A stretch of DNA of 64,000 nt from an uncultured Akkermansia sp. Lineage in GTDB: Bacteria; Verrucomicrobiota; Verrucomicrobiia; Opitutales; Opitutaceae. Within the stretch, counting starts at the first letter, position 1. The number at the start of each line of letters is the position of its first letter. The translations under genes were made by a program, and so were the position numbers. Location: positions 29,518 to 93,517 of the forward strand of contig CAYTLL010000009.1 of the NCBI GenBank assembly GCA_964438755.1. Direction: 5' to 3'. This document shows positions 1 through 64,000 of this stretch, piece after piece. The notes beneath the pieces are model-generated. The model saw only the letters and a program-made list of their open reading frames with translations. It did not search any database and had not been told where the DNA came from.

Positions 1-293
1 TGGAAGACCTGTTGCAGCCCCAGGCCGGCCAGCGCGGCGATGGCGGTCGTGACCAAGGGAAACAGCGCGGAGGCCGAGCCGGGATCGATGATCGCGAAGG
101 CGTGACGGATCAGATGCAGACCGGCCCAAGCGCGCAAAAGATCGATGAAGTTTACCCAGTGCAACCAGCCCAATCGGTGGCGGGATCGATCAGCCAATTC
201 GGGCAGGGAAATCACCCTGAGTTGGCGGCGGCTGAGCAGACCGGCGGGAATGACGAGCAGGCATACCCCTAGGATGTAATATAAGTAATGCAT
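1..293 (-). CDS. Hypothetical membrane protein, N-terminal part (gene runs off the left edge)
   Basis: A reverse-strand ATG at 293-291 opens a frame that stays open to position 1 (MHYLYYILGVCLLVIPAGLLSRRQLRV...AFAIIDPGSASALFPLVTTAIAALAGLGL). It has hydrophobic helix-like stretches and is preceded by an AT-rich promoter-like island. It is missing from the ORF track because it has no stop inside the window. The opposite-strand ORF 12..272 is G/R/Q-rich and looks spurious. Confidence 0.4.
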   Translation of the reverse strand, partial: MHYLYYILGVCLLVIPAGLLSRRQLRVISLPELADRSRHRLGWLHWVNFIDLLRAWAGLHLIRHAFAIIDPGSASALFPLVTTAIAALAGLGLQQVF

Positions 294-572
294 GGTTAAT
301 TTATTATGGAGGGGTAAGTGGATCCATGTGCCACGGGATGCTGATTTGCATTAGTGGGGCATGGCGGGAAGGTGCAAGCAGGTGGCGGGCCGTGTCACGA
401 GTCTTTGCTTAGGGTTTTATACTTAATAGGCCCTAAAGGGCTAAGCCTGTAAAGGCTTGTTGCGGATGCATGGCGATCCTGAAGGCCGCGTCGGCTCGCG
501 GCGTGATCCGTCGGGAATGCGGCCGGTCTCCGCGTCCCCGGCCGTTTAGGCCGTGCGGCGAACGGGCGACGC

Positions 573-1517
573 TTAGCGGGACCGCCCCATGGCGGCTCGC
601 GCGGCCTGATCCATCGCCGCCACGGGCACGGGGCCGCCCGTCCAGAGCTCCAGGGCCCGGGCTCCTTGGTGCACGAGCATCGAGAGGCCGTTCGCGGCCG
701 GAATCCCGCGTCCGCGCGCGACGGCCAAAAGCGCGGTCTCGGCGGGATTGTAGATCATGTCGTAGACCGCCCGCGGGGTGGGGAGGGCGGCGAGATCGAT
801 GGGCAGGGGATCCTCGGCCTTCAGGCCGGCGCTGGTGGCGTTGACCACGAGGGCCGAGGCCGGCAGTTCGGCGGGCGGCCGGGCGGGATCGAAACCCCGC
901 ACGGGAACAGGACCGGCGATCGGCGCGAGCTGGGCGCGCAGGGCGTCGAGGTTCTCCCGGGTGCGGTTGGCGATCCAGAGGGATGCGACCCTGCGTTGCA
1001 GGCATTCCGTGGCGGCGCCGCGCGCCGCGCCGCCGGCGCCGAGGAGCACGACGTGGGCTCCGGAAAGGGGGATGCCCAGATCTTCCTCGAGACCCGCGGC
1101 CAGGCCGTGGCCGTCGGTATTGAAGCCTTCCCAGCCGTCGTCGCGCCGGCGAAGCGTGTTGATCGCGCCGGCGGCGCGCGCGGCGGGGTCGACGGCGACC
1201 ACCCGCGGAGACGAGAGCGCGAGCACCTTGTGCGGAACGGTGAGATTCACCCCGCGGAAATTTTTCTCGTGCAGGAGCTCGAGCGCGCGGGGCAGTTCGT
1301 CGGGCGGGACATCGAAGCGAAAGTAACGCCAGTCGGCGAAGCGTCCCGCGCCCCGCGCCAGCTCGGCGAGCGCGGCGTTGTGCATGGCGGGGCTGATCGA
1401 GTGCTTGATCGGGTGCCCGAGGACGGCGAGTGAAACGCCGGGGCGTGACCAGGTTTCAAGATCGGCGAGCGTGTAGGTGCGGGCGGCGTCGTCCATGCGA
1501 GCCCGGCATGGCGACAA
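573..1517 (-). CDS. aroE: Shikimate 5-dehydrogenase
   Basis: The 314-aa ORF carries AroE hallmarks: LAVLGHPIKHSISPAMHNAA, NLTVPHK, NTDGHG, the NAD(P) loop LLGAGGAARG, and NATSAGL...YDMIYNP. The start could instead be the internal Met (MDDAARTY) at 1496. Confidence 0.9.
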   Translation of the reverse strand: MSPCRARMDDAARTYTLADLETWSRPGVSLAVLGHPIKHSISPAMHNAALAELARGAGRFADWRYFRFDVPPDELPRALELLHEKNFRGVNLTVPHKVLALSSPRVVAVDPAARAAGAINTLRRRDDGWEGFNTDGHGLAAGLEEDLGIPLSGAHVVLLGAGGAARGAATECLQRRVASLWIANRTRENLDALRAQLAPIAGPVPVRGFDPARPPAELPASALVVNATSAGLKAEDPLPIDLAALPTPRAVYDMIYNPAETALLAVARGRGIPAANGLSMLVHQGARALELWTGGPVPVAAMDQAARAAMGRSR

Positions 1518-1602
1518 GAAGCCCGCGAAAGCGCAAACGCTCTCTGCGGGTTTGGGAACGGGCGCGGGTTTCCGTCTCCGCTCTTATCGGGACCGGTGTG
1601 GA

Positions 1603-2610
1603 TCAGGCGGTGTTGCGCTCGTAGCTGGCGTCGAACTCGCCCAGGAAGGCCTCGAACATCCGCACCCGGTGGGTGTGTCCGACCGCGGAGTAGTGGGCGA
1701 CCAGGTTGCGGCAGCAGCGGGCCAGCACTTCGCGCACCGGCGTGGGGGACAGGTCGGCCGGGGTCGGGTCGAAGCCGCGGGCGCGCAGGTAGAGCATCAG
1801 TTCGCCTTGGGTGCGGAAGGCCCCGCGCTCGAAGGCGTCGATGAAGAAGGGCGTTCCCTCGGTGAAGCAGCCCACGAGGAAATGCCCCGGCAGCCCGACC
1901 GGCTCGAGCTCCACGCCGATTCGCCGCGCGACGAGCAGGTAGACCATCGCGAGCGTGATCGGCAGGCCGATGCGGCGCTCGATGACGGAGGGGAGAAAGC
2001 TGTTCAGCGGATCCTCGTAATGGTCCGTGTTCCCGTGGAAGCCGGCCTCGTGAAACAGCACGCGATTGATGACACGACAGCGCTCCCGCACGGTCGCCGG
2101 CTCGGCGATGAGCTCCCGGCAGCGCGCGGCGAGCCGGTCCAGCTCCTCCGCCAACGCGCCGGCGTCCGCCTCCGGCAGCGCGGTCCGGGCCAGCAGGACG
2201 GCTCCCGTCTCCAGCTCGTGGTCGAGTGATCGGATGAAGCCTCGGAAGTCCGAGACCGGGTCGGTGAAGCGAAGTTCGGCAAGCACGCGCCGCGCATGCC
2301 ATCCAAGCACGCGGTCGGAGCCGCCCGCGAGGGAGACCAGGAACTCGCGCGCGGCTTCGGGCCGGGTGCCGAAAAAGCGGACAAGCCCGGCGCGCACGGT
2401 CGGGCTGGCGTCGTCGAGCAGGGCTGAGAAGGCCTCTCGTTCCCTGTGGTTGAAAATCGGGGGTTTCACGATGCCTCGAACATGAAAACTTCCATGCCGC
2501 TCGCAATGGACAAGTGTTTGCGAGAGGGTCGGGATGCTGCGTAGGCAATAGGCGCGAACCCTTTCCCGTTCAACGGGGTCCGGGCCGGCGCCTCCCCAGG
2601 GGACGGCCAC
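1603..2610 (-). CDS. SirB1/transglutaminase-like family protein (UPF0162-like)
   Basis: The 335-aa ORF has a central block GLPITLAMVYLLVARRIGVELEPVGLPGHFLV...FIDAFERG typical of the SirB1 N-terminal transglutaminase-like fold, followed by a helical C-terminus. It lies 33 bp downstream of yggS on the same strand. The exact start is uncertain. Confidence 0.65.
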   Translation of the reverse strand: MAVPWGGAGPDPVERERVRAYCLRSIPTLSQTLVHCERHGSFHVRGIVKPPIFNHREREAFSALLDDASPTVRAGLVRFFGTRPEAAREFLVSLAGGSDRVLGWHARRVLAELRFTDPVSDFRGFIRSLDHELETGAVLLARTALPEADAGALAEELDRLAARCRELIAEPATVRERCRVINRVLFHEAGFHGNTDHYEDPLNSFLPSVIERRIGLPITLAMVYLLVARRIGVELEPVGLPGHFLVGCFTEGTPFFIDAFERGAFRTQGELMLYLRARGFDPTPADLSPTPVREVLARCCRNLVAHYSAVGHTHRVRMFEAFLGEFDASYERNTA

Positions 2611-2643
2611 CCAGTGAACCGGTGCGGAGGGCTTGGCGGACGG

Positions 2644-3375
2644 TCAGCGCGCGCCGTAGAGCGCGGTGCCGACCCGCACGCAGGTGGAGCCCGCGGCGAC
2701 GGCGAGTTCGAGATCGCCGCTCATGCCCATGGACAGTTCGGGCAACGGGCGGCCGAAGCGGGCGGCGAACTCGTCGCGGAGCTCGCGCAAGGCGGCGAAG
2801 GTTCGACGCGCGTGCTCGGCGGTCTCGTCCTCGGTCGCGCCGAGCGGGGCGATGGTCATCAACCCCTCCACGCGAAGGTTGGGCGCGGCGAGGGCGGACT
2901 CGAGGAGTCGGGGCGCGTCCTCCGGCTCGCAGCCGAACTTCGCGGGGTCGCGGCCGGCGTTCACCTGGAGCAGAACGGACAGGGGCCGGCCGGTCTCGCC
3001 CGCCGCGCGGTCGAGCTGGCGGACGAGCTTTTCCGTATCCACGCTTTGGATGCGGTCGAAGGTCTCCGCGGCGAGGCGCGCCTTGTTGCTCTGGAGGTGG
3101 CCGATGAGCTCCCAGCGCGGCGCGGCGACGGCGGTTCCGTGCGCGGCGAGCAGCGCCGCCGTCTCGGGCCGCTTGGCGGCGGCCTCCTGGACGCGGTTTT
3201 CGCCCACCGCGGCGAGGCCGGCGCGCGCGGCGAACGCGGCCGCCTCGGCGGGATGGGTCTTCGTCACGGCCAGCAATCGGACCTCCGCCGCGGGGCGGCC
3301 GGCGGCGGCGCAGGCGGCCGCCAGGCGCGCGTTCACCGCCGAGAGGCGAGCAAGAAATGCGTCATAAGTGACCAT
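2644..3375 (-). CDS. yggS: YggS-family pyridoxal-phosphate-binding (PLP homeostasis) protein
   Basis: Motifs are LLAVTKTHP (PLP lysine), VGENRVQE, WELIGHLQSNK, and LSMGMSGDLELAVAAGSTCVRVGTALYG. I chose the start at MVTYDAF (ATG at 3375). The longer track ORF (to 3456) would overlap the divergent LysR gene. Confidence 0.9.
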   Translation of the reverse strand: MVTYDAFLARLSAVNARLAAACAAAGRPAAEVRLLAVTKTHPAEAAAFAARAGLAAVGENRVQEAAAKRPETAALLAAHGTAVAAPRWELIGHLQSNKARLAAETFDRIQSVDTEKLVRQLDRAAGETGRPLSVLLQVNAGRDPAKFGCEPEDAPRLLESALAAPNLRVEGLMTIAPLGATEDETAEHARRTFAALRELRDEFAARFGRPLPELSMGMSGDLELAVAAGSTCVRVGTALYGAR

Positions 3376-3450
3376 GATGTGAGAGGTTTTCTCGGTTGCC
3401 CGGGGATTAGATGGATTTATGCCTTGGGAAACGTCGCTCCATCGCACCCC

Positions 3451-4347
3451 ATGCAAATCGAGAATTTCAAAATCTTCGCCGATCTAGTCGAGACCAAGAG
3501 CTTTTCGAAGGCGGCCAAAATCAACGGAATCACCCAGTCCGCCGTGAGCCAGCAGGCGCGCGCGATGGAGAAGCATTTTAAAGCGCTGCTTATCGACCGC
3601 AGCCAGAAACAGTTCCAGCTCACGCGCGAAGGCTACCAGGTCTACGAGTCGGCGAAGGAGATCCTGCACACCTACGACAAGCTCGATTCCGACCTGCAGG
3701 AATTGAAGAAGGTGATCAGCGGCACCATCCGCATCTCGACGATCTACTCGATCGGCCTCCACGAGTTGCCGCCCTACATCAAGAAGTTCCTCCACGACTA
3801 TCCTTCGGTGAACGTGCGCGTGGAGTATCGCCGCTCGAATCTAGTCTACGAGGACATCCTGCACAACTCGGTCGACTTCGGCCTCGTCGCCTTCCCGATC
3901 AAGCAACGCCAGATCGAGATCATCCCTTTCCGCAACGACCGCCTCGTGCTCATCACCCCGCCGGGCCATCCGCTGGCGAAGAAGGGCGAGGTCGCGGTCG
4001 CCGAACTCTCGGGACAGAAGTTCATCGGCTTCGATCCCGACATCCCCACGCGCAAGGCCGTCGACCAGATCTTCCGCGAGCACAAGCTCGAGAGCGAACC
4101 GGTCATGGAGTTCGACAACATCGAGACGGTGAAGCGCGCGGTCGAGATCGACCACGGCATCGCGATCGTCCCGCAGGCCACCGTGCAGCAGGAGATCAAG
4201 GCCGGCTCCCTCGCCATGCTCACCCTCAAGGGCAAGGAGTTCACCCGTCCCCTCGCGATCCTTCACCGCAAGGGCCGCGTGCTCACGCCCGCGATGCGCA
4301 AGTTCGTCGACACGCTCGGCCTCGAGCTGGGCGCCGTCTCCTGCTGA
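3451..4347 (+). CDS. LysR-family transcriptional regulator
   Basis: An N-terminal wHTH (MQIENFKIFADLVETKSFSKAAKINGITQSAVSQQARAMEKHF) is followed by a LysR substrate-binding-type C-terminus. The gene is divergent from yggS with a 75-bp gap. The upstream 279 aa of the 577-aa track ORF are G/R/A low-complexity sequence antisense to yggS and were rejected. Confidence 0.9.
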   Translation: MQIENFKIFADLVETKSFSKAAKINGITQSAVSQQARAMEKHFKALLIDRSQKQFQLTREGYQVYESAKEILHTYDKLDSDLQELKKVISGTIRISTIYSIGLHELPPYIKKFLHDYPSVNVRVEYRRSNLVYEDILHNSVDFGLVAFPIKQRQIEIIPFRNDRLVLITPPGHPLAKKGEVAVAELSGQKFIGFDPDIPTRKAVDQIFREHKLESEPVMEFDNIETVKRAVEIDHGIAIVPQATVQQEIKAGSLAMLTLKGKEFTRPLAILHRKGRVLTPAMRKFVDTLGLELGAVSC

Positions 4348-4474
4348 GGCGTCCCCGCCCGTGAAGCCCCGGTAAAACCGCCGGGCTCCGTCCCGGGGAA
4401 TCCCCGGTCCTTCGCCGTCGGCGAGGGAACCGCGTGCGCGGGACGCTTTCATGGTTTTTGCTTCGGCTTAAACC

Positions 4475-5968
4475 ATGCGCGAAACCTTGCTTGCACTGTA
4501 TGTGGCGACCCTGGGCGGACTGATGCTTTTCGCGTTCCATCGCGTGAAGCTGATGTGGCTCTACGCGCGGCATGTCCGTCGCGCCCCCGAGCCTCCGCCG
4601 CTCGCCGGACCGGCGCCGAAGGTCTGCGTCCAGCTTCCGGTCTTCAACGAGCCGCTCGTGATCGAGGCCTTGTTGGACAAGGTCGCCGCCCTCCGCTGGC
4701 CGGCCGGCCGGCTCGAGATCCAGCTGCTCGACGACTCGACCGATTCCACGCCCGAGGTGGCCGCGCGCTGGCTGGCCGCGCACCCCGGCGCCGCGGCGCG
4801 CGTCCGTCACGTTCGCCGCGCCGACCGCCGAGGCTACAAGGCCGGCGCGCTCAGCCATGGCAACACGCTCACCGACGCGGCGTTTTTCGCCATCTTCGAC
4901 GCCGACTTCCTGCCCGAGCCCGATTTTCTCGAAAAACTCATGCCCCACTTCGCCGATCCGCGCGTGGGCGTGGTGCAGGCGCGATGGGAGTTTTCCAACC
5001 GCCGCGCCAGCCTGCTGACGCGTTTCCAGGGCGTGTTTCTCGACGCGCACTTCATCGTCGAGCAGGCGGCCCGCCATGGCGCGGGGCTTTTTTTCAATTT
5101 CAACGGCACCGCCGGCATCTGGCGCCGCGCCGCCCTCGAGGACGCCGGCGGCTGGAGCGACGACACCGTGACCGAGGACCTCGACCTCAGCTACCGCGCC
5201 CAGCTGCGCGGCTGGCGCTTCGTCTACCGGAGCGATTACGCCGTGCCCTCGGAACTTCCGGAGAGCGTCACCGCGTTCAAGAGTCAGCAGCGCCGCTGGA
5301 CGAAGGGCGGCATCCAGGTCGCCCGCAAGCAGCTGGGCGTCATTCTCTCGAGCGACCAGCCCGCGCGGGTGAAGCGCGAGGCGAGCTGGCACCTCCTCGT
5401 CGGCTTCGTGCATCCGCTGCTCGTCGTCTTCAGCTTCCTTTTCGTGCCCTACCTCGCCGTCGTCGGGCCGACGCCGCAGGGCGGGTTCTGGATGTTTTTC
5501 AACCCGGTCAACATGCTCCTGCTGGGCGGCGGCTCCGTCGCCTTCTACGTCACGGGCCAATACTTCCGCCAGCGCGAGTGGCGCGAGGGCCTGCTCTGGC
5601 TGGTGTTCGCGCCTATCGTGATGACCTTCGGGCTGGCGATGAGCGTCACCTGCGCCGGCGCGGTGATCGAGGGACTGCTCACGCGGGGCGGCGAGTTTGT
5701 CCGCACGCCCAAGGGCGGACGGGCGGCCGACGCCCGCGGTCTGCTCAAGCGTTTGCGCAGCCGCACGCTCTTCGCCGGCGTCACGCTCGTGGAACTCTTT
5801 CTCGGCGGACTGCTTCTGTGGGGATCGGTGTATTGGGCGCGTCGTGACGCCGACTACCTCGCCGGGGTCCTCGGCCTGAAGGCCGCCGGGTTTTTTCTCA
5901 TCGCGCTGCTCTCCACGCGGGATCTTCTTCCGCGCCGCTCCGCGTCCGCGCCGGTTTTGCCGGTTTGA
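4475..5968 (+). CDS. Family 2 glycosyltransferase, processive synthase-like integral membrane protein
   Basis: GT2 motifs appear in order: VQLPVFNE, LDDSTD, FDADF, TEDLDLS, QQRRW (QxxRW). There is an N-terminal TM helix and several C-terminal hydrophobic segments. Confidence 0.85.
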   Translation: MRETLLALYVATLGGLMLFAFHRVKLMWLYARHVRRAPEPPPLAGPAPKVCVQLPVFNEPLVIEALLDKVAALRWPAGRLEIQLLDDSTDSTPEVAARWLAAHPGAAARVRHVRRADRRGYKAGALSHGNTLTDAAFFAIFDADFLPEPDFLEKLMPHFADPRVGVVQARWEFSNRRASLLTRFQGVFLDAHFIVEQAARHGAGLFFNFNGTAGIWRRAALEDAGGWSDDTVTEDLDLSYRAQLRGWRFVYRSDYAVPSELPESVTAFKSQQRRWTKGGIQVARKQLGVILSSDQPARVKREASWHLLVGFVHPLLVVFSFLFVPYLAVVGPTPQGGFWMFFNPVNMLLLGGGSVAFYVTGQYFRQREWREGLLWLVFAPIVMTFGLAMSVTCAGAVIEGLLTRGGEFVRTPKGGRAADARGLLKRLRSRTLFAGVTLVELFLGGLLLWGSVYWARRDADYLAGVLGLKAAGFFLIALLSTRDLLPRRSASAPVLPV

Positions 5969-6032
5969 CGTCAGGCGCTTTGAAAAACGGGCCGGCCTCG
6001 TTTTGTTGCAGGGTTGTCGGTGTCTTCCGCGT

Positions 6033-6596
6033 ATGATCTCCATGCAATCCTTCCGCCTCTCGCCCGTCCGTCTCCCCGCCGCCGCCCTGCTCGTCGCCGG
6101 GTTGCTCGGCTTTGCCCCCGGGCTCCTCGCCGACGCCGCGCCCGTCTCCCCGGCCGCCGAAAAGACGGAGCCCGCGCTCCCGGTGCTACGCGCCGCGCCC
6201 GCCTGGAGCTTGGTCGACCTCGACGGCAAGCCCCTCGGCTCCGATGTCCTGAAGGGCAAGGTCGTGGTGGTCGATTTTTGGGCCACCTGGTGCGCCCCTT
6301 GCGTGAAGGAGATCTCCGATTTTGTGGAGTTGCAGAAAAAGTATGCCGACCGGGGCTTGGTGATCGCCGGTCTTTCCCTCGACTCGAAAGGAGAGGAGGC
6401 GGTGCGTCCCTTCGCCCAGCGAATGAAAATCAACTACCCCCTCGCGATCGCCACGCCCGAGGTGGTCTCCGCCTTCGGGGACATCGAGGGGATTCCGACG
6501 AGCTTCCTGATCGATCGCGAGGGCAAGATACGCCACTACAAGCTCGGTCTGATGGAGGCGGCGGACTACGAGAAGCTCGTCGTCTCGCTGCTCTGA
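6033..6596 (+). CDS. TlpA-like thiol:disulfide oxidoreductase (thioredoxin fold), secreted
   Basis: A signal-like N-terminus is followed by VVVVDFWATWCAPCVKEI (CxxC) and a thioredoxin-fold remainder. The start is ambiguous between 6003, 6033 and 6042. Confidence 0.85.
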   Translation: MISMQSFRLSPVRLPAAALLVAGLLGFAPGLLADAAPVSPAAEKTEPALPVLRAAPAWSLVDLDGKPLGSDVLKGKVVVVDFWATWCAPCVKEISDFVELQKKYADRGLVIAGLSLDSKGEEAVRPFAQRMKINYPLAIATPEVVSAFGDIEGIPTSFLIDREGKIRHYKLGLMEAADYEKLVVSLL

Positions 6597-6620
6597 GCCG
6601 CTACCGAAGCCTCGCCAGCC

Positions 6621-6959
6621 GTGAGCGACACCCCGGACTCCGCCGCCTGTTTGCGCTGCGGAGTCTGTTGTTTTTCCCGGCTCGACACCTACGTGCGCGT
6701 GAGCGGCGCCGATTGGGATCGGCTCGGTCCGGACGCGGAGCGCATGGCGCATTTCATCGGCCATCGCGCCTACCTGCGCATGCGCGAGGGGCGTTGCGCC
6801 GCGTTGGAGACGCGTTCGACGGCGGACGGCGCCACCGAGCATTTTTGCACGATCTACGAACGTCGTCCTCAGGTGTGCCGGGACCTCGCCCGCGGCTCGC
6901 CGGAATGCGAGGCCGAGCTCTCGCTCAAAGGTTCCCGTCCCGTCGCCGCGCCCAGCTGA
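6621..6959 (+). CDS. YkgJ-family cysteine-cluster protein (CxxCxxCC)
   Basis: Motifs are CLRCGVCCF (CxxCxxCC) and a distal CTIYERRPQVCRD, with a GTG start. It lies 24 bp downstream of the TlpA-like gene, so the two are probably co-transcribed. Confidence 0.7.
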   Translation: MSDTPDSAACLRCGVCCFSRLDTYVRVSGADWDRLGPDAERMAHFIGHRAYLRMREGRCAALETRSTADGATEHFCTIYERRPQVCRDLARGSPECEAELSLKGSRPVAAPS

Positions 6960-7019
6960 GATAGCTCGCAGGCGGAGACTTTGACTTTCCCGCCCGCGCG
7001 GGGTTTTCGAGAGGGCTGC

Positions 7020-10000
7020 ATGAACACCCCTTCGCCCGCGGCTTTGTCCGGCCTGCGCTCGCTCGCGCCCCGCTTCGACGGCGAGCTGCACTTGGACGAC
7101 ACCGTGCGCGCGATCTACGCGACCGACGCCTCCGAATACCAGGAGATGCCCCTCGCCGTCGCGTTCCCCCGCTCGGAGGCCGCCTTGGGCGAGCTCGTCG
7201 CCTTCGCCTGCCGCGAGCGCGTGCCGCTCATCCCGCGCGCCGCCGGCACCTCGCTCGCCGGCCAGGTCGTGGGCTCTGGCGTCGTCGTCGACCTCGGCCG
7301 CCACCTGAACCGCGTTCTCGCCATCGACCCGACCGCGCGCCGCGTGCGCGTGCAGCCGGGCGTGATCCGCAACGAGCTCAACCTCGCGCTCAAGCCCCAC
7401 GGCCTCTTCTTCGCGCCCGAGACCTCCACCGCCAACCGCGCCATGATCGGCGGCATGGTCGGCAACAATTCCTGCGGTGCCAACTCCATCGTCTACGGCT
7501 CCACCCGCGACCACCTCGTCGTCGCGCGCGGCTTCCTCGGCGACGGTTCGCTCGTGTCCTTCGGTCCGCTCACGCGTGAGGAATTCGCCGCCAAGTGCGC
7601 CGGTCCCGACATGCTTGAAACGCGTCTCTACCGCGAGATCCGCGACCTGCTCGGCTCGGCTGAAAACCGCGCGCTCATCCGCGATAATTTCCCGAAGCCG
7701 ACCGTCACGCGCCGCAACACCGGCTACGCGCTCGATCAGTTGATCGAGTGCGGCGTCTTCGATCCGGCATCGGACAAACCCTTCAACCTTTGCCGCCTGC
7801 TCGCCGGCTCCGAGGGCACGCTTTTCCTCGGCGTCGAGTTCGAGCTCAACGTCGAGCCGCTGCCGCCTCCGGGCGCGCTGCTCTGCGCGCATTTTGCGAG
7901 CGTGCCCGAGTCCCTGCGCGCCGCCGTGATCGCGATGCGCCACCGGCCCTTCGGTTGCGAGCTGATCGACCGCACCATCCTCGAATGCACCAAGGCCAAC
8001 CTCGAGCACGCGAAGAATCGCTTCTTCGTCGAGGGCGATCCCGGCGCCGTGCTCGTGGTCGAGCGCCGCGACGCCGATCCGGCGGAGCGCGACGCCGCGC
8101 TCGCCCGCATCGCCGCCGACTTCCGCGCCGCCGGCCTCGGCTACGCGTTTCCGGTTCTCCACGGCGCCGACTGCGACCGCGTCTGGGAGCTGCGCCGCGC
8201 CGGGCAGGGTCTGGTCAACAACGTCGTCGGCGACGCCAAGCCGCGCGAAATCGTCGAGGACACCGCCGTCGCGATCGAGGACCTGCCGGCCTACATCGAC
8301 GAGTTCGACGCGCTGATGCGCGGCAAATACGGCATCGAGTGCATCTACTACGCCCACGCCGGCGCCGGCGAGTTGCACACGCGTCCGCTCTTCGACCTGA
8401 AGCGCGCCGAGGGCCGGAAGATGTTTCGCGACATCGCCACCGACGTCGCCGCGCTGGTGAAAAAATACCGCGGCTCGCTCTCCGGCGAACACGGTGACGG
8501 CCGCCTGCGCGGCGAGTTCATCCCCTTCATGGTCGGTCCCGAATGCTACGCGATGATGCGCCGCGTGAAGGCGCTCTTCGATCCGCTCGGGATCTTCAAT
8601 CCCGGCAAGATCATCGACACTCCGCCGATGGACAGCTCGCTGCGCCACGCCGCCGTCCATGGTCCGGGACCGGGTGGCGCCGCCACCGTCGCGCACGAAC
8701 CCGCGCACGAGACGGTTTTCAATTTCGACGCCGACCAAGGCGTTCTCCGCGCCGCCGAGAAATGCACCGGGGTGGGGGAGTGCCGGAAAACGCATCTCTC
8801 CGGCGGCACGATGTGCCCGAGCTACATGGCCACCCGCGACGAGAAGGACAGCACCCGCGCCCGGGCCAACCTTCTCCGCCAGGCGCTGAGCCGCACCGGC
8901 GCCGACGCGAAGGCCAACCCGTGGGACGACGAATCGGTCGCCGCCGTGATGGACCTGTGTCTTTCCTGCAAGGCCTGCAAATCCGAGTGCCCCTCGAGCG
9001 TCGACCTCGCGCGCCTCAAGGCCGAGTGGCTCCAGCATTACCACGACGCGCACGGCGTGCCGCTGCGTTCGCGGCTCGTGGCCGGTTTCGCGAAGTCCAT
9101 GCGCCTCGCCGCGCTCGCGCCCTCGCTCTACAACCGCGTCGTCGGCACGCCCGTGTTCGCTCGCGCGATCAAGCGCTTCGCCGGCTTCGCTACCGAGCGC
9201 AGCCTGCCGGCCTTGCACGCGACGACGCTCGCCGCCTGGCATCGCCGTCACGCGAACCCCGCGCATCTCGGCTACCCGAACGGACGCGTGTTTCTCTTCT
9301 GCGACGAGTTCACGAACTACAACGACACGCCCGTCGGCATAAAGGCGGTCGAGCTCCTCAACCGCCTCGGCTACGAGGTCGTGATCCCGGAGCACGTAGA
9401 GAGCGGACGCGCGCATTTGTCCAAGGGCCTCGTGCGCGACGCGAAGGCGTTCGCGATCCGCAACGTCGAGTTGCTCTCGTCCGTGGTGACCGACGCGTCC
9501 CCGCTCATCGGCATCGAGCCCTCCGCGCTGCTCGGTTTCCGCGACGAGTATCCCGACCTCGTGCCCGCCTCGCTGCGTGAACCGGCGCGCGCGTTGGCCA
9601 GGCGCGCGCTCCTGATCGACGAGTTCATCGCCCGCGAGGCCGACGCCGGCCGCATCCGCGCGGATTCCTTCGCGGCGCGCGAGCTCGTGATCAAGCTCCA
9701 CGGCCACTGCCACCAGAAGGCGCTCTCCTCGCTCACTCCGACGGTTAAGATGCTCGAGCTGCCGCGCGGCCACTCCGTGCGCCTGATCCCCTCCGGTTGC
9801 TGCGGCATGGCGGGGTCCTTCGGGTATGAGCGCGAGCACTACGAGGTGTCGCAACGCGTGGGCGAACTCGTGCTCTTTCCGACCGTGCGCGCCACGCCGG
9901 AGGAAGTGGAGATCGTCGCGCCCGGCACCAGTTGCCGTCACCAGATCAAGGACGGCACCGGCCGCGACGCCCGCCATCCGATCGAGATTTTGCATGCCGC

Positions 10001-10037
10001 CTGCAAGGGCCTCGGCGGCCAGGAAGCGGCCGGATAG
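7020..10037 (+). CDS. FAD-binding + (Fe-S)-binding fusion oxidoreductase, YdiJ-like (2-hydroxyacid dehydrogenase type)
   Basis: The N-terminus is an FAD_binding_4-type region (PLIPRAAGTSLAGQVVGSGVVVDL). The middle has 4Fe-4S Cys clusters (CTGVGECRKTH...MCPSY, CLSCKACKSECPSS). The C-terminus has Cys-rich CCG-type repeats (GCCGMAG, GTSCRHQI). Overall size and layout resemble E. coli YdiJ. I preferred the ATG at 7020 over the TTG at 6981. Confidence 0.85.
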   Translation: MNTPSPAALSGLRSLAPRFDGELHLDDTVRAIYATDASEYQEMPLAVAFPRSEAALGELVAFACRERVPLIPRAAGTSLAGQVVGSGVVVDLGRHLNRVLAIDPTARRVRVQPGVIRNELNLALKPHGLFFAPETSTANRAMIGGMVGNNSCGANSIVYGSTRDHLVVARGFLGDGSLVSFGPLTREEFAAKCAGPDMLETRLYREIRDLLGSAENRALIRDNFPKPTVTRRNTGYALDQLIECGVFDPASDKPFNLCRLLAGSEGTLFLGVEFELNVEPLPPPGALLCAHFASVPESLRAAVIAMRHRPFGCELIDRTILECTKANLEHAKNRFFVEGDPGAVLVVERRDADPAERDAALARIAADFRAAGLGYAFPVLHGADCDRVWELRRAGQGLVNNVVGDAKPREIVEDTAVAIEDLPAYIDEFDALMRGKYGIECIYYAHAGAGELHTRPLFDLKRAEGRKMFRDIATDVAALVKKYRGSLSGEHGDGRLRGEFIPFMVGPECYAMMRRVKALFDPLGIFNPGKIIDTPPMDSSLRHAAVHGPGPGGAATVAHEPAHETVFNFDADQGVLRAAEKCTGVGECRKTHLSGGTMCPSYMATRDEKDSTRARANLLRQALSRTGADAKANPWDDESVAAVMDLCLSCKACKSECPSSVDLARLKAEWLQHYHDAHGVPLRSRLVAGFAKSMRLAALAPSLYNRVVGTPVFARAIKRFAGFATERSLPALHATTLAAWHRRHANPAHLGYPNGRVFLFCDEFTNYNDTPVGIKAVELLNRLGYEVVIPEHVESGRAHLSKGLVRDAKAFAIRNVELLSSVVTDASPLIGIEPSALLGFRDEYPDLVPASLREPARALARRALLIDEFIAREADAGRIRADSFAARELVIKLHGHCHQKALSSLTPTVKMLELPRGHSVRLIPSGCCGMAGSFGYEREHYEVSQRVGELVLFPTVRATPEEVEIVAPGTSCRHQIKDGTGRDARHPIEILHAACKGLGGQEAAG

Positions 10038-10431
10038 GGAGGCGAGACGTCGCCGGAGGCGGATGAGGGTGGCGAGGCGGGAGCGGGGCGCCGTATTCGT
10101 GGGGATTTGTCTATCCTCCGAAGGCGCGTGGCGAAATCGCGTCCGCCGCCTTGGGGGCTGTCTTCAAAATAAACCGGCGGAAAATTTCTGGCGGGAACCA
10201 CCCGTTTTTCGCGCTGGATGAGATGTCGGCCCCCATCGTTCCGCCAATCCCGCCCGCGTCCTTCTTTTTCCCGAGTTTCCTTCGCTGTTTTATCCCAAGT
10301 TGATGCCTCCTCGGCTCATATTTTTCGCCTGGCGAGATTGGCATGGCGGTCGACGCCTCTTTCGCGCCGAGTTTTGTTTCCCCCGGCGCTCTTTCTTTTC
10401 GTCCAGCCCCGCCCCTTTCCCCGCTATCCGT

Positions 10432-12837
10432 ATGCTCTCCCGTTCCGCTCTCCTCGCCGTCGCCGCCTTTGGTTTTGCCGCTCCTTTTGCGAAGGCGGCC
10501 CCCGTCCCGGTTTTGGCCGAACCCTTTCCGCTCGATCGCGTCCGCCTGCTGCCCGGACCCTTCCTCGACGGCCAGCGGGTCGACGCCCGCTACTTGCTCG
10601 AGGTCGTGGAGCCCGACCGCTTGCTCGCCGGCTTTCGCGCGCAGGCCAAGTTGCCGAAAAAGGCCGAGCGCTACGGCGGCTGGGAGGCCCGCGGGATCAA
10701 CGGTCACAGTCTCGGCCACTACCTGTCGGCCTTGTCCGCCTTGCACGCCGCCACCGGCGAGCCCCGCGCCCTCGAACGCGTGAACTACATCGTAGCCGAG
10801 CTCGCCGTCTGCCAGCAGGCCAACGGCGACGGCTACGTGCTCCCGGTCAACAAGCGCGTCTACGAGGACCTCCGCGCCGGCCGCATCAAGGCCTCGGGCT
10901 TCTCGCTCAACGACGAGTGGGTGCCCAACTACACCCTGCACAAGGTCTTCGCCGGCCTGCGCGACGCCTATCGCCTGACCGGGAACAAGCAGGCGCTCGA
11001 AGTCGAGCGCCGCCTCGCCGACTACCTCGCCGGCGTCTACGAGAAGCTCTCGCCCGCCCAGGCGCAGGAGATCCTCAGGTCCGAGTTCGGCGGCATGAAC
11101 GAGGTCTTCGCCGATCTCACCGTCGACACCGGCGATCCGCGCTATCTCCAGCTCGCCCGCACCGTGTTTCACCACGACGCCATCCTCGACCCGCTCGAGG
11201 CCGGACGCGACGAGCTCGACGGCAAGCATGGCAACACCCAGGTCCCGAAGCTCGTCGGCCTCGCCCGCGAGTATCAGCTCACCGGCGACCAGGCCGCCCT
11301 CCGCGGCGTCGAGACCTTCTGGGACAGCGTCGTCAACCGCCGCTCTTTCGCCAACGGCGGCCACGGCGACCACGAGCACTTTTTCCCGCCCGCGCAGTTC
11401 CCGCAGAAGCTCGGCCCGCAAAACGCCGAGACCTGCAACACCTACAACATGATCAAGCTCGCCGGGCTGAAGTTCAGCTGGGAGCCGAAGGCCGCCGACA
11501 TGGATTTCGTCGAGCGCGGCCTGATCAACCACGTCCTCGCCAACCTCGGCCGCCAGCCCGGCGAGTTCGGCTACTTCCTTCCCTTCGGCGACGTCGCCTA
11601 CAAGACCTTCTCCACCACGGGCGACTCCTGGTGGTGCTGCGTCGGCACCGGCATGGAAAACCCCGCCCGCTACGGCGAGCAGGTCTACTTCCATCACGAC
11701 GACGACCTGTGGGTGAACCTCTACCTCGCCTCGCGTCTCGACTGGCGCGAACGCGGCGTCGCCCTTCGCCAGGAAACCGCCTTCCCCGATTCCGACGCCG
11801 TGCGCTTCGTCGTGGAGGCCGCCAAGCCCGCGCGCTTCACGCTTCGCCTGCGCCACCCCGCCTGGTGCGCCCTCCCCGAGCTGAAGGTGAACGGTCGCCC
11901 GCAGCCTGTCGCCTCCACGCCGAGTTCCTACCTCGCCGTCGAGCGCGAGTGGCGCGACGGCGACGTGATCGAGCTTCGCCTGCCGATGAGCCTGCGCACC
12001 GAGCCGCTGCCCCACTCCGACGGCAAGATCGTCGCGCTCATGTATGGCCCCCACCAGCTCGTCGCCGTGGTGCCGTCCGCGCCCGGCGTCGCCGATCCCG
12101 CCAAGCAACGTTACGGCGACCACCTGAAGTCTCCCGGTCGCGTTTCCACCACGCCGCCCGTGCTCATCGCCGCCGACACCGCCAAGCTGCTCGCGTCCAT
12201 CGGCACCGACGCTGCCGCCGGCTTCGGCGCCTTCCGCGTCTCCGGTTCCGTGATGCAGCCCGCCGACCTCGCGCTCGTCCCCTTCCACCGCGTCTACCAG
12301 GAGCACTACGCCGCCTACTTCCCCCTCTACACGCCCGAGGCCTGGGCCGCCCGCCAGGACGAGATCCGCGCCAAGGAGGCCGCGCGCGCCGCGCTCGAGG
12401 CCGCGACCCTCGATCGCGTCGAGCCCGGCTTCCAGCAGTCCGAGGTCGAGCACCAGTTCGCCTCCGACCGCAGCGAGACCGGCGACTTCCGCGACCGCAA
12501 GTGGCGCGACGCGCTCCCCGGCGGCGGCTGGTTCTCCTACCGCCTGGCGGTCAGCCCGGACAAACCCGTCGCTCTCGTCACCACCCACTGGGGCGGCGAC
12601 CGCGGCCGCGAATACGAGCTCTGGGTCGACGACCACCGCATCGCGGTCCGTCTGCCCGCCGGTGACCGTGAGGGCTTTTTCGACGCCGCCTACGCGCTCC
12701 CGCCGCAGCTCACCCGCGGCAAGACCCACGTCACCGTCCGCCTCGTCGCTACCAAGGTCCGCTCCGGCGCCTTCGGCTTCCGCATCCTCGAAACCGGCTC
12801 CGTCACCGAGGCCCAGTGGCGCAACGGCGCCCGCTGA
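10432..12837 (+). CDS. Beta-L-arabinofuranosidase-like glycoside hydrolase, GH127/GH146 (DUF1680) type, secreted
   Basis: The signal peptide is MLSRSALLAVAAFGFAAPFAKA. The N-terminal DUF1680 block is GWEARGINGHSLGHYLSAL. The Zn/Cys catalytic-centre pattern matches that of HypBA1-type enzymes: AETCNTYN (E-x-C) and WWCCVGTGMEN (CC pair). Confidence 0.8.
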   Translation: MLSRSALLAVAAFGFAAPFAKAAPVPVLAEPFPLDRVRLLPGPFLDGQRVDARYLLEVVEPDRLLAGFRAQAKLPKKAERYGGWEARGINGHSLGHYLSALSALHAATGEPRALERVNYIVAELAVCQQANGDGYVLPVNKRVYEDLRAGRIKASGFSLNDEWVPNYTLHKVFAGLRDAYRLTGNKQALEVERRLADYLAGVYEKLSPAQAQEILRSEFGGMNEVFADLTVDTGDPRYLQLARTVFHHDAILDPLEAGRDELDGKHGNTQVPKLVGLAREYQLTGDQAALRGVETFWDSVVNRRSFANGGHGDHEHFFPPAQFPQKLGPQNAETCNTYNMIKLAGLKFSWEPKAADMDFVERGLINHVLANLGRQPGEFGYFLPFGDVAYKTFSTTGDSWWCCVGTGMENPARYGEQVYFHHDDDLWVNLYLASRLDWRERGVALRQETAFPDSDAVRFVVEAAKPARFTLRLRHPAWCALPELKVNGRPQPVASTPSSYLAVEREWRDGDVIELRLPMSLRTEPLPHSDGKIVALMYGPHQLVAVVPSAPGVADPAKQRYGDHLKSPGRVSTTPPVLIAADTAKLLASIGTDAAAGFGAFRVSGSVMQPADLALVPFHRVYQEHYAAYFPLYTPEAWAARQDEIRAKEAARAALEAATLDRVEPGFQQSEVEHQFASDRSETGDFRDRKWRDALPGGGWFSYRLAVSPDKPVALVTTHWGGDRGREYELWVDDHRIAVRLPAGDREGFFDAAYALPPQLTRGKTHVTVRLVATKVRSGAFGFRILETGSVTEAQWRNGAR

Positions 12838-12903
12838 GCGCCCGCGGTTGAACACGCTCCATCCGCGCCCCGTCACGTTCTCCTTCCTTTTCTAAAACAC
12901 CCC

Positions 12904-14820
12904 ATGCTCCGCCACGTTCTGCTCGCCCTCGCGTCGGCCGTCCTCCTCCGGGCGTCCGACCTCACGCTCACCCTCGACGCCGCCGCTCCCGCCGGCCGCG
13001 TCAGCCCCACGCACTACGGTCTCATGACCGAGGAGATCAACTACAGCTACGACGGCGGCCTCTACGCCGAGCTCGTGCGCAACCGCTCCTTCCGCGACGA
13101 CGCCACGCGTCCCGTGCACTGGAGCGCCGTCGGCGACGCCACGCTCGCGCTCGACACGGCGAAGCCCTTCAACGCCGCGCATCCCTCCAGCCTCCGCGTC
13201 GAGTTCGCCAAGCCCGGCGCCGGTCTCGCCAACGCCGGCTACTGGGGCTTTCCCGTCACGCCGGCCACCGCCTACCGCGCGACTCTCCACGCGCAGGCCG
13301 GCGCCGGGTTCGCCGGCTCGCTCACCGTCGCGCTCCAGAGCACCGACGGCGCCACCACCTACGCCAGCGCCACCGTCCCGGCGCTTTCGTCCTCGTGGCA
13401 GGCCTACGAGCTCACGCTGAAAACCAAGCGCGGCGTGAAGCCCACCAGCGACGCCCGCCTCGTCGTCACCTCAAGCAAGCCCGGCGCGGTCTGGCTCGGC
13501 TTCGTCTCGCTCTTCCCGCCGACCTGGAACGACCGCCCCAACGGCCTCCGCCGCGACATCATGCAGATGCTCGTCGACCTGAAGCCGAAGTTCCTTCGTT
13601 TCCCCGGCGGCAACTTCCTCGAGGGCGACACCATCGACACGCGTTTCAAGTGGTGGGAAACCCTCGGCCCCGTCCACGAGCGCCCCGGCCACCAGGGCAC
13701 CTGGGGCTACCGTTCCAGCGACGGCATGGGCCTGCTCGAGTTTCTCCTCTGGACCAAGGACATGGGCGCCGAGCCCGTGCTCGGTCTCTACGCCGGCTAC
13801 TCGCTCAAGGGCGACTACGTGAAGCCCGGCCCCGACCTCGAGCCCTTCATCCGCGAGGCGCTCGACGAAATCGAATACGTCATGGGTCCCGTGACCTCCA
13901 AGTGGGGCGCGCGCCGCGCCGCCGACGGCCACCCCGAGCCCTTCCCGCTCCGCTACGTCGAGATCGGCAACGAGGACTGGTTCGACAAATCCGGCAGCTA
14001 CGACGCCCGCTTCGCCCAGTTCTTCGACGCGATCAAGGCCCGTTATCCCCAGCTCAAGTGCATCTCCAGCACCGGCAACGAGCAGCCCGCCGCCAAGCGC
14101 GTGAAGAGCCGTCGTCCCGACGTGCTCGACGAGCATTACTACCTCAAGACCGCCGAGTTCCTCGCCCGCTCCCCGGCCTTCTTCGACAATTACGATCGCT
14201 CCGGTCCGGAGATCTTCGTCGGCGAATGGGCCGCGCACGAGACCGCCTTCCCGCCCTGGGACAAGCGTTCCAAGGGTCTCGCCGCCACGCCCAATTTCTA
14301 CGCCGCCCTCGGCGACGCCGCCTTCATGACCGCGATGGAGCGCGCCTCCGATCTCGTCACGATGCAGTGCTACGCGCCGCTCTTCGCCAATCTCAACGAC
14401 TACCAGTGGCGCCCCGACCTCATCGGCTACGACGCGCTGCGCAGCTACGGCGCCCCGAGCTACCACGCCTTCAAGCTCTTCAGCACCCGGCTCGGCGACC
14501 AGATCATCCGCCCCGTCTTCTCCGGCGAGTCGAAGCTCCACGCCTCCGCCACGCGCGACTCCCGCGACGGCAAGCTCTACGTGAAGCTGGTCAACGCCGA
14601 GGACTCCCCGCGTCCGCTCGACATCGAGGTCCGCGGCGTTCGCGGCCTCGCCCGCAAGGTCCGGGTCGAGACGCTCTCCGGCGCGCCCGACGCCACCAAC
14701 ACGATCGACGCGCCGCTCGCCGTGTCCCCCGTCGCCTCGGCGGTCCGCGCGAAGGGCGACTCGGTCCCCTGCGTGCTCCCCGCGCATTCAATCACCGTTC
14801 TCACGATCCAGACCCGCTGA
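12904..14820 (+). CDS. Alpha-L-arabinofuranosidase, GH51
   Basis: A signal peptide is followed by HYGLMTEEINYSYDGGLYAELVRNRSF, FLRFPGGNFLEG, the acid/base region YVEIGNEDW and the nucleophile region IFVGEWA, plus a C-terminal beta-sandwich. Confidence 0.9.
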   Translation: MLRHVLLALASAVLLRASDLTLTLDAAAPAGRVSPTHYGLMTEEINYSYDGGLYAELVRNRSFRDDATRPVHWSAVGDATLALDTAKPFNAAHPSSLRVEFAKPGAGLANAGYWGFPVTPATAYRATLHAQAGAGFAGSLTVALQSTDGATTYASATVPALSSSWQAYELTLKTKRGVKPTSDARLVVTSSKPGAVWLGFVSLFPPTWNDRPNGLRRDIMQMLVDLKPKFLRFPGGNFLEGDTIDTRFKWWETLGPVHERPGHQGTWGYRSSDGMGLLEFLLWTKDMGAEPVLGLYAGYSLKGDYVKPGPDLEPFIREALDEIEYVMGPVTSKWGARRAADGHPEPFPLRYVEIGNEDWFDKSGSYDARFAQFFDAIKARYPQLKCISSTGNEQPAAKRVKSRRPDVLDEHYYLKTAEFLARSPAFFDNYDRSGPEIFVGEWAAHETAFPPWDKRSKGLAATPNFYAALGDAAFMTAMERASDLVTMQCYAPLFANLNDYQWRPDLIGYDALRSYGAPSYHAFKLFSTRLGDQIIRPVFSGESKLHASATRDSRDGKLYVKLVNAEDSPRPLDIEVRGVRGLARKVRVETLSGAPDATNTIDAPLAVSPVASAVRAKGDSVPCVLPAHSITVLTIQTR

Positions 14821-14828
14821 TTCTCTCC

Positions 14829-16304
14829 ATGCCTTCCTTCCGTCCCTTCGCCTCGCTTCTCGCGCTCGCCGGCCTCGCCTTCGTGTCCGGCTGCGCGAGC
14901 CGTGTCGAAACCTCGTCCGCTTCGTCCGCCCCGGTCGCGCCGCCTCCGCCGCCCGAACCGACGAGCGCGTATTTGTTCGCCCACTTCACCGGCGAGTCGC
15001 CGCGCGGCGAGCAGATCTACTTCGCGGTGAGCGAGGACGGGCTGAACTGGACCGACCTCAACAACTCCGAGCCGGTCCTTCTCTCCGACCTCGGCGACAA
15101 GGGCGTGCGCGATCCGTCGATCATCCGTTCCGCCGACGGGAAAAAGTTCTACCTGCTCGCCACCGATCTTCGCATCGCCAACGGCAAGGGCTGGGACGCC
15201 GCCCGGTTCCACGGCAGCCCCTCGCTCGTGTTCTGGGAGTCGACCGACCTCGTGAACTGGTCGCGGCCCTGGATGGTCGACGTCGCCTCCGCGATCCCCG
15301 AGGCCGGCTGCGCCTGGGCGCCCGAGGCGATCTTCGACGAGACCCGCGGCGACTACTTCGTCTACTGGGCCACCATCTCGCCGCTCAACGGCGTGCGCGA
15401 GGCCCGCATCTACGGCGCCCGCACGAAGGATTTTCGCATCTTCACCCCGCCCGAGCTCTACATCGAGCGCGCCGGCTCGGGAGTGGACGGCGGCGACATC
15501 ATCGACACGCAGATCATCGAGGTGAAGGGCCAGAAGCACCGTTACTACCGCGCCTCGCGCGACACCCAGATCACGCTCGAGGGCGCCGACTCGATCTCGG
15601 GCGTCTGGGAGCGCATCGGCGATCTCGCCCATCTCGGTTACACCGGCAAGCAGGTCGAGGGACCGATCCTCTTCCCGTTTAACCAGGCCCATCAGTGGGG
15701 CCTCCTCGTCGACCAATACGCCGCCGGCCGCGGTTACCTGCCGCTCGTCTCCACCGATCTGGACGACGCCCGCGGCTTCCACGTCATGCCCGCCAACAGC
15801 TACTCGCTCGGCGCCAGCCGCAAGCGCCACGGCGGCATCCTCAACATCACCCGGAGCGAACTCGCCGCCCTCCGCGCCAAGTGGCCCAGCCAGCCCGTCG
15901 TCCGCATCGCGCCCCTCGCGCAGCCCGACCGCTCCGTCCGCCACGCCGAGTTTCGTATCCGCGCCGACCGCGACGTGCGTCCTCTCGACGACGCGCGCTG
16001 GCGCCTCGTTCCCGGCCTCGCCGGCGGCGCCGACGCGGTCTCTTTCCGCGCGGTCAACTTCCCCGGCCATCACCTCGTGCTCTCCGCCGGCGGCCTCGGG
16101 CTCGCGCCCGACGACGGCCGGGCCGACTACGCCGCCCGCGCGACTTTCCGCCGCGTCCCCGGGCTCGCCGATCCGGCCGGCGTCTCCTTCCGCCTTCTCG
16201 GCGAAACCGAGCGCTATCTTCTGCTCCAGGACGGCGCGTTGATCCACGGCGTCGCCGCGTCGGACTCCGAGCGCCGCCGCGCCACCTTCCTCGTCCGCGA
16301 ATAA
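14829..16304 (+). CDS. GH43-type five-bladed-propeller hydrolase with C-terminal AbfB (CBM42-like) domain, lipoprotein
   Basis: The lipobox is LAFVSGC. The propeller block is YLFAHFTGESPRGEQIYFAVSEDGLNW...GVRDPSIIRSADGKKFYLLATD. The C-terminal roughly 140 aa (VRHAEFRIRADRDVRPLDDARWRLVPGLAG...VSFRLLGE) resemble the arabinofuranosidase-B arabinose-binding domain. The gene starts 8 bp after the GH51 stop. Confidence 0.8.
   Translation: MPSFRPFASLLALAGLAFVSGCASRVETSSASSAPVAPPPPPEPTSAYLFAHFTGESPRGEQIYFAVSEDGLNWTDLNNSEPVLLSDLGDKGVRDPSIIRSADGKKFYLLATDLRIANGKGWDAARFHGSPSLVFWESTDLVNWSRPWMVDVASAIPEAGCAWAPEAIFDETRGDYFVYWATISPLNGVREARIYGARTKDFRIFTPPELYIERAGSGVDGGDIIDTQIIEVKGQKHRYYRASRDTQITLEGADSISGVWERIGDLAHLGYTGKQVEGPILFPFNQAHQWGLLVDQYAAGRGYLPLVSTDLDDARGFHVMPANSYSLGASRKRHGGILNITRSELAALRAKWPSQPVVRIAPLAQPDRSVRHAEFRIRADRDVRPLDDARWRLVPGLAGGADAVSFRAVNFPGHHLVLSAGGLGLAPDDGRADYAARATFRRVPGLADPAGVSFRLLGETERYLLLQDGALIHGVAASDSERRRATFLVRE
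15211..15370. repeat. 160-bp block identical to the reverse complement of 23261-23420
   Basis: I compared the two copies base by base. acggcagcccctcgctcgtgttctgggag...gactacttcgtctactgggc matches the reverse complement of 23261-23420 with no mismatch. The flanks on both sides carry substitutions. Confidence 0.85.
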
Positions 16305-16319
16305 ACCCTCCCGCGCTCC

Positions 16320-17393
16320 ATGCATCGCCGTTTCCTCGCCACCCTCCTCGGCTTCGCCGCCCTCGCGCTCGCGCCGGGCTGCGTCCATCGCGCCGAGTCC
16401 GCCGCCGCGAAGGTTCCTTCCGAGCGCGAGATGGCCGCCTACCTGCTCGTCTATTTCAAGGACGACACCCACGGCCTCTATTTCGCCCTCAGCTCCGACG
16501 GCTACACCTTCACCGACGTCAACGGCGGCAAGCCGATCTTCCGCGGCGAGGACCTCGCCGAGCAGAAGGGCATCCGCGATCCCTACCTCACGCGCGGCCC
16601 GGATAACGTGTTCTACATGGCGATGACGGATCTGCACATCTTCGCGCAGAAGGCCGGCTATCGCGACACCGAGTGGCAGCGCGACGGCCGCGCCTACGGC
16701 TGGGGCAACAACCGTTCCCTCGTGCTCATGAAGTCGAAGGATCTCCTTCACTGGGATCGCACTAACCTTCGCGTCGACCAGGCTTTCCCCGCGCTTGCCG
16801 ACATCGGCTGCGCCTGGGCTCCTTCGCTCATCTACGACCAGGAGACGAAGCGCATGCTCATGACCCTCACGATGCGCTTCGGCAACGGCCGCAACGCCCT
16901 CTACTGGTCGCACCTCAGCCCCGACTTCACCCGCCTCGAAAGCGAGCCCAAGCGACTCTTCGAGGCCTATCCCGGCGACAAGACCTGCATCGACAGCGAC
17001 CTCATCCATGTCGGCGACAAGTATCGCCTCTTCTACGTCCCGCACGACGGCACGCCCGGCATCAAGCAGGCCGTCTCCGACAAGCTCACCTCCGGCTACG
17101 CCTACGATCCGCGTTACCTCGATCCCGAGCCCAAGGCCTGCGAGGCGCCCAACGTCTGGAAGCGCATCGGCGAGGACAAGTGGGTGCTCATGTATGACAC
17201 CTACGGCATCGCGAAGCACAACTTCGGCTTCTGCGAGACCACCGACTTCGAGACCTTCAAGCCCGTCGGTCGCTTCAACGAGGGCGTGATGAAGACGGTG
17301 AACATCGAGTCGCCCAAGCACGGCGCCGTCATCCACCTCACCGCCGTCGAGGCCCGCCGCCTCGCCGACCACTGGAAGCTCGAGCGCTTTTAG
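16320..17393 (+). CDS. GH43-like beta-propeller glycoside hydrolase, lipoprotein
   Basis: The lipobox is LALAPGC. The layout is like the neighbouring GH43-type gene (YLLVYFKDDTHGLYFALSSDGYTF...GIRDPYLTRGPDNVFYMAMTD...GCAWAPSLIYD). Subfamily not assignable by eye. Confidence 0.6.
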   Translation: MHRRFLATLLGFAALALAPGCVHRAESAAAKVPSEREMAAYLLVYFKDDTHGLYFALSSDGYTFTDVNGGKPIFRGEDLAEQKGIRDPYLTRGPDNVFYMAMTDLHIFAQKAGYRDTEWQRDGRAYGWGNNRSLVLMKSKDLLHWDRTNLRVDQAFPALADIGCAWAPSLIYDQETKRMLMTLTMRFGNGRNALYWSHLSPDFTRLESEPKRLFEAYPGDKTCIDSDLIHVGDKYRLFYVPHDGTPGIKQAVSDKLTSGYAYDPRYLDPEPKACEAPNVWKRIGEDKWVLMYDTYGIAKHNFGFCETTDFETFKPVGRFNEGVMKTVNIESPKHGAVIHLTAVEARRLADHWKLERF

Positions 17394-17561
17394 GCCGGCC
17401 TTCTGGCCTGGAGGGCGGTCCTCTGTGGCCGCCGTTCGGCGTTCGCACCTGAAAACGAGCCTCTTCCGCCCTCCGTATCCTCCCCCCGTTTGCGGGCATT
17501 GTGACACGCCCTCGCTCCTCGTAATCTTCGCCTTTTCTCAACTCTTCCGTATCCCGTGACC

Positions 17562-19367
17562 ATGCTCCGCCCCGCCGCCCTCCTCCTTGCCGCCATGACC
17601 GCCCTCTCCTCCGCCGCGTCCGCGGCCGAAGCCGACTTCCACGCCTGGGCGGCCACGCCTCCCATGGGTTGGAACAGCTGGGACTGCTTCGGCACCACCG
17701 TCACCGAGGCGCAGACCAAGGCCAACGCCGACTTCATGGCCGCCAAGCTCAAGTCCCATGGCTGGCAATACGTCGTCGTCGACATCCAGTGGTATCAGCC
17801 CACCGCGACCGGCCACGACTACGTCCCCGGCGCCAAGCTCGTGATGGACGAATACAGCCGTCTCCAGCCCGCGGTGGAGAAGTTCCCCTCCGCCGCGAAC
17901 GGCGCCGGCTTCAAGTCCCTCGCCGGTTACGTCCACGGGCTCGGCCTCAAGTTCGGCATCCACCTCATGCGCGGCATCCCGCGCCAGGCCGTGAAGCAGA
18001 ACACCGCCATCCTCGGCACCGACAAGCGCGCCGCCGACATCGCCGACACCTCCAGCGTCTGTAGTTGGAATCCGGATATGTATGGCGTCGATATCCGCCG
18101 CCCCGGCGGCCAGGAATACTACGACTCCCTCATGGCGATGTATGCCGGCTGGGGCGTCGACTTCATCAAGGTCGACGACATCGCCCGCCCCTACGACGAG
18201 GTGCAGAAGCTCGAGATCGAGGCCATCCGCCGCGCCATCGCCAAGACCGGCCGCCCCATCGTCTTCAGCCTCTCGCCCGGCGAGACCCCGCTCGCCCGAG
18301 GCGAGCACGTGGCCGACCACGCCAACATGTGGCGCATCAGCGACGACTTCTGGGACAACTGGCCCGCCCTTCGCTCGCAGTTCAAGCGCCTCCACGACTG
18401 GACCCCGCACCGTCGCACGGGCGCCTGGCCCGACGCCGACATGCTCCCGCTGGGCACCATCGAGTTCGGCCGCCAGACCAAGTTCACCCGCGACGAGCAG
18501 TTCACCCTCATGACCCTCTGGTCCATCGCGCGCTCCCCGCTCATGCACGGCGGCGACATGACCAAGACCGACGACTTCACCCTCTCGCTTCTCACCAACG
18601 ACGAGGTCCTCGCCGTCAACCAGCGCAGCGAGAACAACCGCCAGCTCTTCCGCACCGACGACGGTCATGTCGCCTGGGTCGCCGACGTCCCCGGCTCCGC
18701 CGACAAATACGTCGCGCTCTTCAACATCGGCGAAGCCTACCAATCCGCGCGCAAGCTTCAGGAGACGTCGATCGTCACCCGGAACACCCCCGGCCACGGC
18801 GTCGCCCTCGACGTCGATGTCTCCGGCGCGAAGGTCCTCCACCTCGTCGCCGACGAGGCCGACGGCGCGATCATGGGCGACCACGTCGTCTGGTCCGAGC
18901 CGCGTCTCGTCGGTCCCGCCGGAGAGCTTCGCCTCACCAAGCAGGGCTGGCTCTCCGCCTCCACCGGCTGGGGCAAGGTCGCGGTCGGCCTCGGCGCCGC
19001 CGGCAAGCCCCTTCGCCTGAACGGCAAGCCCGTGGCCGACGGCATCGGCGCCCATGCCCGCGCGCATCTCTCCTTCGCCGTGCCCGAGGGCTACACCCGT
19101 TTCCAGGCCTTCGCCGCGCTCGACGACGTCGCCGTCGGCCACGCCACCGGGGCGACCGTGCGTTTCTCTGTCTACGCCGGCGACCGCGCCGGCGACACGC
19201 CCGCGACCGTGCGCGTCCCGCTCGCCGATCTCGGTTTCTCCGGCGAGGCGAAGGTTCGCGATCTCTGGACCCGCGCCGATCTGGCCAACGCCAAGGGCGA
19301 GCTCTCCGCCGAGGTCGCCACCCACGGCGCGCGCCTCTTCCGCGTGAGCCCGGTGCAGGCGCGCTGA
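17562..19367 (+). CDS. GH27 glycosidase (alpha-galactosidase / beta-L-arabinopyranosidase family) with C-terminal NPCBM-like domain
   Basis: A signal peptide is followed by PPMGWNSWDCFG, GLKFGIHLMRG and VDFIKVDDI. The C-terminal roughly 190 aa (HVVWSEPRLVG...GWGKVAVG...LNGKPVADGIGAHARAHLSFAVPEGYTRFQAFAALDD) look like an NPCBM/NEW2 carbohydrate-binding module. A GTG at 17556 is an alternative start. Confidence 0.85.
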   Translation: MLRPAALLLAAMTALSSAASAAEADFHAWAATPPMGWNSWDCFGTTVTEAQTKANADFMAAKLKSHGWQYVVVDIQWYQPTATGHDYVPGAKLVMDEYSRLQPAVEKFPSAANGAGFKSLAGYVHGLGLKFGIHLMRGIPRQAVKQNTAILGTDKRAADIADTSSVCSWNPDMYGVDIRRPGGQEYYDSLMAMYAGWGVDFIKVDDIARPYDEVQKLEIEAIRRAIAKTGRPIVFSLSPGETPLARGEHVADHANMWRISDDFWDNWPALRSQFKRLHDWTPHRRTGAWPDADMLPLGTIEFGRQTKFTRDEQFTLMTLWSIARSPLMHGGDMTKTDDFTLSLLTNDEVLAVNQRSENNRQLFRTDDGHVAWVADVPGSADKYVALFNIGEAYQSARKLQETSIVTRNTPGHGVALDVDVSGAKVLHLVADEADGAIMGDHVVWSEPRLVGPAGELRLTKQGWLSASTGWGKVAVGLGAAGKPLRLNGKPVADGIGAHARAHLSFAVPEGYTRFQAFAALDDVAVGHATGATVRFSVYAGDRAGDTPATVRVPLADLGFSGEAKVRDLWTRADLANAKGELSAEVATHGARLFRVSPVQAR

Positions 19368-19372
19368 GCGCC

Positions 19373-21592
19373 TCAGGCTTTCGGGCCGCCGGCGAATTCC
19401 ACGCGGAGCAGCTCCACGTTCACCCAGTCGAACCAGAAGCCGCCCTGCTGCGTGCGTTCGGCCGGAGTGGACGCGCGGTGGCGCTCGATCAGCTGCTCCG
19501 CCTCGCGCAAGGCGTCCGCGCCCTCCGGGGCCCGGCCCAGCGCGCGCAGGGCGAGGGCCCGCAACAAATGCGCGGACGCCGAGCGCGCCTCGTTTTTGTT
19601 CGGGCTGGCGAGGCAGATGTCCGCCCACGAAAGGGTGTCGGCCGGCCGACCGCGCCGGTAGTCCATCAGGGCCAGGGCGAAGGCTCGCCAGGCTTTCATG
19701 TAGGCGTCGCGATCCGCGTCGGGGCCGATCACCGCCTCCCGCACCTGGGCATACAGCGGCTCGAGGCGCCGCAGGGATTCCGCATCGGCGGGCGCGAGCA
19801 AGGTGCATTTGAGCACCTGCTCCGCCACGACCACCTGTTCCGTCGCCCCGAATCGGCGTAGCAACACCGCGCGGAAACGGTCGTAGCCCTCGCGGTCCCC
19901 CGCGCGCAGGATCGTGGTCGCCGCGGGCATGAGCTGGTTGGAGACGCCCTGGGTGTCGCTGGGATCGATCGAGGTGATGGATTCGGCGAGCGCCGCGTAG
20001 AACCGCGCCGCCTCGGGCCAGTGGTCCGCTTGCGCGTGCCAAAAGGCCAGCGTGCGGAAAACGAGCGAGGATTCGAGGCTGGGCTGGACGAGGGAGAGAT
20101 CGAGGCCGGCGACGAGAGCGTCCGCCTCCTCCGGCTGCTTGTAGGAGATCTGCACCGCGGCGCGGGCGACGCGTTCCCCCGCCTCCGCGCGACGGCGCAG
20201 CAGCGCCTCGTTTGCCCGCGCCTCCTCCGCCTGGCGGGAAAACTCGAGCTGCGCGCGCAACGCGTGTTGTTCCCGCAGATAGAGCCGCGTGGTGGCGACG
20301 AGGCCGCCGAGCACCGAGGCGAGGACGAGGCTGGTCGCGAGCACGGGACCGCGATGGCGGCGCACGAAGCGGCGGACCTGGTAGACACGGCTGGGCGGGC
20401 GCGCGGAGACGACCGCGTGGCCGAGGTGGGCACGCAGATCGGCGGCGAAGGCGGCGACCGACTCGTAGCGCCGCTCGCGATCCGGGGCCAGGGCCTTGAG
20501 CGCGATCCAGTCCAGGTCGCCGCGGAGCGCCTCGGCGAGACGGGCCGGGGCCAGCCCGCGCAGGGCGGCCGTTTCCGCGGCCGTCGCGGGGGCGAGTTCG
20601 ACGAACACGGCGGAGGGACGGCGCGGCTCGCGCGCGCGCACGAAGCGGCGGATCTCGTCGGGGGGCAGCCGGGCCCAGTCGGGCGCGGGAAAGGGCGGGC
20701 TGCCCGCGATCAGTTCGCAGAGGACCACACCGAGGCTGAAAACGTCTCCGCGCGTATCCACGCCCGCGCTCATCTCGTCCGCGTGCTCGGGGCTCATGTA
20801 GGCCGGCGTGCCGATGAAAGCGCCGAGCTCGGTGGTGTGCAGGGTGCGCCCGGACAGGCGCGGCCCGGCGCCGGCGGCCTTGGCGATGCCGAAGTCGATG
20901 ACCTTGGGCGCGGGTTGCCCGTCGATGTCCACGACGAGCAGGTTGGACGGCTTGAGGTCGCGGTGGATGACGCCCTTTTGATGCGCGTGCTGCACGGCTT
21001 GGCAGACCTGCGCGAGCAATTCGATCCGGCGTTCGAGCGGGAGCCTATGACGGTCGCAGTAGGCGGTGATCCGTTCGCCCTGCACCCACTCCATCACGAA
21101 AAAGGGACGGCCGGAGGCGGTGGCGCCGGCGTCCAGCACACGCGCGATGTAGGGATGCTCCATCAAGGCGAGGGCCTGGCGCTCCGCCTCGAAGCGCGCG
21201 ATCACGGCCTCGGTGTCCATGCCCGGGCGGATGATTTTCAAGGCCACCTGCCGGCGCACGGGCTCGTGTTGTTCCGCGCGATAGACGATGCCGTGCCCGC
21301 CCTCGCCGATGCGCTCCAGCAGCCGGTAGCGGCCGATCTGGGTGATGCAATCGGCGGCGGGGCCCGACCCCGTGCCGGCGCAGGACCCGAGGGATGCGAC
21401 GGTGGGGGAGAGACGCGCGAAAAACGCCTCGGACGGCGCGGCGGCGGCCAGCAGGGCGTCGAGGCGCGTGCGCAGGGCAGGGTCGCCGGCGCAGACGCGG
21501 TCTAGAAAGGCGGTGCGCTCGGCGGGCTCGGCCAGCGCGAAGGCCTGGTCGAAGAGCGCGCGTTCGCGACGGGAGGGAGCGGGGGCGGGCAT
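19373..21592 (-). CDS. Membrane Ser/Thr protein kinase with extracytoplasmic helical-repeat (TPR-like) domain (module 1)
   Basis: Hanks kinase motifs are IGEGGHGIVYRA, VALKII, HRDLKPSNLL, IDFGIAK and GTPAYMSPE. A single hydrophobic helix (VLATSLVLASVLGGLVATTRLYL) follows, then about 300 aa of helical-repeat-like sequence ending in WFDWVN. The gene starts 24 bp after the stop of the ECF sigma gene. Confidence 0.9.
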   Translation of the reverse strand: MPAPAPSRRERALFDQAFALAEPAERTAFLDRVCAGDPALRTRLDALLAAAAPSEAFFARLSPTVASLGSCAGTGSGPAADCITQIGRYRLLERIGEGGHGIVYRAEQHEPVRRQVALKIIRPGMDTEAVIARFEAERQALALMEHPYIARVLDAGATASGRPFFVMEWVQGERITAYCDRHRLPLERRIELLAQVCQAVQHAHQKGVIHRDLKPSNLLVVDIDGQPAPKVIDFGIAKAAGAGPRLSGRTLHTTELGAFIGTPAYMSPEHADEMSAGVDTRGDVFSLGVVLCELIAGSPPFPAPDWARLPPDEIRRFVRAREPRRPSAVFVELAPATAAETAALRGLAPARLAEALRGDLDWIALKALAPDRERRYESVAAFAADLRAHLGHAVVSARPPSRVYQVRRFVRRHRGPVLATSLVLASVLGGLVATTRLYLREQHALRAQLEFSRQAEEARANEALLRRRAEAGERVARAAVQISYKQPEEADALVAGLDLSLVQPSLESSLVFRTLAFWHAQADHWPEAARFYAALAESITSIDPSDTQGVSNQLMPAATTILRAGDREGYDRFRAVLLRRFGATEQVVVAEQVLKCTLLAPADAESLRRLEPLYAQVREAVIGPDADRDAYMKAWRAFALALMDYRRGRPADTLSWADICLASPNKNEARSASAHLLRALALRALGRAPEGADALREAEQLIERHRASTPAERTQQGGFWFDWVNVELLRVEFAGGPKA

Positions 21593-21616
21593 CGGGGATT
21601 AATCGACTGGAACGGC

Positions 21617-22192
21617 TCAGTCCGCGTCGGCTTTCATCAGCTCGTAGAGGCAGGCGCGGGCGTAGACCCAGCGACGGTCCACGGTGCGCTCGGCGACGCC
21701 GTTCATCCACGCGATCTCGCGGTTGCTGAAGCCGCCGAAGAACTTGAGGTCGACCAGCCGCGCGCTCGCCGGGTCGCTGCGCTCGAGCTCGCGCAAGGCC
21801 GCGTCCACGCGCAGCAGGCAGGCGTCCGGGGCCTCGGCGGCGAGATTCAGGTCGTCCACGTCCAGGCGCCGCCGCGGATCCTCGTTGCGAAGCGCGGAGC
21901 GCCGGCGGGCGCGGTCCACGAGAATGCGGCGCATGGTGCGGACGGCGGTGCGAAAGAAGTGCATGCGGTCCCGCCAGCGCCGGCCGGGGCTCGAGGCGAG
22001 GCGCAGCCAGGCCTCGTGGACAAGCGCGGTCGGCTGGATCGTGTGCGCGACGGACTCGCCCCGCATCTGGCGGGCGGCGATGCGGCGCAGCTCGTCGTAG
22101 ACCAGGGGCAGCAACTCGTCGTCCCCGAGGCCGGGTTCGGTCGGCGTGTTGAGGAGGAGCGTGAGGTCGGAGAGGGAGTCGGGAGCGGACAT
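21617..22192 (-). CDS. ECF sigma factor, TIGR02999 / Sigma70_ECF type (module 1)
   Basis: Family signature: LLPLVYDELRRIAARQMRGESVAHTIQPTALVHEAWLRL, followed by region 4 FFGGFSNREIAWMNGVAERTVDRRWVYARACL. I set the start at MSAPDS (ATG at 22192). The 377-aa track ORF extension is R/P-rich and overlaps the upstream gene, so it was rejected. Confidence 0.9.
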   Translation of the reverse strand: MSAPDSLSDLTLLLNTPTEPGLGDDELLPLVYDELRRIAARQMRGESVAHTIQPTALVHEAWLRLASSPGRRWRDRMHFFRTAVRTMRRILVDRARRRSALRNEDPRRRLDVDDLNLAAEAPDACLLRVDAALRELERSDPASARLVDLKFFGGFSNREIAWMNGVAERTVDRRWVYARACLYELMKADAD

Positions 22193-22323
22193 CGCGGCGG
22201 TGCGGGCAGGGCGCGGGCCGAGCCCGGGGCCGCGGCCACCGTGTCGGGCCGACGCGCGCTTGGCAACCGGCGCGCGGCGCGATCTGACCGTGGCGAACGG
22301 TTTGTCCGCGACGAGCGTCGCGC

Positions 22324-23781
22324 TCACGGCTTCACCAGGAATGTCGCGCGGCGCCGCTCCGCGTCGGTGGTCGCCGGGCCGGTCCCGAGCCCCGCGTCGT
22401 CCGCGCGGAGATAGACGTTTTTCGAGCCGGACAGGCGGAAGGAGGCGCCGGAGGGATCGGCCAGGCCGGGGACACGGACAAAGGTGGCGCGGGCGGCGAA
22501 GGCGGGGCCGCCGTCGTTCGCCTCCATCGCGACCCCCGTCGCGGTCGCGGTGATATAGCGGTCGGGGAAGTTGACGGAACGGATCGAGACGAGGTCCTCG
22601 CCCGCGCCGGAGAGACCGGGTGCGAGTCGCCAGCGGCCGTCCGCGGCGGGGCGCACGTCGGCGTCGAGCCGCAGTCGGAAGCTGGAGTGGCGGACCCGGA
22701 GATCGGGCGCGGCGAGCGGCACGAGGCTCGCCTGCGGCCGGCTCGGCCACTTGGCGCGGAGGGCGGTGAGCTCCGAGCGGGTGATGTTGAGGACGCCGCC
22801 GTGCCGCTTGCGGCTTTCGCCGAACGCGTAGGCGTCGGCGGGGAGCACGCGGAAGGAGGCGGGGTCGTCGAGGTTGGAGATCTCGAAGGGAAGGTAGCCG
22901 CGGCCGGAGGCGTATTGATCGGCGAACAGGCCCCAGCGTTGCCGGCCGTTGAATTTGAAGAGAATCGGCCCCTCGACCTGCTTGCCGGTGTAGCCGATGC
23001 GGGAGAGATCGCCGATGCGTTCCCAGGGGCCGGCGAGACGGTCGGCGCCCTCGATCGTGATCTGCCCGTCGCCGGACGCGCGGTAGAAACGGCGCCGGGC
23101 GCCGCTCACCTCGATGATCTGGGTGTCGATGATGTCCTGGCCCTTTCCCTTTTCGCCGGGGCGGTCGATGTAGAGCGCGGGCGGGGTGAAGGTGCGAAAA
23201 TCCTTCGTGTGCGCACCGTAGATGCGGGCGCGGCGCGCGCCGTCGCGGGGCGAGATCGTCGCCCAGTAGACGAAGTAGTCGCCGCGGGTCTCGTCGAAGA
23301 TCGCCTCGGGCGCCCAGGCGCAGCCGGCCTCGGGGATCGCGGAGGCGACGTCGACCATCCAGGGCCGCGACCAGTTCACGAGGTCGGTCGACTCCCAGAA
23401 CACGAGCGAGGGGCTGCCGTTTTTCATCGAGGCGCCCCAGCCCTTGCCGCTCGCGATGCGGAGATCGGTGGCGAGGAGGATGAATTTTTTCCCGCCCTCG
23501 AGGCGGATGAGCGAGGGATCGCGCACGCCCTTTTCGCCGATGTCGGAGACGAGCACGGGCTCGGAGTCGTTGAGATCGGTCCAGCGCAGGCCGTCCTCGC
23601 TGACCGCGAAGTAGATCTGCTCGCCGCGCGGGGATTCCCCGGTGAAGTGGGCGAACAGATACGCGCTCGGCGCCTCGGGCGCGATCGGGACCGCGGCGGC
23701 TGGCGACGGGGTGTCGCGGCGGGGGTTGGCCAGCGCGATCGAGGCGAGCAGCGGAAGAAGGAGCGGGATGCGACTAAGCAT
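22324..23781 (-). CDS. GH43-type hydrolase with C-terminal AbfB (CBM42-like) domain; inverted paralog of 14829-16304
   Basis: The architecture is the same as 14829-16304, with long identical peptide stretches (YLFAHFTGESPRGEQIYFAVSEDGL; SPSLVFWESTDLVNWSRPWMVDVASAIPEAGCAWAPEAIFDETRGDYFVYWATISP). It has a signal peptide rather than a lipobox. Confidence 0.85.
   Translation of the reverse strand: MLSRIPLLLPLLASIALANPRRDTPSPAAAVPIAPEAPSAYLFAHFTGESPRGEQIYFAVSEDGLRWTDLNDSEPVLVSDIGEKGVRDPSLIRLEGGKKFILLATDLRIASGKGWGASMKNGSPSLVFWESTDLVNWSRPWMVDVASAIPEAGCAWAPEAIFDETRGDYFVYWATISPRDGARRARIYGAHTKDFRTFTPPALYIDRPGEKGKGQDIIDTQIIEVSGARRRFYRASGDGQITIEGADRLAGPWERIGDLSRIGYTGKQVEGPILFKFNGRQRWGLFADQYASGRGYLPFEISNLDDPASFRVLPADAYAFGESRKRHGGVLNITRSELTALRAKWPSRPQASLVPLAAPDLRVRHSSFRLRLDADVRPAADGRWRLAPGLSGAGEDLVSIRSVNFPDRYITATATGVAMEANDGGPAFAARATFVRVPGLADPSGASFRLSGSKNVYLRADDAGLGTGPATTDAERRRATFLVKP
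23261..23420. repeat. 160-bp block identical to the reverse complement of 15211-15370
   Basis: See the partner repeat at 15211-15370. The match is perfect over 160 bp inside otherwise diverged paralogs. Confidence 0.85.
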
Positions 23782-23809
23782 GGAATGAGGGAGGGCCTGG
23801 GGCCCGGGT

Positions 23810-24772
23810 TCAGGGCTTGGGCGGGAGGGATACGCCCTCGGTCGTCTGCGCGACGCGGCGGATGGAGCCGTCGGCCTCGTGATAGAGGTAGTCGATGCAG
23901 ACCGAGCGGCGGTAGCTGCCGCCGGTGTTGGGCCGCTGGATGGCGCCGTTGTGGTAGATGAAATACCACTGGCCTTTGAACTCGAGGATGGCCTGGTGGA
24001 TCGTGTTGCTGTTGAACGCGCCCTCCGAGACGAGGCCGCGCGAGGTCCAGGGACCCTGGATCGAGGGCGCGGTGGCGTAGGAGATCTTTTCCGGGAAGCC
24101 GCTCGCGTAGGACAGGTAGTAGGTGTCGCCGTGTTTGTGGACCCAGGGCGCCTCGGTGAAGTCGGAGAGGCCGTTGATCTCCATGATGGGGCCGTCGAGC
24201 TCGATCATGTTGGGTTTCAGCTTGGCGTAGTAGCAGTTGACGTTGCCCCAGAAGAGCCAGGCGTCGCCGTCGCGGTCGATGAACACGGCGGGGTCGATGT
24301 CCTCCCAGCCGTGCTTGCCCTTCGGCGTCATGTCGGCGGTCACGAGCGCGGAGCCGCGTGCGTCCTTGAAGGGTCCGGTGGGCGAGTCGGCGACCGCGAC
24401 GCCGAGCGCTTTGCCCGGCTTGGTCGCATTGTGCTCGATGGAGACATACCAGTAGAATTTGCCGTCCTTTTCGACGACGTGGGCGGCGTAGGCATCGGAC
24501 TTGGCCCAGGCGAAGTCCTTGACCGACAAGGGCGCGCCGTGCGGCGTCCAGGTCTTCATGTCCTTCGACGAGTAGCAGAGCCAGTCCCGCATGGTGTAAT
24601 GCTGGTTGGGGTTCGCCTCGTCGTGGCCGGTGTAGAGATAGACCGTGTCCCCGTGGACGATGGCCGCGGGGTCGGCGGTGAAGACGTCGGTGATGACGGG
24701 ATTCGCCGCGTGGAGGGCGGCGCCGAAGCAGGCGACGAGGGCGAGCGAAGAGACGAAGGGTTTCGGATTCAT
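23810..24772 (-). CDS. GH43 glycoside hydrolase (arabinofuranosidase/xylosidase type), secreted
   Basis: The signal peptide is MNPKPFVSSLALVACFGAALHA. The GH43 catalytic triad contexts are FTADPAAIVHGDTVYLY, DIDPAVFIDRDGDAWLFWG and TEAPWVHKHGDTYYLSY. I chose the start at the ATG at 24772; the longer track ORF has an R-rich N-terminal extension. Confidence 0.9.
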   Translation of the reverse strand: MNPKPFVSSLALVACFGAALHAANPVITDVFTADPAAIVHGDTVYLYTGHDEANPNQHYTMRDWLCYSSKDMKTWTPHGAPLSVKDFAWAKSDAYAAHVVEKDGKFYWYVSIEHNATKPGKALGVAVADSPTGPFKDARGSALVTADMTPKGKHGWEDIDPAVFIDRDGDAWLFWGNVNCYYAKLKPNMIELDGPIMEINGLSDFTEAPWVHKHGDTYYLSYASGFPEKISYATAPSIQGPWTSRGLVSEGAFNSNTIHQAILEFKGQWYFIYHNGAIQRPNTGGSYRRSVCIDYLYHEADGSIRRVAQTTEGVSLPPKP

Positions 24773-25007
24773 GCGTAAGAAGGGGATTGGCCGGCACGGG
24801 GAAGCGACGCGTGCGCGGCACCTTTCCCAGCGGAATAAACCCGCGTTTTCCGACACGCGATTTGAGCCGTTTTTTTCGCGGAGCATACTTCTGCCGGGGC
24901 GCTTGATGGCGAGGCGACGTGTCCGCGGATCACGCCGGGCCCTGCAGCGCCTCCGATGCTTGGCGCAAACCGGGCCGTGCCCGCGTTTTTCCTCATGACC
25001 CCCCGCC

Positions 25008-26147
25008 ATGCCCGCCCCTGCATCTTTTCCCTCGCATGTGGCGAAGCCGCGCGCCTCCCATGCCGCCACCGTCGTCGAGCGCGTGTCTTTGCCGGAGCTT
25101 GCCGCCCTCCGTCTGCGCGAGGGCATCGCCGCGGGACGCTGGGGCGAGCGGCTTCCGAGCGAGCGGGAACTTTGCCGCGAGCTGCGAATCGGCCGTGCGT
25201 CCCTCCGTCAGGCTATCGCGCTCCTTGTCGCCGAAAAATCACTGAGGTCGGGAGGCCGAGGCCGGCGGCATGGCGTCCTGGCGTCAGCCCCTGTCGCATC
25301 GAATGCCGAGCCGGGCCGGGTCATACGCGTGCTCACGCCGCTGCCGCCCAGGCAACTGGGCGAGACCCATCTGGCGATCTGCGACAACCTGCGGGAGCGC
25401 GCAGAGCGGGCGGGATATCGGGTGGAGATCGAATATCGTCCGCGGGTTTATCGTCTGCGCGAACCGCGCGAGCTCGCGCGGCTGCACGCTTTGCCCGACA
25501 CCGCCGGCTGGGTCGTTCTTTTTTCCACGGAGGCGATCCAGCGCGTGTTGATGGAGCGCGCCATTCCCGCCGTTCTTGTGGGGCCCGCTTATCCAGGGGT
25601 GCGACTGTCCGCGGTCTGGCCCGACAGCGTTGCCGCCGCGCGTCATGCGGCGGGGCTTTTTCACGCGCGCGGACATCGTCGCGTCGCCTACGCGCAGGCC
25701 CTGGAGCCGACCCTGGGGGTAAAACGCGCGGAGCGGGCTTTCCTCGATGAATCCCTCCGCCTCGGCATGAGCGCATGCACCATCCACTTCGATCCTTCCG
25801 GGCGCGTCTGGCGCTCGCCCTGGCAGCCGCTGCTGGCCCTGCGCCCTCGTCCCACCGGGATCCTGTGCTGCGGTTCCTATGTCGCCCTGAATCTGCTCTG
25901 CCACCTGCAGGGCGGAGGGCTTCTGGTCCCGCGCGATGCCTCCCTGGTTTCGCTTTGGTCCGAAGGTTTCATGCGCCACACCGAGCCCGCGCTGACGAGC
26001 TACCGCGTGGACGGCATCGACATGGCCCGAAGAATCCTCCGGCTTTTGTTTCGGCGTATCGCGCGTGGACCGGGCGAGCACGACGGGGTCGCTCTGATTC
26101 CGGAGCTCGAAGGCGGCGCGTCGATCTCATTCGCGCCCGCCGCGTGA
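25008..26147 (+). CDS. Transcriptional regulator: GntR-type wHTH fused to a LacI/PBP1-type sugar-binding domain
   Basis: The N-terminal wHTH is LPSERELCRELRIGRASLRQAIALLVAEKSL. The C-terminal roughly 280 aa have an alternating beta/alpha periplasmic-binding-protein-like pattern (IRVLTP..., WVVLFS..., PAVLVG..., GHRRVAY..., TGILCCGSYVALNLL). The gene is divergent from the GH43 gene at 24772. Confidence 0.7.
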   Translation: MPAPASFPSHVAKPRASHAATVVERVSLPELAALRLREGIAAGRWGERLPSERELCRELRIGRASLRQAIALLVAEKSLRSGGRGRRHGVLASAPVASNAEPGRVIRVLTPLPPRQLGETHLAICDNLRERAERAGYRVEIEYRPRVYRLREPRELARLHALPDTAGWVVLFSTEAIQRVLMERAIPAVLVGPAYPGVRLSAVWPDSVAAARHAAGLFHARGHRRVAYAQALEPTLGVKRAERAFLDESLRLGMSACTIHFDPSGRVWRSPWQPLLALRPRPTGILCCGSYVALNLLCHLQGGGLLVPRDASLVSLWSEGFMRHTEPALTSYRVDGIDMARRILRLLFRRIARGPGEHDGVALIPELEGGASISFAPAA

Positions 26148-26158
26148 ACGGGAAGAGG

Positions 26159-26177
26159 TTGTCCGGAAAACGGACAA
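26159..26177. promoter_or_regulatory. Perfect inverted repeat TTGTCCG-N5-CGGACAA (candidate operator or terminator-like hairpin)
   Basis: The sequence reads directly as ttgtccg gaaaa cggacaa. It lies 12 nt after the regulator stop and 438 nt upstream of the giant gene at 26615. The half-site TTGTCCG recurs at 26308, 26397, 22302 and 41932, all in non-coding DNA. No T-run follows the hairpin. Confidence 0.3.
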
Positions 26178-26614
26178 GCTCGCAGGAGGGGCGGGCGTTT
26201 GACAGCGCCCCGTCGCGGCGGCTCCCTCGGGGTAATTCGCGCGAATCGCATTTTTTGAAAGTATCTGTATCCGAAATATAACGACGAATGGAGCGATGGA
26301 GCGCCACTTGTCCGGAGCCGGCCTGGTTCGCGTATTCGCGTGCGCCGATGCGTTTTTCCAGCCGCAACCTAAACCGATTGCCGATGAAAGGTTCCATTGT
26401 CCGACGTAGGCGACGCGCGAATAGCCCGGCTTTTTCGCCTTCCGCGGTCGCTTGCGGCGGTGCGAACCCGGTCGAGATGGATCGTCGTAAGCCGATTCCC
26501 GGCATACGTGTTCTCCTTCGCTCGAATCGGGGTTGTTTTTCCGCTTTTCGGCGGATCGCGCCGAGAAATCGCGTTACTTCCTTGGCCCCATCTTACCCTG
26601 ACCCTCGTTTTTCC

Positions 26615-29600
26615 ATGGTTCACCGCCGACTGCTCCCCCGATTCCTTCCGCGCGCCTGGCTCGCGTCCTTTTTCGGCGCCTGCCGCGCGCCGATGTTATG
26701 CGTCCTTGCGCTGGCCGGCGCCGTTCCCTGCTCGCCGGCCGCGGTGACGTGGAGCGGCGACGCGGGCCCGTGGGGACCCGGCCCGATGAACGACTGCGTC
26801 GCGACTTGGAACACCTACGCGTCCTACAATTACAACATTCCCGTCGTCTACAGCTCGGGCACGCCGACCGCCGACGCCGGTTACTTCGGCCAGATCCGCT
26901 TCGGCGGCTCGGGCAACTACCGCACGGCCATGCACGAATCCAGCCACTGGTTCGGCACCGGCACGACCTGGCAGTGGGACCAGCACCAGCGCTGGAGCAT
27001 CTGGAACGGCGCCTATGTCACCAACCTGCGTCGCGCCTATGACGGACCCGGCGAGCGCCAGTTCATCTACGGCGTCCATTACGGCCCGCAGGGCGCCAAC
27101 TACGACTCAGAGGGCGTGCAGGCGCCCCAGATGGTCGGCATCATCGGCGCCTTCCGGCGCGACATGGAGCTCGATGTCCGCGACCAGACCATCGGCGTCG
27201 CGCCGGATACCTACCGCCTGCGCAACCGCGCCGCGGTCAAGGTGCTCGACAGTCTCGGCTCCTCCGCCGAGGGCGCCGCGCTCAAGCAGGCCGAAAACAC
27301 GACGACCACCGCCCAGGAGTGGGACGTGAATCTCGTCCTCGGCACGCGCCACTTCACCATCCGCAACGTCGCGACCGGCAAGTATCTCGACTCGCTCGGC
27401 GCCGCCTCCGACGGCTCCCCCGTCGTTCTCACCTCGCTCGTCGGCGGCGCGCCCACCGACAACCAGCTTTGGGAAATCGTTCCGACAGACTCGTTTTTCT
27501 TCAAAATCATCAACAAGGCCAACGGCCGCGCCCTCGACAACGAGGGCCAGACCGCGGACGGCGGCGGGATCAAGCAGTGGGCCGCCGCCGGCAACAACAG
27601 CTGGAACCAGCAGTGGACTTTTCTCCACCCGCTCGTGCAAAGCGCGCCCCCCGCGGGCGTGGTTTCCCAAGGCCGCTGGGTCTCCTCCAGCTCGACCGAC
27701 GGCGGCAACTACGACACCAAGGGCAACAACGGCGTCGCCGGCGACCGCTGGACCGCCTCCAGCGGCTCCTATCCGCAGTGGTGGCAGGTCGATCTCGGTT
27801 CGGTGCAGCCGATCACCAAGGTCGAGGTCGACTGGTTCCGGGACGGCGCGCCCGTCTTCCAGTATCGCATCGAGGTCAGCGACGACGGAGCCAACTTCAC
27901 CGTCGCCGCCGATCGCACTGGCAACACCGTCACCGGCACCACCGTCGACCGCTTCCTCTCGTCGGGCCGCTACGTGCGCGTCGTCGCCACGGGCGTGACC
28001 GGCGGCGGCTACTGGGCCGCGTTTTTCGAGTGCCGCGTCTACAACGAGGTGCAGCCCATGCAGCTGCTCTCCCTCTTTCGTCCGACCACCGCGAGCAGCG
28101 AGCAGGCCGGCAACCTTGCCGTGAACGCCAACGACGTGGACCCCATTCTCACCCGCTGGTGCTCCAACTCGTCCGGCTACCCCGCCTGGTGGCAGGTCGA
28201 CCTCGGCTCCGCCAGGCAGGTCAACAAAGCCGTCATCCAGTGGTTCGACGACGAGGGCCGCTCCTACAAATACCGCATCGAGGGCAGCACCGACGGCGTG
28301 AATTTCACCACGCTGCTTGATCGCACGGACAACACCACGCCCTCCGTCACCACCGACACCTTCTCCGGCGTCGCCCGCTACGTGCGCATCAACATCACCG
28401 GCGGCTCCTCCAGCTATCCCAGCCTCTACGACGCCCAGATCTACGGCGCGGTCGGCCCGCAGCCCGCCTCCGCCCCCGCCGGTCTCGCCGCCACCGCGAC
28501 CTCCTCGCAGATCCAGCTTTCCTGGCTCTCCGTGCCCGGCGCGACGACCTATGAGGTAAAGCGGGCGCTCTCGGCGGGCGGCCCTTACGCGACCCTCGGC
28601 ACGCCCGCCGGCCCGGCCTACACGGACACCACCGTGCAGCTTGGCGTGCCTTACTATTACGTCGTCTCCGCGACCGGCTCCTCCGGCGTCAGCGCGGATT
28701 CCGCCCCCGTCGTCGCCGCGGCCGGCGCCGAGCTGCGCGCCTGGCTGCCCTTCAACGAGACCTCCGGCGCCGTCGCCGCCGACGCCAGCGGTCTCGGCCG
28801 CGCCGGCGCGCTGATCAACGGCCCCGTCTGGGCCTCCGGCAACTTCGCCAACGCGATCGATCTCGACGGCGCCGACGACTACGTCGCCTTGCCCGCCGGC
28901 ATCGTCTCCGGCCTCAACGACTTCACCGTCGCCGCCTGGGTCAATCCCGACGTGAACGGCAACTGGGCCCGCCTCTTCGACTTCGGCACGGGAACCGATA
29001 ACTACATGTTCCTCGCGCCGACCAACGGCTCGGTCCTGCGCTTCGCCATCCGCACGCCTTCCGTCGGCGAGCAGCAGCTCAGCGCCTCGCCCCTCCCGGC
29101 CGGCGTCTGGTCGCATGTCGCCGTCACGCTCTCCGGCAACACCGCCACCCTCTACGTCAACGGCGTCTCCGTCGCGACCAACACCGCGGTGACCCTTCGC
29201 CCCTCCTCTCTCGGCAACACGACCAACAACTGGATCGGCCGCGCCCAATTCGCCGATCCCTACCTCAACGGCAAGGTCGACGACTTCCGCATCTACAACC
29301 GGGCGCTCAACACCACCGAGATCGCCCGCCTTCGCGGCCTATCCGCCCCCGCCGCCGCGCCCGTGCTCGCCGCGCAGGCGGGCGACGGCCGCATCGCCTT
29401 GGCCTGGTCCGCCGCGCTCGGCGCTACCGGCTACAAGGTGCAACGCGCGACCGTATCCGGCGGGCCTTACACGACCGTCGCGACCGTCGCCGCCGCCACC
29501 TATGCGGACACCGGTCTCTCCAACGGCACCGCCTATTATTACGTCGTCTCCGCGCTCAACGCCGCTGGCGAGGGCATTCCGTCCGTCGAGCGAAGCGCCA

Positions 29601-31162
29601 CTCCGGCGCCGATGCCTCCCGCGCCGCCCTCCGCCATCGTCCCGTCCGAGGTCGGCGGCCAGGTGAAGCTGCTCTGGACCGCTTCCGCCTCCGCCACCGG
29701 CTACAAGCTGAAGCGCTCCACCACCAGCGGAGGCCCCTACGCGACCCTCGCCACCCTCGGCGCGATCACCAATTACACCGACGCCTCCGCCGCGCCGGGC
29801 GTCACCTATTACTACGTCGTCTCGGCCGTGGGGGCTTCCGGCGAAAGCGCGAACTCTCCGCAGGCCGTCGCCGCGCCCGTGTCCGCGACGTCCGCCGCCT
29901 GGCTGAAGATGGACGAGGCCTCCGGCGCCACGACCGCCGACGAGTCCGGCAACGGCTGGACCGGCACGCTCGTCAACGGCCCCACCCGCGTCACCGGCCG
30001 CCTTGACCGCGCCCTCGGCTTCGATGGCGCCGACGACCACGTGACGCTGCCCGCCGGCGTCGTGAGCACGCTCGGCGATTGCACCTTCTCCGTCTGGGTG
30101 CGTCCGGGCGCGCTGAGCACCTGGTCGCGCGTTTTTGATTTCGGCACCGGCACCGACAACTACCTCTTCCTGTCCGTCCAAGGCTCCAACGGTCGTCCGA
30201 CCTTCGGGATTCGAGCCCCCGGCGTCGCCCAGCAGGACATCTACGGTTCGTCGACGCTGACCGCCAACGTCTGGACGCACCTCGCCGTGACCGTCTCCGG
30301 CAACGTCGGCACGCTCTACGTCAATGGCGTGGCGTCCGGCGCGAACGGCGCGATGTCGCTCAAGCCTTCCGGCCTCGGAAACACCACGCTGAACTATCTT
30401 GGCCGCTCGCAGTGGCCCGACCCCTACCTCAACGGTCAACTCGACGAGTTCCGTATCCTTGGCTGCGCCCTCACCGCGACCGAGGTCGCCGCACTCGCCA
30501 CGCCGCCCGCCGCTCCGTCCGGCTTCACCGCCACCGCCGGAGCCTCGCAGGTCGCGCTCTCGTGGAGCGCCGTCGCGGGCGCCACGGGTTACAATGTGAA
30601 ACGCGCCACCGTGAACGGTGGTCCTTACGTGACGATCGCCTCGAACCTCTCCGGCACGAGCCACCCCGACACCGCCGTCTCCGCCGGCACCGCCTACTAC
30701 TACGTCGTCACCGCGCTGAAGACCGTCGCCGAGAGCGCCCGCTCCGTGCAGCAAAGCGCCACGCCCCTCGCTCCGTTGACGCCCGCGCAGTCGTGGCGCC
30801 AGGCGAAGTTCGGCACGACCGACAACCTCGGCTCCGCCGCCGACTCCGCCGACCCCGACGGCGACGGTCTGGGCAACCTCCTCGAACGCGCCTTCGCCAC
30901 CGACCCGCTCGCGTCCGACGTCTCCCTCGCGCCCTCCCTCGACGCCGCATCGCCCGCCTTGAGTCTCGTCTATCGCCGCGCCAAGGCCGCCGTCGACCTC
31001 GTCTTCACCGTCGAGGAGAGCACCGACCTCGCCACGTGGACCGCGGCCGCCGGCTCCGCCACGGTCGTCGAAGACAACGCCGATTACCAGGTGCTCCGCC
31101 ACACGCGCCCGATCTCTTCCGACGCGCGCATCTTCCTGCGTCTCAAGATCACGCAGCCCTGA
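26615..31162 (+). CDS. Giant secreted multidomain protein: HExxH-containing N-terminal domain + ricin B + 2x F5/8-type-C (discoidin) + 4x FN3 + 2x LamG + C-terminal module
   Basis: I set the start at MVHRRLL with a hydrophobic signal-like segment. HESSH lies at 26933-26947. Ricin QxW repeats are AQEW, NQLW and NQQW. Two discoidin-type modules are YPQWWQVDLGSVQPITKVEVDW and YPAWWQVDLGSARQVNKAVIQW. FN3-like modules end in YYYVVSA. Two LamG modules carry NWARLFDFGTGTDNYMFL and TWSRVFDFGTGTDNYLFL plus DDFRIYNRAL / DEFRILGCAL. Confidence 0.85.
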   Translation: MVHRRLLPRFLPRAWLASFFGACRAPMLCVLALAGAVPCSPAAVTWSGDAGPWGPGPMNDCVATWNTYASYNYNIPVVYSSGTPTADAGYFGQIRFGGSGNYRTAMHESSHWFGTGTTWQWDQHQRWSIWNGAYVTNLRRAYDGPGERQFIYGVHYGPQGANYDSEGVQAPQMVGIIGAFRRDMELDVRDQTIGVAPDTYRLRNRAAVKVLDSLGSSAEGAALKQAENTTTTAQEWDVNLVLGTRHFTIRNVATGKYLDSLGAASDGSPVVLTSLVGGAPTDNQLWEIVPTDSFFFKIINKANGRALDNEGQTADGGGIKQWAAAGNNSWNQQWTFLHPLVQSAPPAGVVSQGRWVSSSSTDGGNYDTKGNNGVAGDRWTASSGSYPQWWQVDLGSVQPITKVEVDWFRDGAPVFQYRIEVSDDGANFTVAADRTGNTVTGTTVDRFLSSGRYVRVVATGVTGGGYWAAFFECRVYNEVQPMQLLSLFRPTTASSEQAGNLAVNANDVDPILTRWCSNSSGYPAWWQVDLGSARQVNKAVIQWFDDEGRSYKYRIEGSTDGVNFTTLLDRTDNTTPSVTTDTFSGVARYVRINITGGSSSYPSLYDAQIYGAVGPQPASAPAGLAATATSSQIQLSWLSVPGATTYEVKRALSAGGPYATLGTPAGPAYTDTTVQLGVPYYYVVSATGSSGVSADSAPVVAAAGAELRAWLPFNETSGAVAADASGLGRAGALINGPVWASGNFANAIDLDGADDYVALPAGIVSGLNDFTVAAWVNPDVNGNWARLFDFGTGTDNYMFLAPTNGSVLRFAIRTPSVGEQQLSASPLPAGVWSHVAVTLSGNTATLYVNGVSVATNTAVTLRPSSLGNTTNNWIGRAQFADPYLNGKVDDFRIYNRALNTTEIARLRGLSAPAAAPVLAAQAGDGRIALAWSAALGATGYKVQRATVSGGPYTTVATVAAATYADTGLSNGTAYYYVVSALNAAGEGIPSVERSATPAPMPPAPPSAIVPSEVGGQVKLLWTASASATGYKLKRSTTSGGPYATLATLGAITNYTDASAAPGVTYYYVVSAVGASGESANSPQAVAAPVSATSAAWLKMDEASGATTADESGNGWTGTLVNGPTRVTGRLDRALGFDGADDHVTLPAGVVSTLGDCTFSVWVRPGALSTWSRVFDFGTGTDNYLFLSVQGSNGRPTFGIRAPGVAQQDIYGSSTLTANVWTHLAVTVSGNVGTLYVNGVASGANGAMSLKPSGLGNTTLNYLGRSQWPDPYLNGQLDEFRILGCALTATEVAALATPPAAPSGFTATAGASQVALSWSAVAGATGYNVKRATVNGGPYVTIASNLSGTSHPDTAVSAGTAYYYVVTALKTVAESARSVQQSATPLAPLTPAQSWRQAKFGTTDNLGSAADSADPDGDGLGNLLERAFATDPLASDVSLAPSLDAASPALSLVYRRAKAAVDLVFTVEESTDLATWTAAAGSATVVEDNADYQVLRHTRPISSDARIFLRLKITQP

Positions 31163-31300
31163 TCCTGGTCGACTTTGTTCGGGAGCGCGGCTCTCGCCCT
31201 CGCTTGCGGCGAGCCGTATCCGAAGAGGTTTTACGTTAAAGGCACAGGCGGGCTGCGCTGGAGTCGCCGTGGGGTAGGGTGTTTCCCGCCCCACCTCCCC

Positions 31301-34300
31301 ATGCCCCGCCTGCTTCCCTCCTGGCTGCTGCCTTGCCTTGTCCTGCTCGTGTCCCTCGTCGTCGCGTTTCCCGTCCGCGCGCAGCTCATCGAGCTCTCCG
31401 CCGGCGTGCAGACCTACGCCACGCTCTCCGGCGCGACGGTCACGATGACGGGCAAATCCGAGCTGCGCCTCACCGCCTCCTCGGCCGCGCTCTCCGGCAG
31501 CACGATCAACCTGAACTCGCCCGACGCCTGGGTGCTGTTCACCTCGGTCAAACCCTCCGTCGTCGTCTCGACCTATCTCTCGCAGCTCCGCGTCAACGGC
31601 GCCGCCGCCGTCTCCGGCTCCAACGTCCGGGTCGTGCAATACGAGCTCGGCGCCGTCGTCATCCCCCACGCGCCGTCCTTCCAGCCGCTCGAGGTTTTCA
31701 CCGGCCGCGATTTCAGCGGCGCGTCTCGCACCTTCGGCACCTACACCTACTACAACACCACGACCGCGCTCGGCGCCTTCAACCGCGACATCAGCTCCTT
31801 CAAGCTCAAGCGCGGCTACATGGCCACCTTCTCGACCCAGACCAACGGCACCGGCCCCAGCCAGGTCTATATCGCGCAGGACGCCGACCTCGAGATCGGC
31901 CGGCTCCCCGCCTCCCTGGACAACGCGATCCGCTTCGTGCGCGTCTTCCCCTGGCGCTGGGTCGCCAAGAAGGGGTCCTGCGACGTCGGCCCCACCACGC
32001 TCAACGCCTCCTGGCACTACAACTGGGACAACAACCAGAGCTCTCCGCTCGACTGGGAATACGTGCCGATCCGCCAGCAGCGCTGGTGGCCCGCCTACCC
32101 GACGAACAAGCCCGACTCCACGCACCTCTCCGGTTTCAACGAGCCCGACAACCCCGTCGAGGACTCCTACACCTCGCTCGGTAACGGATCGGTGGATACG
32201 GCCATCGCCGTCTGGCCCGAGCTCCTCGCCACCGGCCTGCGCGTCGGTTCCCCCGCCGTCACCGACGGCGGCCTCTCCTGGCTCTACGACTTCATGACCA
32301 AGGCCGACGCCGCCAAGCTCCGCGTCGACTACGTCACCATCCACTTCTACCGCTGCGGATTCACCGCCCAGCAGCTCTACGACTGGCTCTACGCCATCCA
32401 CGTGCAGACCGGCCGGCCCATCTGGATCACCGAGTTCAACAACGGCGCCGACTGGACCTCCTGCACCGATCCCACCTACGCGCAAAACGCCACCCGCATC
32501 GCCGAGTTCACCGACATGATGGACAAGGCCCCCTGGATCGAGCGCTACGCCGTCTACAGCCGCGTCGAATACATGCGCCAGATGACCTACGACACGGGAG
32601 GCCTCACCCCCGCCGGCGTCGCCTACCGCGACAACGCATCGCCCATGGCCTACGTGCAACGACTTCCGCGCACCGGCGCCCGCGCCCTCGCCCAGCTCTC
32701 CTTCGAGGGCGACACGCTCGACGCCTCCGGCCAGGGCAACAACGCCGCCCCCGTCGGCCGCCCCGCCCTGGTCCCCGGCCGCTCCGGCGGCCAGGCCCTG
32801 CGTCTCGACGGCGATTCCCAATACCTCCAGCTCCCGTCCGACGTCGCGGGCTCGTCCGCCTTCAGCTTCGCCGCCTGGGTTTATTGGGACGGCGGCGCCA
32901 ACTGGCAGCGCATCTTCGACTTCGGCCGGGACACCTCGCGCTACGCCTTCCTCACCGCGAGCGCCACCGGCGGCTATCTCCGCTTCGCCACCCGCAACAA
33001 CGGCTCCGAGCAGACGCTCCAGATGAACTCGGCGTTGCCCGTCGGACAGTGGTGCCACGTCGCGTTCACGCTCTCCGGCGGCACCGGACGCCTCTATCTC
33101 AACGGTGCCCAGGTCGCCTCCGGCGCCATCTCGATCACGCCTTCCCAGCTCTCCGCCGATCTGAACTACATCGGCAAGAGCCGCTTCACCTCCGACCCGC
33201 TTTTCGCCGGCACGATCGACGACGTTCGCATCGCCGACTACGCCTTCAGCGCGGCGCAGATCAGCGCCATGCAGGGCGCCAACGGCGTCCCGCAATTCTC
33301 CGCCACCACGATCAACGGCGGCTCCGCCACCCAGAACCAGCCCTACGCCGGCACCCTCGCCGCCGCCGCGACCGACGCCGACGCGGGCGACACGCTCACC
33401 TTCGCCAAGGTCTCCGGCCCCGCCTGGCTCCAGGTCGCCGCCGACGGCACCCTTTCCGGCACCCCCGGCTACGCGAACGACGGTCTCCAGGAGTTCGTCG
33501 TCTCCGTCACCGACTCCACCGGCGCCAGCGATTCCGCCGTGCTCACCATCACCATGCCCGTCGTGATCGGCAACGGCACCTGGCTGCCCGACGCCGACGG
33601 CTCCTGGGGCGATGTCGTCAACTGGAGCGGCGCCTTCCCCGCCAACGGCGTCGGCGCCTCCGCCAATTTCTCCACCGTCAACATCACCGCCGACCGCACC
33701 ATCACGCTCGACCGCACCCGCGCCATCGGATCGCTCGCTTTCGGGGACGTGTCCGGCGCGCAAAACTGGACCCTCGTCTCCACCGACGGCGCCTCGCTCA
33801 TCCTCGACACCGGCACGACCACCGCCACCACCGTCACCGTCAACCAGAACACCGCCGTCCTCGCGCTCCCGCTCGAGGGCGAGCGAGGCCTGACCAAGGG
33901 CGGAAACGGCACCCTCGTCCTCGCCGGCGGCGGCACCCTCGCCGGCACGCTCAACATCGACTCCGAAAGCACTTCCGTCGCGCAGGGCGTCGTCCGTGTC
34001 GCCCACCCCGATGCGATCTCCGACGTAACCGCGATTCAAATACGCAACAACAACTCCGGCTCCTCCACCCTCGAGCTCAGCGGCGCCCTCGGCGACATGG
34101 CCACCGCCGCCGCCGTTTCCCTCGCCGGTCGCAACGCCACCGTCCCCGCCATCCGAAATCTCTCCGGTTTCAACACCCTGGGTCCGGTCACGATCCAGAT
34201 CGGCGGCTCCAACTACCTCTTCCAATCCGACGCCGGCATCCTCGCGCTTGGCGGCGTCACCTCCAACGCCACCGGCGCGCGCGCGCTGACCTTCGCGGGC

Positions 34301-35836
34301 GCGGGCGACATCTCCGTCGGAGGCGTCATCGCCAACGGCAACGCCAGCACCGGCGTCTCCCTGACCAAGACCGGCGCCGGCCGCCTCGTTCTCGGCGCCG
34401 CCAACACCTTCACCGGCAACATCACCCTCGGCGGCGGCACGCTTTCCGTCCTCGAGCCCGCCGCCCTCTACGCCGGGGCCTGGAACAACACCGCCGTGCT
34501 TACCGTCAACTCCGGGGCCGTGCTCGAGCTCGACCGCTGGGGTTACGGCATCGCCGACCCGACCTATCGCACGCAGGCGCTCGGCGGCCTCTCGTATAAT
34601 CCCGCCCGTTTCATCATCAACGGCGGCACCGTGCGCTTCACCGGCGGCGCCGCCGGCGCCCCGCAAAATCCCGCCGAGGCGCCCTACGGCCCCGGCTTCA
34701 CCATCGGCGCGTCCGGCGCCACGCTCGAGGCCGCCAAGGCCGACGACACCTGGACGGTGAAGAACGACTCCCGCGGCAGCGGCAACATCGTCAGCTCCGC
34801 CGGCGGCGCGCTTACCCTGACGGGAACCGGCTCCGGCATCTGGGACAAGGTTCTCCCCGGCGCCGGCGGCTTGATCAAAACCGGCGCGGGCGTTTGGACG
34901 CTCACCCAGGCCAACACCTACACCGGCGCCACCAACGTCCAGGCGGGCACGCTCCGCGTCGAAGGGTCCACCGCCGCGGGCGCGGTCAGCGTCCAATCCG
35001 GCGCGACCCTCGCCGGAACCGGCACGCTTGGCGGCCCGACGACCGTGCTCTCGGGCGGCATCCTCGCCCCCGGCTCCGGCGGCGTCGGCACGTTGCGCTT
35101 CTCCGGCAACCTCACGCTCGCCGCGGGCTCGATCACCCGCATCGAGATCGATCCCGTCTCGGCCACCCGCGATCAGGTGAACGTCACCGGCGCGCTCGGT
35201 CTCGGCGGCGCGCTGGAGGTCTCCCTTGTCGGCGGATCCGTCGCCGTGGGCGACAGCTTCCCGATCTTCACCGCCGGCACCCGCTCCGGCGCCTTCTCCT
35301 CGTCCTCGTTCCCCGCGCTTCCGCCCGGACGCGGCTGGGACGGTTCCACGCTCGCGACCGACGGCGTCTTGCGCGTCGTCGCGGTCGCGATTCCCGATTT
35401 CGCCGCCTGGGCCGCGCAACAATCCCTGCCCGGCGGCGCCTCGTCCGCCACGGACGACGCCGACGCCGACGGCCTGGCCAACGCCTTCGAATGGCTCCTC
35501 GGCGGCGACCCGCTGGCGCCCGATTCCGCCGCGCGGCGTCCGCAGGTGGCGATTCGTTCGCTCGCCGCCGCCGAGTATCCCGCCGCGGTCGAAGGTCGCA
35601 CCTATCTCACGCTCGGCGCCCGCGTTCGCCGCGAGCGCCCCGGCGTCACGCTCATCCCCGAGGGAGCCGTCGCCCTCGACGGCCTCGGCTTGCCCGAGGC
35701 CGCCGCGGCGGTCGTGCCCCTCGGGGCTCCAATCGCCGACGGCGATTTCGACCTGATGACCTACGTCTTCACCACGCCGATCGAGGACAGTCCCACGCGC
35801 TCCGCCTTCATGCGCCTCCGGGTGGTCTTGGAGTAG
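31301..35836 (+). CDS. Giant secreted protein: GH128-like (Glyco_hydro_cc) catalytic core + LamG + Ig-like + autotransporter-associated beta-strand (PATR) repeats + C-terminal module
   Basis: The signal peptide is MPRLLPSWLLPCLVLLVSLVVAFPVRA. The catalytic-core motifs are ASWHYNWD, LSGFNEPD and PIWITEFN (about 31930-32630). The LamG module carries NWQRIFDFGRDTSRYAFL and DDVRIADYAF. PATR-type repeats are KTGAGRLVLGAANTFTGNITLGGGTLSV and KTGAGVWTLTQANTYTGATNVQAGTLRVEG. No C-terminal beta-barrel translocator is evident. Confidence 0.85.
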   Translation: MPRLLPSWLLPCLVLLVSLVVAFPVRAQLIELSAGVQTYATLSGATVTMTGKSELRLTASSAALSGSTINLNSPDAWVLFTSVKPSVVVSTYLSQLRVNGAAAVSGSNVRVVQYELGAVVIPHAPSFQPLEVFTGRDFSGASRTFGTYTYYNTTTALGAFNRDISSFKLKRGYMATFSTQTNGTGPSQVYIAQDADLEIGRLPASLDNAIRFVRVFPWRWVAKKGSCDVGPTTLNASWHYNWDNNQSSPLDWEYVPIRQQRWWPAYPTNKPDSTHLSGFNEPDNPVEDSYTSLGNGSVDTAIAVWPELLATGLRVGSPAVTDGGLSWLYDFMTKADAAKLRVDYVTIHFYRCGFTAQQLYDWLYAIHVQTGRPIWITEFNNGADWTSCTDPTYAQNATRIAEFTDMMDKAPWIERYAVYSRVEYMRQMTYDTGGLTPAGVAYRDNASPMAYVQRLPRTGARALAQLSFEGDTLDASGQGNNAAPVGRPALVPGRSGGQALRLDGDSQYLQLPSDVAGSSAFSFAAWVYWDGGANWQRIFDFGRDTSRYAFLTASATGGYLRFATRNNGSEQTLQMNSALPVGQWCHVAFTLSGGTGRLYLNGAQVASGAISITPSQLSADLNYIGKSRFTSDPLFAGTIDDVRIADYAFSAAQISAMQGANGVPQFSATTINGGSATQNQPYAGTLAAAATDADAGDTLTFAKVSGPAWLQVAADGTLSGTPGYANDGLQEFVVSVTDSTGASDSAVLTITMPVVIGNGTWLPDADGSWGDVVNWSGAFPANGVGASANFSTVNITADRTITLDRTRAIGSLAFGDVSGAQNWTLVSTDGASLILDTGTTTATTVTVNQNTAVLALPLEGERGLTKGGNGTLVLAGGGTLAGTLNIDSESTSVAQGVVRVAHPDAISDVTAIQIRNNNSGSSTLELSGALGDMATAAAVSLAGRNATVPAIRNLSGFNTLGPVTIQIGGSNYLFQSDAGILALGGVTSNATGARALTFAGAGDISVGGVIANGNASTGVSLTKTGAGRLVLGAANTFTGNITLGGGTLSVLEPAALYAGAWNNTAVLTVNSGAVLELDRWGYGIADPTYRTQALGGLSYNPARFIINGGTVRFTGGAAGAPQNPAEAPYGPGFTIGASGATLEAAKADDTWTVKNDSRGSGNIVSSAGGALTLTGTGSGIWDKVLPGAGGLIKTGAGVWTLTQANTYTGATNVQAGTLRVEGSTAAGAVSVQSGATLAGTGTLGGPTTVLSGGILAPGSGGVGTLRFSGNLTLAAGSITRIEIDPVSATRDQVNVTGALGLGGALEVSLVGGSVAVGDSFPIFTAGTRSGAFSSSSFPALPPGRGWDGSTLATDGVLRVVAVAIPDFAAWAAQQSLPGGASSATDDADADGLANAFEWLLGGDPLAPDSAARRPQVAIRSLAAAEYPAAVEGRTYLTLGARVRRERPGVTLIPEGAVALDGLGLPEAAAAVVPLGAPIADGDFDLMTYVFTTPIEDSPTRSAFMRLRVVLE

Positions 35837-35965
35837 GCTTCGCGAGTTTGGAGCGCGGCGACGAGGCGCCTTCCGGAAAAATCTCCGACGGCGCCTGTCG
35901 TGATTTCCCCGGAAATGGCGCTTCTAGGTTTGGGCGCCGTCTCGCGCCCGCCCTTACCCCCGCCC

Positions 35966-38416
35966 ATGAAGCTTCTCCCTTGTTCGCTGGCCCTCTGGGC
36001 CACCCTGCCCGCGTTCACCCTGTTTGGCGCCGCCGTCGACGTCCGCGTCGATTGCACCAAGCCGGGCACGCCGCTCAGCCCGCACCTTTACGGCCTCTTT
36101 TTCGAGGACATCAACTACGCCGCCGACGGCGGTCTCTACGCCGAGTTGGTCCAAAACCGTTCCTTCGAATACTACTCGGTCAACGGCAACGACCCGCGCG
36201 GCCGCGGCTTCCATCCGCTCTTCGCCTGGGAAAAGATCGAACGCGGTGGCGCGAAGGGCGAGATCTCCGTCTCCGACGCCACGCCGTTGAACGCCAAAAA
36301 CCGGCACTACCTCGCCCTGCGCGTCGAGGAGCCCGGCCAGGGTTTCGCCGTCGCCAACTCCGGCTTCGACGGCATCCGCGTCGACGCGGGCGCGCGCTAC
36401 GACTTTTCTTTTTACGCCCGCGCCGCCGACTGGAGCGGCGACGACACGGTCACGATCGCGGTCGAGCTGCCCGACGGCACGCGTGCCGGCTCGGCCGAAA
36501 TTCGCGGCGTCGGTCGCGAGTGGAAGAAGTTCGAGGGTGTGCTCGTCTCCTCCGCCACCGCCGACAAGGCCCGCCTCGTCGTGAGCGTCGCCGGTCGCGG
36601 CACGCTCGCGCTCGATATGGTGTCGCTCTTCCCGCAGGACACCTGGCTCGGTCGCAAAGGCGGCCTGCGCCGCGATCTCGTCGAGGCGTTGCGCGACCTG
36701 CACCCGAAGTTTCTCCGCTTCCCCGGCGGCTGCATCGCCCACGGCGACGGCCTCGCCAACGCCTACACGTGGAAGGACACGGTCGGCGACGTCGCCGAGC
36801 GAAAGCCCAACTGGAATCTCTGGGGTTACCACCAGACCTACGGCCTCGGCTACTTCGAGTATTTCCAGCTCTGCAAGGACCTCGGCATGCAGCCCCTGCC
36901 GGTCATGCCGGTCGGCGTCTCCTGCGGCTTCCGCGGCCTCGAGGTCGTGCCGATGGACCAGTTGCAAACGTGGATCGACGACGCGCTCGACCTGATCGAG
37001 TTCGCCAACGGCCCCGTCACCTCGAAGTGGGGCGCCGTGCGCGCGCGCATGGGCCAGCCCGAGCCCTTCAACCTCCAGTTCATCTGTCTCGGCAACGAGG
37101 AGCACGACAACGCCGCCGTGCGCGAGCGTTTCCCCCATTTCGTCCGCGCCATCCGAGCCCGTTATCCCGACATCAAGATCATCGGCACGTCCGGCCTCGG
37201 CGCCGAGATCCCGATCTACGATCTCATGACCGAGCTCGGCATCCACAGCTCGGACGAGCACTACTACGAACGCCCGGACTGGTTCGTCGCCCACCAGAGC
37301 CGCTTCGATTCCTTCGATCGCAAGAAGCCCAAGATCTTCGTCGGCGAATACGCTTCGCAGGGCAACACGCTCTTTAACGCGCTCTCCGAGGCGGTCTACC
37401 TCACCGGCATCGAGCGAAACGGCGATGTCGTCGACATGGCCTGCTACGCGCCGCTCTTCGCCCGCATCGGCCGGACGCAGTGGACGCCCGATCTGATCTT
37501 CTTCGATCAGCGCAAGGTCGTCCTTCCGCCCAACTACTACGTCCAGCAGCTCTTCGCCCGCCACAAGGGCGACGCCTATCTGCCCACGACGGTCGAGTTC
37601 CCCGCCGCCGCGCCCGCTCCGACCCTGTCCGGTCCCGTGGGTGTGGGCAGCTGGCGCACCGCCATCGAGGTGGACGAAGTCCGCGTGAACGGTCGCAAGC
37701 TCGATCCCTCGGGCTGGGCCTCCGAGGGCGGCGATTTCCGCTTCGCCAACAACGTGCTGCGCCAAGGCTCGGTCGAGGCCGAGGGCGCGATGAGCTTTTC
37801 GTCCGAAAGCGTCTCCGGCGACACCGTCACCTACACGGTGCGCGCCCGGAAGACCGGCGGCGCCGAGGGTTTCCTGATCCGCTTCGGCTCGGTCGACGGC
37901 AAGGGCTACTACTGGTGGAACGTCGGAGGTTGGGGCAACAGCCGCCATGCGCTCCAGCGCCTCGACAACGGCGTGCACAGCGGCGTCGTCCTCGCCGACG
38001 CGCCCGGTTCGGTGCGCACCGGCGCTTGGCACGAGATGAAGGTCGAGCTCTCGCCCGGCCGTATCCGCTGCTCGCTCGACGGTGCGCTCGTCCACGACTA
38101 CACGATCCGCCCCGTCGGCCTGAGCGCGTCGACGACCTACGACCGCGCCGCGCGCGAGATCGTGGTGAAGCTGGTCAATCCCACCGCGGCTCCGGTCGAC
38201 GCCAACATCGATTTGCAAGGCAAGCTCCGCCTCGCGAGCTCCGCCCGCCTCGTCACGCTCGCGGGCGAGCGCGACGCCACCAACTCGGTCGCGAATCCGG
38301 ACGTGGTGAAGCCGGTCGAGAGCTCCCTGGCCGTCGGCCCGCGCTTCACGCACGAGGTGCCGCCGATGTCGCTTCAGTTCATCCGCGTGCAGCTCTCGCC
38401 CGACGCGGGCAAGTGA
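35966..38416 (+). CDS. Alpha-L-arabinofuranosidase, GH51, with extra ConA/LamG-like insertion
   Basis: A signal peptide is followed by LYGLFFEDINYAADGGLYAELVQNRSF, FLRFPGGC, the acid/base region FICLGNEEH and the nucleophile region IFVGEYAS. An additional roughly 190-aa jelly-roll-like segment (GSWRTAIEVDEVRVNGRKL...YYWWNVGGWGN...WHEMKVEL) precedes the C-terminal sandwich. Confidence 0.9.
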   Translation: MKLLPCSLALWATLPAFTLFGAAVDVRVDCTKPGTPLSPHLYGLFFEDINYAADGGLYAELVQNRSFEYYSVNGNDPRGRGFHPLFAWEKIERGGAKGEISVSDATPLNAKNRHYLALRVEEPGQGFAVANSGFDGIRVDAGARYDFSFYARAADWSGDDTVTIAVELPDGTRAGSAEIRGVGREWKKFEGVLVSSATADKARLVVSVAGRGTLALDMVSLFPQDTWLGRKGGLRRDLVEALRDLHPKFLRFPGGCIAHGDGLANAYTWKDTVGDVAERKPNWNLWGYHQTYGLGYFEYFQLCKDLGMQPLPVMPVGVSCGFRGLEVVPMDQLQTWIDDALDLIEFANGPVTSKWGAVRARMGQPEPFNLQFICLGNEEHDNAAVRERFPHFVRAIRARYPDIKIIGTSGLGAEIPIYDLMTELGIHSSDEHYYERPDWFVAHQSRFDSFDRKKPKIFVGEYASQGNTLFNALSEAVYLTGIERNGDVVDMACYAPLFARIGRTQWTPDLIFFDQRKVVLPPNYYVQQLFARHKGDAYLPTTVEFPAAAPAPTLSGPVGVGSWRTAIEVDEVRVNGRKLDPSGWASEGGDFRFANNVLRQGSVEAEGAMSFSSESVSGDTVTYTVRARKTGGAEGFLIRFGSVDGKGYYWWNVGGWGNSRHALQRLDNGVHSGVVLADAPGSVRTGAWHEMKVELSPGRIRCSLDGALVHDYTIRPVGLSASTTYDRAAREIVVKLVNPTAAPVDANIDLQGKLRLASSARLVTLAGERDATNSVANPDVVKPVESSLAVGPRFTHEVPPMSLQFIRVQLSPDAGK

Positions 38417-38450
38417 GCCTGGATCGCTTGGCGGCCTGAAGCCGCTTCAA

Positions 38451-38479
38451 GGCGACGAGCCCCGGCTCGTCGCCTTTTT
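38451..38479 (+). terminator. Rho-independent terminator after GH51
   Basis: A GC-rich hairpin (ggcgacgag / ctcgtcgcc, 9-10 bp stem, short loop) is followed directly by ttttt. It lies 35 nt after the stop at 38416, between convergent genes. Confidence 0.6.
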
Positions 38480-38512
38480 CGCGCCCGCTTTTTTCGTTTC
38501 GGGCTCGGCCGG

Positions 38513-39331
38513 CTAGGGCTGCTTCACACCGTAGACGGCGCGCACCTTGGCGGCGTCTCCGGCGCTGATGCGGTTGTCCTGCCACTGGCCGATCACGGCG
38601 TCGTATTCCGTCTCGAGCGGGTCGATCACCGCGCAGGCGCTGTCACCCCGGCCGTCCTCGCACTGGGCCTCGCAACGTCCCGCCCAGCACACGCGGTAGT
38701 GCATGATCGAACGATAGTCGTAAGGCGTGGCGTCGGTGATCCAGTCGGCGCGGGGTATCCAGTCGTAGTCGTGCGCGCGACCTTCCTTGATGTTCTCGTA
38801 GCGGATGGCGACGAACCAGTCGCGATCCCAGCGCTGGTGTTCGTGGAAAAAGCCCAGCACGTGTCCCAGCTCGTGCGCCTGCATCCACTCGCCGTTCCAC
38901 CAGAAGGAGGTGATGTTGATGTTCACCCGCACGCCGGGCCGGTAGCCCACCTGGCTGGTGTTGTTGCCCGCGTCGGTGCGGCCGGTGAAGAACACGTAGG
39001 CCGTCTCGTCGGTGCGCGGCACGAAACGGATCGCCGCGCCGGTGTCTTCCCAACGCTTCATCGCGGACAACACCTTCACACGTTGGGCCTCCGTCAATTT
39101 CGACACGTCGTAGGGAATGACGCCGCCGGGCCAAGGGAGCGGCCTGCCGGCTTCGTCGCGGCGGTGCGTCGGGTCCGATTCCTCGGGGCGAACCTCGGGC
39201 TTCCCGATCCGGGGCGTGGTCTTGTCGGTCGCGTGGGCGAGTGCCCCCGCGGACCAGAGCATGATCGCGGCGCCCAGCAGGGCGATGGTGGTGCGGGAGG
39301 ACGAGGTCGTGCGCGGGATGCTTGGACTCAT
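38513..39331 (-). CDS. Astacin-family (M12A) zinc metalloprotease, secreted
   Basis: The extended astacin zinc signature is complete (HELGHVLGFFHEHQRWDRD = HExxHxxGFxHExxRxDRD) and a Met-turn is present (SIMHY). The N-terminus is signal-like and the C-terminal part is Cys-rich. Confidence 0.9.
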   Translation of the reverse strand: MSPSIPRTTSSSRTTIALLGAAIMLWSAGALAHATDKTTPRIGKPEVRPEESDPTHRRDEAGRPLPWPGGVIPYDVSKLTEAQRVKVLSAMKRWEDTGAAIRFVPRTDETAYVFFTGRTDAGNNTSQVGYRPGVRVNINITSFWWNGEWMQAHELGHVLGFFHEHQRWDRDWFVAIRYENIKEGRAHDYDWIPRADWITDATPYDYRSIMHYRVCWAGRCEAQCEDGRGDSACAVIDPLETEYDAVIGQWQDNRISAGDAAKVRAVYGVKQP

Positions 39332-39379
39332 GGGCAGGTTCGAAGCATGGCCGCGTCGTCGCGGTCCAAGGTCGGCGTC

Positions 39380-41878
39380 TTACTTGGCGCTTTCCACCGA
39401 CCACTCGTAGAGGCCGGCGGAGAAGTTGTCCGCGAGGTCGAGCTCGAGCTTCAGGGCGCGGGCGACGACCGGGGGGAACGTCACTTTCACGGGCTCGGAT
39501 TTGCGGATCGCGTAGGCGGAGACGCCGGGCACGGGCAGCCACTCGCCGGCCTCGTTCTTGTAGAGCAGGCGCCACGCCTTGGGCAGGCGGCACTCGCCCT
39601 GGCCCTCGTCGGAGAACCAGGAGACGGTCGCGCCGCTCACGCGCTCGGGCTTGGCGAACTCGTAGCTCAGCCACTCGGTGCCGCCCTTGTGCGGCCAGAA
39701 ATCGAAGTTGCGCGGGAAGCCGTCGGTGGCGTTTTGCGGCATCTGGCCGTCCTTGACCACGGCGGGGTCCATGCCGCCGCGGGCGAAGGAGACGCCGAGC
39801 TTGGCGGTGGAGGCGATCGTGGGCGGCAAGGGCAGGCGAACCTTGTCCGCCGAACGGGCGAGCCAGACGGCCATCGGCGAGAGGCCGCGGTTGTTCCAGG
39901 CGGCGTAGGGGATGGCTACGAGGCGCGCGGGCGTCTCGGCGAGCGAACCGTCCTCGCGGCGCGAGACGCGTTTCGCGCCGTCGACCTCGAGCGTGGTCAC
40001 GCCGCCGAGCAGCGCGGCCTGGTAAACGGGACGCGTGTCGGCGCCGGCGGGGAGCACGAGACCTTGCAGCGATCCGTCGTTGTCCAGGCCCTCGAAGGTG
40101 TAGACGACCGGGCCGCGCTCGAGCGCGACGAGGCCGGCGACGTCCTTGATCTTGGCGTGACCCGCCACGCGGCGGACGGGCATCGCGAGGTCGAGCTCCA
40201 CGCGGTCGCCTTCGCGCCACTCGCGGCGGACGACGGCGAAGCCGGACTCGAGCGCGGCGGACACGGGCTTGCCGTTGACCTTGAGCGTCCAGGCGGCGGG
40301 GGTCGCGTCCTCGTAGGTGTAGAGATCGCTCGGCACGGGCGCGCCGCGCGTCCAGCCGGGGATGCGCAGGCGCAGGGCGAAGGTGGCGGGCTTTTGCGGG
40401 TTCACCCCGAGGCGGATCGCGCCGTTCCACGGGTAGGCGGTCTCCTGCGTGAGGCGCAGCGTTTGCCCGCCGAGCTCGGCGCGGGCCTCGCCGGCGGCGT
40501 AGAGATTCACGAACAAATCCTGGTCGCGGACGGCGTAGGCGTAGCCGCCGAGCGAGGCGAGGACGCGGAGGACGTTGGGCGGGCAGCAGGCGCAGCCGAA
40601 CCAGGGGGCGCGGCCGGCGTGACCGTGGTTGTTCTTCGTCTTTCCGTCGTATTCGAGCGGGTTGGGGTAGAAGAACCGGTCGCCCGAGAGGGAGACGCCG
40701 CTGAGGAAGCCGTTGTAGAGCGTGCGCTCGAAGACATCCATGTATTTGGCGTCGCCGCTCATGAGGAACATGCGGTGGTTCCAGAAGAGGAAGCCGATGG
40801 CGGCGCAGGTCTCGTTGTAACAGCGGTTGGGTAGCTCGTAATCGTCGCCGTAGGCCTCGCCCGCGGCGCGGGCGCCCACGCCGCCGGTGAGGTGGAGCTT
40901 TTTGCCGACGACGTTGCCCCAGATCGCGTTGATCGCCTCGAGGTAACGCGGGTCGCCCTGGAGGGCGGCGACGTCGGCCATGCCGCTGTAGAGGTAGTTG
41001 GCGCGCACGGCGTGGCCGACGGCCTTGCGCTGATCGACCACGGGGGCGTGGTCCTGGCTGTATTCGCCGCCGCCGTGGCCGCGGGCCTCGAGGAAGAAGC
41101 GCGCGAGCGCGAGCCAGCGTTTGTCGCCGGTTTCCCGATACAGCTTGGCCAGGCCCATCTCGACGACCTCGTGGCCGGGGGCGATGCGCGGCTCGCCGTC
41201 GCCGAAGTCGCGTTGCAGGAGCTCGGCGGTCTTCAGGCAGATGTCGAGAAGGCTGCGGGAGCCGGTGGCCTGCTCGTGGGCGACGCCGGCCTCGTAGAGG
41301 TGGCCGAGGTTGTAGAGCTCGTGGCTGAGGCCCGGATCCTTTTCCCAGCGGTTTTGGCCGATCCACTCGTGCGCGGGCGAGTCGGGGTGCATCGTGCGCC
41401 AGGTGTAGAGATAGCCGTCGGGCTCCTGCGCGGCGGCGACGCGGGCGATGATCGTCTCGAGCTGGGCTTGCAGCTTGGGATCGGGGCGGACGCTGAGGCA
41501 GAAGGCGGCGCCTTCGAGGACCTTGTAGACGTCGGAATCGTCGAAGGGGTATTCGGTGACGGGCTTGTGCTGGGCGCCGGCCTCGCCGGCGGCGCGGCGC
41601 TTGAGGATGTCGGCCGCGAGGTCGAAATTTTGCAGACGCTTCGAGGTCTCGAGCTGGCCGAGGGCGAAGGGCAGGGTGACGCGGTTGTTGGTCTCCTGAC
41701 GGTCATGCCAGAGGCCCTCGGTGAAGCTCACCGCGGTGAAGGGGACGGGCTGGATCGGGTAGTCGGAGCCGGCGGCGAAGGCGGGCGCGGCGGCGAGGGC
41801 GCCGGCCATCGCGGACACGGCGTAGCAGCGCAGCCGGCCGGCGGCGCCGCGAGAGGGCGAAGGGGCGGAAGGGAACAT
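39380..41878 (-). CDS. Beta-L-arabinofuranosidase, GH127, with C-terminal discoidin/CBM-like domain
   Basis: DUF1680/GH127 blocks are YKVLEGAA, GYLYTW, HELYNLGHLYEAGVAH, the E-x-C motif NETCAAIGFLFWN, and the CC motif FGCACCPPNVLR. The C-terminal roughly 130 aa (TEWLSYEFAKPERVSGATVSWF...) are F5/8-like. I preferred the ATG at 41878 (MFPSAPS..., signal-like) over 41932, because the latter would overlap the divergent AraC gene. Confidence 0.9.
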   Translation of the reverse strand: MFPSAPSPSRGAAGRLRCYAVSAMAGALAAAPAFAAGSDYPIQPVPFTAVSFTEGLWHDRQETNNRVTLPFALGQLETSKRLQNFDLAADILKRRAAGEAGAQHKPVTEYPFDDSDVYKVLEGAAFCLSVRPDPKLQAQLETIIARVAAAQEPDGYLYTWRTMHPDSPAHEWIGQNRWEKDPGLSHELYNLGHLYEAGVAHEQATGSRSLLDICLKTAELLQRDFGDGEPRIAPGHEVVEMGLAKLYRETGDKRWLALARFFLEARGHGGGEYSQDHAPVVDQRKAVGHAVRANYLYSGMADVAALQGDPRYLEAINAIWGNVVGKKLHLTGGVGARAAGEAYGDDYELPNRCYNETCAAIGFLFWNHRMFLMSGDAKYMDVFERTLYNGFLSGVSLSGDRFFYPNPLEYDGKTKNNHGHAGRAPWFGCACCPPNVLRVLASLGGYAYAVRDQDLFVNLYAAGEARAELGGQTLRLTQETAYPWNGAIRLGVNPQKPATFALRLRIPGWTRGAPVPSDLYTYEDATPAAWTLKVNGKPVSAALESGFAVVRREWREGDRVELDLAMPVRRVAGHAKIKDVAGLVALERGPVVYTFEGLDNDGSLQGLVLPAGADTRPVYQAALLGGVTTLEVDGAKRVSRREDGSLAETPARLVAIPYAAWNNRGLSPMAVWLARSADKVRLPLPPTIASTAKLGVSFARGGMDPAVVKDGQMPQNATDGFPRNFDFWPHKGGTEWLSYEFAKPERVSGATVSWFSDEGQGECRLPKAWRLLYKNEAGEWLPVPGVSAYAIRKSEPVKVTFPPVVARALKLELDLADNFSAGLYEWSVESAK

Positions 41879-41926
41879 AGTCGCGAGCGTCGGCGCGGAC
41901 GTTTCTCCTTTCAAAAGGACATTGTC

Positions 41927-41937
41927 CGACAAAAAAG
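41927..41937. promoter_or_regulatory. Small palindrome GGACAtTGTCC in the GH127/AraC divergent promoter region
   Basis: Read directly from the sequence. It sits in the 76-bp AT-richer gap between the divergent starts at 41878 and 41955, and it contains the TTGTCCG half-site also seen at 26159-26177. Confidence 0.25.
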
Positions 41938-41954
41938 GAACAAATCCGACCGTA

Positions 41955-42767
41955 ATGGAACGTCTGCATATTCCTCTTTCTTCCGGGTTGCGGGTGCTGA
42001 GCGCGGGGCTGTTTGTCAGTCCCGGCTACGGCATTCATCCGGACCGCGTGATGGACTCGTATGAGATCATCTTCGTGCGTTCGGGGCGGCTGCGAATCGC
42101 GGAGGGCGATCAGGATTACGAGGTGGGGGCGGGCGAGGCGTTATGGATGCGGCCGGGGGTCCGGCACCGCGGCACCCGGCCGCACGAGGCGGACCTGTCT
42201 TTTTATTGGGCGCATTTTTATCTTCCGAAGGGCGCGCGGAAAAGAGGAGGCGCGGGCATCGAGCAATATTCCCGGCCGGCGCGGCCGGAGCGGGTGGGGG
42301 AGTGGTTCCACCGTCTGGTGGAGCTGTTGGAGTCGGGCGTGCCGGAGGCCGACGAGGGCAGTCTGCTGCTGCTCCTGCTTTGGCGGGAGCTTGCCCGGGT
42401 GCAGGCGCCGACGAACCCGAACGCGGGCGAGGCGTTGGCGGCGCGGGCGGAGCAGTTTATCGCGACGCGCTTTCCCCAGGGTCTGCACGCGGGCGACGTG
42501 GCGAAGGCGATGGGTTGCCACCCGGACTACCTCGGGCGGGTGTTTCGTCGCTCGCAGGGGTGCACGGTGAGCGAGGCGATCCATCGGCGGCAGCTTCAGG
42601 AGGCGCGCTGGCGGCTCCGCGAGGGAGGGCACAGCATCGAGGAGGTGGCGCTGGCCTGCGGTTTTCGCGAGCCGCGCTATTTCCGAAAGCTCTTCACCGA
42701 GGCGCAGGGCGTGAGCCCGCGCGAATACCGGAAGCTGCACGCGCGCATCCGGGTGAACACGCGGTGA
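41955..42767 (+). CDS. AraC-family transcriptional regulator (cupin sensor + HTH)
   Basis: The N-terminus is cupin-like (YEIIFVRSGRLRIAEGDQDYEVGAGEALWMRPGVRH). The C-terminus has the AraC double HTH (VAKAMGCHPDYLGRVFRRSQGCTVSEAIHRRQLQEARWRL...IEEVALACGFREPRYFRKLFTEAQGVSPREYRK). Confidence 0.85.
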   Translation: MERLHIPLSSGLRVLSAGLFVSPGYGIHPDRVMDSYEIIFVRSGRLRIAEGDQDYEVGAGEALWMRPGVRHRGTRPHEADLSFYWAHFYLPKGARKRGGAGIEQYSRPARPERVGEWFHRLVELLESGVPEADEGSLLLLLLWRELARVQAPTNPNAGEALAARAEQFIATRFPQGLHAGDVAKAMGCHPDYLGRVFRRSQGCTVSEAIHRRQLQEARWRLREGGHSIEEVALACGFREPRYFRKLFTEAQGVSPREYRKLHARIRVNTR

Positions 42768-43020
42768 CGGAAGCCGCTGAAGCCGCGGAGGACGCTGGGC
42801 GGTATGCCCCCTTGATCAGCTGCGCCGCCCAGCGCCACGCCGCTTTGTTTTGAAGACAGATCCTCACGCTTCTTGTGGAGGGCGGGGCGCCGTCCTCGCC
42901 GCGATAAACCTGCGGATCACGAAAGGCGGACACGGCGGTCCGCCCTCCATCGGACCGCATCCTTCTCAGGGAATCTTGACGGAGTCGTGCTGAGGGGGCG
43001 ATACGCGTGCTCGAGCCGCA

Positions 43021-43527
43021 TCAGGGACGGGCGAGGCTGCGTTCGAAGTTCTGCACGAAATAACGGTTTCGTTTTTGGACGATCACGTGTCCTTCGGCTT
43101 CGAGGCGCGCGGCGAGGTCGGGGATGCCGCCGGGGTATTTGGGGTTCAGTTCCCCCTTCGCCTTGAGCGTGCGCCAGTAGGGGGTGGCGTCGGTCGCGCC
43201 CGCGGCCTCGGCCTCCGCGGCGGCCTGGGCGGCGATCCAGGAAAAAATCCCCGTGGTGATCGGACATCCGATTTCGGCTCCTTGGTCGCGCGCCACCGCC
43301 TGACGGAGCTCGTGGATCGTCGTGAGCTTTCCGCGCGGCACGCGGCGCATGAGGGCGTCGATCTCGCGCGGAGCGGGGAGGGCGCAGGTTTTGCCGCCGA
43401 GACGCGCGGCCTGGTCTTTTCCGAGGATCACGACCTTTGGCAGGTCCTTGTCGTCGGCGAGCTTCTCCCTCCAGGTTTTTTTGCCCCGCCGGGGCGGACG
43501 GGGCGAACGCTCGGGAGCCGGTTTCAT
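43021..43527 (-). CDS. MGMT-family (methyltransferase DNA-binding-domain-like) protein
   Basis: The pattern is GKLTTIHELRQAVARDQGAEIGCPITTGIFSWIAAQAAAE...TPYWRTLKAKGELNPKYPGG...LEAEGH, which matches my recollection of proteins annotated as the MGMT family. I chose the start at MKPAPE (ATG at 43527). Confidence 0.6.
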   Translation of the reverse strand: MKPAPERSPRPPRRGKKTWREKLADDKDLPKVVILGKDQAARLGGKTCALPAPREIDALMRRVPRGKLTTIHELRQAVARDQGAEIGCPITTGIFSWIAAQAAAEAEAAGATDATPYWRTLKAKGELNPKYPGGIPDLAARLEAEGHVIVQKRNRYFVQNFERSLARP

Positions 43528-43733
43528 GGGGCGAGAGCGAATCGGGATTTGGCGCGGGTGACGAGCGAAGGATGGCGGTCCGCGGGCGACCGGAATCCGG
43601 CATCGCATCACGCTCGGGGGCGGCGCGCCCGAGATCGTCGGTGGTGGCGGCCTCCTGCCGCCGCGCTCCGGAAACGAGAAAGGGCGGGCGATGGGATATC
43701 GCCCGCCCGCGGAGGAGATTTACCTGAGCGCGG

Positions 43734-46691
43734 TCAATCCACGAGGCGCCATTGCTGGTTGTTGCTGGAGCCGCTGGCCCAGTTTTGCATCGCGGTGCCG
43801 TTCGTGGTGGAGCCGCCGGTGTCGAGGCACTTGCCGTTGGCGCGGTTGATCACCTTGTAGTAGCCGCTGTCGGTGTAGGTGAAGGTCCACTGCTGGTTGT
43901 TGCTGGCGCCGTCGCTCCACTGGCCGATGACGGAGCCGTTGGCGGTGTTGCCGAGCGTGTCGAGGAACTTGCCGCCGGTGACGCACTGGAGCTTGCGGTA
44001 GCCGCCGGCGACGGTGGACACGACCCACTTCTGGTTGGCGCTGGGGCCGCTGTCGTATTGCAGCACCGAGGCGCCGTCGGTGGTGGCGCCGTAGTTGTCG
44101 ACCATCTTGCCGTTGGCGCGATTTTGCAGGCGGAAGGTGCCCGACGGGACGCCGGTGGCGAGTTCGGCTACGGCGGTGGCGGAGAGGGCGGAGTTGTAGA
44201 CGCGGAAGTCGTCGATGCGGCCGTTGAAGAGCGGGTCGGCCCACTGTGATTTGCCGACGTAGTTGAGCATCGGTTTGAAGTCGGAGGGCTTGATCGTGAT
44301 GGCGGTGGAGGTGGCGACCTGGACGCCGTTGACGTAGAGCTGGGCGCTGCCGGTTCCGAGGGTGACGGCGACGTGGACCCACTGGCCGCTGGCGAGGGCG
44401 GAGGCGTTGAGCGTCTGCTCGGCGCCGCCGTTTTTGATCGCGAACCGCAGGCCGGCGCCGGAGGCGGCGGGGGTGAGGAACAGATACTGGTCGGTGCCGG
44501 TGCCGAAGTCGAAGATGCGCTGCCAGGCGGCGCCGCCGTTCCAGTAGACCCAGGCGGCGACGGTGAGCTGGTTGAAGTTCGCGACGTCGCCGGGGAGGTT
44601 CACGTGCCGGGTGGATCCGTCGAAGGCGAAGGCGTTGGCGCCGACGCGCGCGGCGCCGTAGGTGGCGGCGCCGTTGACGGAGGCATGGTTGGCGTTGCCG
44701 GAAACATCGTCGGTGTTGCCGTCGAAGTTGTAGCGCGCGACGAGGGTGGCGGCGCCGCTCGGGGTGGCGGCGACCTGCGCGGAGTAGCCGGAGCGGTTGA
44801 GGGAGCGGTCGGCGGCCTGCACGACGTAGTAGTAGGCGCGGGCCTGGTTGGCGGACTTGTCGGTGAACGTGGTCGTGGTCAGACCGCGCGCCACGAGGGA
44901 CCAGGGGCCGCCGGAGCTGTCGGCGCGGAGGACGTTGTAGCCGGCGAGGTCGGCCTCGGCGTTGGCGTTCCAGGTGAGGCGCACGGAGACCGGGTTGGCG
45001 ACGGCGACGAGGCCGGAGGGCGCGGCGGGCGCGGTGAACTCGATGGCGGAGCCGACGGGGAGGAGGCGCCACTGCTGGTTGAGGCCGGCGTTGGCGGTCC
45101 ACTGGAAGATGTTGGCGCCGTCGGCGGTGGAGCCGTTGTCGACGTCGAGGCATTTGCCGCTCCAACGGTTGCGGATGCGGAACCAGCCGTCGGCGACGTA
45201 TTCGAGGAAGTAGTGCTGGTTGGCGCCGCCGACGGTCCACTGGTTGATGTTGCCGCCGTCGTCGTAGGACCAGTTGTAGAGGTCGGCGCCCTTGCCGGAG
45301 TGGGCGGCGCGGACGGTGAAGTAGCTGTAGTCGCCGCCGGCGCGGGAATCGAGCGGGACGATGTCCCACTGCTGATGGGTGGCGCCGGTGTAGGTCGCCT
45401 GCTGGATATTGGCGCCGTCGGCGGTGCTCGCGGAGGCGACCTCCATGACCTTGCCGCTGTTGCGGTTCACGAGGATGTAGCGGCCGTTGACGACGGGCCG
45501 GACGTCGGCGCCCCAGGTGATGTCGACGACCTTTTCCGAGTTGGGCTGATTGACCTGGTAGCCGTTGCCGCCGGGGACGGTGACGGTGAAATCGCGCTGC
45601 GGGCCCTGGCCGTCGAAGAAGACGTCGCGATCCTTGGACACGAGACGGTAGGTGGTGGTGACGGCCTGGCGTTCGGAGGAGCCGAGAAAGGCCTGCACGG
45701 CGCCGGACGGGGCGCGATAGACGGCGGCGGCGGTCCAGTTGGGACGGTGCTCGGCGTAGGCGAGGCGGACGCCCTGGCAGGCCTGGATGAAGCTGGCGCG
45801 GGCGAGCTCGGCGGTGCCCCACCAGATGCCGGTTTGGAGGCCGTATTCGGCGCCGACGATCACCTCGGCGACGTTGTGGACCTCCTCGTTCATGGCGCGG
45901 TCGCCGCTGGCGAGGACGTTCTGGTAGAAGGCGGCGTAGTTGTCGAAGGAGCCGGCGAGCTGGTGGGTGGTGCCTTCCTGCACGCGGCTTTTGACGACGT
46001 TATACCAAGGGTTGGCCTGGTCGCAATTGAGGGTGCTGGCGCCGGCGAGGGGCACGCCGGAGAAGTCGGCGCTGGTCGCGAGGAGGCCGAGGATGTCGTA
46101 GAGGTTGGTGACGGTGCCCTGGCCGACGGGCGAGGCGGTGTAGTCGGGTTCGTTGAAGGGGGAGGCGGAGACGACGGTCTTGCCCTGGGCGGCGAGGGCG
46201 CGGACCGAGGCCTCCATGTTTTGCACCCAGCGGGAGGGGACGACCTCGGTGGTGCTGCCGTTGCGGAACCAGGCGTCGATGCCGGCGCCGTTGTCGGGGG
46301 TGATGGTGACGGGTTTGCCCGCGCCGGCGAGGTTGGCGAGGTTGACGCGGTTGGTGAGGTCCGCGAGCTGGGTGGCGGCGAGGGCGCCGTTGACGGGGGC
46401 GGCGTTGACCGGGAAGGCCACGCGCACGACGTCGACCTGGTCGGCGCCCATGTAGAGGATGCCGCGGCGCATGTTGTCGTAGCTCGGCCAGGCGGTATCG
46501 AGGCCCCACTCGGTGATGGACTTCGAGATGCCGGCGTCGGCGACGCCGAAAGCGAGGGTGCGATCCTGCGCGAAGGCGGAGGATGCGAGCGCGAGGGCGA
46601 GCGTGGCGCCGAGGGGCGGGCGGGCGCGGCGCTTGGGCGAGGTGGGGCGGAGGCGGGCGGCGCGGGCCGCGGCGGGAGTTGTGCGGGTCAT
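43734..46691 (-). CDS. Secreted multidomain protein: unassigned hydrolase-like N-terminal domain + ricin B + FN3 + LamG + second ricin B (tandem paralog 1)
   Basis: The N-terminus is signal-like (LGATLALALASSAFA). A domain of about 390 aa carries SPFNEPDY and MNEEVHN. Ricin QxW repeats are HQQW, INQW and NQQW. An FN3 module follows (YYYVVQAAD). The LamG module carries AWQRIFDFGTGTDQYLFL and DDFRVYNSAL. The C-terminal ricin has NQKW, IGQW, NQQWTF, MQNW and NQQWRLVD. Confidence 0.85.
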   Translation of the reverse strand: MTRTTPAAARAARLRPTSPKRRARPPLGATLALALASSAFAQDRTLAFGVADAGISKSITEWGLDTAWPSYDNMRRGILYMGADQVDVVRVAFPVNAAPVNGALAATQLADLTNRVNLANLAGAGKPVTITPDNGAGIDAWFRNGSTTEVVPSRWVQNMEASVRALAAQGKTVVSASPFNEPDYTASPVGQGTVTNLYDILGLLATSADFSGVPLAGASTLNCDQANPWYNVVKSRVQEGTTHQLAGSFDNYAAFYQNVLASGDRAMNEEVHNVAEVIVGAEYGLQTGIWWGTAELARASFIQACQGVRLAYAEHRPNWTAAAVYRAPSGAVQAFLGSSERQAVTTTYRLVSKDRDVFFDGQGPQRDFTVTVPGGNGYQVNQPNSEKVVDITWGADVRPVVNGRYILVNRNSGKVMEVASASTADGANIQQATYTGATHQQWDIVPLDSRAGGDYSYFTVRAAHSGKGADLYNWSYDDGGNINQWTVGGANQHYFLEYVADGWFRIRNRWSGKCLDVDNGSTADGANIFQWTANAGLNQQWRLLPVGSAIEFTAPAAPSGLVAVANPVSVRLTWNANAEADLAGYNVLRADSSGGPWSLVARGLTTTTFTDKSANQARAYYYVVQAADRSLNRSGYSAQVAATPSGAATLVARYNFDGNTDDVSGNANHASVNGAATYGAARVGANAFAFDGSTRHVNLPGDVANFNQLTVAAWVYWNGGAAWQRIFDFGTGTDQYLFLTPAASGAGLRFAIKNGGAEQTLNASALASGQWVHVAVTLGTGSAQLYVNGVQVATSTAITIKPSDFKPMLNYVGKSQWADPLFNGRIDDFRVYNSALSATAVAELATGVPSGTFRLQNRANGKMVDNYGATTDGASVLQYDSGPSANQKWVVSTVAGGYRKLQCVTGGKFLDTLGNTANGSVIGQWSDGASNNQQWTFTYTDSGYYKVINRANGKCLDTGGSTTNGTAMQNWASGSSNNQQWRLVD

Positions 46692-46947
46692 TTTGTTTTT
46701 GGGGTTGGGAATCGCCCGTCGAGGCGCAGGGGATCGTCGGCGCGGGCAAAGGGTAGGCTGCGCCCTTGGCGGCGGCTCGTGCCGGCCGGGCGGAGGGGTA
46801 AGGGTGGGGGCGAGCCGCTCTCGGGGACGGTGAGGAAGCGGAGCCAATGATACGAACGCGGTCTCGCGGCCGCGCGCGCCACGGGCGCGCGTCTTTACGC
46901 TTTTTGCATGAATCCCCGCCCCGCGTGCCCCGAGGCGAAGGCGTCGC

Positions 46948-49900
46948 TCAGCGCTGGATCACCACGCGGTAGAAGGCGCGCGGGCCGGGCGGCATCGGAG
47001 GCAGCGTGAGCAGGAGATCGGCACCGGTGCCGGCTTGCGCGGCGCCTATATTGGTCCACGGCGCGAGAAGATCGGCGGTGAATTGCGCCTGGTAAACATG
47101 ACCGCGCACGGACGCGGGGATGGTGAGCGTGGCGGTCGAGCTTTGGTCGGCGGCGACGGCGAGCGCGAGTTTCACCGCGGCGGTCTCTTCGTTGGTGATG
47201 AGGGCGGATTGCGGCGTGGCGGAGACGGCGGAGGAAACCGGGCCGGTGCCGGCGAGCGTGGTGGCGTCGACGGTGTAGGTGTAGGTCTGGCCGTAAGCGA
47301 GCGAGGCGTGGGTGAAGGCGGTGTTCGCGGAACCGGAGGAAAGGATCGAGTAGGGGCCTCCGCCGGAGGTGGCGCAGCGGAGGGTGTAGCCGGTGGCGTT
47401 GGCTACGGCGTTCCACGCGAGCTGGATCTGGAGCGGGCCCGGGGTGGCGGCGAGGCCGGAGGGGGCGGGCGGGAGGCCGGCGGCGAGCGCGGAGATCTCG
47501 CCGGAGGCGAGGGCGTAATTGTAGACGCGGAACTCGTCGACGAGCCCGTTGAGGCCGGGGTCGCCGTCGAATTGGCTGTCGCCGACGTAGTTCAGGACGG
47601 GGTTGAAATCCGAGGGCTTGATCGTGAAGGCGGAGGAGGCGGCGACCTGCGCGCCGTCGACGTAGAGGCGGGCCTCGGCGCCGGCGAGCGTGACGGCGAC
47701 ATGGACCCAGCGGCCGATCGAGAGGGCGGGGGCGTTGAGCTGCTGTTCGGCGCCGCCGTTCTTGATCGCGAAGCGGAGGCCGGCGCCGGAGGCGGCGGGG
47801 GTGAGGAAAAGGTATTGGTCGGTGCCGTTGCCGAAGTCGAAGACGCGCTGCCAGGACGCGCCGCCGTTCCAGAAAACCCAGGCTGCGACGGTGAGCCGGT
47901 CGTGCCGGGCGACGCCGGGAGGCAGGTTGGCGTGTTTGCCGGTGCCATCGAGGATTAGGGCGGCGGAGCCGACGCGGCCGGCGCCGTAGGCGGCGGTGTC
48001 GGAGAGCTCGGCGTGGTTGGCGTTTTCGGAGGCGTCGCGGGCGTCGCCTTCGAAGGCGTAGAGGGCTACGAGGGTCGGCGCGCCGGTGGGCGTGGCGGAG
48101 GCCGCGGGGGCGGGGGCGGAGCGGTTGAGGGAGCGGTCGGCGGCGAGGACGCGGTAGTAGTAGGTGCGGCCGGGCTTGGCGGACTCGTCGACGTAGGTGG
48201 TGGCGGAGACGTCGCGAGCGATCGTCTCGTAGCCGGTCGCGGAATTTTCCGAGCGAAAGACGGCGTAGCCGGCGAGGTCGGCGGCGGCGCTGGCGTTCCA
48301 GGAGAGGCGCACGGACACGGCGGCGGCGGTGGCGACGAGGCCGGTGGGGGCGGGGGGCGCGACGAATTCGACGGAGGCGTCGGCGGGGAGGAGGCGCCAC
48401 TGCTGGTTGAAGCCGCCGTTGCCGGACCACTGGGCGATGTTGGCGCCGTCGGCGGTGGAGGCGCCCGCGACCTCGAGGTATTTTCCGCTCCAGCGGTTGC
48501 GGATCTGGAACCAGCCGTTTCCGGCGTATTCAAAAAACCAGCACTGGTTGGCGCCGACGCCGGCGGGCCACTGGTGGACGTTGCCGCCGTCGTCGTAGGA
48601 CCAGTTGAGGAGGTCCGCGCCCTTGCCGGAATGCGCGGCGCGGACGGTGAAGTAGCTGTAGTCGCCGCCGGTGCGGGAATCTAGCGGCGCGACGTCCCAC
48701 TGCTGGTAGGTCGAGCCGTTGTAGGATCCCTGGCGGATGTTGGCGCCGTCGGCGGTGCCGCCGGAGGCGACCTCCATGACCTTGCCGCTGGCGCGGTTGA
48801 CGAGGATGTAGCGGCCGTTGATCGCGGGCTGCACGTCGACGCCCCAGGCGATGTTGACCACCTTCTCGGCGTTGGGCTGGTTCGCGCCGTAGCCGGTGCC
48901 TCCGGGGATGACGACGGTGTGGTCGTGACGAGGGCCCTGGCCGTCGTAGAAGACCTTCCGGTCGCGGTTGAAGAAGCGGTAGCGGGTGGTCGTGGCCTGG
49001 CGTTCGGAGGCGCCGACGAAGGCCTGGACGTTGCCGGCGGGCGCGCGGTAGACGGCGGCGGCGGTCCAGAAGGGGCGGTGCTCGGCGTAGCCGAGGCGCA
49101 CGCCCTGGCAGGCTTTGACGAAGCTGGCGCGGGCGAGCTCGGCGGAGGCCCACCAGGTGCCGCTTTGCACGCCGTATTCGGCGCCGACGATGGCCTCGAC
49201 GACATTGTGCAGCTCCTCGTTCACGGCCTTGTCGCCGTTGGCGCGCACGGACTGGTAGAAGGCGGCGTAGGCGTCGAAACCGCCGGCGAGCTGGTGGGTG
49301 GTGCCTTCGCCGACGCGGGCGTTGATGGCGTTATACCAGGTCGCGGCGGAGTCGCAGTTGAGCGTGCTGCCGCCGGCGAAGGCGACGCCGGCGAAGTCGG
49401 CGTGGGTCTGAAGCAGGCCGAGGATGTCGTAGAGGTTGGCGAGGGTGCCCTGGTTCCAGCCGTAGTCGGGCTCGTTGAAGGGCGAGGCGACGGCGATGGT
49501 CCTGCCCTGCGCCTTGAAGGCGCGGGCGGCGGCGGCCATGGTCTCGACCCAGCGGGAGGGGACGACCTCGGAGCCGTTCTTGAACCACGCGTCGACGCCG
49601 GCGCCGGTGTCGGCGGTCATGGCGAGGGGCTTGTTCGCGCCGGCGAGATTGGCGAGGCCGACGCGATAGGCGACGTCGGCGAGCTGGGCGGTGGTGAGCT
49701 GGCCGTTCACCACGGGCGCGTTCATCGGGAAGGTGACGCGGACGAGGTCGACCTGGTCGGCGCCCATGTAGATGACGCCGCGGCGCATGTTGTCGTAGCT
49801 GGGCCAGGCGGTATCCAGGCCCCATTCGGTGATCGCCTTGGAAACACCCGCGTCGGTGGTGCCGAAGAGCACGGTGCGGTCCTGGGCCGAGGCGCGGTCG

Positions 49901-49995
49901 CCTCCGGTCGCGGCCAGAAGGGCGAGGGGCAGGGCGCAGGCGCGAAAAGCGGCGCGACGCAGGTGGCGGGAAAAAGGGAGGCTGAAACGGGGCAT
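46948..49995 (-). CDS. Secreted multidomain protein: unassigned hydrolase-like N-terminal domain + ricin B + FN3 + LamG + FN3 + C-terminal module (tandem paralog 2)
   Basis: Over roughly the first 800 aa it is collinear with 43734-46691 (SPFNEPDY, VNEELHN, ricin QxW repeats, YYYRVLAAD, SWQRVFDFGNGTDQYLFL, DEFRVYNYAL). It then diverges into an FN3 module and a tail ending in FYRVVIQR. Confidence 0.85.
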   Translation of the reverse strand: MPRFSLPFSRHLRRAAFRACALPLALLAATGGDRASAQDRTVLFGTTDAGVSKAITEWGLDTAWPSYDNMRRGVIYMGADQVDLVRVTFPMNAPVVNGQLTTAQLADVAYRVGLANLAGANKPLAMTADTGAGVDAWFKNGSEVVPSRWVETMAAAARAFKAQGRTIAVASPFNEPDYGWNQGTLANLYDILGLLQTHADFAGVAFAGGSTLNCDSAATWYNAINARVGEGTTHQLAGGFDAYAAFYQSVRANGDKAVNEELHNVVEAIVGAEYGVQSGTWWASAELARASFVKACQGVRLGYAEHRPFWTAAAVYRAPAGNVQAFVGASERQATTTRYRFFNRDRKVFYDGQGPRHDHTVVIPGGTGYGANQPNAEKVVNIAWGVDVQPAINGRYILVNRASGKVMEVASGGTADGANIRQGSYNGSTYQQWDVAPLDSRTGGDYSYFTVRAAHSGKGADLLNWSYDDGGNVHQWPAGVGANQCWFFEYAGNGWFQIRNRWSGKYLEVAGASTADGANIAQWSGNGGFNQQWRLLPADASVEFVAPPAPTGLVATAAAVSVRLSWNASAAADLAGYAVFRSENSATGYETIARDVSATTYVDESAKPGRTYYYRVLAADRSLNRSAPAPAASATPTGAPTLVALYAFEGDARDASENANHAELSDTAAYGAGRVGSAALILDGTGKHANLPPGVARHDRLTVAAWVFWNGGASWQRVFDFGNGTDQYLFLTPAASGAGLRFAIKNGGAEQQLNAPALSIGRWVHVAVTLAGAEARLYVDGAQVAASSAFTIKPSDFNPVLNYVGDSQFDGDPGLNGLVDEFRVYNYALASGEISALAAGLPPAPSGLAATPGPLQIQLAWNAVANATGYTLRCATSGGGPYSILSSGSANTAFTHASLAYGQTYTYTVDATTLAGTGPVSSAVSATPQSALITNEETAAVKLALAVAADQSSTATLTIPASVRGHVYQAQFTADLLAPWTNIGAAQAGTGADLLLTLPPMPPGPRAFYRVVIQR

Positions 49996-50162
49996 GGGAC
50001 GGGGAGCGCGCGGGGAGGGGGCGCAAGCGAAGGAGCGAAAGTGGACCGGTCATCCCGCCAAGGCACTCGCGAATCGCCGAGCCCGAGCCTCGCGCGGCTT
50101 CGGGCCGCGGACCGCGCCGGTGACCGGGAAACGGCCGGGAGGGCGTCTTGCCTCGCGGGTTT

Positions 50163-51404
50163 TCAGCTGGCTTTCGCGAGCGGGTAGAGGGCGGAGGCCG
50201 CCGCGCGAGGCGAGGGGGCGGGCCAGGGCGGCTTGCCGGCTCCGCGCCGGGTGTCGGGCTGCGCGGTCGCGACTTGTTCGCCGCCGGCTTCGGGCCGGGC
50301 GACAACGCGCGAAGGCGGCGCGGAAGCGGGGCGAGGGGCGGTCTTTCGCTCGTCGACGGGGAGGGATACTTTGACGGAAGGGGACGCGGGGCCTTCGCCG
50401 CCGGCGTTCATGGCGGTGACGACGCACTCGAGCGGGTGTTCGCAGGCGGAAAGGGGAAGGCTGAAGCGGGTGGTCTGAAGCGCCGAGGCGAGATCTTCGG
50501 GCGCGGCGCCGGGGCCGGTCACGCGCTTGAGGCGGTAGATCGCGCTGGAACAGGGGGCCTGCCAGGTGAAGACGACGTGGGCGCCGTCGATCGTCGCGGA
50601 AAATCCCTTGGGCGCGAGCGGGCGGGACGGCGGGGGCGGGGGCGTCAGGCGGAGCTCCGCGCCGCGGTAGTCGGCCTCGACGTCGGGGCGGGCGGGGCGG
50701 TGGAGGCCGACGCCGCGGCCCGGGCGCACGACCACGATGTCGAAGCGCCGGGAGAGGGCCGGGCCCGCGGGGCGTCCGGCGGGAGGGCGGATGCGAAGCG
50801 CGCCGGCGCGGTCGTCCCAGGAAAAGGAGACGGGACCGGCGGGATCCCGGAGCGTGAATTCGCCATCGGCGCCGGGGTAGACGCGTATTTCCAAGGGCGC
50901 GGCGGAGTCGCCGGCTTGTTCGGGGAGGCTGGCGAGGGGGATGATCGAGCCGGCTTTCACGAAGGCCGGGATGATTTCCAGCGGGACCGGGGTCTGGAGG
51001 GTGTCGCCGCCGGCGTAGGAGGCGCCCGACCAGAAATCGATCCATGCGGCGCCGGGGGGGAGCGCGAGGCGCAGCAGGTGGGTTTCGGCGGCGGGAGGGG
51101 GCTGCACCCAGAAGGCGGGGCCGAAGGTCAGGGCGTGAAGGTGTTCCCCCGAGCGCAGGTAGTCGTTGAGCGTGGCGGGGGCGCCGCGGGCGGCGGCGTC
51201 TTTTTTGGAAAGGGGAAGCGCCTCGTCGGTGGAGTCGACGTAGGGGGCGAGGCGACGGCGCAGACGGATGAAGTCGACCAGCACCTTCTGGGACGGGGCG
51301 GGACCGTTCCACGGCGTGTTTTCGCCCTCCGCGATGAGATGCATGCGGAAGCCCGGGGTGAAGACCTGGGATTGGAACCAACGGGTGAAAAGGGGCGAGG
51401 CCAT
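50163..51404 (-). pseudogene. 5'-truncated GH31 remnant (only the end of the barrel, the C-terminal beta-sandwich domains and an FN3-like tail)
   Basis: The ORF begins at LFTRWFQSQVFTPGFRMH...TPW, which corresponds to the late barrel segment of GH31 enzymes. It continues through FGPAFWVQP, IIPAFVKAGSIIP and LEIRVYPGADGEFTL (distal GH31 domains). Only 126 bp separate it from the upstream kinase stop, so the N-terminal and catalytic aspartate regions are absent. Confidence 0.55.
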
Positions 51405-51530
51405 GTGGATGGGCGGCCCGGGGTCGAGGGGGGCGTCGACAGTGAGGAACGCGTTTCGCGGGGGAGTTGCGCCAGAGGGCGGCGCCTTTTTTCCAAACTT
51501 TTCCTTCCGCGCCGGCCAAGCGGCCTGTCG

Positions 51531-53735
51531 CTAGCGGGTTCGGAGCGGCGCCCGCGGGGCGGGGATCTGGTCGCGGCGGTCGAGCATGCCGGCGGCTTCG
51601 CGCACGAGGATGCGGGCGTTGATCCAGTCGAACCAAAGGATCTGGGTGGCGGGTTCCCAGGGCTCGAGCGCGCTCCGGAAACGCTCGTCCAGGCGCGCGC
51701 GGTCTTCCTCGACCAGTCGCGCGGCCTCGTCGTGCCGGCCGAGCTGGGCGTAGGACATGGCCATGACCATGCGGGCGGAGATCTCGCGGGGGAGGTTGGG
51801 GTTTTGGTAGGACAGGCAGCGTTTGCTCCAGCGGATCGCGCCTTCGAGATCGCCGCGGCGCTGAGCGAGGAGGCCGAGCGCGAAGGAGCGCCACGCGTCG
51901 AGGTAAGGGTCGGCGCTGGCCTGGCGGTCGGCGCCCTCGAAGGTGGTGAGCACGACGTCCGCGAGGGGGGCGAGCGAGTCGAGAAACTCCGGGGGGGCCG
52001 GGGTCAGCAGGCTGGCTTTCAGGACCTGCTCGGCGGGCATCGGGTTGGTGGTGCGCGCGAAGCGGGCGACGGCGTTGCGTCGGAACGCGTCGTATTGAGC
52101 GTCGTCGCCGTTCTCGCAGATCGCGGAGGCGGCGGGCATGAGGCTGAAGGACACCTTGTCGGAGTCGGAGGGGTCGACGCGGGTGATGACGAGGGAGAGG
52201 GCGAAGTGGCGTTTGGCCGACTCGGCCCAACGGCCGCCGATGGCGTGCCATTCGCCGAGGGCGCGGAGCACCTGCGCGCATTCCAGCGAGGGGCGGAAGA
52301 GGCCGTCGTCGATCTGGGCGACGAGGGCGTCGGCCTCGGCGATCCGGCCGTAGGTCAGGAACACGGCGGCCTGCGCGATCTTTTCGCCGGCCTCCGCCTG
52401 GGCGAGGAGCCGGGTCTGCTCGCGGCGGGCGATGCGCTCGCGGTGGAGCAGCCAGGTCGAGAGGCCCAGGCCGGCGAGGAGCGTGACCAGGACGAGCGCG
52501 CCGGCGACGAAGACCACGCGGTTGCGCCGGACGAGCTTTTCAAAGCGGTAAAGGCGGCTGGGCGGGCGCGCGGCGACGAGCTCGTTCGCGAGATAACGGC
52601 GGATGTCCATCGCGAGGCCGTAGGCGGTCTCGTAGCGCCTGCGCCGGTCTTTTTCCAGCGCGGTGGCGATGATCCAGTCGAGGTCGCCGCGGACGGCGGC
52701 GATGAGGCGCGAGGGGTCGGCGCGCTGCTGCCGGGCGATCGCGAGAAGGTCTCCCGGCGGGAGGGCGGCGAGGACCGCGGAAGGGCGGGGGACCTCGCGT
52801 TCGCAGATGATGCGGCGCATGCTTTCCAGGCCGCCGGCCTCGAGTTCCTTGGAGTCGAAGGGGGTGCGGCCGGTGAGGAGTTCGTGCAGGAGCACGCCGA
52901 GGCTGTAGATGTCGCCGCGGGTATCGAGGTCGGGGTTGCCGAGATCGGCCTGCTCGGGGCTCATGTAGGCCGGCGTGCCGATGAGGTGCAGCTGGAAGGT
53001 GAGCCCGGGCTCGCCGTGGCGGCCCTCGACGGCCTTGGCGATGCCGAAGTCGATGATCTTCGGCATGGGCTGGCCGTCCTGCGTGGTGACAAGGATGTTG
53101 GACGGCTTGATGTCGCGGTGGATGATGCCCTTCTGGTGGGCGTGCTGGAGGGCGTGGCAGACGCGGATGAAGAGTCGCAGCCGCTCCTCGGTGGTGAGGA
53201 AATGTTGCGCGCAGTAGTCGGTGATTTTGATGCCGTGCACCAACTCCATCACGAAGTAGGGCCGCCCGGAGTCCGTCGTGCCGGCGTCGAGCACGCGGGC
53301 GATGTTCGGGTGGTCCATGATGGCGAGCGCCTGCCGCTCGCGCTCGAAACGCGTGATGACGCTCTCGGTGTCCATGCCGAGGCGGATGACCTTGAGCGCC
53401 ACCTGCCGGCGAACCGGTTCCTCCTGCTCGGCGAGGTAGACCACGCCGCAGCCGCCGGTGCCGAGTTTGCGGAGGATCTTGTAGCGCCCGATCTTCGCTA
53501 CGCCCCGTCCGCCGCGGTCGCCGGAATAGGATTCGAACTCGTCGGCGCTGCCGGTGGGCAGGGGGCTCAGGAGGGTCTCCGCCGGTTCCTGCAACGCGAG
53601 CAGTTCCTCGAGCCGCCGGCGCATCGTGGCGTCGTCCTGGCAGTGGTGGTCCAGGAAGGCGCGTCGCTCGGTCTCGCCGGCGAGCCCGACCAGTTCCTCG
53701 AAGAGGAGCCGTTCCCGTTTGCGCGCCTCGGTCAT
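51531..53735 (-). CDS. Membrane Ser/Thr protein kinase with extracytoplasmic helical-repeat (TPR-like) domain (module 2)
   Basis: Kinase motifs are LGTGGCGVVYLA, VALKVI, HRDIKPSNIL, IDFGIAK and GTPAYMSPE. The TM helix is VFVAGALVLVTLLAGLGLSTWLL. The C-terminal roughly 300 aa are collinear with the module 1 kinase and include the terminal WFDWIN. I set the start at MTEARK (ATG at 53735), which overlaps the sigma stop as ATGA. Confidence 0.9.
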   Translation of the reverse strand: MTEARKRERLLFEELVGLAGETERRAFLDHHCQDDATMRRRLEELLALQEPAETLLSPLPTGSADEFESYSGDRGGRGVAKIGRYKILRKLGTGGCGVVYLAEQEEPVRRQVALKVIRLGMDTESVITRFERERQALAIMDHPNIARVLDAGTTDSGRPYFVMELVHGIKITDYCAQHFLTTEERLRLFIRVCHALQHAHQKGIIHRDIKPSNILVTTQDGQPMPKIIDFGIAKAVEGRHGEPGLTFQLHLIGTPAYMSPEQADLGNPDLDTRGDIYSLGVLLHELLTGRTPFDSKELEAGGLESMRRIICEREVPRPSAVLAALPPGDLLAIARQQRADPSRLIAAVRGDLDWIIATALEKDRRRRYETAYGLAMDIRRYLANELVAARPPSRLYRFEKLVRRNRVVFVAGALVLVTLLAGLGLSTWLLHRERIARREQTRLLAQAEAGEKIAQAAVFLTYGRIAEADALVAQIDDGLFRPSLECAQVLRALGEWHAIGGRWAESAKRHFALSLVITRVDPSDSDKVSFSLMPAASAICENGDDAQYDAFRRNAVARFARTTNPMPAEQVLKASLLTPAPPEFLDSLAPLADVVLTTFEGADRQASADPYLDAWRSFALGLLAQRRGDLEGAIRWSKRCLSYQNPNLPREISARMVMAMSYAQLGRHDEAARLVEEDRARLDERFRSALEPWEPATQILWFDWINARILVREAAGMLDRRDQIPAPRAPLRTR

Positions 53736-54331
53736 TTGCGCGGTGGCGTCGCGCCCTTTTCGGGCGGATTCGCGCCCGGATCCTGGCGGACGAGCCGGTA
53801 AAGGGAGGCGCGGGCGTAGGCCCACTGGCGATTGAGGGTGCGTTCGCTGACGCCGAGGATTTCGGCGATCTCCTCGTTGGTGAAGCCGCCGAAGAACTTG
53901 TAGGTCACGAGACGCGCGCTCTCGGGGTCCTCGGCCTCGAGCCGGGTGAGGGCTTCGTTGACCAGAAGCACCCGCTCGTCGGGCTGCGGGCTGCTGAGAT
54001 TAAGGTCGGCGATGTCGACCGGCTCCATCATGCGGCCGCGTTTGCGCGTGGCCTTTTTGCGCGCGAGGTCGACGAGGATGTGGCGCATCGCCAGGGCGGC
54101 GGCGCGAAAGAAGTGCTGGCGATCGTTCCAGTTGCGCTCGCCTTGGTGGGCGAGGCGAAGCCAGGCCTCGTGGACGAGGGCGGTGGGTTGCAGGGTGACG
54201 GGCCCGTCCTCGCGTCGCAGGCGCCGGGCGGCGAGCCGGCGCAATTCGTCGTAAACGAGCGGCAGCAACTTTTCCGGAGCTCCGGGATCCCCTTGTTCCG
54301 CGGCGCGCAGGAGTTGGGTGATCTCGCTCAT
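53732..54331 (-). CDS. ECF sigma factor, TIGR02999 / Sigma70_ECF type (module 2)
   Basis: The N-terminus is MSEITQLLRAAEQGDPGAPEKLLPLVYDELRRLAARRLRREDGPVTLQPTALVHEAWLRL. Region 4 is FFGGFTNEEIAEILGVSERTLNRQWAYARASL. Confidence 0.9.
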   Translation of the reverse strand: MSEITQLLRAAEQGDPGAPEKLLPLVYDELRRLAARRLRREDGPVTLQPTALVHEAWLRLAHQGERNWNDRQHFFRAAALAMRHILVDLARKKATRKRGRMMEPVDIADLNLSSPQPDERVLLVNEALTRLEAEDPESARLVTYKFFGGFTNEEIAEILGVSERTLNRQWAYARASLYRLVRQDPGANPPEKGATPPRK

Positions 54332-54574
54332 GAAGGGGTTCGCGGAAGGTGGGGTGTCGGGCTGCGCGGGGCAAACGCGGTGGAGGAATGAGCGCCCGCG
54401 TCGGGAGGCGACAATTCCATTTTATCGGTTTTGAGGGGTGATTTCTTCTCCGCTTGGGGCGTGGTGGCGAATCTTTACGGTAAATACCCATTTTGCTTGT
54501 CGGGCGAGGAAGCCGTTTGCCGCGAGTTAAGGACGTCTTCAGGGTGCGTGGTCGTTTTCTAATCACCCCACCCC

Positions 54575-57500
54575 ATGTTCCGGCGCCCCTTCCTCGTCCG
54601 CGCGGCTTCGCTTTGCGTAGTCGCCTGCCTTCCCTCCGCAAACGCCGCCCTGACCCAGCGTTGGTCCTTCAATTCCGCTTCCGGCTCGGCCGCGAACGGG
54701 ACCGCGCTCTCCGACTCGGTGGGCGGCATGACGGCGACGGTCCGCGGCGTGGGCGCCACGTTCAACGGTTCCGCCCTCGTCCTGCCCGGCACGACCACGG
54801 GCAACGTCACCCCGGCGACCATCTCCGCCTACCTGGACCTCCCCAACGGCGTCCTTTCGAGCCGGGAAAACGTCTCCATCGAGCTCTGGGTCACGCCCGT
54901 GGCCTCGCTCAATTTCCAGCGGATCTTCGATTTCGGCGCCTCCAGCGCCGGCGACGGCCTCGGCGCCGCGGGCGAGTGGACCGGCGGCGGCACGGTCGCC
55001 CCCAACAACGTCACCGCCTCCGACGAGTTCGGCCTCACCACCAACGTCGGGACGAACATCAACACCCAGCGCTTGTATGGCCGCCTCAACTACGACCAGG
55101 CCGGCGCGCTCAATCTCTACGCGGACAGCGCGCTGACCACCACGCTCGGCCAGCGCTACCACTACGTCGTCACCTACGCCAAGGGCGTCGGCGCTTACGC
55201 CGCGACCGGCGGCGGCCAGCAGAAATGGTATCGCGACGGCGCCCTCGTCGCCACGTTGGACCTGCCCTACGCGCTTTCGACGATCAACGACGTCAACAAC
55301 TGGATCGGCCGCTCCCAGTTCTCCGCCGACCCGCTCTCGCGCATCAACATCGACGAGCTCCGGCTCTACGACCACGCCCTCGGCGCGACGGAGGTCTCCG
55401 CCAATCGCGACGGCGGCCCCGACCAGATCGTCACGCCTCCCGCGCCGGTTCCCGCGCCGACGCCCAACCACCTCTGGACGTTCAACGTCCAGGCCGATTC
55501 CACCGTCGATTCCGGGCTCGTCTTCACCGATTCCGTCGGCGGCATGGCCGCCACCGTGCGCGGCAACGGGGCCACGCTCACCGGCACCGCGCTTCGCCTC
55601 CCGGGCACGACCGACGGCAACCAGACCGCCGCCTCGATCTCCGCCTATCTCGACCTGCCGAACGGCATCATCTCCGCGCGCTCCGCCATCACCTTCGAGG
55701 CCTGGGCCACCCCGCGCTCGTCCAAGAACTGGCAGCGCCTCTTCGACTTCGGCCGCTGCGCGACCACGTCGGGCGCCGGCGCGGCGACGGGCGAGATCGT
55801 CGACGGCCCCGCCATCCCCGGGGCCACCGCCGGCTACGACAACCTCGGCCTCACCCTTAACACCGGCACCAACCTCAACAGCCAGCAGCTCGAGGGCCAA
55901 TACGACGGCAACGCTCCTGTCTACTCCAGCACCACCGCCGCCACCACGGCCGGCACCGAGTATCACTACGTTTTCGTCATCGAGGACGGCGTCGGCACCT
56001 ACGGCGCCACCGGTTGCCGCGCCCGCTGGTATCGCAACGGCGTCCTCCAGAACTCCATGGATTTCGCCTTCCTCTCGGGCGACATGGAGGATGTGAACAA
56101 CTGGATCGGCCGCTCGCTGTATACCGGTGACTCCAACTCCAACTTGGATCTGAACGAGCTGCGGATCTACAACCGCGCCATCACGCCCGCCGAGGTCCTC
56201 GCCAGCTACACCGCCGGCGCCGATCCGGCCTCGGGACCGCCCGAACCGCTCCCTCCCGCCCCGCTCCCGGTCAATCGCTGGTCGTTTGACAACGCCTCCG
56301 GCGCCGCCGCTTCCGGCACCGCGCTCGTCGACAGTTCCGGTCGCGAGACGCTCACCGTCCGCGGCGTCGGCGCGACGTTCAACGGTTCGTCCGTCGTCCT
56401 TCCCGGCACCACCAACGGCAACCAGACCGCCGCCGCCATCTCCGCCTACCTCGACCTCCGCAACGGTTTCGTGTCGTCCCGCTCCAGCCTCACCTTCGAG
56501 GCCTGGGTCACGCCGGTCTCCTCGAAGAACTGGCAGCGCCTCTTCGATTTCGGCAACTGCTCGATCACCAGCGGCACCGGTGCGGCCGCGGGCGAGATCG
56601 TCGACGGCGCCGCCGCCCCCGGGGGCTTTGTCGCCAACGACAACCTCTTCCTCTCCCTGAACGTCGGCACCGTTCTCGGCAGCCACCGTCTCGCCGCCAA
56701 GGTCGACGGCGGCACCGAGACCGGCCTCAACACCGACCTCTCCTCCATCACCGTCGCCGGCACCGAATACCACTACGTCCTCACCGTGGAGGACGGCGCG
56801 GGCGTCTACGGCGCCGCCGGCTGCCGTGTCCGCTGGTTCCGCAACGGCGAGCAGCAGGGCTCCGCCGATCTTTCCTATCGCCTCGCCGACCTCAGCGACG
56901 CGAACAACTGGATCGGCCGCTCCAACTGGGCCGCCGACAACAACTCCAACCTCTCGCTCAACGAGCTCCGCGTCTATGATCGCGCCATCTCGCCCGCCGA
57001 GGTGATCAGTAGCTACCAGGCCGGCCCGTCCGTCGTTTTCCCCGCGCCCACGCTCGTCGCCGACTCCGCGACCATCCAGCCGGGGCAAAAGGTCCTGCTC
57101 GACGTCCTCGCCAACGATTCCGGCGGCCCCATCCCGGCCTCCCTGCAAATCGTGTCTCCGCCCCAGGCCGGCACGGCCGTGATCCGCGACGGCAAGATCC
57201 TCTACTCCCACGCCGGCTCCGCCCCCGGACCCGTCACCTTCACCTACCGCGTCGCCAACGTCAGCGGCGCCAGCGCCGACGCTGTCGTGACCATCCGGCT
57301 CGCCGCCGGGCTTCGCATCGACAACCCGGCCATCGCCATGCCCGCCTCGCCGCCGCCGACCTTCTACCAGACGGTCGACGCCATCCCCGGCGTCAGCTTC
57401 AGCGAACCCGTCGCCATCGCCACGCAGCCCGGCGACACCCGCCGCGTCTACGTCTGCGAGCGCATGGCCAAGATCCAGCTCGTCCCCGACATCACCGCCG

Positions 57501-59968
57501 CCGCGCCGGCCAAGCAGCTCTTCCTCGATCTCGCGCAGGTCGTCGCCGGCCGCACCCCCGCCGAGACCCTGGTCAACGGCGCCAACTACGAGTTCGGCCT
57601 CCTCGGCCTCGCCTTCCACCCCCAGTATTCGAGCAACGGATACTTCTTTGTCGCCTACTCCGTGCAGATCAACGGCGTCGTCTACGAGCGCATCTCGCGT
57701 TTCAAGGTCGCCTCGGCCAACCCCGACGCCGCCGACCCCGCCTCGGAGCTCGTGCTTCTCCAACAGCTCGACGAGGGCGCCAACCACAACGGCGGCGACC
57801 TCCATTTCGGTGCGGACGGCTACCTCTACTACGCCGCCGGCGACGAGGAGAACCCGAACGACTTCCGCGCCAACAGCCAGCGTCTCGACAAGGATTTCTT
57901 CGCCGGAATCTTCCGCCTCGATGTGGACAAGCGCCCGGGCAACCTCGAGCCCACCGCGCACGCCGCCATCCCCACCGACAACGGCGTCGCCCGCTTCTCC
58001 GTGCCCGTCGACAATCCCTTCGTCCCCGTCGCGCGCGGCGGCGCCTGGGACGGCACCTTCACCGGCCTCGCGGTCACCGACATGACCAAGCTGCGCATGG
58101 AATACTGGGCGGTCGGACTCCGCCACGCCTGGCGCTTCTCCTTCGATTCGCTCACCGGCGATCTCTGGGCGGGCGACGTGGGCCAGAACACCTACGAGGA
58201 GATCAACCGCGTCGTGAAGGGCGGCAACTACGGCTGGGTCTGGCGCGAGGGTTTCACCGACACGACCTTCGCCACCAATCCGACCAAGCCCGCCAACTTC
58301 ACCTCGATCGATCCGGTCTGGGCCTACCCGCATACCTCCGTCGCCGGCGCCGATCCCCAGTTTGCCGGCAACTCGGTCGTGGGCGGCGTGGTTTATCGCG
58401 GCGCCCGTTTCCCCGCCCTCTACGGCCAGTATGTCTTCTGCGACTCCGTTTCCGGCCACATTTGGAAACTCGATCCCGCGACCAAGGCCGTCTCGCGTCT
58501 CACCGGCGTGCCCGGCGTCTACGGCGGCCTCGTCAGCATGGGCGTCGATCCCTCCAACCAGGACCTGCTCTTCGCCGACTACCTGAACAGCCGTATCATC
58601 CGCCTCGTCACCGGCACCTCGACGAGCAGCTTCCCCGCGACCCTGGGCGCCACCGGCCTTTTCGCCGATCTCGCCGACCTCTCGCCCAGCCCGGGTTTGG
58701 TTCCTTATCAGGTCAATCTGCCCTTCTGGAGCGACCACGCCGTCAAACGCCGCTGGTTCGGCATCCCGGGCGCGGCCAAGGTCTCGCCCCAGCGCGACGC
58801 CAACTGGAGCTATCCCTCCGGACTGGTTCTGGTGAAGCATTTCGACCTCGATCTCACCCGCGGTGATTCCTCCACCCGCCGTCGCATCGAGACGCGCGTC
58901 CTCGTGAAGAACGACGCCGGCTTCTACGGCGTGAGCTACCGTTGGAACGACGCGCAGACCGACGCCACGCTCGTGCCCGACGAAGGCGTCGAGTTCGACC
59001 TCGCGATCAACGACGGCGGCGTCCTTCGCACCCAGCGTTGGGGCATTCCCAGCCGCTCTAGTTGCCTCACCTGCCATACGCCGCAGGCCGGCGGCGCGCT
59101 TTCCTTCAACACCCGCCAGCTCAATCGCGACGGTTCGATTCACGGATATCTCGGCAACCAGCTCGCGACGTTGGAGAACGCCGGCTACTTCTCCACCTCC
59201 CTCGGCGACCCCGTCGCGCTGCCCCGCCATGTGCGACCCGACGAGACGCTCTACTCCGTCGAGGCGCGCGCCCGTTCCTACCTCGCGGTCAACTGCTCCT
59301 ATTGCCATCGCGCCGACGGCACGGTCGCCGGCGCCTTCTGGGATGGCCGCGCCCATCTGAGCCTGACGCAGACCAATCTGATCAACGGTCCCGCGCTCAA
59401 CAACGGGGGCAGCGCCGCCAACCGCCTCGTGGTGCCGGGCGATCTCTCGCACTCGATCGTCTACAACCGCGTCGCCGTCCAAAACGGCTTCACCCGCATG
59501 CCGCCGCTGGGCAGCACCGAGCTCGACCAGACGGCCATCGCGCTCCTGACGGAGTGGATCTCCGCGCTCGGCGCCCGCGCCGACTACCCCGCCTGGCGCC
59601 TTGCCACCTTCGGAAGCGCATCCTCCGCGAACGGCGCCGAAAACGCCGACCCCGACGGCGACGGCCAGGACAACCTCTCGGAGTTCATCTCCTTCACCGA
59701 TCCCCTGGATCCTTCCAGCGCATTGCGCACCACGATCTCGGGCGCCGGCGTCGGCGAAAGCGCCACGATCACCGTGTCCTTCGTGTTGCCGCCCGACCGC
59801 GCCTGGGCGCTGGAGACCTCCACCGATCTGGCCAACTGGGCCCCGTGGACTCCCGCCGGCGCCGATGGCGTGCCGCGCGCCAGCGCCACCACGATCTCGC
59901 TCAGCTCCGCCGCGCCTGACGCCGTCACCGCCCGCCGCTTCTTCCGTCTGCGCCTCTCCGTGCCCTGA
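54575..59968 (+). CDS. Giant secreted protein: 3x LamG + cadherin/Ig-like + PQQ-dependent sugar dehydrogenase-like beta-propeller + region with two CxxCH haem-c motifs + C-terminal module
   Basis: The signal peptide is MFRRPFLVRAASLCVVACLPSANA. The three LamG repeats carry NFQRIFDFG, NWQRLFDFGRC and NWQRLFDFGNC, each ending in (D/N)ELR(L/I/V)Y(D/N). The sGDH-type motifs are GLLGLAFHPQY, NHNGGDLHFGADGYLYYAAGD and GLRHAWRFSFDSLTGDLWAGDVGQNTYEEINRVVKGGNYGW. CLTCH lies at 59063-59077 and CSYCH at 59294-59308. Confidence 0.85.
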   Translation: MFRRPFLVRAASLCVVACLPSANAALTQRWSFNSASGSAANGTALSDSVGGMTATVRGVGATFNGSALVLPGTTTGNVTPATISAYLDLPNGVLSSRENVSIELWVTPVASLNFQRIFDFGASSAGDGLGAAGEWTGGGTVAPNNVTASDEFGLTTNVGTNINTQRLYGRLNYDQAGALNLYADSALTTTLGQRYHYVVTYAKGVGAYAATGGGQQKWYRDGALVATLDLPYALSTINDVNNWIGRSQFSADPLSRINIDELRLYDHALGATEVSANRDGGPDQIVTPPAPVPAPTPNHLWTFNVQADSTVDSGLVFTDSVGGMAATVRGNGATLTGTALRLPGTTDGNQTAASISAYLDLPNGIISARSAITFEAWATPRSSKNWQRLFDFGRCATTSGAGAATGEIVDGPAIPGATAGYDNLGLTLNTGTNLNSQQLEGQYDGNAPVYSSTTAATTAGTEYHYVFVIEDGVGTYGATGCRARWYRNGVLQNSMDFAFLSGDMEDVNNWIGRSLYTGDSNSNLDLNELRIYNRAITPAEVLASYTAGADPASGPPEPLPPAPLPVNRWSFDNASGAAASGTALVDSSGRETLTVRGVGATFNGSSVVLPGTTNGNQTAAAISAYLDLRNGFVSSRSSLTFEAWVTPVSSKNWQRLFDFGNCSITSGTGAAAGEIVDGAAAPGGFVANDNLFLSLNVGTVLGSHRLAAKVDGGTETGLNTDLSSITVAGTEYHYVLTVEDGAGVYGAAGCRVRWFRNGEQQGSADLSYRLADLSDANNWIGRSNWAADNNSNLSLNELRVYDRAISPAEVISSYQAGPSVVFPAPTLVADSATIQPGQKVLLDVLANDSGGPIPASLQIVSPPQAGTAVIRDGKILYSHAGSAPGPVTFTYRVANVSGASADAVVTIRLAAGLRIDNPAIAMPASPPPTFYQTVDAIPGVSFSEPVAIATQPGDTRRVYVCERMAKIQLVPDITAAAPAKQLFLDLAQVVAGRTPAETLVNGANYEFGLLGLAFHPQYSSNGYFFVAYSVQINGVVYERISRFKVASANPDAADPASELVLLQQLDEGANHNGGDLHFGADGYLYYAAGDEENPNDFRANSQRLDKDFFAGIFRLDVDKRPGNLEPTAHAAIPTDNGVARFSVPVDNPFVPVARGGAWDGTFTGLAVTDMTKLRMEYWAVGLRHAWRFSFDSLTGDLWAGDVGQNTYEEINRVVKGGNYGWVWREGFTDTTFATNPTKPANFTSIDPVWAYPHTSVAGADPQFAGNSVVGGVVYRGARFPALYGQYVFCDSVSGHIWKLDPATKAVSRLTGVPGVYGGLVSMGVDPSNQDLLFADYLNSRIIRLVTGTSTSSFPATLGATGLFADLADLSPSPGLVPYQVNLPFWSDHAVKRRWFGIPGAAKVSPQRDANWSYPSGLVLVKHFDLDLTRGDSSTRRRIETRVLVKNDAGFYGVSYRWNDAQTDATLVPDEGVEFDLAINDGGVLRTQRWGIPSRSSCLTCHTPQAGGALSFNTRQLNRDGSIHGYLGNQLATLENAGYFSTSLGDPVALPRHVRPDETLYSVEARARSYLAVNCSYCHRADGTVAGAFWDGRAHLSLTQTNLINGPALNNGGSAANRLVVPGDLSHSIVYNRVAVQNGFTRMPPLGSTELDQTAIALLTEWISALGARADYPAWRLATFGSASSANGAENADPDGDGQDNLSEFISFTDPLDPSSALRTTISGAGVGESATITVSFVLPPDRAWALETSTDLANWAPWTPAGADGVPRASATTISLSSAAPDAVTARRFFRLRLSVP

Positions 59969-60644
59969 GCGCGAGGTCGGCGATCTTTTGGGGCAAGGTC
60001 TTGGCGCTTGAACGCCTTGGCCTTGCCTCGAGCAAAGAACGCTCCGGCTTGTTTCCGCGGGAGGGCAGGGGCGTGGCGGTCGAGTGCGTTCTCGCGCCGC
60101 CGCAGGGAAAAGAAGCTGCCTGAAATGAGCGGACGTCGCTTTCCCGGCTGGATGTTAAGTCAACGAAGGAGCTTATAGGCCAAGGGCTTCGATTTCTCTT
60201 TGTTGCGCTTGGGATTGTCCTGCCCGCCTCCGTTCGGCGCGCCGATGAGCAGACTGATCTATTTGTGAAACCGAGACTAAGCGATTTTCGCCGCGGATTG
60301 GCGTCGGAGGCGACGAGTGACGCCGGGGTGATCGTTCGTTTCGGTGCTCGGCCGCGTCGCGACAGGAAATTCGTTTCGGCCGTTTTGGAGTTTTTCCTCA
60401 TTCGGTCGCGTGTTGCCTGCCCTTTTGGCCGCGCAACTTTATTTCCCGCAATGTCATCCGTGTTCGATCTCCCGGGATGCTCATGCGGAAGTGGGCGCCG
60501 CCCGCGATTTTAGATTCGTGGAAAAATAATCCGAACTTCTTGGCGCAAGTCGCCGCGCTTTCTCGTTCCTATCTGTTCAAGCCCCTCTCGCGCCCGCGTG
60601 GACACCCCTCTCCGCGCCACCCCCTTTTTGTTGTTATCCAGACC

Positions 60645-63600
60645 ATGAAACCTACCCCCCTAAGTCATCCGAATCGTATCGGGGCCTCTCGCCGCAAAGG
60701 CTTGAGCGCCCGATCGCAAAAGGCCTCCGCCACGCTCGGCGGTTCGCTCCTGGCGCTCTTGGCGCTGGCCTCGTCCGCGCACGCCGCGGTGGCCACCTGG
60801 GACGCCGGAGCCGGCACCCAAGATTGGAATACCGCCGCCAACTGGAGCGGTGATGTGTTCCCGACCGGCGCGTGGCCCGATGGCGTCGCCACCATCAACA
60901 CCGGAACCGGACTTTATCCGATCGTCAGCGCCGACTCGGCCTTCACGCCTTCGGACATCATCATCGGCACGGGAGCCGGTCAAACCGGCCGTCTGGACGT
61001 GACCGCGGGCACCGCTCGCACCGGCACCGGCAATTGGCTGATTCTGGGCGCCAACGGCGGCACCGGCAGCCTCAATGTTTCCGGCGGTAGTTTTAACGTC
61101 CAGGATCTCCACATCGGCCGCACCGCCAACTCCGGCACCGGCACCGTGACGGTGAGCGGCACCGGCGTGATCAACGCCGCGGGCGCCGTGGTGCTCGGCG
61201 ATGGCGACAGCGGCGACGACTCCGCGGTCGGCACGCTCAACGTGGACGCCGGCGGCACGGTCAACTCCGAGGGCGACCTTCTTCTCGCGTTCGCCGGAGC
61301 CAGCACCACCACCGGCACGGTCAACATCGCCGCGGGCGGCACGATCAACGTGGCCACCACCGTGAAGCGTTGGCTGATCATGAACATGTGGGATGGCACG
61401 AGCGGCACCCTGAACGTCAGCGGCGCCCTCAACCTAAACGCCAACACGGACATCCAGTTCAGCACCGGCTCCTGGGGACCCGGCGCCTCCAACGGCCCCA
61501 GCACGATCAACCTGAACGCGGGTTCGATCACCATGGGCGCCGGCTCGGTCGTTAACCTGAACAACAACGCCGATCGCGCGGTCGCCAACACGCTCAACCT
61601 CAACGGTGGCGTTCTCACCGCCGCCTCGATCGTGAGCGGCAAGGCCACCGGCGCCCGCGTCATCAACTTCAATGGCGGCACCCTGAAGGCCGCCGTCGAC
61701 AGCGCCACCTTCATCGGCGCCACCGCGGCCAGCGCGGCCAACGTGAAGGCCGGCGGCGCGATCATCGACACCAGCGGCTTCAACGTCACCATCGCCAAGG
61801 CGCTCACCGCCGACGCCACCTCGACCGGCGGCGGCCTCTCCAAGCTCGGTGGCGGCACCCTGACCCTCTCCGGGGTCAACACCTACACCGGCAACACCAC
61901 GGTGAACGCCGGCACCTTGGCCCTCTCCGACAACGCTTCGCTGAAGTTCGTCATCGGCGCCAACGGCGTGAATAACAAGATCACCGGAGGCGGCACCCTG
62001 ACCGTGGACGGCGACTTCGACTTCGATCTGACCGCCGCCGGCACCGCTTCCGGCAACTCCTGGCAGGTCGTGGACATCTCCACGCTGACCGAGACCTTCG
62101 GCTCGACCTTCACCGTCACCGGCTTCACCGCCAGCGGCGCCAAGTGGGTCAAGCCCGCCAACGGCACCTTCTACGAGTTCGACTCCGCCACCGGCGTCCT
62201 TCGCGTGATCGCCGATCCCGGCATCTCCTATCCCACGCCCACCGCCTCGGCCGGTTCTTACAACACGTCCTACCCGGTCGGCTCCGACATCGTCCTGAGC
62301 GTCTCCGCCAGCGGTCTCGGCGACCTCACCTACCAGTGGTATAAGGACGGCAGCCCGATCTCCGGCGCCACCGGCTCCACGCTGACCATCTCCGGCGTCA
62401 CGAACGCCAACGACGGCGTGTATTCGGTCGTCGTGACCGACCATGCCGCCGAGGCCTCCGGCCAGACGGCCAAGACCAGCACCGTCACCTTCTCGACGAT
62501 CTCGGTCCTCCCCGGCAGCAGCTTCGCCGTCGCCTACTATCGATTTGAAGAGGGCACCAACGGCGGCGCCGTCAGCTCCGCGACCGACTCGGCCGGCACC
62601 AACAACCTCACCGCCGTGGGCGCGACGACCTACACCTCGGCCAGCGTTCCCTACACCACCATTCCGGCGACCGGAGCGAGCAACGCCCTCGGCGCCAACT
62701 TCCCCGCCTCCGGCAGCAATGGTCTCGTGGCCCCCACCAGCGGCACCCTCGCCGACGCGGCCTTCACCGACTTCACCGTCGAGGCCTTCGTCCGTCTCAG
62801 TAGCCTGAGCGGCTGGCAGACCATCGTCGGTCGCGACGACACCGGCAACCCCGGCACCGGCGCCGGCGCCACCGCCCTGTTCTACCTCTCGAAGGCCGGC
62901 GCCGCCGTCGGTTCGGGCGCGAACAACGGCTTCCGCATCGAGCTCATCACCAAGGATAATGTGAGCCTCCAGGTGAACAGCACCTTCGTGCCGGTCATCG
63001 GCACCTGGTATCACGTGGCCGCGGTCGGCAACTCCTCCAACGGCACCCTCAAGCTCTACGTGAACGGCGCCGAGGTCGGTTCCACCAGCGGCTTCACCGG
63101 CCTGATGGCCCCCGCCTCGGGCGCCGACGCCCCCTGGACCATCGGTCGCGGCGACTACGGCGCGGCCGACGTCGACTTCTTCCGTGGCGACGTCGACGAG
63201 GTGCGCTTCTCGCGCGCCGCGCTCCCGGCCAGCCAGTTCCTCAACACCGCCAATGGCCTCGTGGTCGTGAATCCGACCCTGTCGCTCTCTCCGTCGGCCC
63301 AGACGATCGCCACCGGCGGTTCGACCACGCTGACGGCCACCGGCAGCTCGAACATGAGCGGCACGGTGAGCTACCAGTGGTATAAGGACGGCTCTCCGAT
63401 CTCCGGCCAGACCGGCTCGACCCTGAGCGTCAACGACTCCGGCTCCTACTCTGTCGTGGCCACGGACTCCAACAGCACCGCGGCCGGCTTCGCGATCGCC
63501 GCCACCGCGAATTCGGTGATCCGCGTCATCAGCCTCCCGGCCGCGGGCGCCCGCGCCATCGGTCTGAACTTCGTCGGCTCCAGCACCGGCGGCAACTACT

Positions 63601-64000
63601 CGACCGCCCTCGGCCCCATCGCCTCGGGCGTCTCCGCCGGCTTCTACGCCACGAGCAACTGGAACAACTCCGCGACGACCAATTACGTCGCCACCCAGGC
63701 TACCCCGCTCGCTCTTGCCGAGAACAACGGCTCGACCACGTTCGGCGCGTCCGCGACCTGGGCCTCGGCCAACACCTGGTCCGCGCGCAGCGCCACCGGC
63801 GATATCGCCACGGATCCGGCGGTGAAGACCTCCGACGCGATGCTCCTGCACGGCTACATCGAGTCGCGCGCCGCGACCGGCGCCACCGTGACCGTATCCA
63901 ACATCCCCTACGGAAGCTACGACGTCTATGTCTACGTCGCCGGCGGCGGCAGCGCCAACGTGGGCTCGGTCAGCCTCGACCGCGCGGGTTCTCCGACCTA
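60645..64000 (+). CDS. Large secreted PATR-repeat protein with Ig-like / LamG / Ig-like region (3' end beyond the window)
   Basis: I translated this by hand from the ATG at 60645 and found no in-frame stop through 64000, which is why it is absent from the ORF track. The N-terminus is MKPTPLSHPNRIGASRRKGLSARSQKASATLGGSLLALLALASSAHA. Beta-helix-like G/T/N-rich repeats follow. A PATR motif (SKLGGGTLTLSGVNTYTGNTTVNAGTLALS), two Ig-like modules (YQWYKDGSPISG) and a LamG-like module (DFTVEAFVRLSSLSGWQTIVGRDD...LKLYVNGAEV...GDVDEVRFS) are present. The long minus-strand ORFs here are antisense artefacts. Confidence 0.8.
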   Translation, partial: MKPTPLSHPNRIGASRRKGLSARSQKASATLGGSLLALLALASSAHAAVATWDAGAGTQDWNTAANWSGDVFPTGAWPDGVATINTGTGLYPIVSADSAFTPSDIIIGTGAGQTGRLDVTAGTARTGTGNWLILGANGGTGSLNVSGGSFNVQDLHIGRTANSGTGTVTVSGTGVINAAGAVVLGDGDSGDDSAVGTLNVDAGGTVNSEGDLLLAFAGASTTTGTVNIAAGGTINVATTVKRWLIMNMWDGTSGTLNVSGALNLNANTDIQFSTGSWGPGASNGPSTINLNAGSITMGAGSVVNLNNNADRAVANTLNLNGGVLTAASIVSGKATGARVINFNGGTLKAAVDSATFIGATAASAANVKAGGAIIDTSGFNVTIAKALTADATSTGGGLSKLGGGTLTLSGVNTYTGNTTVNAGTLALSDNASLKFVIGANGVNNKITGGGTLTVDGDFDFDLTAAGTASGNSWQVVDISTLTETFGSTFTVTGFTASGAKWVKPANGTFYEFDSATGVLRVIADPGISYPTPTASAGSYNTSYPVGSDIVLSVSASGLGDLTYQWYKDGSPISGATGSTLTISGVTNANDGVYSVVVTDHAAEASGQTAKTSTVTFSTISVLPGSSFAVAYYRFEEGTNGGAVSSATDSAGTNNLTAVGATTYTSASVPYTTIPATGASNALGANFPASGSNGLVAPTSGTLADAAFTDFTVEAFVRLSSLSGWQTIVGRDDTGNPGTGAGATALFYLSKAGAAVGSGANNGFRIELITKDNVSLQVNSTFVPVIGTWYHVAAVGNSSNGTLKLYVNGAEVGSTSGFTGLMAPASGADAPWTIGRGDYGAADVDFFRGDVDEVRFSRAALPASQFLNTANGLVVVNPTLSLSPSAQTIATGGSTTLTATGSSNMSGTVSYQWYKDGSPISGQTGSTLSVNDSGSYSVVATDSNSTAAGFAIAATANSVIRVISLPAAGARAIGLNFVGSSTGGNYSTALGPIASGVSAGFYATSNWNNSATTNYVATQATPLALAENNGSTTFGASATWASANTWSARSATGDIATDPAVKTSDAMLLHGYIESRAATGATVTVSNIPYGSYDVYVYVAGGGSANVGSVSLDRAGSPT

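What the first reader, a model, noticed from the sequence alone, without database searches (positions are those of the whole stretch)
19373..22192. ECF sigma factor + membrane Ser/Thr kinase module with no anti-sigma factor, embedded in a CAZyme island (module 1)
A TIGR02999-type ECF sigma gene is followed 24 bp later by a Hanks-type kinase. The kinase has a cytoplasmic N-terminal catalytic domain, one TM helix and about 300 aa of predicted extracytoplasmic helical repeats. I could not see any anti-sigma factor (zinc-finger ZAS or RskA-like) next to it. Established knowledge: some ECF groups (ECF43 and the STK-associated groups described for Planctomycetes/Verrucomicrobia) are genomically coupled to Ser/Thr kinases. 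For Vibrio EcfP/PknT, sigma phosphorylation replaces anti-sigma control. The new element here is the context. The module lies directly downstream of two GH43 genes on the same strand, with a 132-bp gap, and inside an arabinoglycan-degrading island. This suggests the kinase ectodomain senses a glycan or glycan-derived cue and drives the giant secreted proteins. That would be functionally analogous to SusR/HTCS or trans-envelope ECF/anti-sigma control in Bacteroidota PULs, but mechanistically different.
Basis: partly seen in the sequence, partly recalled or inferred. Interest (0 to 1): 0.7.

Follow-up and report, generated by a model that had tools for sequence, protein, structure and literature searches.

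The report
Phospho-switched sigma factor in sugar-degrading island
A sigma factor of the kind that is switched on by phosphorylation, paired with its membrane sensor kinase, sits inside a plant-sugar-degrading gene island of a Verrucomicrobium, and a shared promoter-like motif in front of the neighbouring enzyme operons suggests the pair controls them.

Summary
Bases 21617-22192 (-) encode a 191-aa ECF sigma factor (TIGR02999/PF07638). Bases 19373-21592 (-), 24 nt downstream, encode a 739-aa Hanks kinase with one TM helix and a confidently modelled all-helical TPR-like ectodomain. No anti-sigma gene is present.

The pair is not a new kind. The sigma has the ECF43 signature: no acidic DAED motif, and Thr55 in QPTA. 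The kinase's best solved relative is Xanthomonas PknS, the kinase of the ECF43 sigma EcfK, with the same architecture.

The context is the interesting part, and it holds up.
- Orthologues down to 69% identity keep the order (GH51)-GH43-sigma-kinase while their flanks differ.
- A bipartite ECF-like motif, TGkCGsrA-N15-CGyT, heads eight transcription units of the island, including the GH43-sigma-kinase operon.
- The same motif recurs directly after the kinase gene, in front of GH43 or GH31 genes, in independent paralogous loci of other Verrucomicrobiota.
- A second paralogous module lies at 51531-54331.

That the cue is a glycan is untested, and the TPR fold gives no support for direct sugar binding. 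The island also carries conventional GntR/PBP and AraC regulators.

Verdict: a known mechanism in a new, testable regulatory role.

The parts
21617..22192 (-). ECF sigma factor 1 (191 aa). The sigma2.2 motif is IQPT55ALVHEAW; the Thr55 codon lies at 22028-22030.
   Evidence: PF07638 E 7e-41 and TIGR02999 163 bits. The Q[PA]T[AE] motif is invariant in 33 homologues. The start codon is supported by homologue N-termini.
19373..21592 (-). Hanks-type Ser/Thr kinase 1 (739 aa). N-terminal extension aa 1-85 (21338-21592); kinase domain aa 89-304 (20681-21328); TM helix aa 415-437 (20282-20350); TPR-like ectodomain aa 438-739 (19376-20281).
   Evidence: Pfam. Best PDB hit is 9EED PknS, E 4.9e-55, over aa 8-388. 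Hydropathy and charge bias. AF2 pLDDT 93. Foldseek hits to TPR proteins.
22259..22268 (-). Conserved box GGTTGCCAAG in the 131-nt gap upstream of sigma 1. It may be the -35 element of a separate, possibly constitutive, promoter for sigma-kinase.
   Evidence: Invariant CGGTTGCCA in four orthologous loci. An analogous ATTGTC box lies upstream of sigma-2-type genes. The -10 partner and the function are not established.
22324..23781 (-). GH43-related + AbfB (CBM42-like) arabinofuranosidase gene, directly upstream of sigma 1.
   Evidence: Pfam. Synteny in L006 and L017.
23810..24772 (-). GH43 gene with a signal peptide. It is the first gene of the proposed operon GH43-GH43/AbfB-sigma1-kinase1.
   Evidence: Pfam E 9.5e-43. 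The start was revised from the translation.
24829..24855 (-). ECF-like promoter motif TGTCGGAA-N15-CGCT, 83 nt upstream of the GH43 start.
   Evidence: PWM score 35.1. Conserved in L006 and L017; the TGGCGGA variant occurs in L008 and L011.
24961..24987 (+). Motif TGGCGCAA-N15-CGTT, 47 nt upstream of the GntR/PBP regulator gene. It lies back-to-back with the GH43 site.
   Evidence: Recovered by the PWM built from the loci only.
25008..26147 (+). GntR-HTH + periplasmic-binding-protein-like regulator, a conventional sugar-responsive type.
   Evidence: PF00392 and PF13377.
10189..10215 (+). Motif TGGCGGGA-N15-CGCT, upstream of the GH127-GH51-GH43/AbfB-GH43rel(-GH27) gene row, which converges on kinase 1.
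   Evidence: This site was not used to define the pattern.
26549..26575 (+). Motif variant CGGCGGAT-N15-CGTT, 66 nt upstream of the giant LamG/F5-8C/Ricin protein gene (true start ATG 26615).
   Evidence: PWM 18.7. Recovered by the loci-only PWM. Start codon.
46855..46881 (-). Motif TGGCGCGC-N15-CGTT upstream of the Ricin/LamG protein gene 43734-46847.
50034..50060 (-). Motif TGGCGGGA-N15-CGCT upstream of the Ricin/LamG/fn3 protein gene 46948-49995.
   Evidence: This site was not used to define the pattern.
51448..51474 (-). Motif TGGCGCAA-N15-CGTT, 57 nt after the kinase 2 stop and upstream of the GH31 C-terminal-domain gene 50163-51404.
   Evidence: Conserved at the same place in L026 and L029.
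60541..60567 (+). Motif TGGCGCAA-N15-CGTT, 104 nt upstream of the LamG/Ig/PATR protein gene starting at 60645.
   Evidence: PWM 38.3. Conserved in L025 and L029 with a diverged spacer.
53732..54331 (-). ECF sigma factor 2 (199 aa), 54% identical to sigma 1, with the same QPTA motif.
51531..53738 (-). Kinase 2 (735 aa), 47% identical to kinase 1 over the full length, including the N-terminal extension and the ectodomain. Its start overlaps the sigma 2 stop.

Best explanation
Module 1 is an EcfK/PknS-type (ECF43-like) signalling pair. The sigma factor lacks the acidic sigma2.2 patch that binds RNA polymerase and carries Thr55 in its place. It is therefore inactive until the adjacent membrane Hanks kinase phosphorylates it.

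The kinase is cytoplasmic up to a single TM helix and exposes a roughly 300-aa TPR-like sensor in the periplasm.

Once activated, the sigma most likely reads promoters of the form TGkCGGrA-N15-CGyT. Such promoters head the arabinofuranosidase operons on both sides of the module. They also head the operon GH43-GH43/AbfB-sigma1-kinase1 itself, which would give positive feedback, and several giant secreted lectin-domain proteins. The paralogous module 2 probably reads the TGGCGCAA variant.

What is shown: gene identities, family membership, topology, fold, conserved synteny, and the existence, placement and conservation of the motif.

What is inferred: that the motif is a promoter, that these sigmas read it, and that the periplasmic cue reports the presence of arabinose-rich plant glycans.

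My probabilities for the individual steps:
- ECF43/PknS-type pair: 0.95.
- Local CAZyme regulon: 0.6.
- Glycan-related cue: 0.35.
- Direct sugar binding by the TPR domain: 0.15.
For: Family membership.
- TIGR02999 and PF07638 hits above their cut-offs.
- Q[PA]T[AE]LVHEAW is invariant in 33 homologous sigmas. It matches the ECF43 QTTA/QATE phospho-site described in PMC13147305 and PMC8999054.
- The best solved relative of the kinase is PknS 9EED: E 4.9e-55 and 191 bits, against 140 bits for PknB. The alignment covers the N-terminal extension through the juxtamembrane segment.
- PknS has the same 83-aa extension + kinase + TM + periplasmic TPR plan.

Topology and fold.

Pairing. The sigma gene lies directly upstream of the kinase gene in every related locus with enough upstream DNA.

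Synteny.
- Kinase orthologues at 86% and 69% identity, and locus L017 (sigma 81% identical), keep (GH51)-GH43-(GH43/AbfB)-sigma-kinase while their flanks differ.
- In L008 the gap between GH43 and sigma is only 11 nt.
- Paralogues at about 50% identity sit next to GH43, GH10, GH3, GH127 or PL1 genes.

Motif.
- The exact pattern TGGCGC-N17-CGTT occurs 5 times in the window against 0.48 expected; 0 of 100 shuffles reach 5.
- The generalised pattern gives 9 hits, 7 of them intergenic. All 7 face a gene 34-111 nt away.
- PWM hits of 9 or more: 11 intergenic against 2 coding, although only 9.4% of the window is intergenic.
- There are 21 PWM hits in 505 kb against about 0.2 in shuffles.
- Cross-validation finds sites right after the kinase stop, in front of GH43-Ricin, GH31 and other genes, in L015, L019, L024, L030, L031 and L038.
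- The boxes are conserved while the spacers diverge.
- The sites are not hairpins, and two of them lie back-to-back in a divergent gap.
- The sigma4 helix residue E/D goes with -35 CGG, N with CGC, and A with CAGG.
Against: - There are no expression or phosphorylation data.
- The motif was found post hoc. A first unbiased dyad count was within the null range, and part of the cross-validation uses orthologous sites.
- The sigma 2 operon itself has no such motif upstream, and neither does the giant gene at 54575.
- One 65%-identical orthologue (L009/L018) has no CAZyme neighbour.
- The island has its own GntR/PBP and AraC regulators, and related loci carry LacI and AraC regulators.
- The ectodomain is a generic TPR-like fold. 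Its strongest conservation is family-wide, across 3985 cluster representatives. This argues for a common ligand or partner rather than a locus-specific sugar.
- The covariation between sigma4 and the -35 box is confounded by phylogeny.
Confidence: 0.6

Rival explanations
1. The pair is a genuine ECF43-type module, but its cue and regulon are unrelated to glycans (for example envelope or antimicrobial stress, as for EcfP/PknT). It sits among CAZymes only because these genomes are CAZyme-dense and because close relatives share synteny. Under this reading the island is run by its GntR/PBP and AraC regulators, and the shared motif is read by some other sigma factor.
For: - Conventional regulators are present in the island and in related loci.
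- Orthologue L009 has no CAZyme neighbours.
- Several distant paralogues have no detected GH neighbour.
- The known ECF43 systems respond to polymyxin or to amoebae.
- The sigma 2 operon is not preceded by the motif.
Against: - The motif lies immediately after the kinase stop, or in front of the sigma-containing operon, in about 13 distinct loci, against about 0.2 hits expected in all the DNA scanned.
- It is absent from housekeeping genes in the same loci.
- GH43-sigma linkage survives flank turnover at 69% identity.
Confidence: 0.25
2. The module does control the island, but the TPR ectodomain does not bind sugar. It would bind a protein or peptide partner instead, for example a periplasmic or secreted glycan-binding protein or one of the co-regulated lectin-domain giants, and the partner reports substrate availability.
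For: - The Foldseek neighbours are peptide- or protein-binding TPR scaffolds (MamA, LGN, KLC) at E about 1e-3.
- The PknS periplasmic TPRs are described as protein-protein modules.
- The invariant residues are shared across thousands of family members regardless of context.
Against: - No partner gene is consistently linked, apart from GH43-Ricin and GH31-type neighbours.
- Some periplasmic TPR-like proteins handle polysaccharides (my own knowledge, not tested here).
- The conserved aromatic GFWFDW motif could equally be a sugar platform or part of the protein core.
Confidence: 0.3
3. The roughly 65-85-aa helical N-terminal extension of the kinase is a built-in sigma-docking or anti-sigma-like domain. 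It would hold the cognate sigma at the membrane and give each of the many paralogous pairs its specificity.
For: - The extension is conserved across the family, with consensus LF..A..L.D...R.AFLD.AC..DP.LR.RLE.LL.
- It is homologous to the PknS N-terminus.
- There is a weak Pfam hit to RskA_N, E 0.019 and 15.5 bits.
- It is predicted as four short helices.
- The function of the PknS extension is unknown.
Against: - The Pfam hit is below its cut-off of 27 bits.
- A profile search of PDB sequences finds no anti-sigma factor.
- Foldseek finds nothing with E below 3.
- The model confidence is only moderate (pLDDT 75).
Confidence: 0.15

Closest known systems
EcfK/PknS of Xanthomonas citri (ECF43; PMC13147305, PDB 9EED)
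   Same: The kinase has the same plan: an approximately 80-aa helical N-terminal extension, a Hanks domain, one TM helix and a periplasmic TPR region. PknS is the best PDB sequence match (E 4.9e-55). The sigma has Thr in place of the DAED patch; EcfK has QATE and this sigma has QPTA. The pair regulates an adjacent gene cluster.
   Different: The target cluster is a T6SS and the cue is amoeba predation. The sigma is not embedded in the target operon. X. citri has a single system, not an expanded paralogous family. The ectodomain here is a distinct roughly 300-aa family with no Pfam model.
EcfP/PknT of Vibrio parahaemolyticus (ECF43; Iyer et al. 2020, as summarised in PMC8999054)
   Same: The sigma is intrinsically inactive and is activated by Thr phosphorylation in sigma2.2 by the adjacent membrane kinase. 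There is no anti-sigma factor.
   Different: It responds to polymyxin, and its regulon confers antibiotic resistance. The motif is STTA rather than QPTA. No CAZyme context is reported.
Planctomycetota/Verrucomicrobiota kinase-associated ECF groups (ECF59-62, ECF217; PMC7826278)
   Same: Sigma-kinase gene pairs without an anti-sigma factor, in PVC bacteria.
   Different: According to PMC8999054 those groups keep a DAED-like motif, whereas this sigma lacks it, as ECF43 does. Assignment with the group HMMs could not be run.
Bacteroidota PUL regulators (SusR, hybrid two-component systems, ECF sigma/anti-sigma/SusC-like trans-envelope signalling; ECF240 in PMC7826278)
   Same: The proposed role is the same: a locus-specific envelope sensor encoded inside a glycan-degrading gene cluster that switches on that cluster (for ECF240 and carbohydrate scavenging).
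   Different: There is no anti-sigma factor, no TonB-dependent transducer, no histidine kinase or response regulator, and no SusCD. Activation would be by Ser/Thr phosphorylation of the sigma factor.

Membership tests
ECF43-type sigma factors | ECF sigma with sigma2 and sigma4 only, matching the TIGR02999/PF07638 models | tested here: met
   TIGR02999 163.4 bits (cut-off 126.15); PF07638 E 7e-41 over aa 25-183 of 191.
ECF43-type sigma factors | Adjacent gene for a Hanks-type Ser/Thr kinase | tested here: met
   The kinase starts 24 nt downstream. The pairing is conserved in all related loci with upstream DNA.
ECF43-type sigma factors | Sigma2.2 lacks the acidic DAED/DxxD patch and carries a conserved Thr (consensus QTTA) | tested here: met
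   IQPT55ALVHEAW in sigma 1. Among 33 homologues the motif is QPTA in 24, QATA in 8 and QATE in 1.
ECF43-type sigma factors | No co-encoded anti-sigma factor | tested here: met
   No anti-sigma Pfam family was found in any neighbour scanned. The genes from 19373 to 24772 are separated by gaps of 24, 131 and 28 nt. An anti-sigma factor encoded elsewhere in the genome cannot be excluded from one window.
ECF43-type sigma factors | Assignment by the group-specific HMMs of the ECF classification (Casas-Pastor et al. 2021) | not testable with these tools
   Those HMMs are not in any available library.
ECF43-type sigma factors | The sigma is phosphorylated by the kinase, and phosphorylation is needed for RNA polymerase binding | not testable with these tools
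   Needs an in vitro kinase assay, phosphoproteomics, and T55A/T55E mutants.
PknS/PknT-type receptor kinases | Approximately 80-aa helical N-terminal extension preceding the kinase domain, homologous to that of PknS | tested here: met
   The full-length phmmer alignment to 9EED starts at aa 8 of the query and aa 10 of the chain. The extension-only profile hits 9EED residues 8-55 at E 0.1, which is weak on its own. AF2 predicts 4 helices.
PknS/PknT-type receptor kinases | Catalytically complete Hanks domain, single TM helix, extracytoplasmic TPR region | tested here: met
   Catalytic motifs; Pfam; TM helix and charge bias; TPR-like model and Foldseek hits.
Bacteroidota-type PUL regulation (ECF/anti-sigma/SusC or HTCS) | FecR-like anti-sigma factor plus TonB-dependent SusC-like transducer, or a hybrid histidine kinase/response regulator/AraC protein, in the locus | tested here: not met
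   None of these families appears in the Pfam scans of about 30 window genes. The analogy is one of role only.
Class I anti-sigma domain (considered for the kinase N-terminal extension) | Recognisable anti-sigma domain by sequence profile or by fold | tested here: not met
   RskA_N scores 15.5 bits against a cut-off of 27. There is no anti-sigma chain in the PDB profile search, and no Foldseek hit with E below 3.

The most novel reading that the evidence does not exclude
Verrucomicrobiota would run their polysaccharide-degrading gene clusters with an expanded family of phosphorylation-activated ECF43-type sigma factors. Each sigma would be paired with its own TPR-sensor Ser/Thr kinase and would read its own -35 variant of a TGkCGsrA-N15-CGyT promoter. 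This would be a third regulatory solution for glycan utilisation, beside SusR/HTCS and ECF/anti-sigma/TonB signalling in Bacteroidota.
Probability: 0.4. Interest if true: 0.8.

Novelty: new variant of a known kind. Interest (0 to 1): 0.62.

Why it matters
Verrucomicrobiota are major degraders of complex plant and algal glycans, yet how they sense substrates and switch on their CAZyme clusters is essentially unknown. They lack the SusCD/HTCS logic of Bacteroidota.

Sigma-factor phosphorylation has so far been shown in only a few proteobacterial cases, which concern stress or defence. If these pairs are the locus-specific switches of glycan islands, three things follow:
- The ECF43 mechanism would extend to nutrient acquisition.
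- The large expansion of sigma/kinase pairs in this phylum would be explained.
- A predicted promoter and predicted regulons would become available for direct testing and for annotating metagenomes.

My full-text searches of the paper library found no report of this link.

Tried and rejected
1. A word-indexed homology search with the ectodomain alone gave only 2 hits and was uninformative. The exhaustive profile search was needed.
2. A sigma70-like pattern, TTGYC-N16-18-YAnnnT, derived from the boxes upstream of the sigma genes, is not enriched in the window: 6 hits against 7.7 expected. The GGTTGCC box is not found upstream of any other island gene. It is therefore not the shared regulon motif.
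3. The first unbiased dyad count (5-mer + 4-mer) over 17 intergenic regions gave a maximum of 4 sequences, within the shuffle range of 3-4. The motif became significant only when the full boxes and the exact 17-nt spacing were considered. With one mismatch allowed the simple pattern is not enriched: 9 hits against 11.8 expected.
4. I considered reading the motif as intrinsic terminators, because two sites were flagged by the terminator scan. I rejected this. The sites have no consistent structure (z from -1.9 to +0.9), and two lie back-to-back in a divergent gap with no upstream co-directional gene.
5. The idea that the kinase N-terminal extension is an anti-sigma domain is not supported.
6. 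An Rfam scan of the whole window found nothing.
7. Literature searches for an ECF/kinase-CAZyme link in Verrucomicrobiota or Planctomycetota found nothing relevant. Iyer et al. 2020 itself is not in the library.


Full report
**What is there**

The window is about 69% G+C. I mapped genes by third-position GC and by Pfam.

On the minus strand, bases 21617-22192 encode a 191-aa ECF sigma factor. It matches PF07638 (E 7e-41) and TIGR02999 (163 bits against a cut-off of 126). Twenty-four nucleotides downstream, bases 19373-21592 encode a 739-aa Hanks-type kinase. Its Pkinase domain covers aa 89-304, and all catalytic motifs are intact.

The kinase has one hydrophobic segment, aa 415-437, with 6 K+R before it and 2 after it. 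Because the kinase domain must be cytoplasmic, the last roughly 300 aa face the periplasm.

A GH43+AbfB gene (22324-23781) and a GH43 gene lie upstream on the same strand. The true start of the GH43 gene is 24772, where a signal peptide begins. Public gene calls lengthen the sigma to 236 aa, but the N-termini of about 25 homologues support the ATG at 22192.

There is no room for an anti-sigma gene, and none was detected.

A second, paralogous module lies at 53732-54331 (sigma 2, 54% identical to sigma 1) and 51531-53738 (kinase 2, 47% identical over its full length).

**What family it belongs to**

Sigma 1 has IQPT55ALVHEAW where canonical ECFs have the acidic DAED patch. All 33 homologous sigmas collected here have Q[PA]T[AE] at this position.

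This is the signature of ECF43. In that group the Thr is phosphorylated by the adjacent kinase, which supplies the negative charge needed to bind RNA polymerase. The consensus is QTTA, EcfK has QATE and EcfP has STTA (PMC13147305 and PMC8999054).

Among all PDB sequences, the best match to kinase 1 is 9EED (E 4.9e-55, 191 bits, against 140 bits for PknB). The alignment runs from aa 8 to aa 388, so it includes the N-terminal extension and the juxtamembrane segment. 9EED is PknS(1-364) of Xanthomonas citri, the kinase of the ECF43 sigma EcfK.

PknS is described as an 83-aa N-terminal extension, a kinase domain, a TM helix and periplasmic TPRs. That is the same plan as here. The module is therefore a member of a known kind, and the absence of an anti-sigma factor is the rule for that kind.

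**The ectodomain**

A profile of the ectodomain finds 3985 cluster representatives at E of 1e-3 or better, and 257 at 1e-30 or better. Most are kinases of about 720-760 aa. Some are about 1000-1240 aa long with two copies of the domain.

With a 26-sequence alignment, AlphaFold2 gives an all-alpha model with pLDDT 93: a long stalk helix followed by about 13 helices. The Foldseek neighbours in the PDB are TPR scaffolds (MamA, LGN, kinesin light chain) at E of about 1e-3. No Pfam model covers the domain.

Nothing in the fold indicates sugar binding. The most conserved residues, including a C-terminal GFWFDW motif, are shared across the whole family.

**Is the CAZyme context meaningful?**

I looked up contigs that carry relatives of kinase 1.
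- 86% identity (L006): GH43, GH43/AbfB, sigma, kinase, inside a rearranged CAZyme island.
- Two relatives at 69% identity (L008, L011): GH51, GH43, sigma, kinase. One flank is housekeeping genes, and the gap between GH43 and sigma is only 11-68 nt.
- 65% identity (L009): no CAZyme nearby.
- 52% identity (L013): LacI, MFS and GH8/GH43 on one side; GDSL, GH10/GH43, GH3, GH43 and GH127 on the other.
- 51% identity (L015): a pectate-lyase/Ig protein and GH43-Ricin.

A scan of species-representative genomes returned 24 loci, all from Verrucomicrobiota (Opitutaceae, Haloferula, Luteolibacter, Rariglobus and others). Several came from the same MAG, which shows that the family is paralogously expanded. 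In every locus with upstream DNA, the sigma gene directly precedes the kinase gene. At least half of the loci have GH or lectin-domain neighbours by tblastn. Orthologues of module 2 (L025, L029) keep the divergent giant LamG/GSDH/cytochrome-c gene.

**A shared promoter-like motif**

A first dyad count over the island's intergenic regions was not above the null. One of its top dyads, however, turned out to be part of a longer element with exact spacing, TGGCGCAA-N15-CGTT.

The exact core TGGCGC-N17-CGTT occurs 5 times in the window against 0.48 expected, and 0 of 100 shuffles reach 5.

In front of the GH43 operon, orthologues share TGTCGGAA-N15-CGCTGGGA (window, L006, L017) or TGGCGGA-N16-CGCTCGGAC (L008, L011). 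The spacing is the same in all.

The generalised pattern TG[GT]CG[GC]-N17-CG[CT]T gives 9 window hits. Seven are intergenic, and each faces a start codon 34-111 nt away. The genes are:
- GH127a, which heads the GH127-GH51-GH43/AbfB-GH43rel row;
- GH43, which heads the sigma1-kinase1 operon;
- the GntR/PBP regulator;
- two Ricin/LamG genes;
- the GH31-like gene that follows kinase 2;
- the LamG/Ig/PATR gene at 60645.

A PWM built from 15 sites gives 21 hits in 505 kb of window plus loci, against about 0.2 in shuffles. In the window, hits scoring 9 or more are 11 intergenic against 2 coding, although only 9.4% of the window is intergenic. One of them is a site 66 nt upstream of the true start (26615) of the first giant gene.

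In cross-validation, the PWM built from the loci alone recovers window sites, including two that are not orthologous to any training site (24961 and 26549). The PWM built from the window alone finds sites directly after the kinase stop in L015, L019, L024, L030, L031 and L038. These sites lie in front of GH43-Ricin, a full-length GH31, a GH31 C-terminal-only gene, a LuxR response regulator and a PEP-CTERM protein.

No hit precedes a housekeeping gene in these loci. The boxes are conserved while the spacers diverge. The sites have no consistent secondary structure, and two of them lie back-to-back in the divergent GH43/GntR gap, so they are not terminators.

The sigma4 recognition helix also varies with the -35 box. 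ERT-x-(E/D)-R-x-W goes with TGkCGG. ERTLNRQW (sigma 2 and its orthologues) goes with TGGCGCA. ERTIARQW (L038) goes with TGGCAGG. This is suggestive, but it is confounded by phylogeny.

**Separate promoter boxes for the sigma genes**

The 131-nt gap upstream of sigma 1 contains an invariant CGGTTGCCA box. Sigma-2-type genes have an ATTGTC box about 85-95 nt upstream. These boxes are not shared with other island genes. They may drive basal expression of sigma and kinase.

**Most likely mechanism**

Basal amounts of inactive sigma 1 and of kinase 1 are made. A periplasmic cue acting on the TPR domain activates the kinase. The kinase phosphorylates Thr55, and possibly linker residues as in EcfK. 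Phospho-sigma binds core RNA polymerase and initiates at TGkCGGrA-N15-CGyT promoters. This switches on the arabinofuranosidase operons on both sides of the module and, by read-through, its own genes. No terminator was found in the gap upstream of sigma 1. Module 2 would do the same at TGGCGCAA promoters.

The steps from the motif onward are inferred.

The GH127, GH51, GH43/AbfB and GH27/NPCBM content points to arabinose-rich plant glycans or glycoproteins as the substrate, but the cue itself is unknown. A protein partner is at least as likely as a sugar.

**Rivals**

- The module responds to an unrelated stress. The island is run by its GntR/PBP and AraC regulators, and the motif belongs to another sigma factor.
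- The ectodomain binds a protein rather than a glycan.
- The kinase N-terminal extension is a sigma-docking or anti-sigma-like domain. The only support is a sub-threshold RskA_N hit. The PDB profile search and Foldseek find no anti-sigma domain.

**Novelty and verdict**

The sigma/kinase mechanism is known, and the domain plan matches PknS/EcfK. What I found no report of is threefold:
- the embedding of such pairs in CAZyme operons;
- their recurrent linkage to GH43 and GH31 genes across Verrucomicrobiota;
- a conserved ECF-like promoter that ties the pair to the island.

I rate this a new variant of a known kind. Interest is moderate to high, because it makes the open question of glycan-locus regulation in Verrucomicrobiota directly testable.

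Noticed in passing
window 50163-51404 (-); also L019:12813-13802, L026:2030-2878, L029:10983 to the locus end: A short gene encodes only the end of the GH31 TIM barrel plus the GH31 C-terminal beta-sandwich. It has no N-terminal or catalytic part and no signal peptide. It is conserved after kinase-2-type kinases in several loci, whereas L038 has a full-length 983-aa GH31 at the same position. It therefore looks like a conserved truncated derivative rather than a one-off pseudogene.
   Followed up: partly
window 25008-26147 (+) and about 41952-42767 (+): Conventional regulators lie inside the island: a GntR-HTH fused to a periplasmic-binding-protein-like sugar domain, and an AraC-family regulator divergent from a GH127 gene. 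The GntR gene itself carries the ECF-like motif upstream, which would make a regulatory cascade.
   Followed up: partly
window 24984-25010 and 26606-26617: The -10-like box CGTTTTTCC runs almost directly into the ATG of the GntR gene (CGTTTTTCCTCATG) and of the giant gene at 26615 (CGTTTTTCCATG). This suggests leaderless or very short-leader transcripts. At 26583 the -35 box has one mismatch (TGGCCC).
   Followed up: no
L001-L005 (NCBI GCA_013565655.1, GCA_013565615.1, GCA_013566075.1, GCA_013573075.1, GCA_013558375.1): The same roughly 8-kb stretch, with a 100% identical kinase, is present in several very large NCBI assemblies whose contig accessions run above one million. The bacterium's DNA therefore recurs in multiple huge assemblies, either as metagenomes or as contamination of a host assembly.
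   Followed up: no
window 21617-22327: Public gene calls give the sigma factor a 236-aa product that starts at a GTG overlapping the GH43/AbfB stop (GTGA). Homologue N-termini indicate that the 191-aa form starting at ATG 22192 is correct.
   Followed up: yes
proteins P0164-P0175, P0193, P0209 and others; Family members of about 1000-1240 aa carry two tandem copies of the ectodomain after the TM helix.
   Followed up: no
L031:207-10815: Two sigma/kinase modules lie in tandem with a GH27 gene between them. The second is followed by the motif and then by a LuxR-type response regulator.
   Followed up: partly
window 54575-59968 (+): A giant secreted protein combines LamG domains, a glucose/sorbosone-dehydrogenase (PQQ-type) beta-propeller and a C-terminal cytochrome c domain. 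It is divergent from sigma 2, and this arrangement is conserved in L025 and L029.
   Followed up: no
window 22259-22268 (-), 54409-54414 (-); loci: Conserved TTGCCA/TTGTCA-type boxes lie 74-96 nt upstream of most of the closer sigma genes of this family. They are distinct from the ECF-like motif. They may be the -35 elements of housekeeping-type promoters, but no convincing -10 partner was found.
   Followed up: partly

Follow-up and report, generated by a model that had tools for sequence, protein, structure and literature searches.

What kind of enzyme, if any, is encoded by two adjoining minus-strand genes of an uncultured freshwater verrucomicrobium, an Akkermansia sp., and on which glycan would it act? 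The genes lie in the window (the whole 64,000-nucleotide stretch of DNA that was analyzed), and both of their products begin with a domain of about 390 amino acids that the original prediction described as hydrolase-like but as fitting no family it could recognize. We consider it likely that these proteins, paralogs B and A, are secreted multi-modular retaining glycanases that belong to clan GH-A and have arabinose-decorated hemicellulose as their substrate; their fold is a prediction, and we infer their activity, stereochemistry, endo or exo mode and substrate.

The tandem gene pair and its modules

The ORF listing placed the two genes side by side on the minus strand, B at 46948..49995 (1015 aa; supported by the ORF, by Pfam and by two public metagenome assemblies in which the gene is called identically) and A at 43734..46691 (985 aa; public gene call and Pfam). 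The listed ORF of A is longer (43734..46847), and the public gene call begins at its M53. BLASTP aligned 813 amino acids of the two proteins with 68 % identity, in keeping with the proposed tandem paralogy, and their catalytic domains were 71 % identical. At the DNA level, blastn gave 79.1 % identity over 2464 nt, ranging from 62 to 85 % across 100-codon windows, so that the earlier estimate of 80-85 % was fair for the best stretches and slightly generous overall. A terminator-like hairpin on the minus strand (43682..43708; 11-bp stem with 9 GC pairs, followed by a T-rich tail) lies directly 3' of the stop codon of A, and a search of the 256-nt spacer between B and A found no comparable hairpin. 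Judged from the sequence, this suggests that B and A form one operon, transcribed from B to A.

Paralog B is composed, in order, of a signal peptide, the catalytic domain, a ricin module, FN3, LamG, a second FN3 and a C-terminal tail. The signal peptide (49885..49995, minus strand, as are all features of the pair; MPRFS...GGDRASA / QDRT) was read from the sequence, and it coincided with low pLDDT at residues 1-37 and with homologues that align only from QDRT onward; one was also present in A. The catalytic domain (48841..49884) is followed by a ricin-type, CBM13-like beta-trefoil (48385..48822; PF14200, 5.8e-29; PF00652, 4e-10), which Foldseek matched to ThreeFoil/MOA with TM 0.46-0.95, by a first FN3 module (48091..48354; PF00041; beta-strands at 551-634 in the model) and by a LamG_3 jelly-roll (47470..48078; PF13385, 1.7e-27). 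The second FN3 module (47206..47463), absent from A, was recognized as a second fn3 stretch in Pfam and by its internal match to the first. In A, the order is signal peptide, catalytic domain (45510..46568), ricin (45066..45494, from Pfam), FN3 (44763..45023; a weak Pfam match, 0.033, aligned to the first FN3 of B), LamG_3 (44148..44750; PF13385, 1.8e-31) and a second, C-terminal ricin module that is absent from B (43737..44138; PF00652 at aa 904-1033 of the listed ORF). The original prediction had thus been right to name ricin B, FN3 and LamG modules, which Pfam reported in both proteins as ricin B, fn3 and Laminin_G_3; its domain coordinates (~48830-49880 and ~45500-46565) agree with our boundaries, and the motifs that it listed (ITEWGLDTAWPSYDNMRRG, SPFNEPDY, MNEEVHN/VNEELHN and AAAVYRAP) were found in both copies.

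The main difference between A and B lies in their C-termini, which had been described as swapped. Pfam supported this with the extra lectin that ends A and, close to the C-terminus of B, the second fn3, but the 85-aa tail of B (46951..47205; ending ...PRAFYRVVIQR), said to be sorting-like, matched no Pfam or NCBIfam model and no known sorting domain. The tail is kept in L001 (86 %) and L003 (63 %), three further secreted proteins of large size encoded in the window end in a motif similar to its own, and it was not resolved in the full-length AF2 model; it is possibly a retention or sorting module. These C-terminal differences suggest different localization or extra binding of the two proteins.

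Predicted fold and family membership

The AF2 model of the catalytic domain of B (pLDDT 92.8, pTM 0.90) showed an N-terminal strand (aa 40-44), then eight alternating beta/alpha units forming a barrel (aa ~57-295), and then a beta-sandwich (aa ~299-385); the full-length model had pLDDT >90 across aa 38-844 and pTM 0.78. As had been anticipated, glutamates sit at strands 4 and 7, one in the N-E-P motif that ends strand 4 and the other at the end of strand 7. With Foldseek, the domain model had 291 PDB matches at E<=1e-3. GH30 structures took the first 23 ranks and most of the first 50 (XynC 3kl0 at 5.7e-15, Xyn30D, GBA and BT3312; TM only ~0.55 and 10-14 % identity), followed by GH79 and GH51. 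As modeled, the N-terminal ~350 residues of A and B most likely fold into a (beta/alpha)8 barrel of clan GH-A, on which a beta-sandwich like that of GH30 is packed.

Neither Pfam (2025) nor NCBIfam (2026) contained a model matching the first ~390 aa of A and B at E<=1, and their catalytic domain had no match among PDB sequences at E<=10, so that the claim of an undescribed domain of no recognizable family withstood searches of Pfam, NCBIfam, the PDB and the searchable literature. In the databases, these proteins are called hypothetical or RICIN-domain proteins throughout, apart from P0222.

A divergent GH30 subfamily, filed there by CAZy now or soon, would have the same mechanism and differ only in classification. 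Besides ranking GH30 subfamily 8 glucuronoxylanases first (Bacillus subtilis XynC 3kl0/3gtn; Xyn30D 4qaw; probability 1.0), Foldseek pointed to a common architecture of barrel, tightly attached beta-sandwich and glutamates ending strands 4 and 7; the two glutamates are spaced 86 aa apart, as is typical of clan GH-A retaining enzymes; and PF14587 (GH30_2) matched 5 of 28 relatives below threshold (best E 8e-4), with a precomputed annotation flagging it as weak in P0227. Identity to the subfamily 8 enzymes, however, was only 12-14 %, the A/B barrel is more compact (~240 aa), the accessory modules differ, and the sandwich holds an invariant S-E-R-Q motif that, to our knowledge, has not been described for GH30. 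No GH30 HMM matched the window proteins at E<=1 (full proteins) or E<=10 (isolated domain), the PF14587 match in the one relative examined scored 16 bits, where the cut-off is 27, and covered only ~55 residues, and hhalign to GBA gave ~1 % probability with the nucleophile unaligned. The signal was equally weak for another family, Glyco_hydro_cc (PF11790), with weak matches in 2 of 28 relatives, and in both cases it was limited to the NEP strand. On this evidence we regard membership in GH30 as unlikely.

Glyco_hydro_cc, which is linked to CAZy GH128, has the F-N-E-P-D strand-4 motif in common with A and B, and relative P0039 matched positions 47-161 of its profile with 24.4 bits, the cut-off being 21. 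The window domains themselves had no match, and in a profile-profile comparison the window's own PF11790 protein aligned over only 35 columns at 2 % probability; PF11790 enzymes (GH128 structures) are not known to have the side beta-sandwich. True PF11790 proteins adjoin family members in three loci (L066, L063 and L074), and the one in the window lies 10 kb off. The full-length model best matched the arabinoxylanase CtXyl5A (GH5_34-CBM6-CBM13-Fn3-CBM62, 5g56; E 9.4e-23, 737 columns), in which the modules follow a parallel order: a barrel of clan GH-A, a beta-sandwich, a beta-trefoil of CBM13, Fn3 and a further binding module. A GH5 identity of the catalytic domain was rejected, as PF00150 was not matched; moreover, the last module in this order is LamG in A and B rather than CBM62, and the low global TM (0.19-0.26) indicates that relative domain orientations differ. 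The full-length model also matched GH59 galactocerebrosidase (3zr5; E 1.1e-11), bearing out the suggested resemblance to GH30 and GH59 in a layout of barrel, beta-sandwich and lectin, although identity was 9-10 %, PF02057 was not matched, and lectin fold and order differ. The catalytic domain of A and B is thus probably an unclassified glycoside hydrolase family, as checked against Pfam, NCBIfam, the PDB and the literature rather than CAZy or dbCAN. A predicted sugar-cleaving barrel that matches no family in the libraries searched makes A and B a good candidate for a new family of plant-polysaccharide-degrading enzymes, though one with a conventional mechanism expected.

Conserved residues and proposed catalysis

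The family comprises ~443 clusters (at 50 % identity) in several phyla, and its near-constant cassette of catalytic domain, ricin/CBM13, FN3 and LamG is kept in Bacteroidota, whose homologues carry T9SS tails, in Gammaproteobacteria and in Verrucomicrobiota. In the alignment of relatives (domain-model numbering), N140, E141 and D143 were each conserved in 266 of 266 sequences, E227 in 275 of 275, H200 in 273 of 274, H229 in 274 of 275 and W248 in 271 of 273. In the AF2 model, E141 comes after strand 133-137, and E227 lies within strand 222-228. The NEP strand was the sole region that hhalign and HMMER paired with the acid/base strand of GH39, GH30 (N234-E235 of GBA; PF14587) and Glyco_hydro_cc (PF11790, including the window's own protein).

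A and B would most likely use classical retaining double-displacement catalysis. The proposed general acid/base is Glu175 in B (E141 of the domain model; codon 49471..49473) and Glu181 in A (46149-46151), which belongs to the F-N-E-P-D motif and sits where strand beta4 ends C-terminally. The proposed nucleophile, at the corresponding end of strand beta7, is Glu261 in B (E227; 49213..49215) and Glu270 in A (45882-45884); the invariant His (strand 6) and Trp (strand 8) would assist. The domain could instead be an inactive or lectin-like barrel serving as a binding or scaffold module of large surface proteins, given that it is always fused to lectin-type modules, that activity is so far only predicted, and that all sources name these proteins hypothetical or RICIN-domain. 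Pseudo-enzymes, however, normally lose their catalytic constellation, whereas N-E of beta4, H of beta6, E of beta7 and W of beta8 were strictly invariant across more than 260 sequences of 21-89 % identity. In addition, no other fused catalytic domain was found in 33 atypical members, which leaves this domain as the only candidate catalytic module. A non-catalytic role thus appears very improbable.

Genomic context and candidate substrates

Under the proposed hydrolase function, the ricin (CBM13-type) and LamG modules, whose arrangement with the FN3 spacer is fixed, would direct the enzyme to a decorated plant hemicellulose, most likely one with alpha-L-arabinofuranosyl side chains (arabinoxylan, arabinoxyloglucan, or arabinan/arabinogalactan). 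The LamG_3 modules of A and B are homologous to domain 4 of AbnA, the Geobacillus stearothermophilus GH43 arabinanase (5hon; phmmer 1.2e-7, Foldseek TM 0.88), but at 22 % identity their ligand specificity may differ. Likeness to AbnA is limited to this accessory module, which in AbnA is carried on an inverting GH43 propeller and in A and B on a clan GH-A barrel. AbnA domain 4 is reported to bind arabinopentaose, as well as arabinan, the latter with a Kd of 8-11 uM (PMC9110388). The arabinoxylan specificity of CtXyl5A is a feature of that enzyme and only a candidate for this family. A functional analogue for arabinogalactan is Arabidopsis ATIYA1 (GH5_11 + ricin-B), an endo-beta-1,6-galactanase on arabinogalactan protein (PMC12751061); it likewise places ricin-B after a clan GH-A barrel and acts on an arabinose/galactose-rich plant glycan, but is a eukaryotic member of another sequence family (GH5) without FN3 or LamG.

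The window carries two GH127, two GH51, two GH43 and one GH27, exo-enzymes that, with (ancestrally) GH31, would strip the products. Across the family, GH43, GH51 and GH2 are same-strand neighbors, and of 50 long loci, 14 (~28 %) had GH43/51/127/27 at a distance of no more than 10 kb. Part of this co-location is expected by chance, as GH43 is very common among polysaccharide degraders, and about half of the family loci lack carbohydrate-active neighbors. In this setting, A and B might be exo-acting alpha-L-arabinofuranosidases, functional analogues of GH51, which also belongs to clan GH-A and was among the Foldseek matches; P0222 is in fact named 'extracellular exo-alpha-L-arabinofuranosidase'. 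That name, however, probably arose by automated transfer through the ricin/CBM13 module, and several GH43 and GH51 arabinofuranosidases are already encoded alongside in these genomes. As T9SS secretion, multiple CBMs and likeness to XynC and CtXyl5A, both of them endo-enzymes, are better explained by an endo-glycanase, we consider an exo-acting arabinofuranosidase quite unlikely.

The strongest conserved linkage joined the family gene to an AraC-type regulator and a GH31 alpha-xylosidase in five separate Bacteroidales-subclade clusters with differing flanks, and it favors xyloglucan over arabinan or arabinogalactan as the substrate. The GH31 of this subclade matched the xyloglucan alpha-xylosidases CjXyl31A (3e-148) and BoGH31A (1e-141), and in the window the upstream neighbor of B is a truncated GH31 of alpha-xylosidase type (50163..51404, minus strand; best PDB matches 7kmp, at 8.5e-22, and 2xvg). 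The family might then be a xyloglucan-specific endo-xyloglucanase or oligoxyloglucan hydrolase partnering GH31, with the arabinose-related neighbors reflecting arabinoxyloglucan or coincidence; GH2, GH43 and GH3 neighbors also resemble the Bacteroides ovatus XyGUL. Against this, only 3 of the 50 long loci had a GH31 at 10 kb or less, each of them from one of these two lineages, and the window remnant retains only the C-terminal part (Pfam profile positions 273-325 of 328, aligning to aa 509-775 of full-length GH31) and lacks the catalytic residues. Typical 930-aa T9SS forms are without xyloglucan-specific partners, and the GH31-linked subclade is without LamG, so its function may have diverged. 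A xyloglucan-specific enzyme is therefore possible but doubtful. Action on an arabinose-containing glycan, as originally proposed, is plausible from the LamG homology and the GH43, GH51 and GH127 neighbors, while the alpha-xylosidase linkage indicates a partly different substrate.

The tandem paralogs and the predicted fold of their N-terminal domain

The ORF listing of the window contains two neighbouring reading frames on the minus strand, B (46948..49995, 1015 aa) and A (43734..46847); for the same sequence, the public annotation lets A begin at an internal Met and encode 985 aa (43734..46691). Their GC3 of 0.92-0.93, in DNA of 69 % GC, identifies both as real genes. The original prediction described them as tandem paralogs with a set of shared motifs, and we found every one of these motifs in the sequence. 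It had also placed their DNA identity at about 80-85 % in the stretches compared, which lies within the range seen in 100-codon windows (62-85 %) but exceeds the overall value of 79.1 % over 2464 nt; BLASTP aligned the two proteins over 813 residues at 68 % identity. Both carry signal peptides that end immediately ahead of a conserved Q-D-R-T, and Pfam recognised ricin-B, fn3 and Laminin_G_3 modules in each; towards the C-terminus, A closes with another ricin, whereas B has another fn3 close to its end. Because a strong terminator-like hairpin lies 3' of A (43708-43682) and no comparable hairpin was found in the 256-nt spacer between B and A, the two genes probably form a single B->A operon, as judged from sequence features. 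The locus derives from freshwater metagenomes, and its closest relatives are Verrucomicrobiota MAGs with 85-89 % identity.

As had been claimed, the N-terminal domain belonged to no recognised family in the libraries that we searched: the first ~390 residues of A and B had no match in NCBIfam or among PDB sequences (phmmer), nor in Pfam (E<=10 for the B domain alone, E<=1 for full-length A and B). We describe its fold from an AlphaFold2 model built on a 28-sequence alignment (pLDDT 92.8, pTM 0.90), in which DSSP assigned eight strand-helix units, with barrel strands (domain-model numbering) at 23-27, 50-56, 90-95, 133-137, 176-179, 196-203, 222-228 and 244-247 (beta1 to beta8). A beta-rich domain (residues 265-349) follows the barrel and a strand (6-10) precedes it; in GH30 the obligatory side sandwich combines C-terminal strands with an N-terminal one, a role that strand 6-10 may have here. 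Foldseek returned 291 PDB matches at E<=1e-3, of which the first 23, and the majority of the first 50, were GH30 enzymes, led by XynC (3kl0, 5.7e-15) and followed by Xyn30D, fungal GH30_7 enzymes, glucocerebrosidase (GBA) and the beta-1,6-glucanase BT3312; GH79 and GH51 ranked after GH30. All of these matches had a probability of 1.0, with a TM of only ~0.55 and an identity of 9-14 %. The model and this ranking therefore assign the domain a predicted clan GH-A TIM barrel with a GH30-type side sandwich, and the (beta/alpha)8 barrel with Glu residues at the ends of strands 4 and 7, which the original prediction had anticipated, was recovered with GH30 as the top matches.

Proposed catalytic residues and family assignment

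In the domain model N140-E141-P142 lies right after strand beta4 (133-137), and E227 sits where strand beta7 (222-228) ends. The two residue marks of clan GH-A, an Asn-Glu closing strand 4 and a Glu closing strand 7, each on the C-terminal side, are both present, in the model and by conservation. In the collected sequences of the family, N140, E141 and D143 were each invariant (266/266), as was E227 (275/275), and H229 (274/275), H200 (273/274) and W248 (271/273) were nearly so. Position 226 is also Glu in A and B, but as it is Asp or Pro in other members, only E227 fits as the nucleophile. The proposed catalytic pair corresponds to E175/E261 in B and E181/E270 in A.

We propose that A and B are secreted retaining glycanases. 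What the analysis shows is the fold as predicted, the position and invariance of the residues, the homology of the modules and the linkage of the genes, whereas enzymatic activity, stereochemistry, mode of action and substrate are inferred. E175 of B would act as the acid/base and E261 as the nucleophile, with H234 and W282 (strands beta6 and beta8) completing the clan GH-A active site. The CBM13 (ricin-B) and LamG modules would dock the enzyme on a side-chain-rich polysaccharide, and neighbouring exo-glycosidases would trim the products.

The family to which such an enzyme would belong was evaluated against several candidates. In every case, what links the domain weakly by sequence to a known family is strand beta4; the partners are a GH39 beta-xylosidase (E 0.11), N234-E235 of glucocerebrosidase, PF14587 and PF11790 for some relatives, and the Glyco_hydro_cc protein encoded in the window. 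GH30 is favoured by the structural ranking, and 5 of 28 relatives gave sub-threshold matches to PF14587 (GH30_2; best E 8e-4); at the Pfam thresholds given above, A and B matched none of the GH30 models PF02055, PF14587 and PF17189, and the one relative examined, P0045, reached 16 bits against PF14587 (cut-off 27 bits) over 55 residues. Direct comparison by hhalign paired N140-E141 with N234-E235 of glucocerebrosidase, whose query sequence we checked against PDB chains, at ~1 % probability with either the 28- or the 281-sequence alignment, and left the nucleophile unaligned. A link to Glyco_hydro_cc (PF11790, GH128) would have suited the two of 28 relatives that matched this model, one of which (P0039) scored 24.4 bits against a cut-off of 21 over half of the profile only. 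The domains in the window, however, had no match to this catalytic-core HMM, and an hhalign comparison with the family of the PF11790 protein in the window gave 2 % probability over 35 columns; the comparisons with glucocerebrosidase and with PF11790 aligned the NEP strand alone, at 1-2 % probability. GH59 was set aside because PF02057 was unmatched and the structural likeness was at low TM only, and GH5, including GH5_34 and GH5_11, because PF00150 was unmatched at E<=10 in 28/28 members. GH30_10 to GH30_12, which the literature describes as clostridial xylanases, were set apart as presumably ordinary GH30. GH159 is a five-bladed beta-propeller (PMC9278983), in contrast to the TIM barrel predicted here, and the plant ricin-B enzymes ATIYA1 and OsAPSE belong to other families, GH5_11 and GH27, respectively.

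By sequence, then, the domain lies outside GH30, GH128, GH59 and GH5, whereas at the level of fold it has the features of clan GH-A. The glycoside-hydrolase interpretation in the original prediction is supported overall: the domain is GH30-like, of a conventional clan GH-A enzyme type, in a sequence family covered by none of the libraries searched. We found no description of the domain in the literature searched, and a survey paper on CBM13 gave no lead on an architecture of catalytic domain, ricin, FN3 and LamG. As families were set apart here via Pfam, NCBIfam and PDB rather than CAZy models, CAZy may already list the clade. That the domain founds a new CAZy GH family in clan GH-A, with a specificity so far assigned to no family, is a tentative reading that we consider less likely than not. 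Such an enzyme might, for example, cleave in endo mode a heavily arabinosylated hemicellulose that resists known enzymes, with arabinoxyloglucan or an AGP/extensin-type glycan as candidate substrates. The Glu-Arg pair of the side-sandwich motif S-E-R-Q would then lie within an extended substrate-recognition surface, joined by a rigidly packed ricin-FN3-LamG cassette instead of loosely tethered CBMs. As its fold and mechanism are expected to be conventional, the gain would be in enzyme cataloguing and substrate specificity rather than in new biology.

The S-E-R-Q motif (window 49000-49005, minus strand; E331-R332 of B, E297-R298 in the domain model) was itself conserved on a par with the catalytic residues, with E in 263/264 and R in 264/264 sequences. 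The side sandwich domain is usually regarded as structural, which makes this invariance unexpected, and the motif may contact the barrel or the substrate.

Accessory modules and distribution of the family

The nine full-length homologues compared, which come from Bacteroidota, Gammaproteobacteria and Verrucomicrobiota, all carried the catalytic domain, ricin, (FN3) and LamG_3 in this order, those from Bacteroidota with an additional T9SS sorting tail. One Bacteroidota orthologue is encoded by Natronoflexus pectinivorans (L024, 9866-12667). Among 33 atypical long members, ricin was present in 26 and LamG_3 in 22, and no other known catalytic domain was fused to any of them. The full-length model of B had pLDDT >90 for residues 38-844 and pTM 0.78, with ~170 C-terminal residues unmodelled, which indicates that the modules of the predicted cassette stand in a defined mutual arrangement. 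Full-length B found its best PDB match, at E 9.4e-23 across 737 columns, in CtXyl5A, an arabinoxylanase of four modules (GH5_34-CBM6-CBM13-Fn3), which has module types in the same order but a low global TM; its likeness to the family is architectural only. The ricin module was assigned to CBM13/ricin-B by PF14200/PF00652 (E 1.5e-59 in A, 5.8e-29 in B) and reached a Foldseek TM of up to 0.95 against trefoil proteins; it is a putative sugar-binding module. The LamG module of B resembled domain 4 of AbnA, the GH43 arabinanase of Geobacillus stearothermophilus (Foldseek TM 0.88; phmmer E 1.2e-7). Domain 4 of AbnA bound arabinopentaose in the crystal and arabinan with a Kd of 8-11 uM (PMC9110388); at 22 % identity, the LamG module may differ from it in ligand.

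The different C-terminal ends, a second ricin in A and FN3 plus an 85-aa tail in B, suggest that the two proteins differ in localisation or avidity. The tail of B had no homologues in the alignment and an AF2 confidence <50, and its terminal ...W...(R)xF[YFLM]R[LV]... pattern recurs at the C-terminus of three more of the large secreted proteins that the window encodes. In its longer form, [ST]xDLxxW ... (R)xF[YFLM]R[LV]xxxx, the pattern closes four large secreted multi-domain proteins (46951-47205, minus strand, the tail of B; 26288-31162, 31175-35836 and 54575-59968, plus strand); it matched no Pfam or NCBIfam model and may represent a lineage-specific sorting or anchoring domain.

A word-indexed search yielded 52 relatives of the domain, and searching 1.84 billion cluster representatives exhaustively with a profile gave 443 at E<=1e-3 (clusters at 50 % identity) and 219 at E<=1e-30. 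Scanning one genome per species located 388 loci. The family occurs in Bacteroidota, Verrucomicrobiota, Gammaproteobacteria, Planctomycetota, Armatimonadota and other groups. A subclade of ~700 aa from uncultured Bacteroidales (L083-L091), which lacks the LamG module, occurs on hundreds of contigs and is very frequently sampled (clusters of 248, 188 and 95 members); we read its sample labels as rumen or gut studies. RNA evidence was limited to matches in two soil metatranscriptomes, at 5 % of words, and was uninformative. In their source databases the relatives are named 'hypothetical' or 'RICIN domain-containing', with one automated exception ('exo-alpha-L-arabinofuranosidase'), so that surveys of CAZymes for plant-biomass degradation in metagenomes would overlook them. 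If confirmed biochemically, a widespread GH family would be added, and with it possibly a new activity for the deconstruction of decorated hemicellulose.

Genomic context, possible substrate and history of the locus

The window is rich in arabinose- and galactose-active genes, encoding two GH127 (10300-12837 and 39380-41932), two GH51 (12904-14820 and 35900-38416), a GH27 with NPCBM (17556-19367) and two GH43 proteins (22324-23781 and 23810-25126), as well as an AraC regulator and an astacin. In other genomes, about half of the neighbours in a census of 20 diverse loci were unrelated housekeeping genes and the remainder comprised GH43 (7/54), GH51, GH2 and hybrid two-component regulators, with no universally conserved partner gene in these 20 loci; in same-strand clusters GH43, GH51 and GH2 were direct neighbours, and 14 of 50 long loci had a GH43, GH51, GH127 or GH27 at a distance of up to 10 kb. 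In the ~700-aa Bacteroidales subclade, by comparison, five separate clusters each contained a module of the family gene, an AraC-type regulator (in which Reg_prop gave a faint signal) and a GH31, with differing flanks; the best matches of this GH31 were the xyloglucan alpha-xylosidases CjXyl31A (3e-148) and BoGH31A (1e-141). The common theme is decorated hemicellulose, with independent hints to arabinofuranosylated glycans and to xyloglucan as candidate substrates.

The Glyco_hydro_cc protein with LamG (31175-35836, plus strand) lies ~10 kb from A and B. Proteins of this type (PF11790, with LamG), 38-53 % identical over ~450 aa, adjoin a family gene in three other loci (L066, 12683-15445; L074, 5580-7013; L063, 12833-14113) from Bacteroidota and Verrucomicrobiota, and in L066 the neighbours are this protein and a LamG-rich giant protein, arranged as in the window. 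The Glyco_hydro_cc protein may be a functional partner of the family gene.

Each of the three closest MAGs carries one A-type and one B-type gene between the same flanking genes, so the duplication predates these lineages; of the 80 loci examined (of 388), these 3 alone carry two copies. The pair in the window directly adjoins a 413-aa GH31 remnant (50163-51404, minus strand) that comprises the barrel end and C-domain of an alpha-xylosidase-type enzyme, has neither a signal peptide nor the catalytic part, and aligns to residues 509-775 of the GH31 in the Bacteroidales module, with alpha-xylosidases as its best matches. As L001 and L003 retain this truncated ORF too, at 64 % and 49 % aa identity respectively, the remnant is old and has stayed open.

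The order GH31 remnant -> B -> A in the window was the same in two independent public assemblies and is reversed, A-type -> B-type, in the corresponding loci L001, L002 and L003; at the DNA level (L001 6623-12941), window A matched position 1 of L001 (88.7 %) and window B position 2 (85.4 %). In the window (43734-49995) a small ORF follows A. L001 and L003 likewise have the remnant ahead of the pair, the downstream small ORF being kept in L001; L003 has ~4 kb inserted between the copies, and L002, a short contig, shows the A-type -> B-type order only. It is possible that unequal crossing-over, through an A-B-A-B intermediate, permuted the paralogs.

Further genes of the window were also examined. 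A 1,624-aa neighbour (26288-31162, plus strand) contains ricin, two F5/8-type-C, two LamG and fn3 modules, and its ~340 N-terminal residues (26288-27322) had no match in Pfam, NCBIfam or PDB; as BLASTP detected no similarity to the A/B domain, we rejected a third copy and regard this region, by sequence comparison, as a second putative domain at the locus with no family match, unrelated to that of A and B. A 357-aa ORF (16320-17393, plus strand) with a marginal GH32N/propeller match (E 1.4e-4) is probably a GH43-like enzyme with a five-bladed propeller, and 7 of 80 loci have homologues of it near the family gene. On the minus strand, genes for two Ser/Thr kinases that carry C-terminal extensions (19373-21592 and 51531-53825) are interspersed with the CAZyme genes, and one of the two overlaps an ECF-type sigma-factor-like ORF (53732-54331, minus strand), an arrangement that looks like sigma/kinase regulation of a glycan-degradation locus.

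Follow-up and report, generated by a model that had tools for sequence, protein, structure and literature searches.

The window, that is the whole 64,000-nucleotide stretch of DNA analysed here, has a GC content of 68.9% and contains an intact open reading frame (ORF) for a protein of 1797 residues. Its GC3 value of 0.91 is typical of real genes in the window, and at least ten other Verrucomicrobial assemblies contain a full-length orthologue (61–90% identity). The ORF encodes a real secreted protein in which a propeller resembling that of glucose dehydrogenase is combined with sugar-binding modules and a two-haem cytochrome. The features of the gene and its surroundings are as follows.

54575–59968, forward strand: whole gene, 1797 residues plus stop codon (ORF list)
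54575–54646, forward: type-I (Sec) signal peptide, residues 1–24, predicted cleavage after ANA (read from the sequence)
54647–55423, forward: LamG (Laminin_G_3) repeat 1, residues 25–283 (Pfam PF13385, repeat comparison)
55466–56230, forward: LamG repeat 2, residues 298–552 (same evidence)
56273–57019, forward: LamG repeat 3, residues 567–815 (same evidence)
57044–57295, forward: Big_9 bacterial Ig-like domain, residues 824–907 (Pfam PF17963, E 1.5e-11)
57365–58612, forward: six-bladed GSDH/HHIP-type β-propeller, residues 931–1346 (Pfam GSDH, E 4e-22; AlphaFold; Foldseek; hhalign)
57785–57844, forward: NHNGG...GD motif with His1071 (sGDH His144) and Asp1090 (sGDH Asp163), from alignment to five solved PQQ enzymes
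58121–58135, forward: Arg1183-His1184-Ala-Trp1186-Arg1187, with Arg1183 at sGDH Arg228, His1184 at Asn229 and Trp1186 at Gln231 (hhalign and alignment)
58448–58534, forward: blade 5–6 sites expected for the PQQ-carboxylate clamp, Val1292 (sGDH Lys377), Gly1318 (Arg406) and Val1320 (Arg408) (MAFFT)
58634–59569, forward: SO2930/TIGR03806-like dihaem cytochrome c region, residues 1354–1665 (NCBIfam TIGR03806, model)
58838–58840, forward: His1422 (KHF motif), candidate distal ligand of haem 1
59063–59077, forward: haem 1 attachment motif CLTCH, residues 1497–1501
59294–59308, forward: haem 2 attachment motif CSYCH, residues 1574–1578
59498–59500, forward: Met1642 (RMPP motif), probable axial ligand of haem 2
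59591–59965, forward: C-terminal module, residues 1673–1797 (DPDGDG...FFRLR), common to the C-terminus of ORF 26288–31162
30791–31159, forward: another copy of the C-terminal module, closing a 1624-residue LamG/F5_F8/Ricin protein (ORF 26288–31162)
51531–54331, reverse: ECF sigma factor (53732–54331; Pfam Sigma70_ECF, 1e-52) and Ser/Thr kinase (51531–53825; Pkinase, 2e-45)
60321–63998, forward: giant LamG/Ig/PATR protein that runs off the end of the window (Pfam)

The domain order given in the initial annotation (signal peptide, three LamG repeats, propeller, dihaem region, C-terminal module) is borne out. Secretion is likewise supported, as the type-I signal peptide is conserved among orthologues, which retain AxA followed by (A/S/D)L..RWSF. 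A lipoprotein was considered, with VVAC at residues 15–18 resembling a lipobox; it is unlikely, since the orthologues keep AxA and the motif that here reads ALTQRWSF, but not the Cys residues. Three stretches match Laminin_G_3 (E 4.8e-37), and the pairwise identity among these repeats is 46–58%. The Big_9 domain is found in most homologues; it was absent from the initial description. The C-terminal module matches no Pfam family. It is also present in the family consensus, and its recurrence in ORF 26288–31162, which had been noticed from the letters alone, is supported by tblastn (34% identity, E 8e-11). A promoter and terminator scan of 54250–60500 gave no signal above chance.

The propeller belongs to the GSDH superfamily, as its motifs had suggested; the Pfam match scores 79 bits (cut-off 25) and Foldseek agrees. 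For TIGR03606, the protein scores 51 bits against a cut-off of 434. In the AlphaFold model of the propeller–dihaem core (pLDDT 87.9, pTM 0.72), the propeller spans residues 931–1346. Foldseek ranks HHIP first (5e-21), followed by sGDH (about 1e-18), Asd types (1e-15 to 1e-17) and AA12 (6i1q; 4e-9, 11% identity); the target TM-scores are 0.61–0.82 across HHIP, sGDH and Asd, and 0.76–0.82 for the Asd types. HHIP is also the best match in a phmmer search of the PDB (8e-18), and with the family profile it reaches 3.8e-33, whereas genuine PQQ enzymes do no better than 1e-18. Alignment with sGDH by hhalign has 99.1% probability over blades 1–4. No AA12 chain was among the matches in sequence and profile searches of the PDB. 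Membership in AA12 was rejected, that family ranking far below HHIP, sGDH and Asd in Foldseek. Two of the motifs first read from the sequence stand, namely GLLGLAFHP at 57596–57622 and GL.H.WRFSFD...NYGW at 58115–58237. The other is NHNGGDLHFGADGYLYYAAGD; the NHNGG...GD pattern originally given for it omitted a residue between LY and GD.

The six-bladed fold is shared with sGDH/GdhB (PDB 1C9U) and Asd proteins (YliI 2G8S, 3A9G/3A9H, 2ISM, 3DAS, 7CDY) of Pfam PF07995. Conserved between them and the Verrucomicrobial family are GLLG.AFHP, His144, Asp163, Arg228, Asn229 (here Asn, His or Ser), Gly247, DEIN and GGNYGW. In the present protein, unlike these enzymes, a large insertion separates blades 2 and 3, and the propeller forms part of a fusion with three LamG repeats, Big_9, a dihaem cytochrome c and the C-terminal module. 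HHIP (PDB 2WFX, 3HO3, 7PGM) shares the motifs GLLSLAFHPNY, H.GG.L.FGPDG.LY, RLDVD and GG.VYRG....LYG.YVF.D, but it is a vertebrate signalling receptor without cofactor or haem, and not an enzyme. Its alignment is limited to blades 1–2 and part of blade 5; the block GLRNPWR...DVGQ..EE...NYGW in blades 3–4 aligns with Asd/sGDH and not with HHIP. HHIP-like (HHIPL/HIPL) proteins have RNPWR and NYGW..EG motifs as well. AA12 enzymes (CcPDH 6JWF; Trichoderma reesei 6I1Q) resemble the protein in being secreted, in joining a cytochrome, a six-bladed propeller and a carbohydrate-binding module, and in being tied to polysaccharide breakdown. However, the cytochrome of CcPDH is an N-terminal b-type AA8 domain rather than a C-terminal dihaem c region, and the AA12 propeller is only distantly related. 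It binds PQQ through its own residue set, which includes three arginines; in CcPDH these residues are Arg273, His363, Arg430, Asn431, His539, His560, Trp563/Asn564 and Arg621.

Active-site residues were mapped by MAFFT alignment with five solved enzymes (sGDH, Asd, 7cdy, 2ism and 3a9g), and conservation was counted over 90 homologous copies. His1071 is kept in 89 copies, and Asp1090, Arg1183 and Trp1186 in all 90; Glu1006 falls within the same range of 88–90. Position 1184 is His in 41 copies (including this one), Asn in 39 and Ser in 10. In sGDH, Arg228 and Asn229 lie at the C5 carbonyl of PQQ. At two further positions the family departs from sGDH, with Gln231 replaced by Trp1186 and Gln/His246 by Val1202. 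The Arg406 and Arg408 columns, invariant Arg in the five solved enzymes, contain no Arg or Lys in any of the 90 copies; the family has Gly at Arg406, Val or Ser at Arg408, and Val at Lys/Arg377. Mapping in blades 5–6 rests on MAFFT and the model strands, which agree, and not on hhalign. In sGDH the active-site Ca is coordinated by the main-chain carbonyls of Gly247 and Pro248; Gly1203, at the Gly247 position, is invariant and the Pro248 position is Gln or Gly, backbone ligands being unreadable from sequence.

By alignment, then, the family retains the catalytic half of the sGDH site, and the PQQ-carboxylate clamp is replaced in all 90 copies. For the PQQ dependence proposed initially, this cuts both ways: the His/Asp/Arg/Asn half stands, while the equivalents of Arg406, Arg408, Lys377, Gln231 and Gln246 are missing family-wide. 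As the canonical tri-basic clamp is absent, PQQ, if used at all, would have to bind in a new way, or another cofactor would take its place. PQQ dependence is unproven and, if real, non-canonical. Nor does conservation of H.GG...GD prove catalysis, because HHIP keeps this motif too. Arg1187 (82 of 90), Arg1224 (80 of 90) and position 1295 (His, Asn or Arg) were weighed as compensating basic residues, a role that would require them to reach into the pocket. A quinone of the TTQ/CTQ kind, derived from Trp1186 with the aid of the dihaem domain, was set aside; more distant family members have Phe or His there. The 64-kb window contains no pqq genes.

The proposed SO2930/HNE_0200-type dihaem region is supported by a match to NCBIfam TIGR03806 ('SO2930 family diheme c-type cytochrome') over model positions 2–314 of 314 (E 1e-62), with a score of 212 bits that lies under the curated cut-off of 313; Pfam cytochrome c matches are weak. 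Both CxxCH motifs are shared with the SO2930/HNE_0200 family. Stand-alone Verrucomicrobial relatives score 161–222 bits, also under the cut-off, and the Verrucomicrobial modules therefore form a sister clade, homologous to TIGR03806 by sequence but outside the curated family. According to the TIGRFAMs description, the founding proteobacterial members of TIGR03806 are paired with a parallel β-helix protein (TIGR03805) and not with a propeller. Modelled with confidence (pLDDT 91.5), the region leads from a β-sandwich through haem 1 to a class-I-like haem 2 subdomain. CLTCH and CSYCH lie at the coordinates first reported and are invariant in all the sequence sets compared (43, 27 and 90 sequences); they are no product of chance. 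His1422, invariant in the 90 copies and in 27 diverse representatives, is a candidate distal ligand of haem 1; Met1642, invariant in the 90 copies, is the probable axial ligand of haem 2. A sequence search yielded only the p-cresol methylhydroxylase cytochrome c subunit, which matches at the NGF..MP motif with a non-significant E-value, and the haem 2 subdomain has a weak profile match to FoxE (E 3.9e-4). A fold search of the region in the PDB returned nothing significant, the best match being cytochrome P460 (E 0.26).

The window has the arabinofuranosidase-rich, arabinoglycan-island character ascribed to it, with two GH127, two GH51-like, two GH43 and one GH27 enzyme. The fusion is not specific to such islands; homologues elsewhere adjoin rhamnose genes (rhamnose catabolism in L003 and L004) or unrelated genes. 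Gene context was considered as a clue to the substrate and discarded, as it varies by genome (rhamnose genes, aldose epimerase, unrelated genes). The divergently transcribed ECF sigma factor and Ser/Thr kinase are conserved neighbours in the closest relatives (L007, L008 and L024), and the giant LamG/Ig/PATR protein lies downstream of the orthologue in L007, L008, L009 and L077 (57–68% identity). No LPMO, cytochrome, oxidase or other redox partner or electron acceptor was found in the 64-kb window, which weakens the idea of an electron donor to an oxidative step.

Relatives of the propeller–dihaem core number in the thousands; almost all belong to Verrucomicrobiota, and they often occur as tandem paralogues. 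With more than 7000 database matches and at least 531 relatives among species-representative genomes, the fusion is neither rare nor unusual; the gene is one ordinary member of a large family, with two extra LamG repeats and no unique invention. The SO2930-type dihaem module has 7214 cluster representatives. Among 27 diverse representatives retrieved by the dihaem domain alone, 19 contain GSDH, and accessory domains vary freely; the module also occurs by itself in proteins of about 450–480 residues and in other architectures. Homologues are automatically named 'PQQ-dependent sugar dehydrogenase' by NCBI.

Literature searches that covered SO2930/TIGR03806, quinohaemoproteins with six blades and PQQ dehydrogenases of Verrucomicrobia revealed no experimental study of any member; SO2930 is mentioned in one network-analysis paper. 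A 2026 preprint already presents, as a general idea, CAZyme clusters with six-bladed PQQ propellers, a part of which have haem domains, and electron transfer from a PQQ propeller to a cytochrome has been proposed for related bacterial enzymes. A cautionary case is provided by Teredinibacter turnerae, in which a propeller of another kind, linked to c-type cytochromes and bearing a PQQ-dehydrogenase annotation, bound no PQQ and was inactive (PMC10916295). This protein and Cellvibrio Cbp2D are similarly large and secreted, and they too combine carbohydrate-related modules with c-type haem domains and a propeller of that annotation. They are not homologues, however; their propeller is of the pf08450/SGL type, accompanied by X173, and the haem domains are X183/X132.

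A functional analogy can be drawn with type II quinohaemoprotein alcohol dehydrogenases, in which a propeller dehydrogenase passes electrons to a fused C-terminal cytochrome c. These enzymes differ in being eight-bladed, in belonging to an unrelated sequence family, in having a single haem, and in their proven dependence on PQQ with Ca or a lanthanide.

The preferred reading, to which a probability of roughly one half is assigned, is that of a Sec-exported multi-domain haemoprotein that would act beyond the cytoplasmic membrane as an oxidoreductase, tethered to glycan and equipped with a two-haem wire of its own. Two domains make up the conserved functional core, a six-bladed propeller of the HHIP/sGDH type and, immediately after it, an SO2930-type dihaem cytochrome c; the co-occurrence of the two domains in 19 of the 27 representatives suggests that they are functionally coupled. 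The three LamG repeats and Big_9 may anchor the protein on a glycan or keep it at a distance from the cell. The substrate, a sugar or a product derived from glycan, would be oxidised at the top face of the propeller, with His1071–Asp1090 as general-base dyad and Arg1183, together with Asn/His1184, as polarising residues. Electrons would then pass to haem 1 (CLTCH, probably bis-His with His1422), on to haem 2 (CSYCH, presumably His/Met with Met1642) and finally to an acceptor outside the protein, for instance a cytochrome or oxidase of the periplasm. Architecture, fold, conservation pattern and family distribution are shown by the analysis, whereas catalysis, the direction of electron flow, the haem ligands, the substrate and the location beyond the cytoplasmic membrane are inferred. 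In favour of the reading are the architecture and motifs, the confident models, the structural and profile matches of the propeller to PQQ sugar dehydrogenases, the constancy of the pocket and haem residues, the conserved signal peptide, the glycan-degrading or rhamnose-catabolic surroundings here and in L003 and L004, and the electron transfer proposed for related enzymes. Counted against this oxidoreductase reading are the lost PQQ-carboxylate ligands, the non-enzyme HHIP as nearest solved sequence relative, the T. turnerae propeller without PQQ, the unconserved gene context and the absence of a partner in the window.

Several of these points would fit a non-catalytic, HHIP-like propeller that serves in binding or as a scaffold, with the chemistry placed wholly in the dihaem module (as electron shuttle, peroxidase-like catalyst or FoxE-like metal oxidoreductase) and positioned on glycan by LamG, Big_9 and the propeller itself. 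The lead of HHIP over PQQ enzymes by 15 orders of magnitude in the profile search, the lost clamp, the existence of the dihaem module alone and in other architectures, the weak FoxE likeness and the T. turnerae precedent all lean this way. Nevertheless, Arg1183 and Asn/His1184 are kept alongside His1071, Asp1090 and Glu1006, blades 3–4 follow Asd/sGDH, the two domains recur together across diverse representatives, and strong constraint acts on every invariant pocket residue throughout the 90 copies, so that this alternative is a possible but rather doubtful one. That same invariance of pocket and haem-binding residues across many species, with an intact frame and full-length orthologues, makes very improbable a role without redox chemistry, as a surface adhesin or structural protein with purely structural haems, and likewise a decaying paralogue, even if its LamG and Ig-like domains, the C-terminal module shared with a neighbouring giant protein, the tandem paralogues and the conserved giant PATR/Ig neighbour are suggestive of such a role.

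A canonical PQQ/Ca-dependent pyranose dehydrogenase of the sGDH/AA12 kind, oxidising released L-arabinose/L-fucose-type sugars and feeding oxidative polysaccharide cleavage through its cytochrome, is improbable as well. It would account for the above-threshold GSDH match, the retained catalytic His, Asp, Arg and Asn/His, invariant Gly1203, the CcPDH-like architecture, the arabinofuranosidase island and the NCBI naming. Against it stand the clamp residues and both Gln positions (now Trp and Val) changed in every copy, the structural distance of AA12 (E 4e-9 versus 1e-15 to 5e-21 for sGDH, Asd and HHIP), a window without LPMO or other oxidative enzyme, and an association with arabinan genes that is not conserved in more distant family members. 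Moreover, only 483 of 2,290 six-bladed propellers passed the PQQ-residue test in the 2026 survey.

More tentatively, and with less likelihood than the oxidoreductase reading as such, Verrucomicrobial 'PQQ-dependent sugar dehydrogenases' of this type could constitute a new class of extracytoplasmic haem-propeller oxidoreductases that are not PQQ enzymes. Their HHIP-like propeller, with only the His/Asp/Arg half of the sGDH site, would use another cofactor or act directly on the substrate, wired to a dihaem module that has no solved fold counterpart. If the propeller binds no PQQ, thousands of proteins carry a mistaken annotation, and there is a new cofactor or mechanism still to be discovered. 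The size of the dihaem family, its confident model and the lack of a PDB fold match would make a first structure and redox characterisation of an SO2930-type module informative. If such a class is real, the obligatory cytochrome fusion hints, by a Rosetta-stone argument, at a redox role for HHIP-like propellers in other organisms. Should the core be active, nature would offer in it a six-bladed propeller dehydrogenase that has its two-haem wire built in, the kind of fusion that biosensor engineers have had to make artificially from sGDH. For Verrucomicrobiota, which are abundant and poorly studied polysaccharide degraders, an active core would add an oxidative, respiration-linked step to glycan use.

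The open reading frame at 54575-59968 (+) is intact and encodes 1797 amino acids; its third-position GC content of 0.91 is usual for genuine genes in this window (68.9% GC). The N-terminus is predicted to be a type-I signal peptide, and orthologues retain AxA followed by (A/S/D)L..RWSF. A lipobox-like Cys in the signal peptide was rejected, the Cys residues not being kept in orthologues. The following domains were matched:

three stretches: Laminin_G_3 (Pfam)
aa 824-907: Big_9 Ig-like domain (Pfam), absent from the initial annotation
propeller: GSDH (Pfam, E 4e-22)
class-I cytochrome c, weak matches (Pfam)
aa 1354-1665, window 58634-59569 (+): TIGR03806 'SO2930 family diheme c-type cytochrome' (NCBIfam), whole model covered

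The TIGR03806 match scores 212 bits, under the NCBIfam cut-off of 313 bits. Pairwise identity among the three LamG repeats is 46-58%. The last 125 residues reappear at the C-terminus of a 1624-aa protein (ORF 26288-31162; 34% identity, E 8e-11), and a Pfam search matched this module to no family. The gene as initially described is borne out by the reading frame, the Pfam and NCBIfam matches and the motif positions; the quoted motifs and both CxxCH lie where they had been placed, with the NHNGG...GD pattern written one residue too short.

Database searches with the core segment (propeller plus dihaem region, aa 920-1670) gave over 7300 matches at E ≤ 1e-10. The best 120 of these cover 74-100% of it (nearly all 98-100%) at 52-86% identity; most of them have ~1230 aa with one LamG, Big_9, GSDH and cytochrome, and named sources are Luteolibacter, Haloferula and other Verrucomicrobiota. 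Core homologues are called 'PQQ-dependent sugar dehydrogenase' by NCBI and 'TIGR03806 family' by JGI. At least 531 stretches in species-representative genomes encode relatives; nearly all of the best 80 loci, to which some genomes contribute more than one, are labelled Verrucomicrobiota, the record for one (L042) being without a taxon name. At least ten assemblies carry full-length three-LamG orthologues (61-90% identity); more distant homologues are found in unrelated contexts (rhamnose catabolism, aldose epimerase or glycosyltransferases). Orthologues are also present in the complete genomes CP011265 (IMCC26134), CP051774, AP024600 and NZ_CP161812. Tandem paralogues are found at 10/85 loci. 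Two loci, L003 (394-13639) and L004 (295-13645), hold tandem triplets of one three-LamG form (~1770 aa) and two forms of ~1215 aa, adjoining rhamnose-catabolism genes (rhaA, rhaT, a kinase and GH78); L005 has two paralogues in tandem.

With the dihaem domain alone as query, 7214 cluster representatives (50% identity clusters) were retrieved, 2393 of them at E ≤ 1e-30. The conserved unit of the family is propeller plus dihaem, because 19 of 27 architecturally diverse representatives share the GSDH propeller while the other partner domains (LamG, Big_9, cadherin, PKD, fn3, MBG, DUF642, PA14) vary freely. A CCP_MauG/RoxA-like haem region appears once among the 27. The relative P0122 (2729 aa) adds CCP_MauG-like and RoxA-like haem c regions, with two more CxxCH, to the propeller and SO2930 core, and is a still larger multi-haem version. 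The protein studied here is an ordinary family member with extra LamG copies, and no singular find.

Conservation of the CxxCH motifs in orthologues, whose absence the initial annotation had named as refuting, holds: both motifs, together with Met1642 (RMPP) and His1422 (KHF), are present in 90/90 copies and are also invariant in the diverse set. We infer His/Met ligation for haem 2, and haem 1 may be bis-His via His1422; this pair would suit a low-to-high potential relay. A separate AlphaFold model of aa 1354-1670 (pLDDT 91.5, pTM 0.87) consists of a β-sandwich up to the first CxxCH and, beyond it, a largely helical part with the second. Foldseek found no significant match for it in the PDB (best, cytochrome P460, E 0.26), and since the model is confident, the SO2930-like module may represent an unsolved haem-protein fold. 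In the family-profile search, the second-haem part weakly matched FoxE, a dihaem iron oxidase (E 3.9e-4). The target is homologous to SO2930-type cytochromes but under the family threshold; as stand-alone relatives of the module likewise score under the cut-off, the Verrucomicrobial module is, judged by these scores, sister to the clade that was curated as TIGR03806. A network analysis was the sole paper found on SO2930.

The arabinose-glycan island reported around the gene is present. Arabinose-directed glycosidases are abundant (two GH127, two GH51-like, two GH43 and one GH27), alongside an astacin protease, an AraC regulator and several giant Ricin/LamG/F5_F8 proteins. The two GH127 β-L-arabinofuranosidases and the GH51-like enzymes (35900-41932, 10300-14820) are grouped with the astacin metalloprotease (38513-39331), which suggests that arabinosylated glycoproteins (such as extensin or arabinogalactan-protein), and not simple arabinan, are what the island targets. 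Further features are:

19373-22750 (-): second pair of ECF sigma factor (PF07638) then Ser/Thr kinase
51531-54331 (-): ECF sigma factor (PF07638) then Ser/Thr kinase, directly upstream of the target and divergent
60321-63998 (+): giant LamG/Ig/PATR (autotransporter-repeat) protein, directly downstream, running past the window end

Both sigma/kinase pairs border blocks of secreted glycan-active genes, and the pair at 51531-54331 is syntenic with the target orthologue in the three closest relatives (L007, L008, L024). The downstream giant gene is syntenic in L007, L008, L009 and L077 (57-68% identity), and because its position is conserved, its product is a possible functional partner. The matches of a 413-aa ORF at 50163-51404 (-) are confined to the end of the GH31 TIM barrel and the GH31 C-terminal domain, so that its product resembles a GH31-like protein with a shortened N-terminus; a 61% identical counterpart is conserved in L024, and the gene is therefore probably real. 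No LPMO, cytochrome, oxidase or pqq genes were found across the 64-kb window besides the target's own haem region, and the suggested feeding of an oxidative polysaccharide step is weakened, the window encoding neither LPMO nor oxidase. The sole other obvious redox enzyme, a 1018-aa GlcD/D-lactate dehydrogenase-like FAD-linked oxidase fused to a 4Fe-4S dicluster domain (6981-10037, +), adjoins a thioredoxin-fold AhpC/TSA protein (6003-6596) and has no apparent link with the target.

The AlphaFold model of the core (pLDDT 87.9, pTM 0.72) matched HHIP best in Foldseek searches of the PDB (E 5e-21), followed by soluble PQQ glucose dehydrogenase (sGDH; about 1e-18), Asd-type PQQ dehydrogenases (1e-15 to 1e-17, target TM-score 0.76-0.82) and, behind these, AA12 (6i1q; 4e-9). 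The proposed AA12 kinship is not upheld by this ranking, and the target is not a member of AA12. HHIP is also the best PDB match by sequence (8e-18), and the family profile increases its lead (3.8e-33, with PQQ enzymes at 1e-18 to 3e-9). However, its alignment is limited to blades 1-2 and part of blade 5, whereas sGDH and Asd align with the block GLRNPWRFSFD...DVGQ..EE.N...GGNYGW in blades 3-4. The propeller is homologous to those of both sGDH/Asd and HHIP.

Residues at the PQQ site of sGDH (1C9U chain A) and their state in 90 copies from species-representative genomes.
Gln76 (Glu in 2ISM, 3A9G): Glu1006, kept 88/90
His144: His1071, kept 89/90
Asp163: Asp1090, kept 90/90
Arg228: Arg1183, kept 90/90
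Asn229: position 1184, His 41, Asn 39, Ser 10 (His in the target)
Gly247: Gly1203, kept 90/90
Gln231: Trp1186, lost in every copy
Gln/His246: Val1202, lost in every copy
Lys/Arg377: Val, Gly and similar, lost in every copy
Arg406: Gly, Val or gap, lost in every copy
Arg408: Ser, Val, Ala or Thr, lost in every copy

The alignment comprised the family and five solved enzymes (sGDH, E. coli YliI from the genome, and three more from printed alignments), all of which carry Arg406 and Arg408 equivalents; hhalign covered blades 1-4 only, and blades 5-6 were mapped from MAFFT, the SPDG..LY/DPSN.D.L motif and the strand pattern of the model. The CcPDH structure paper describes the pairing of arginines with the PQQ carboxylates as common to sGDH, Asd and AA12, and it names Lys377 as the residue that binds the C-7 carboxylate. 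Loss of PQQ-binding residues, named beforehand as refuting a PQQ enzyme, is therefore partial: the carboxylate clamp (Lys377, Arg406, Arg408), Gln231 and Gln246 are gone, but the His/Asp/Arg side is retained. By alignment, the half of the site abstracting proton and hydride is thus kept and the half gripping the three cofactor carboxylates lost. Conserved Arg1187, Arg1224 and His/Asn/Arg at 1295 might compensate.

We give a probability of roughly 0.5 to a glycan-tethered exported oxidoreductase in which the propeller oxidises sugar and electrons leave via two haems, the cofactor not being specified as PQQ. After Sec export, the LamG and Ig-like modules would tether the protein to glycan, the propeller would oxidise a sugar-type substrate, and the haems would pass electrons on to an external acceptor. 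The working would most resemble that of quinohaemoprotein dehydrogenases. A Trp-derived quinone was dropped because Phe or His takes the place of Trp1186 in distant members. The canonical PQQ/Ca AA12-like enzyme of the initial annotation could draw on the retained catalytic half, but is improbable with the defining clamp missing; a cytochrome-linked T. turnerae propeller annotated as a PQQ dehydrogenase bound no PQQ (PMC10916295), and a 2026 survey found the complete PQQ residue set in only 483/2,290 six-bladed propellers. Were the propeller HHIP-like and non-catalytic, the chemistry would lie in the haem module; this reading has the leading HHIP matches in its favour and the sGDH/Asd block and kept residues against it, and is rather doubtful, if less so than the canonical enzyme. 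A non-redox adhesin would account for the LamG repeats but not the invariant haem motifs, and is very improbable.

A recent preprint has proposed that CAZyme clusters, among them arabinan and arabinogalactan loci, contain six-bladed PQQ propellers, and it notes haem domains on some of these; our literature search found no study of any propeller-dihaem family member. The target stands for a very large family that is misannotated or under-annotated, with what may be a haem-domain fold still to be solved.
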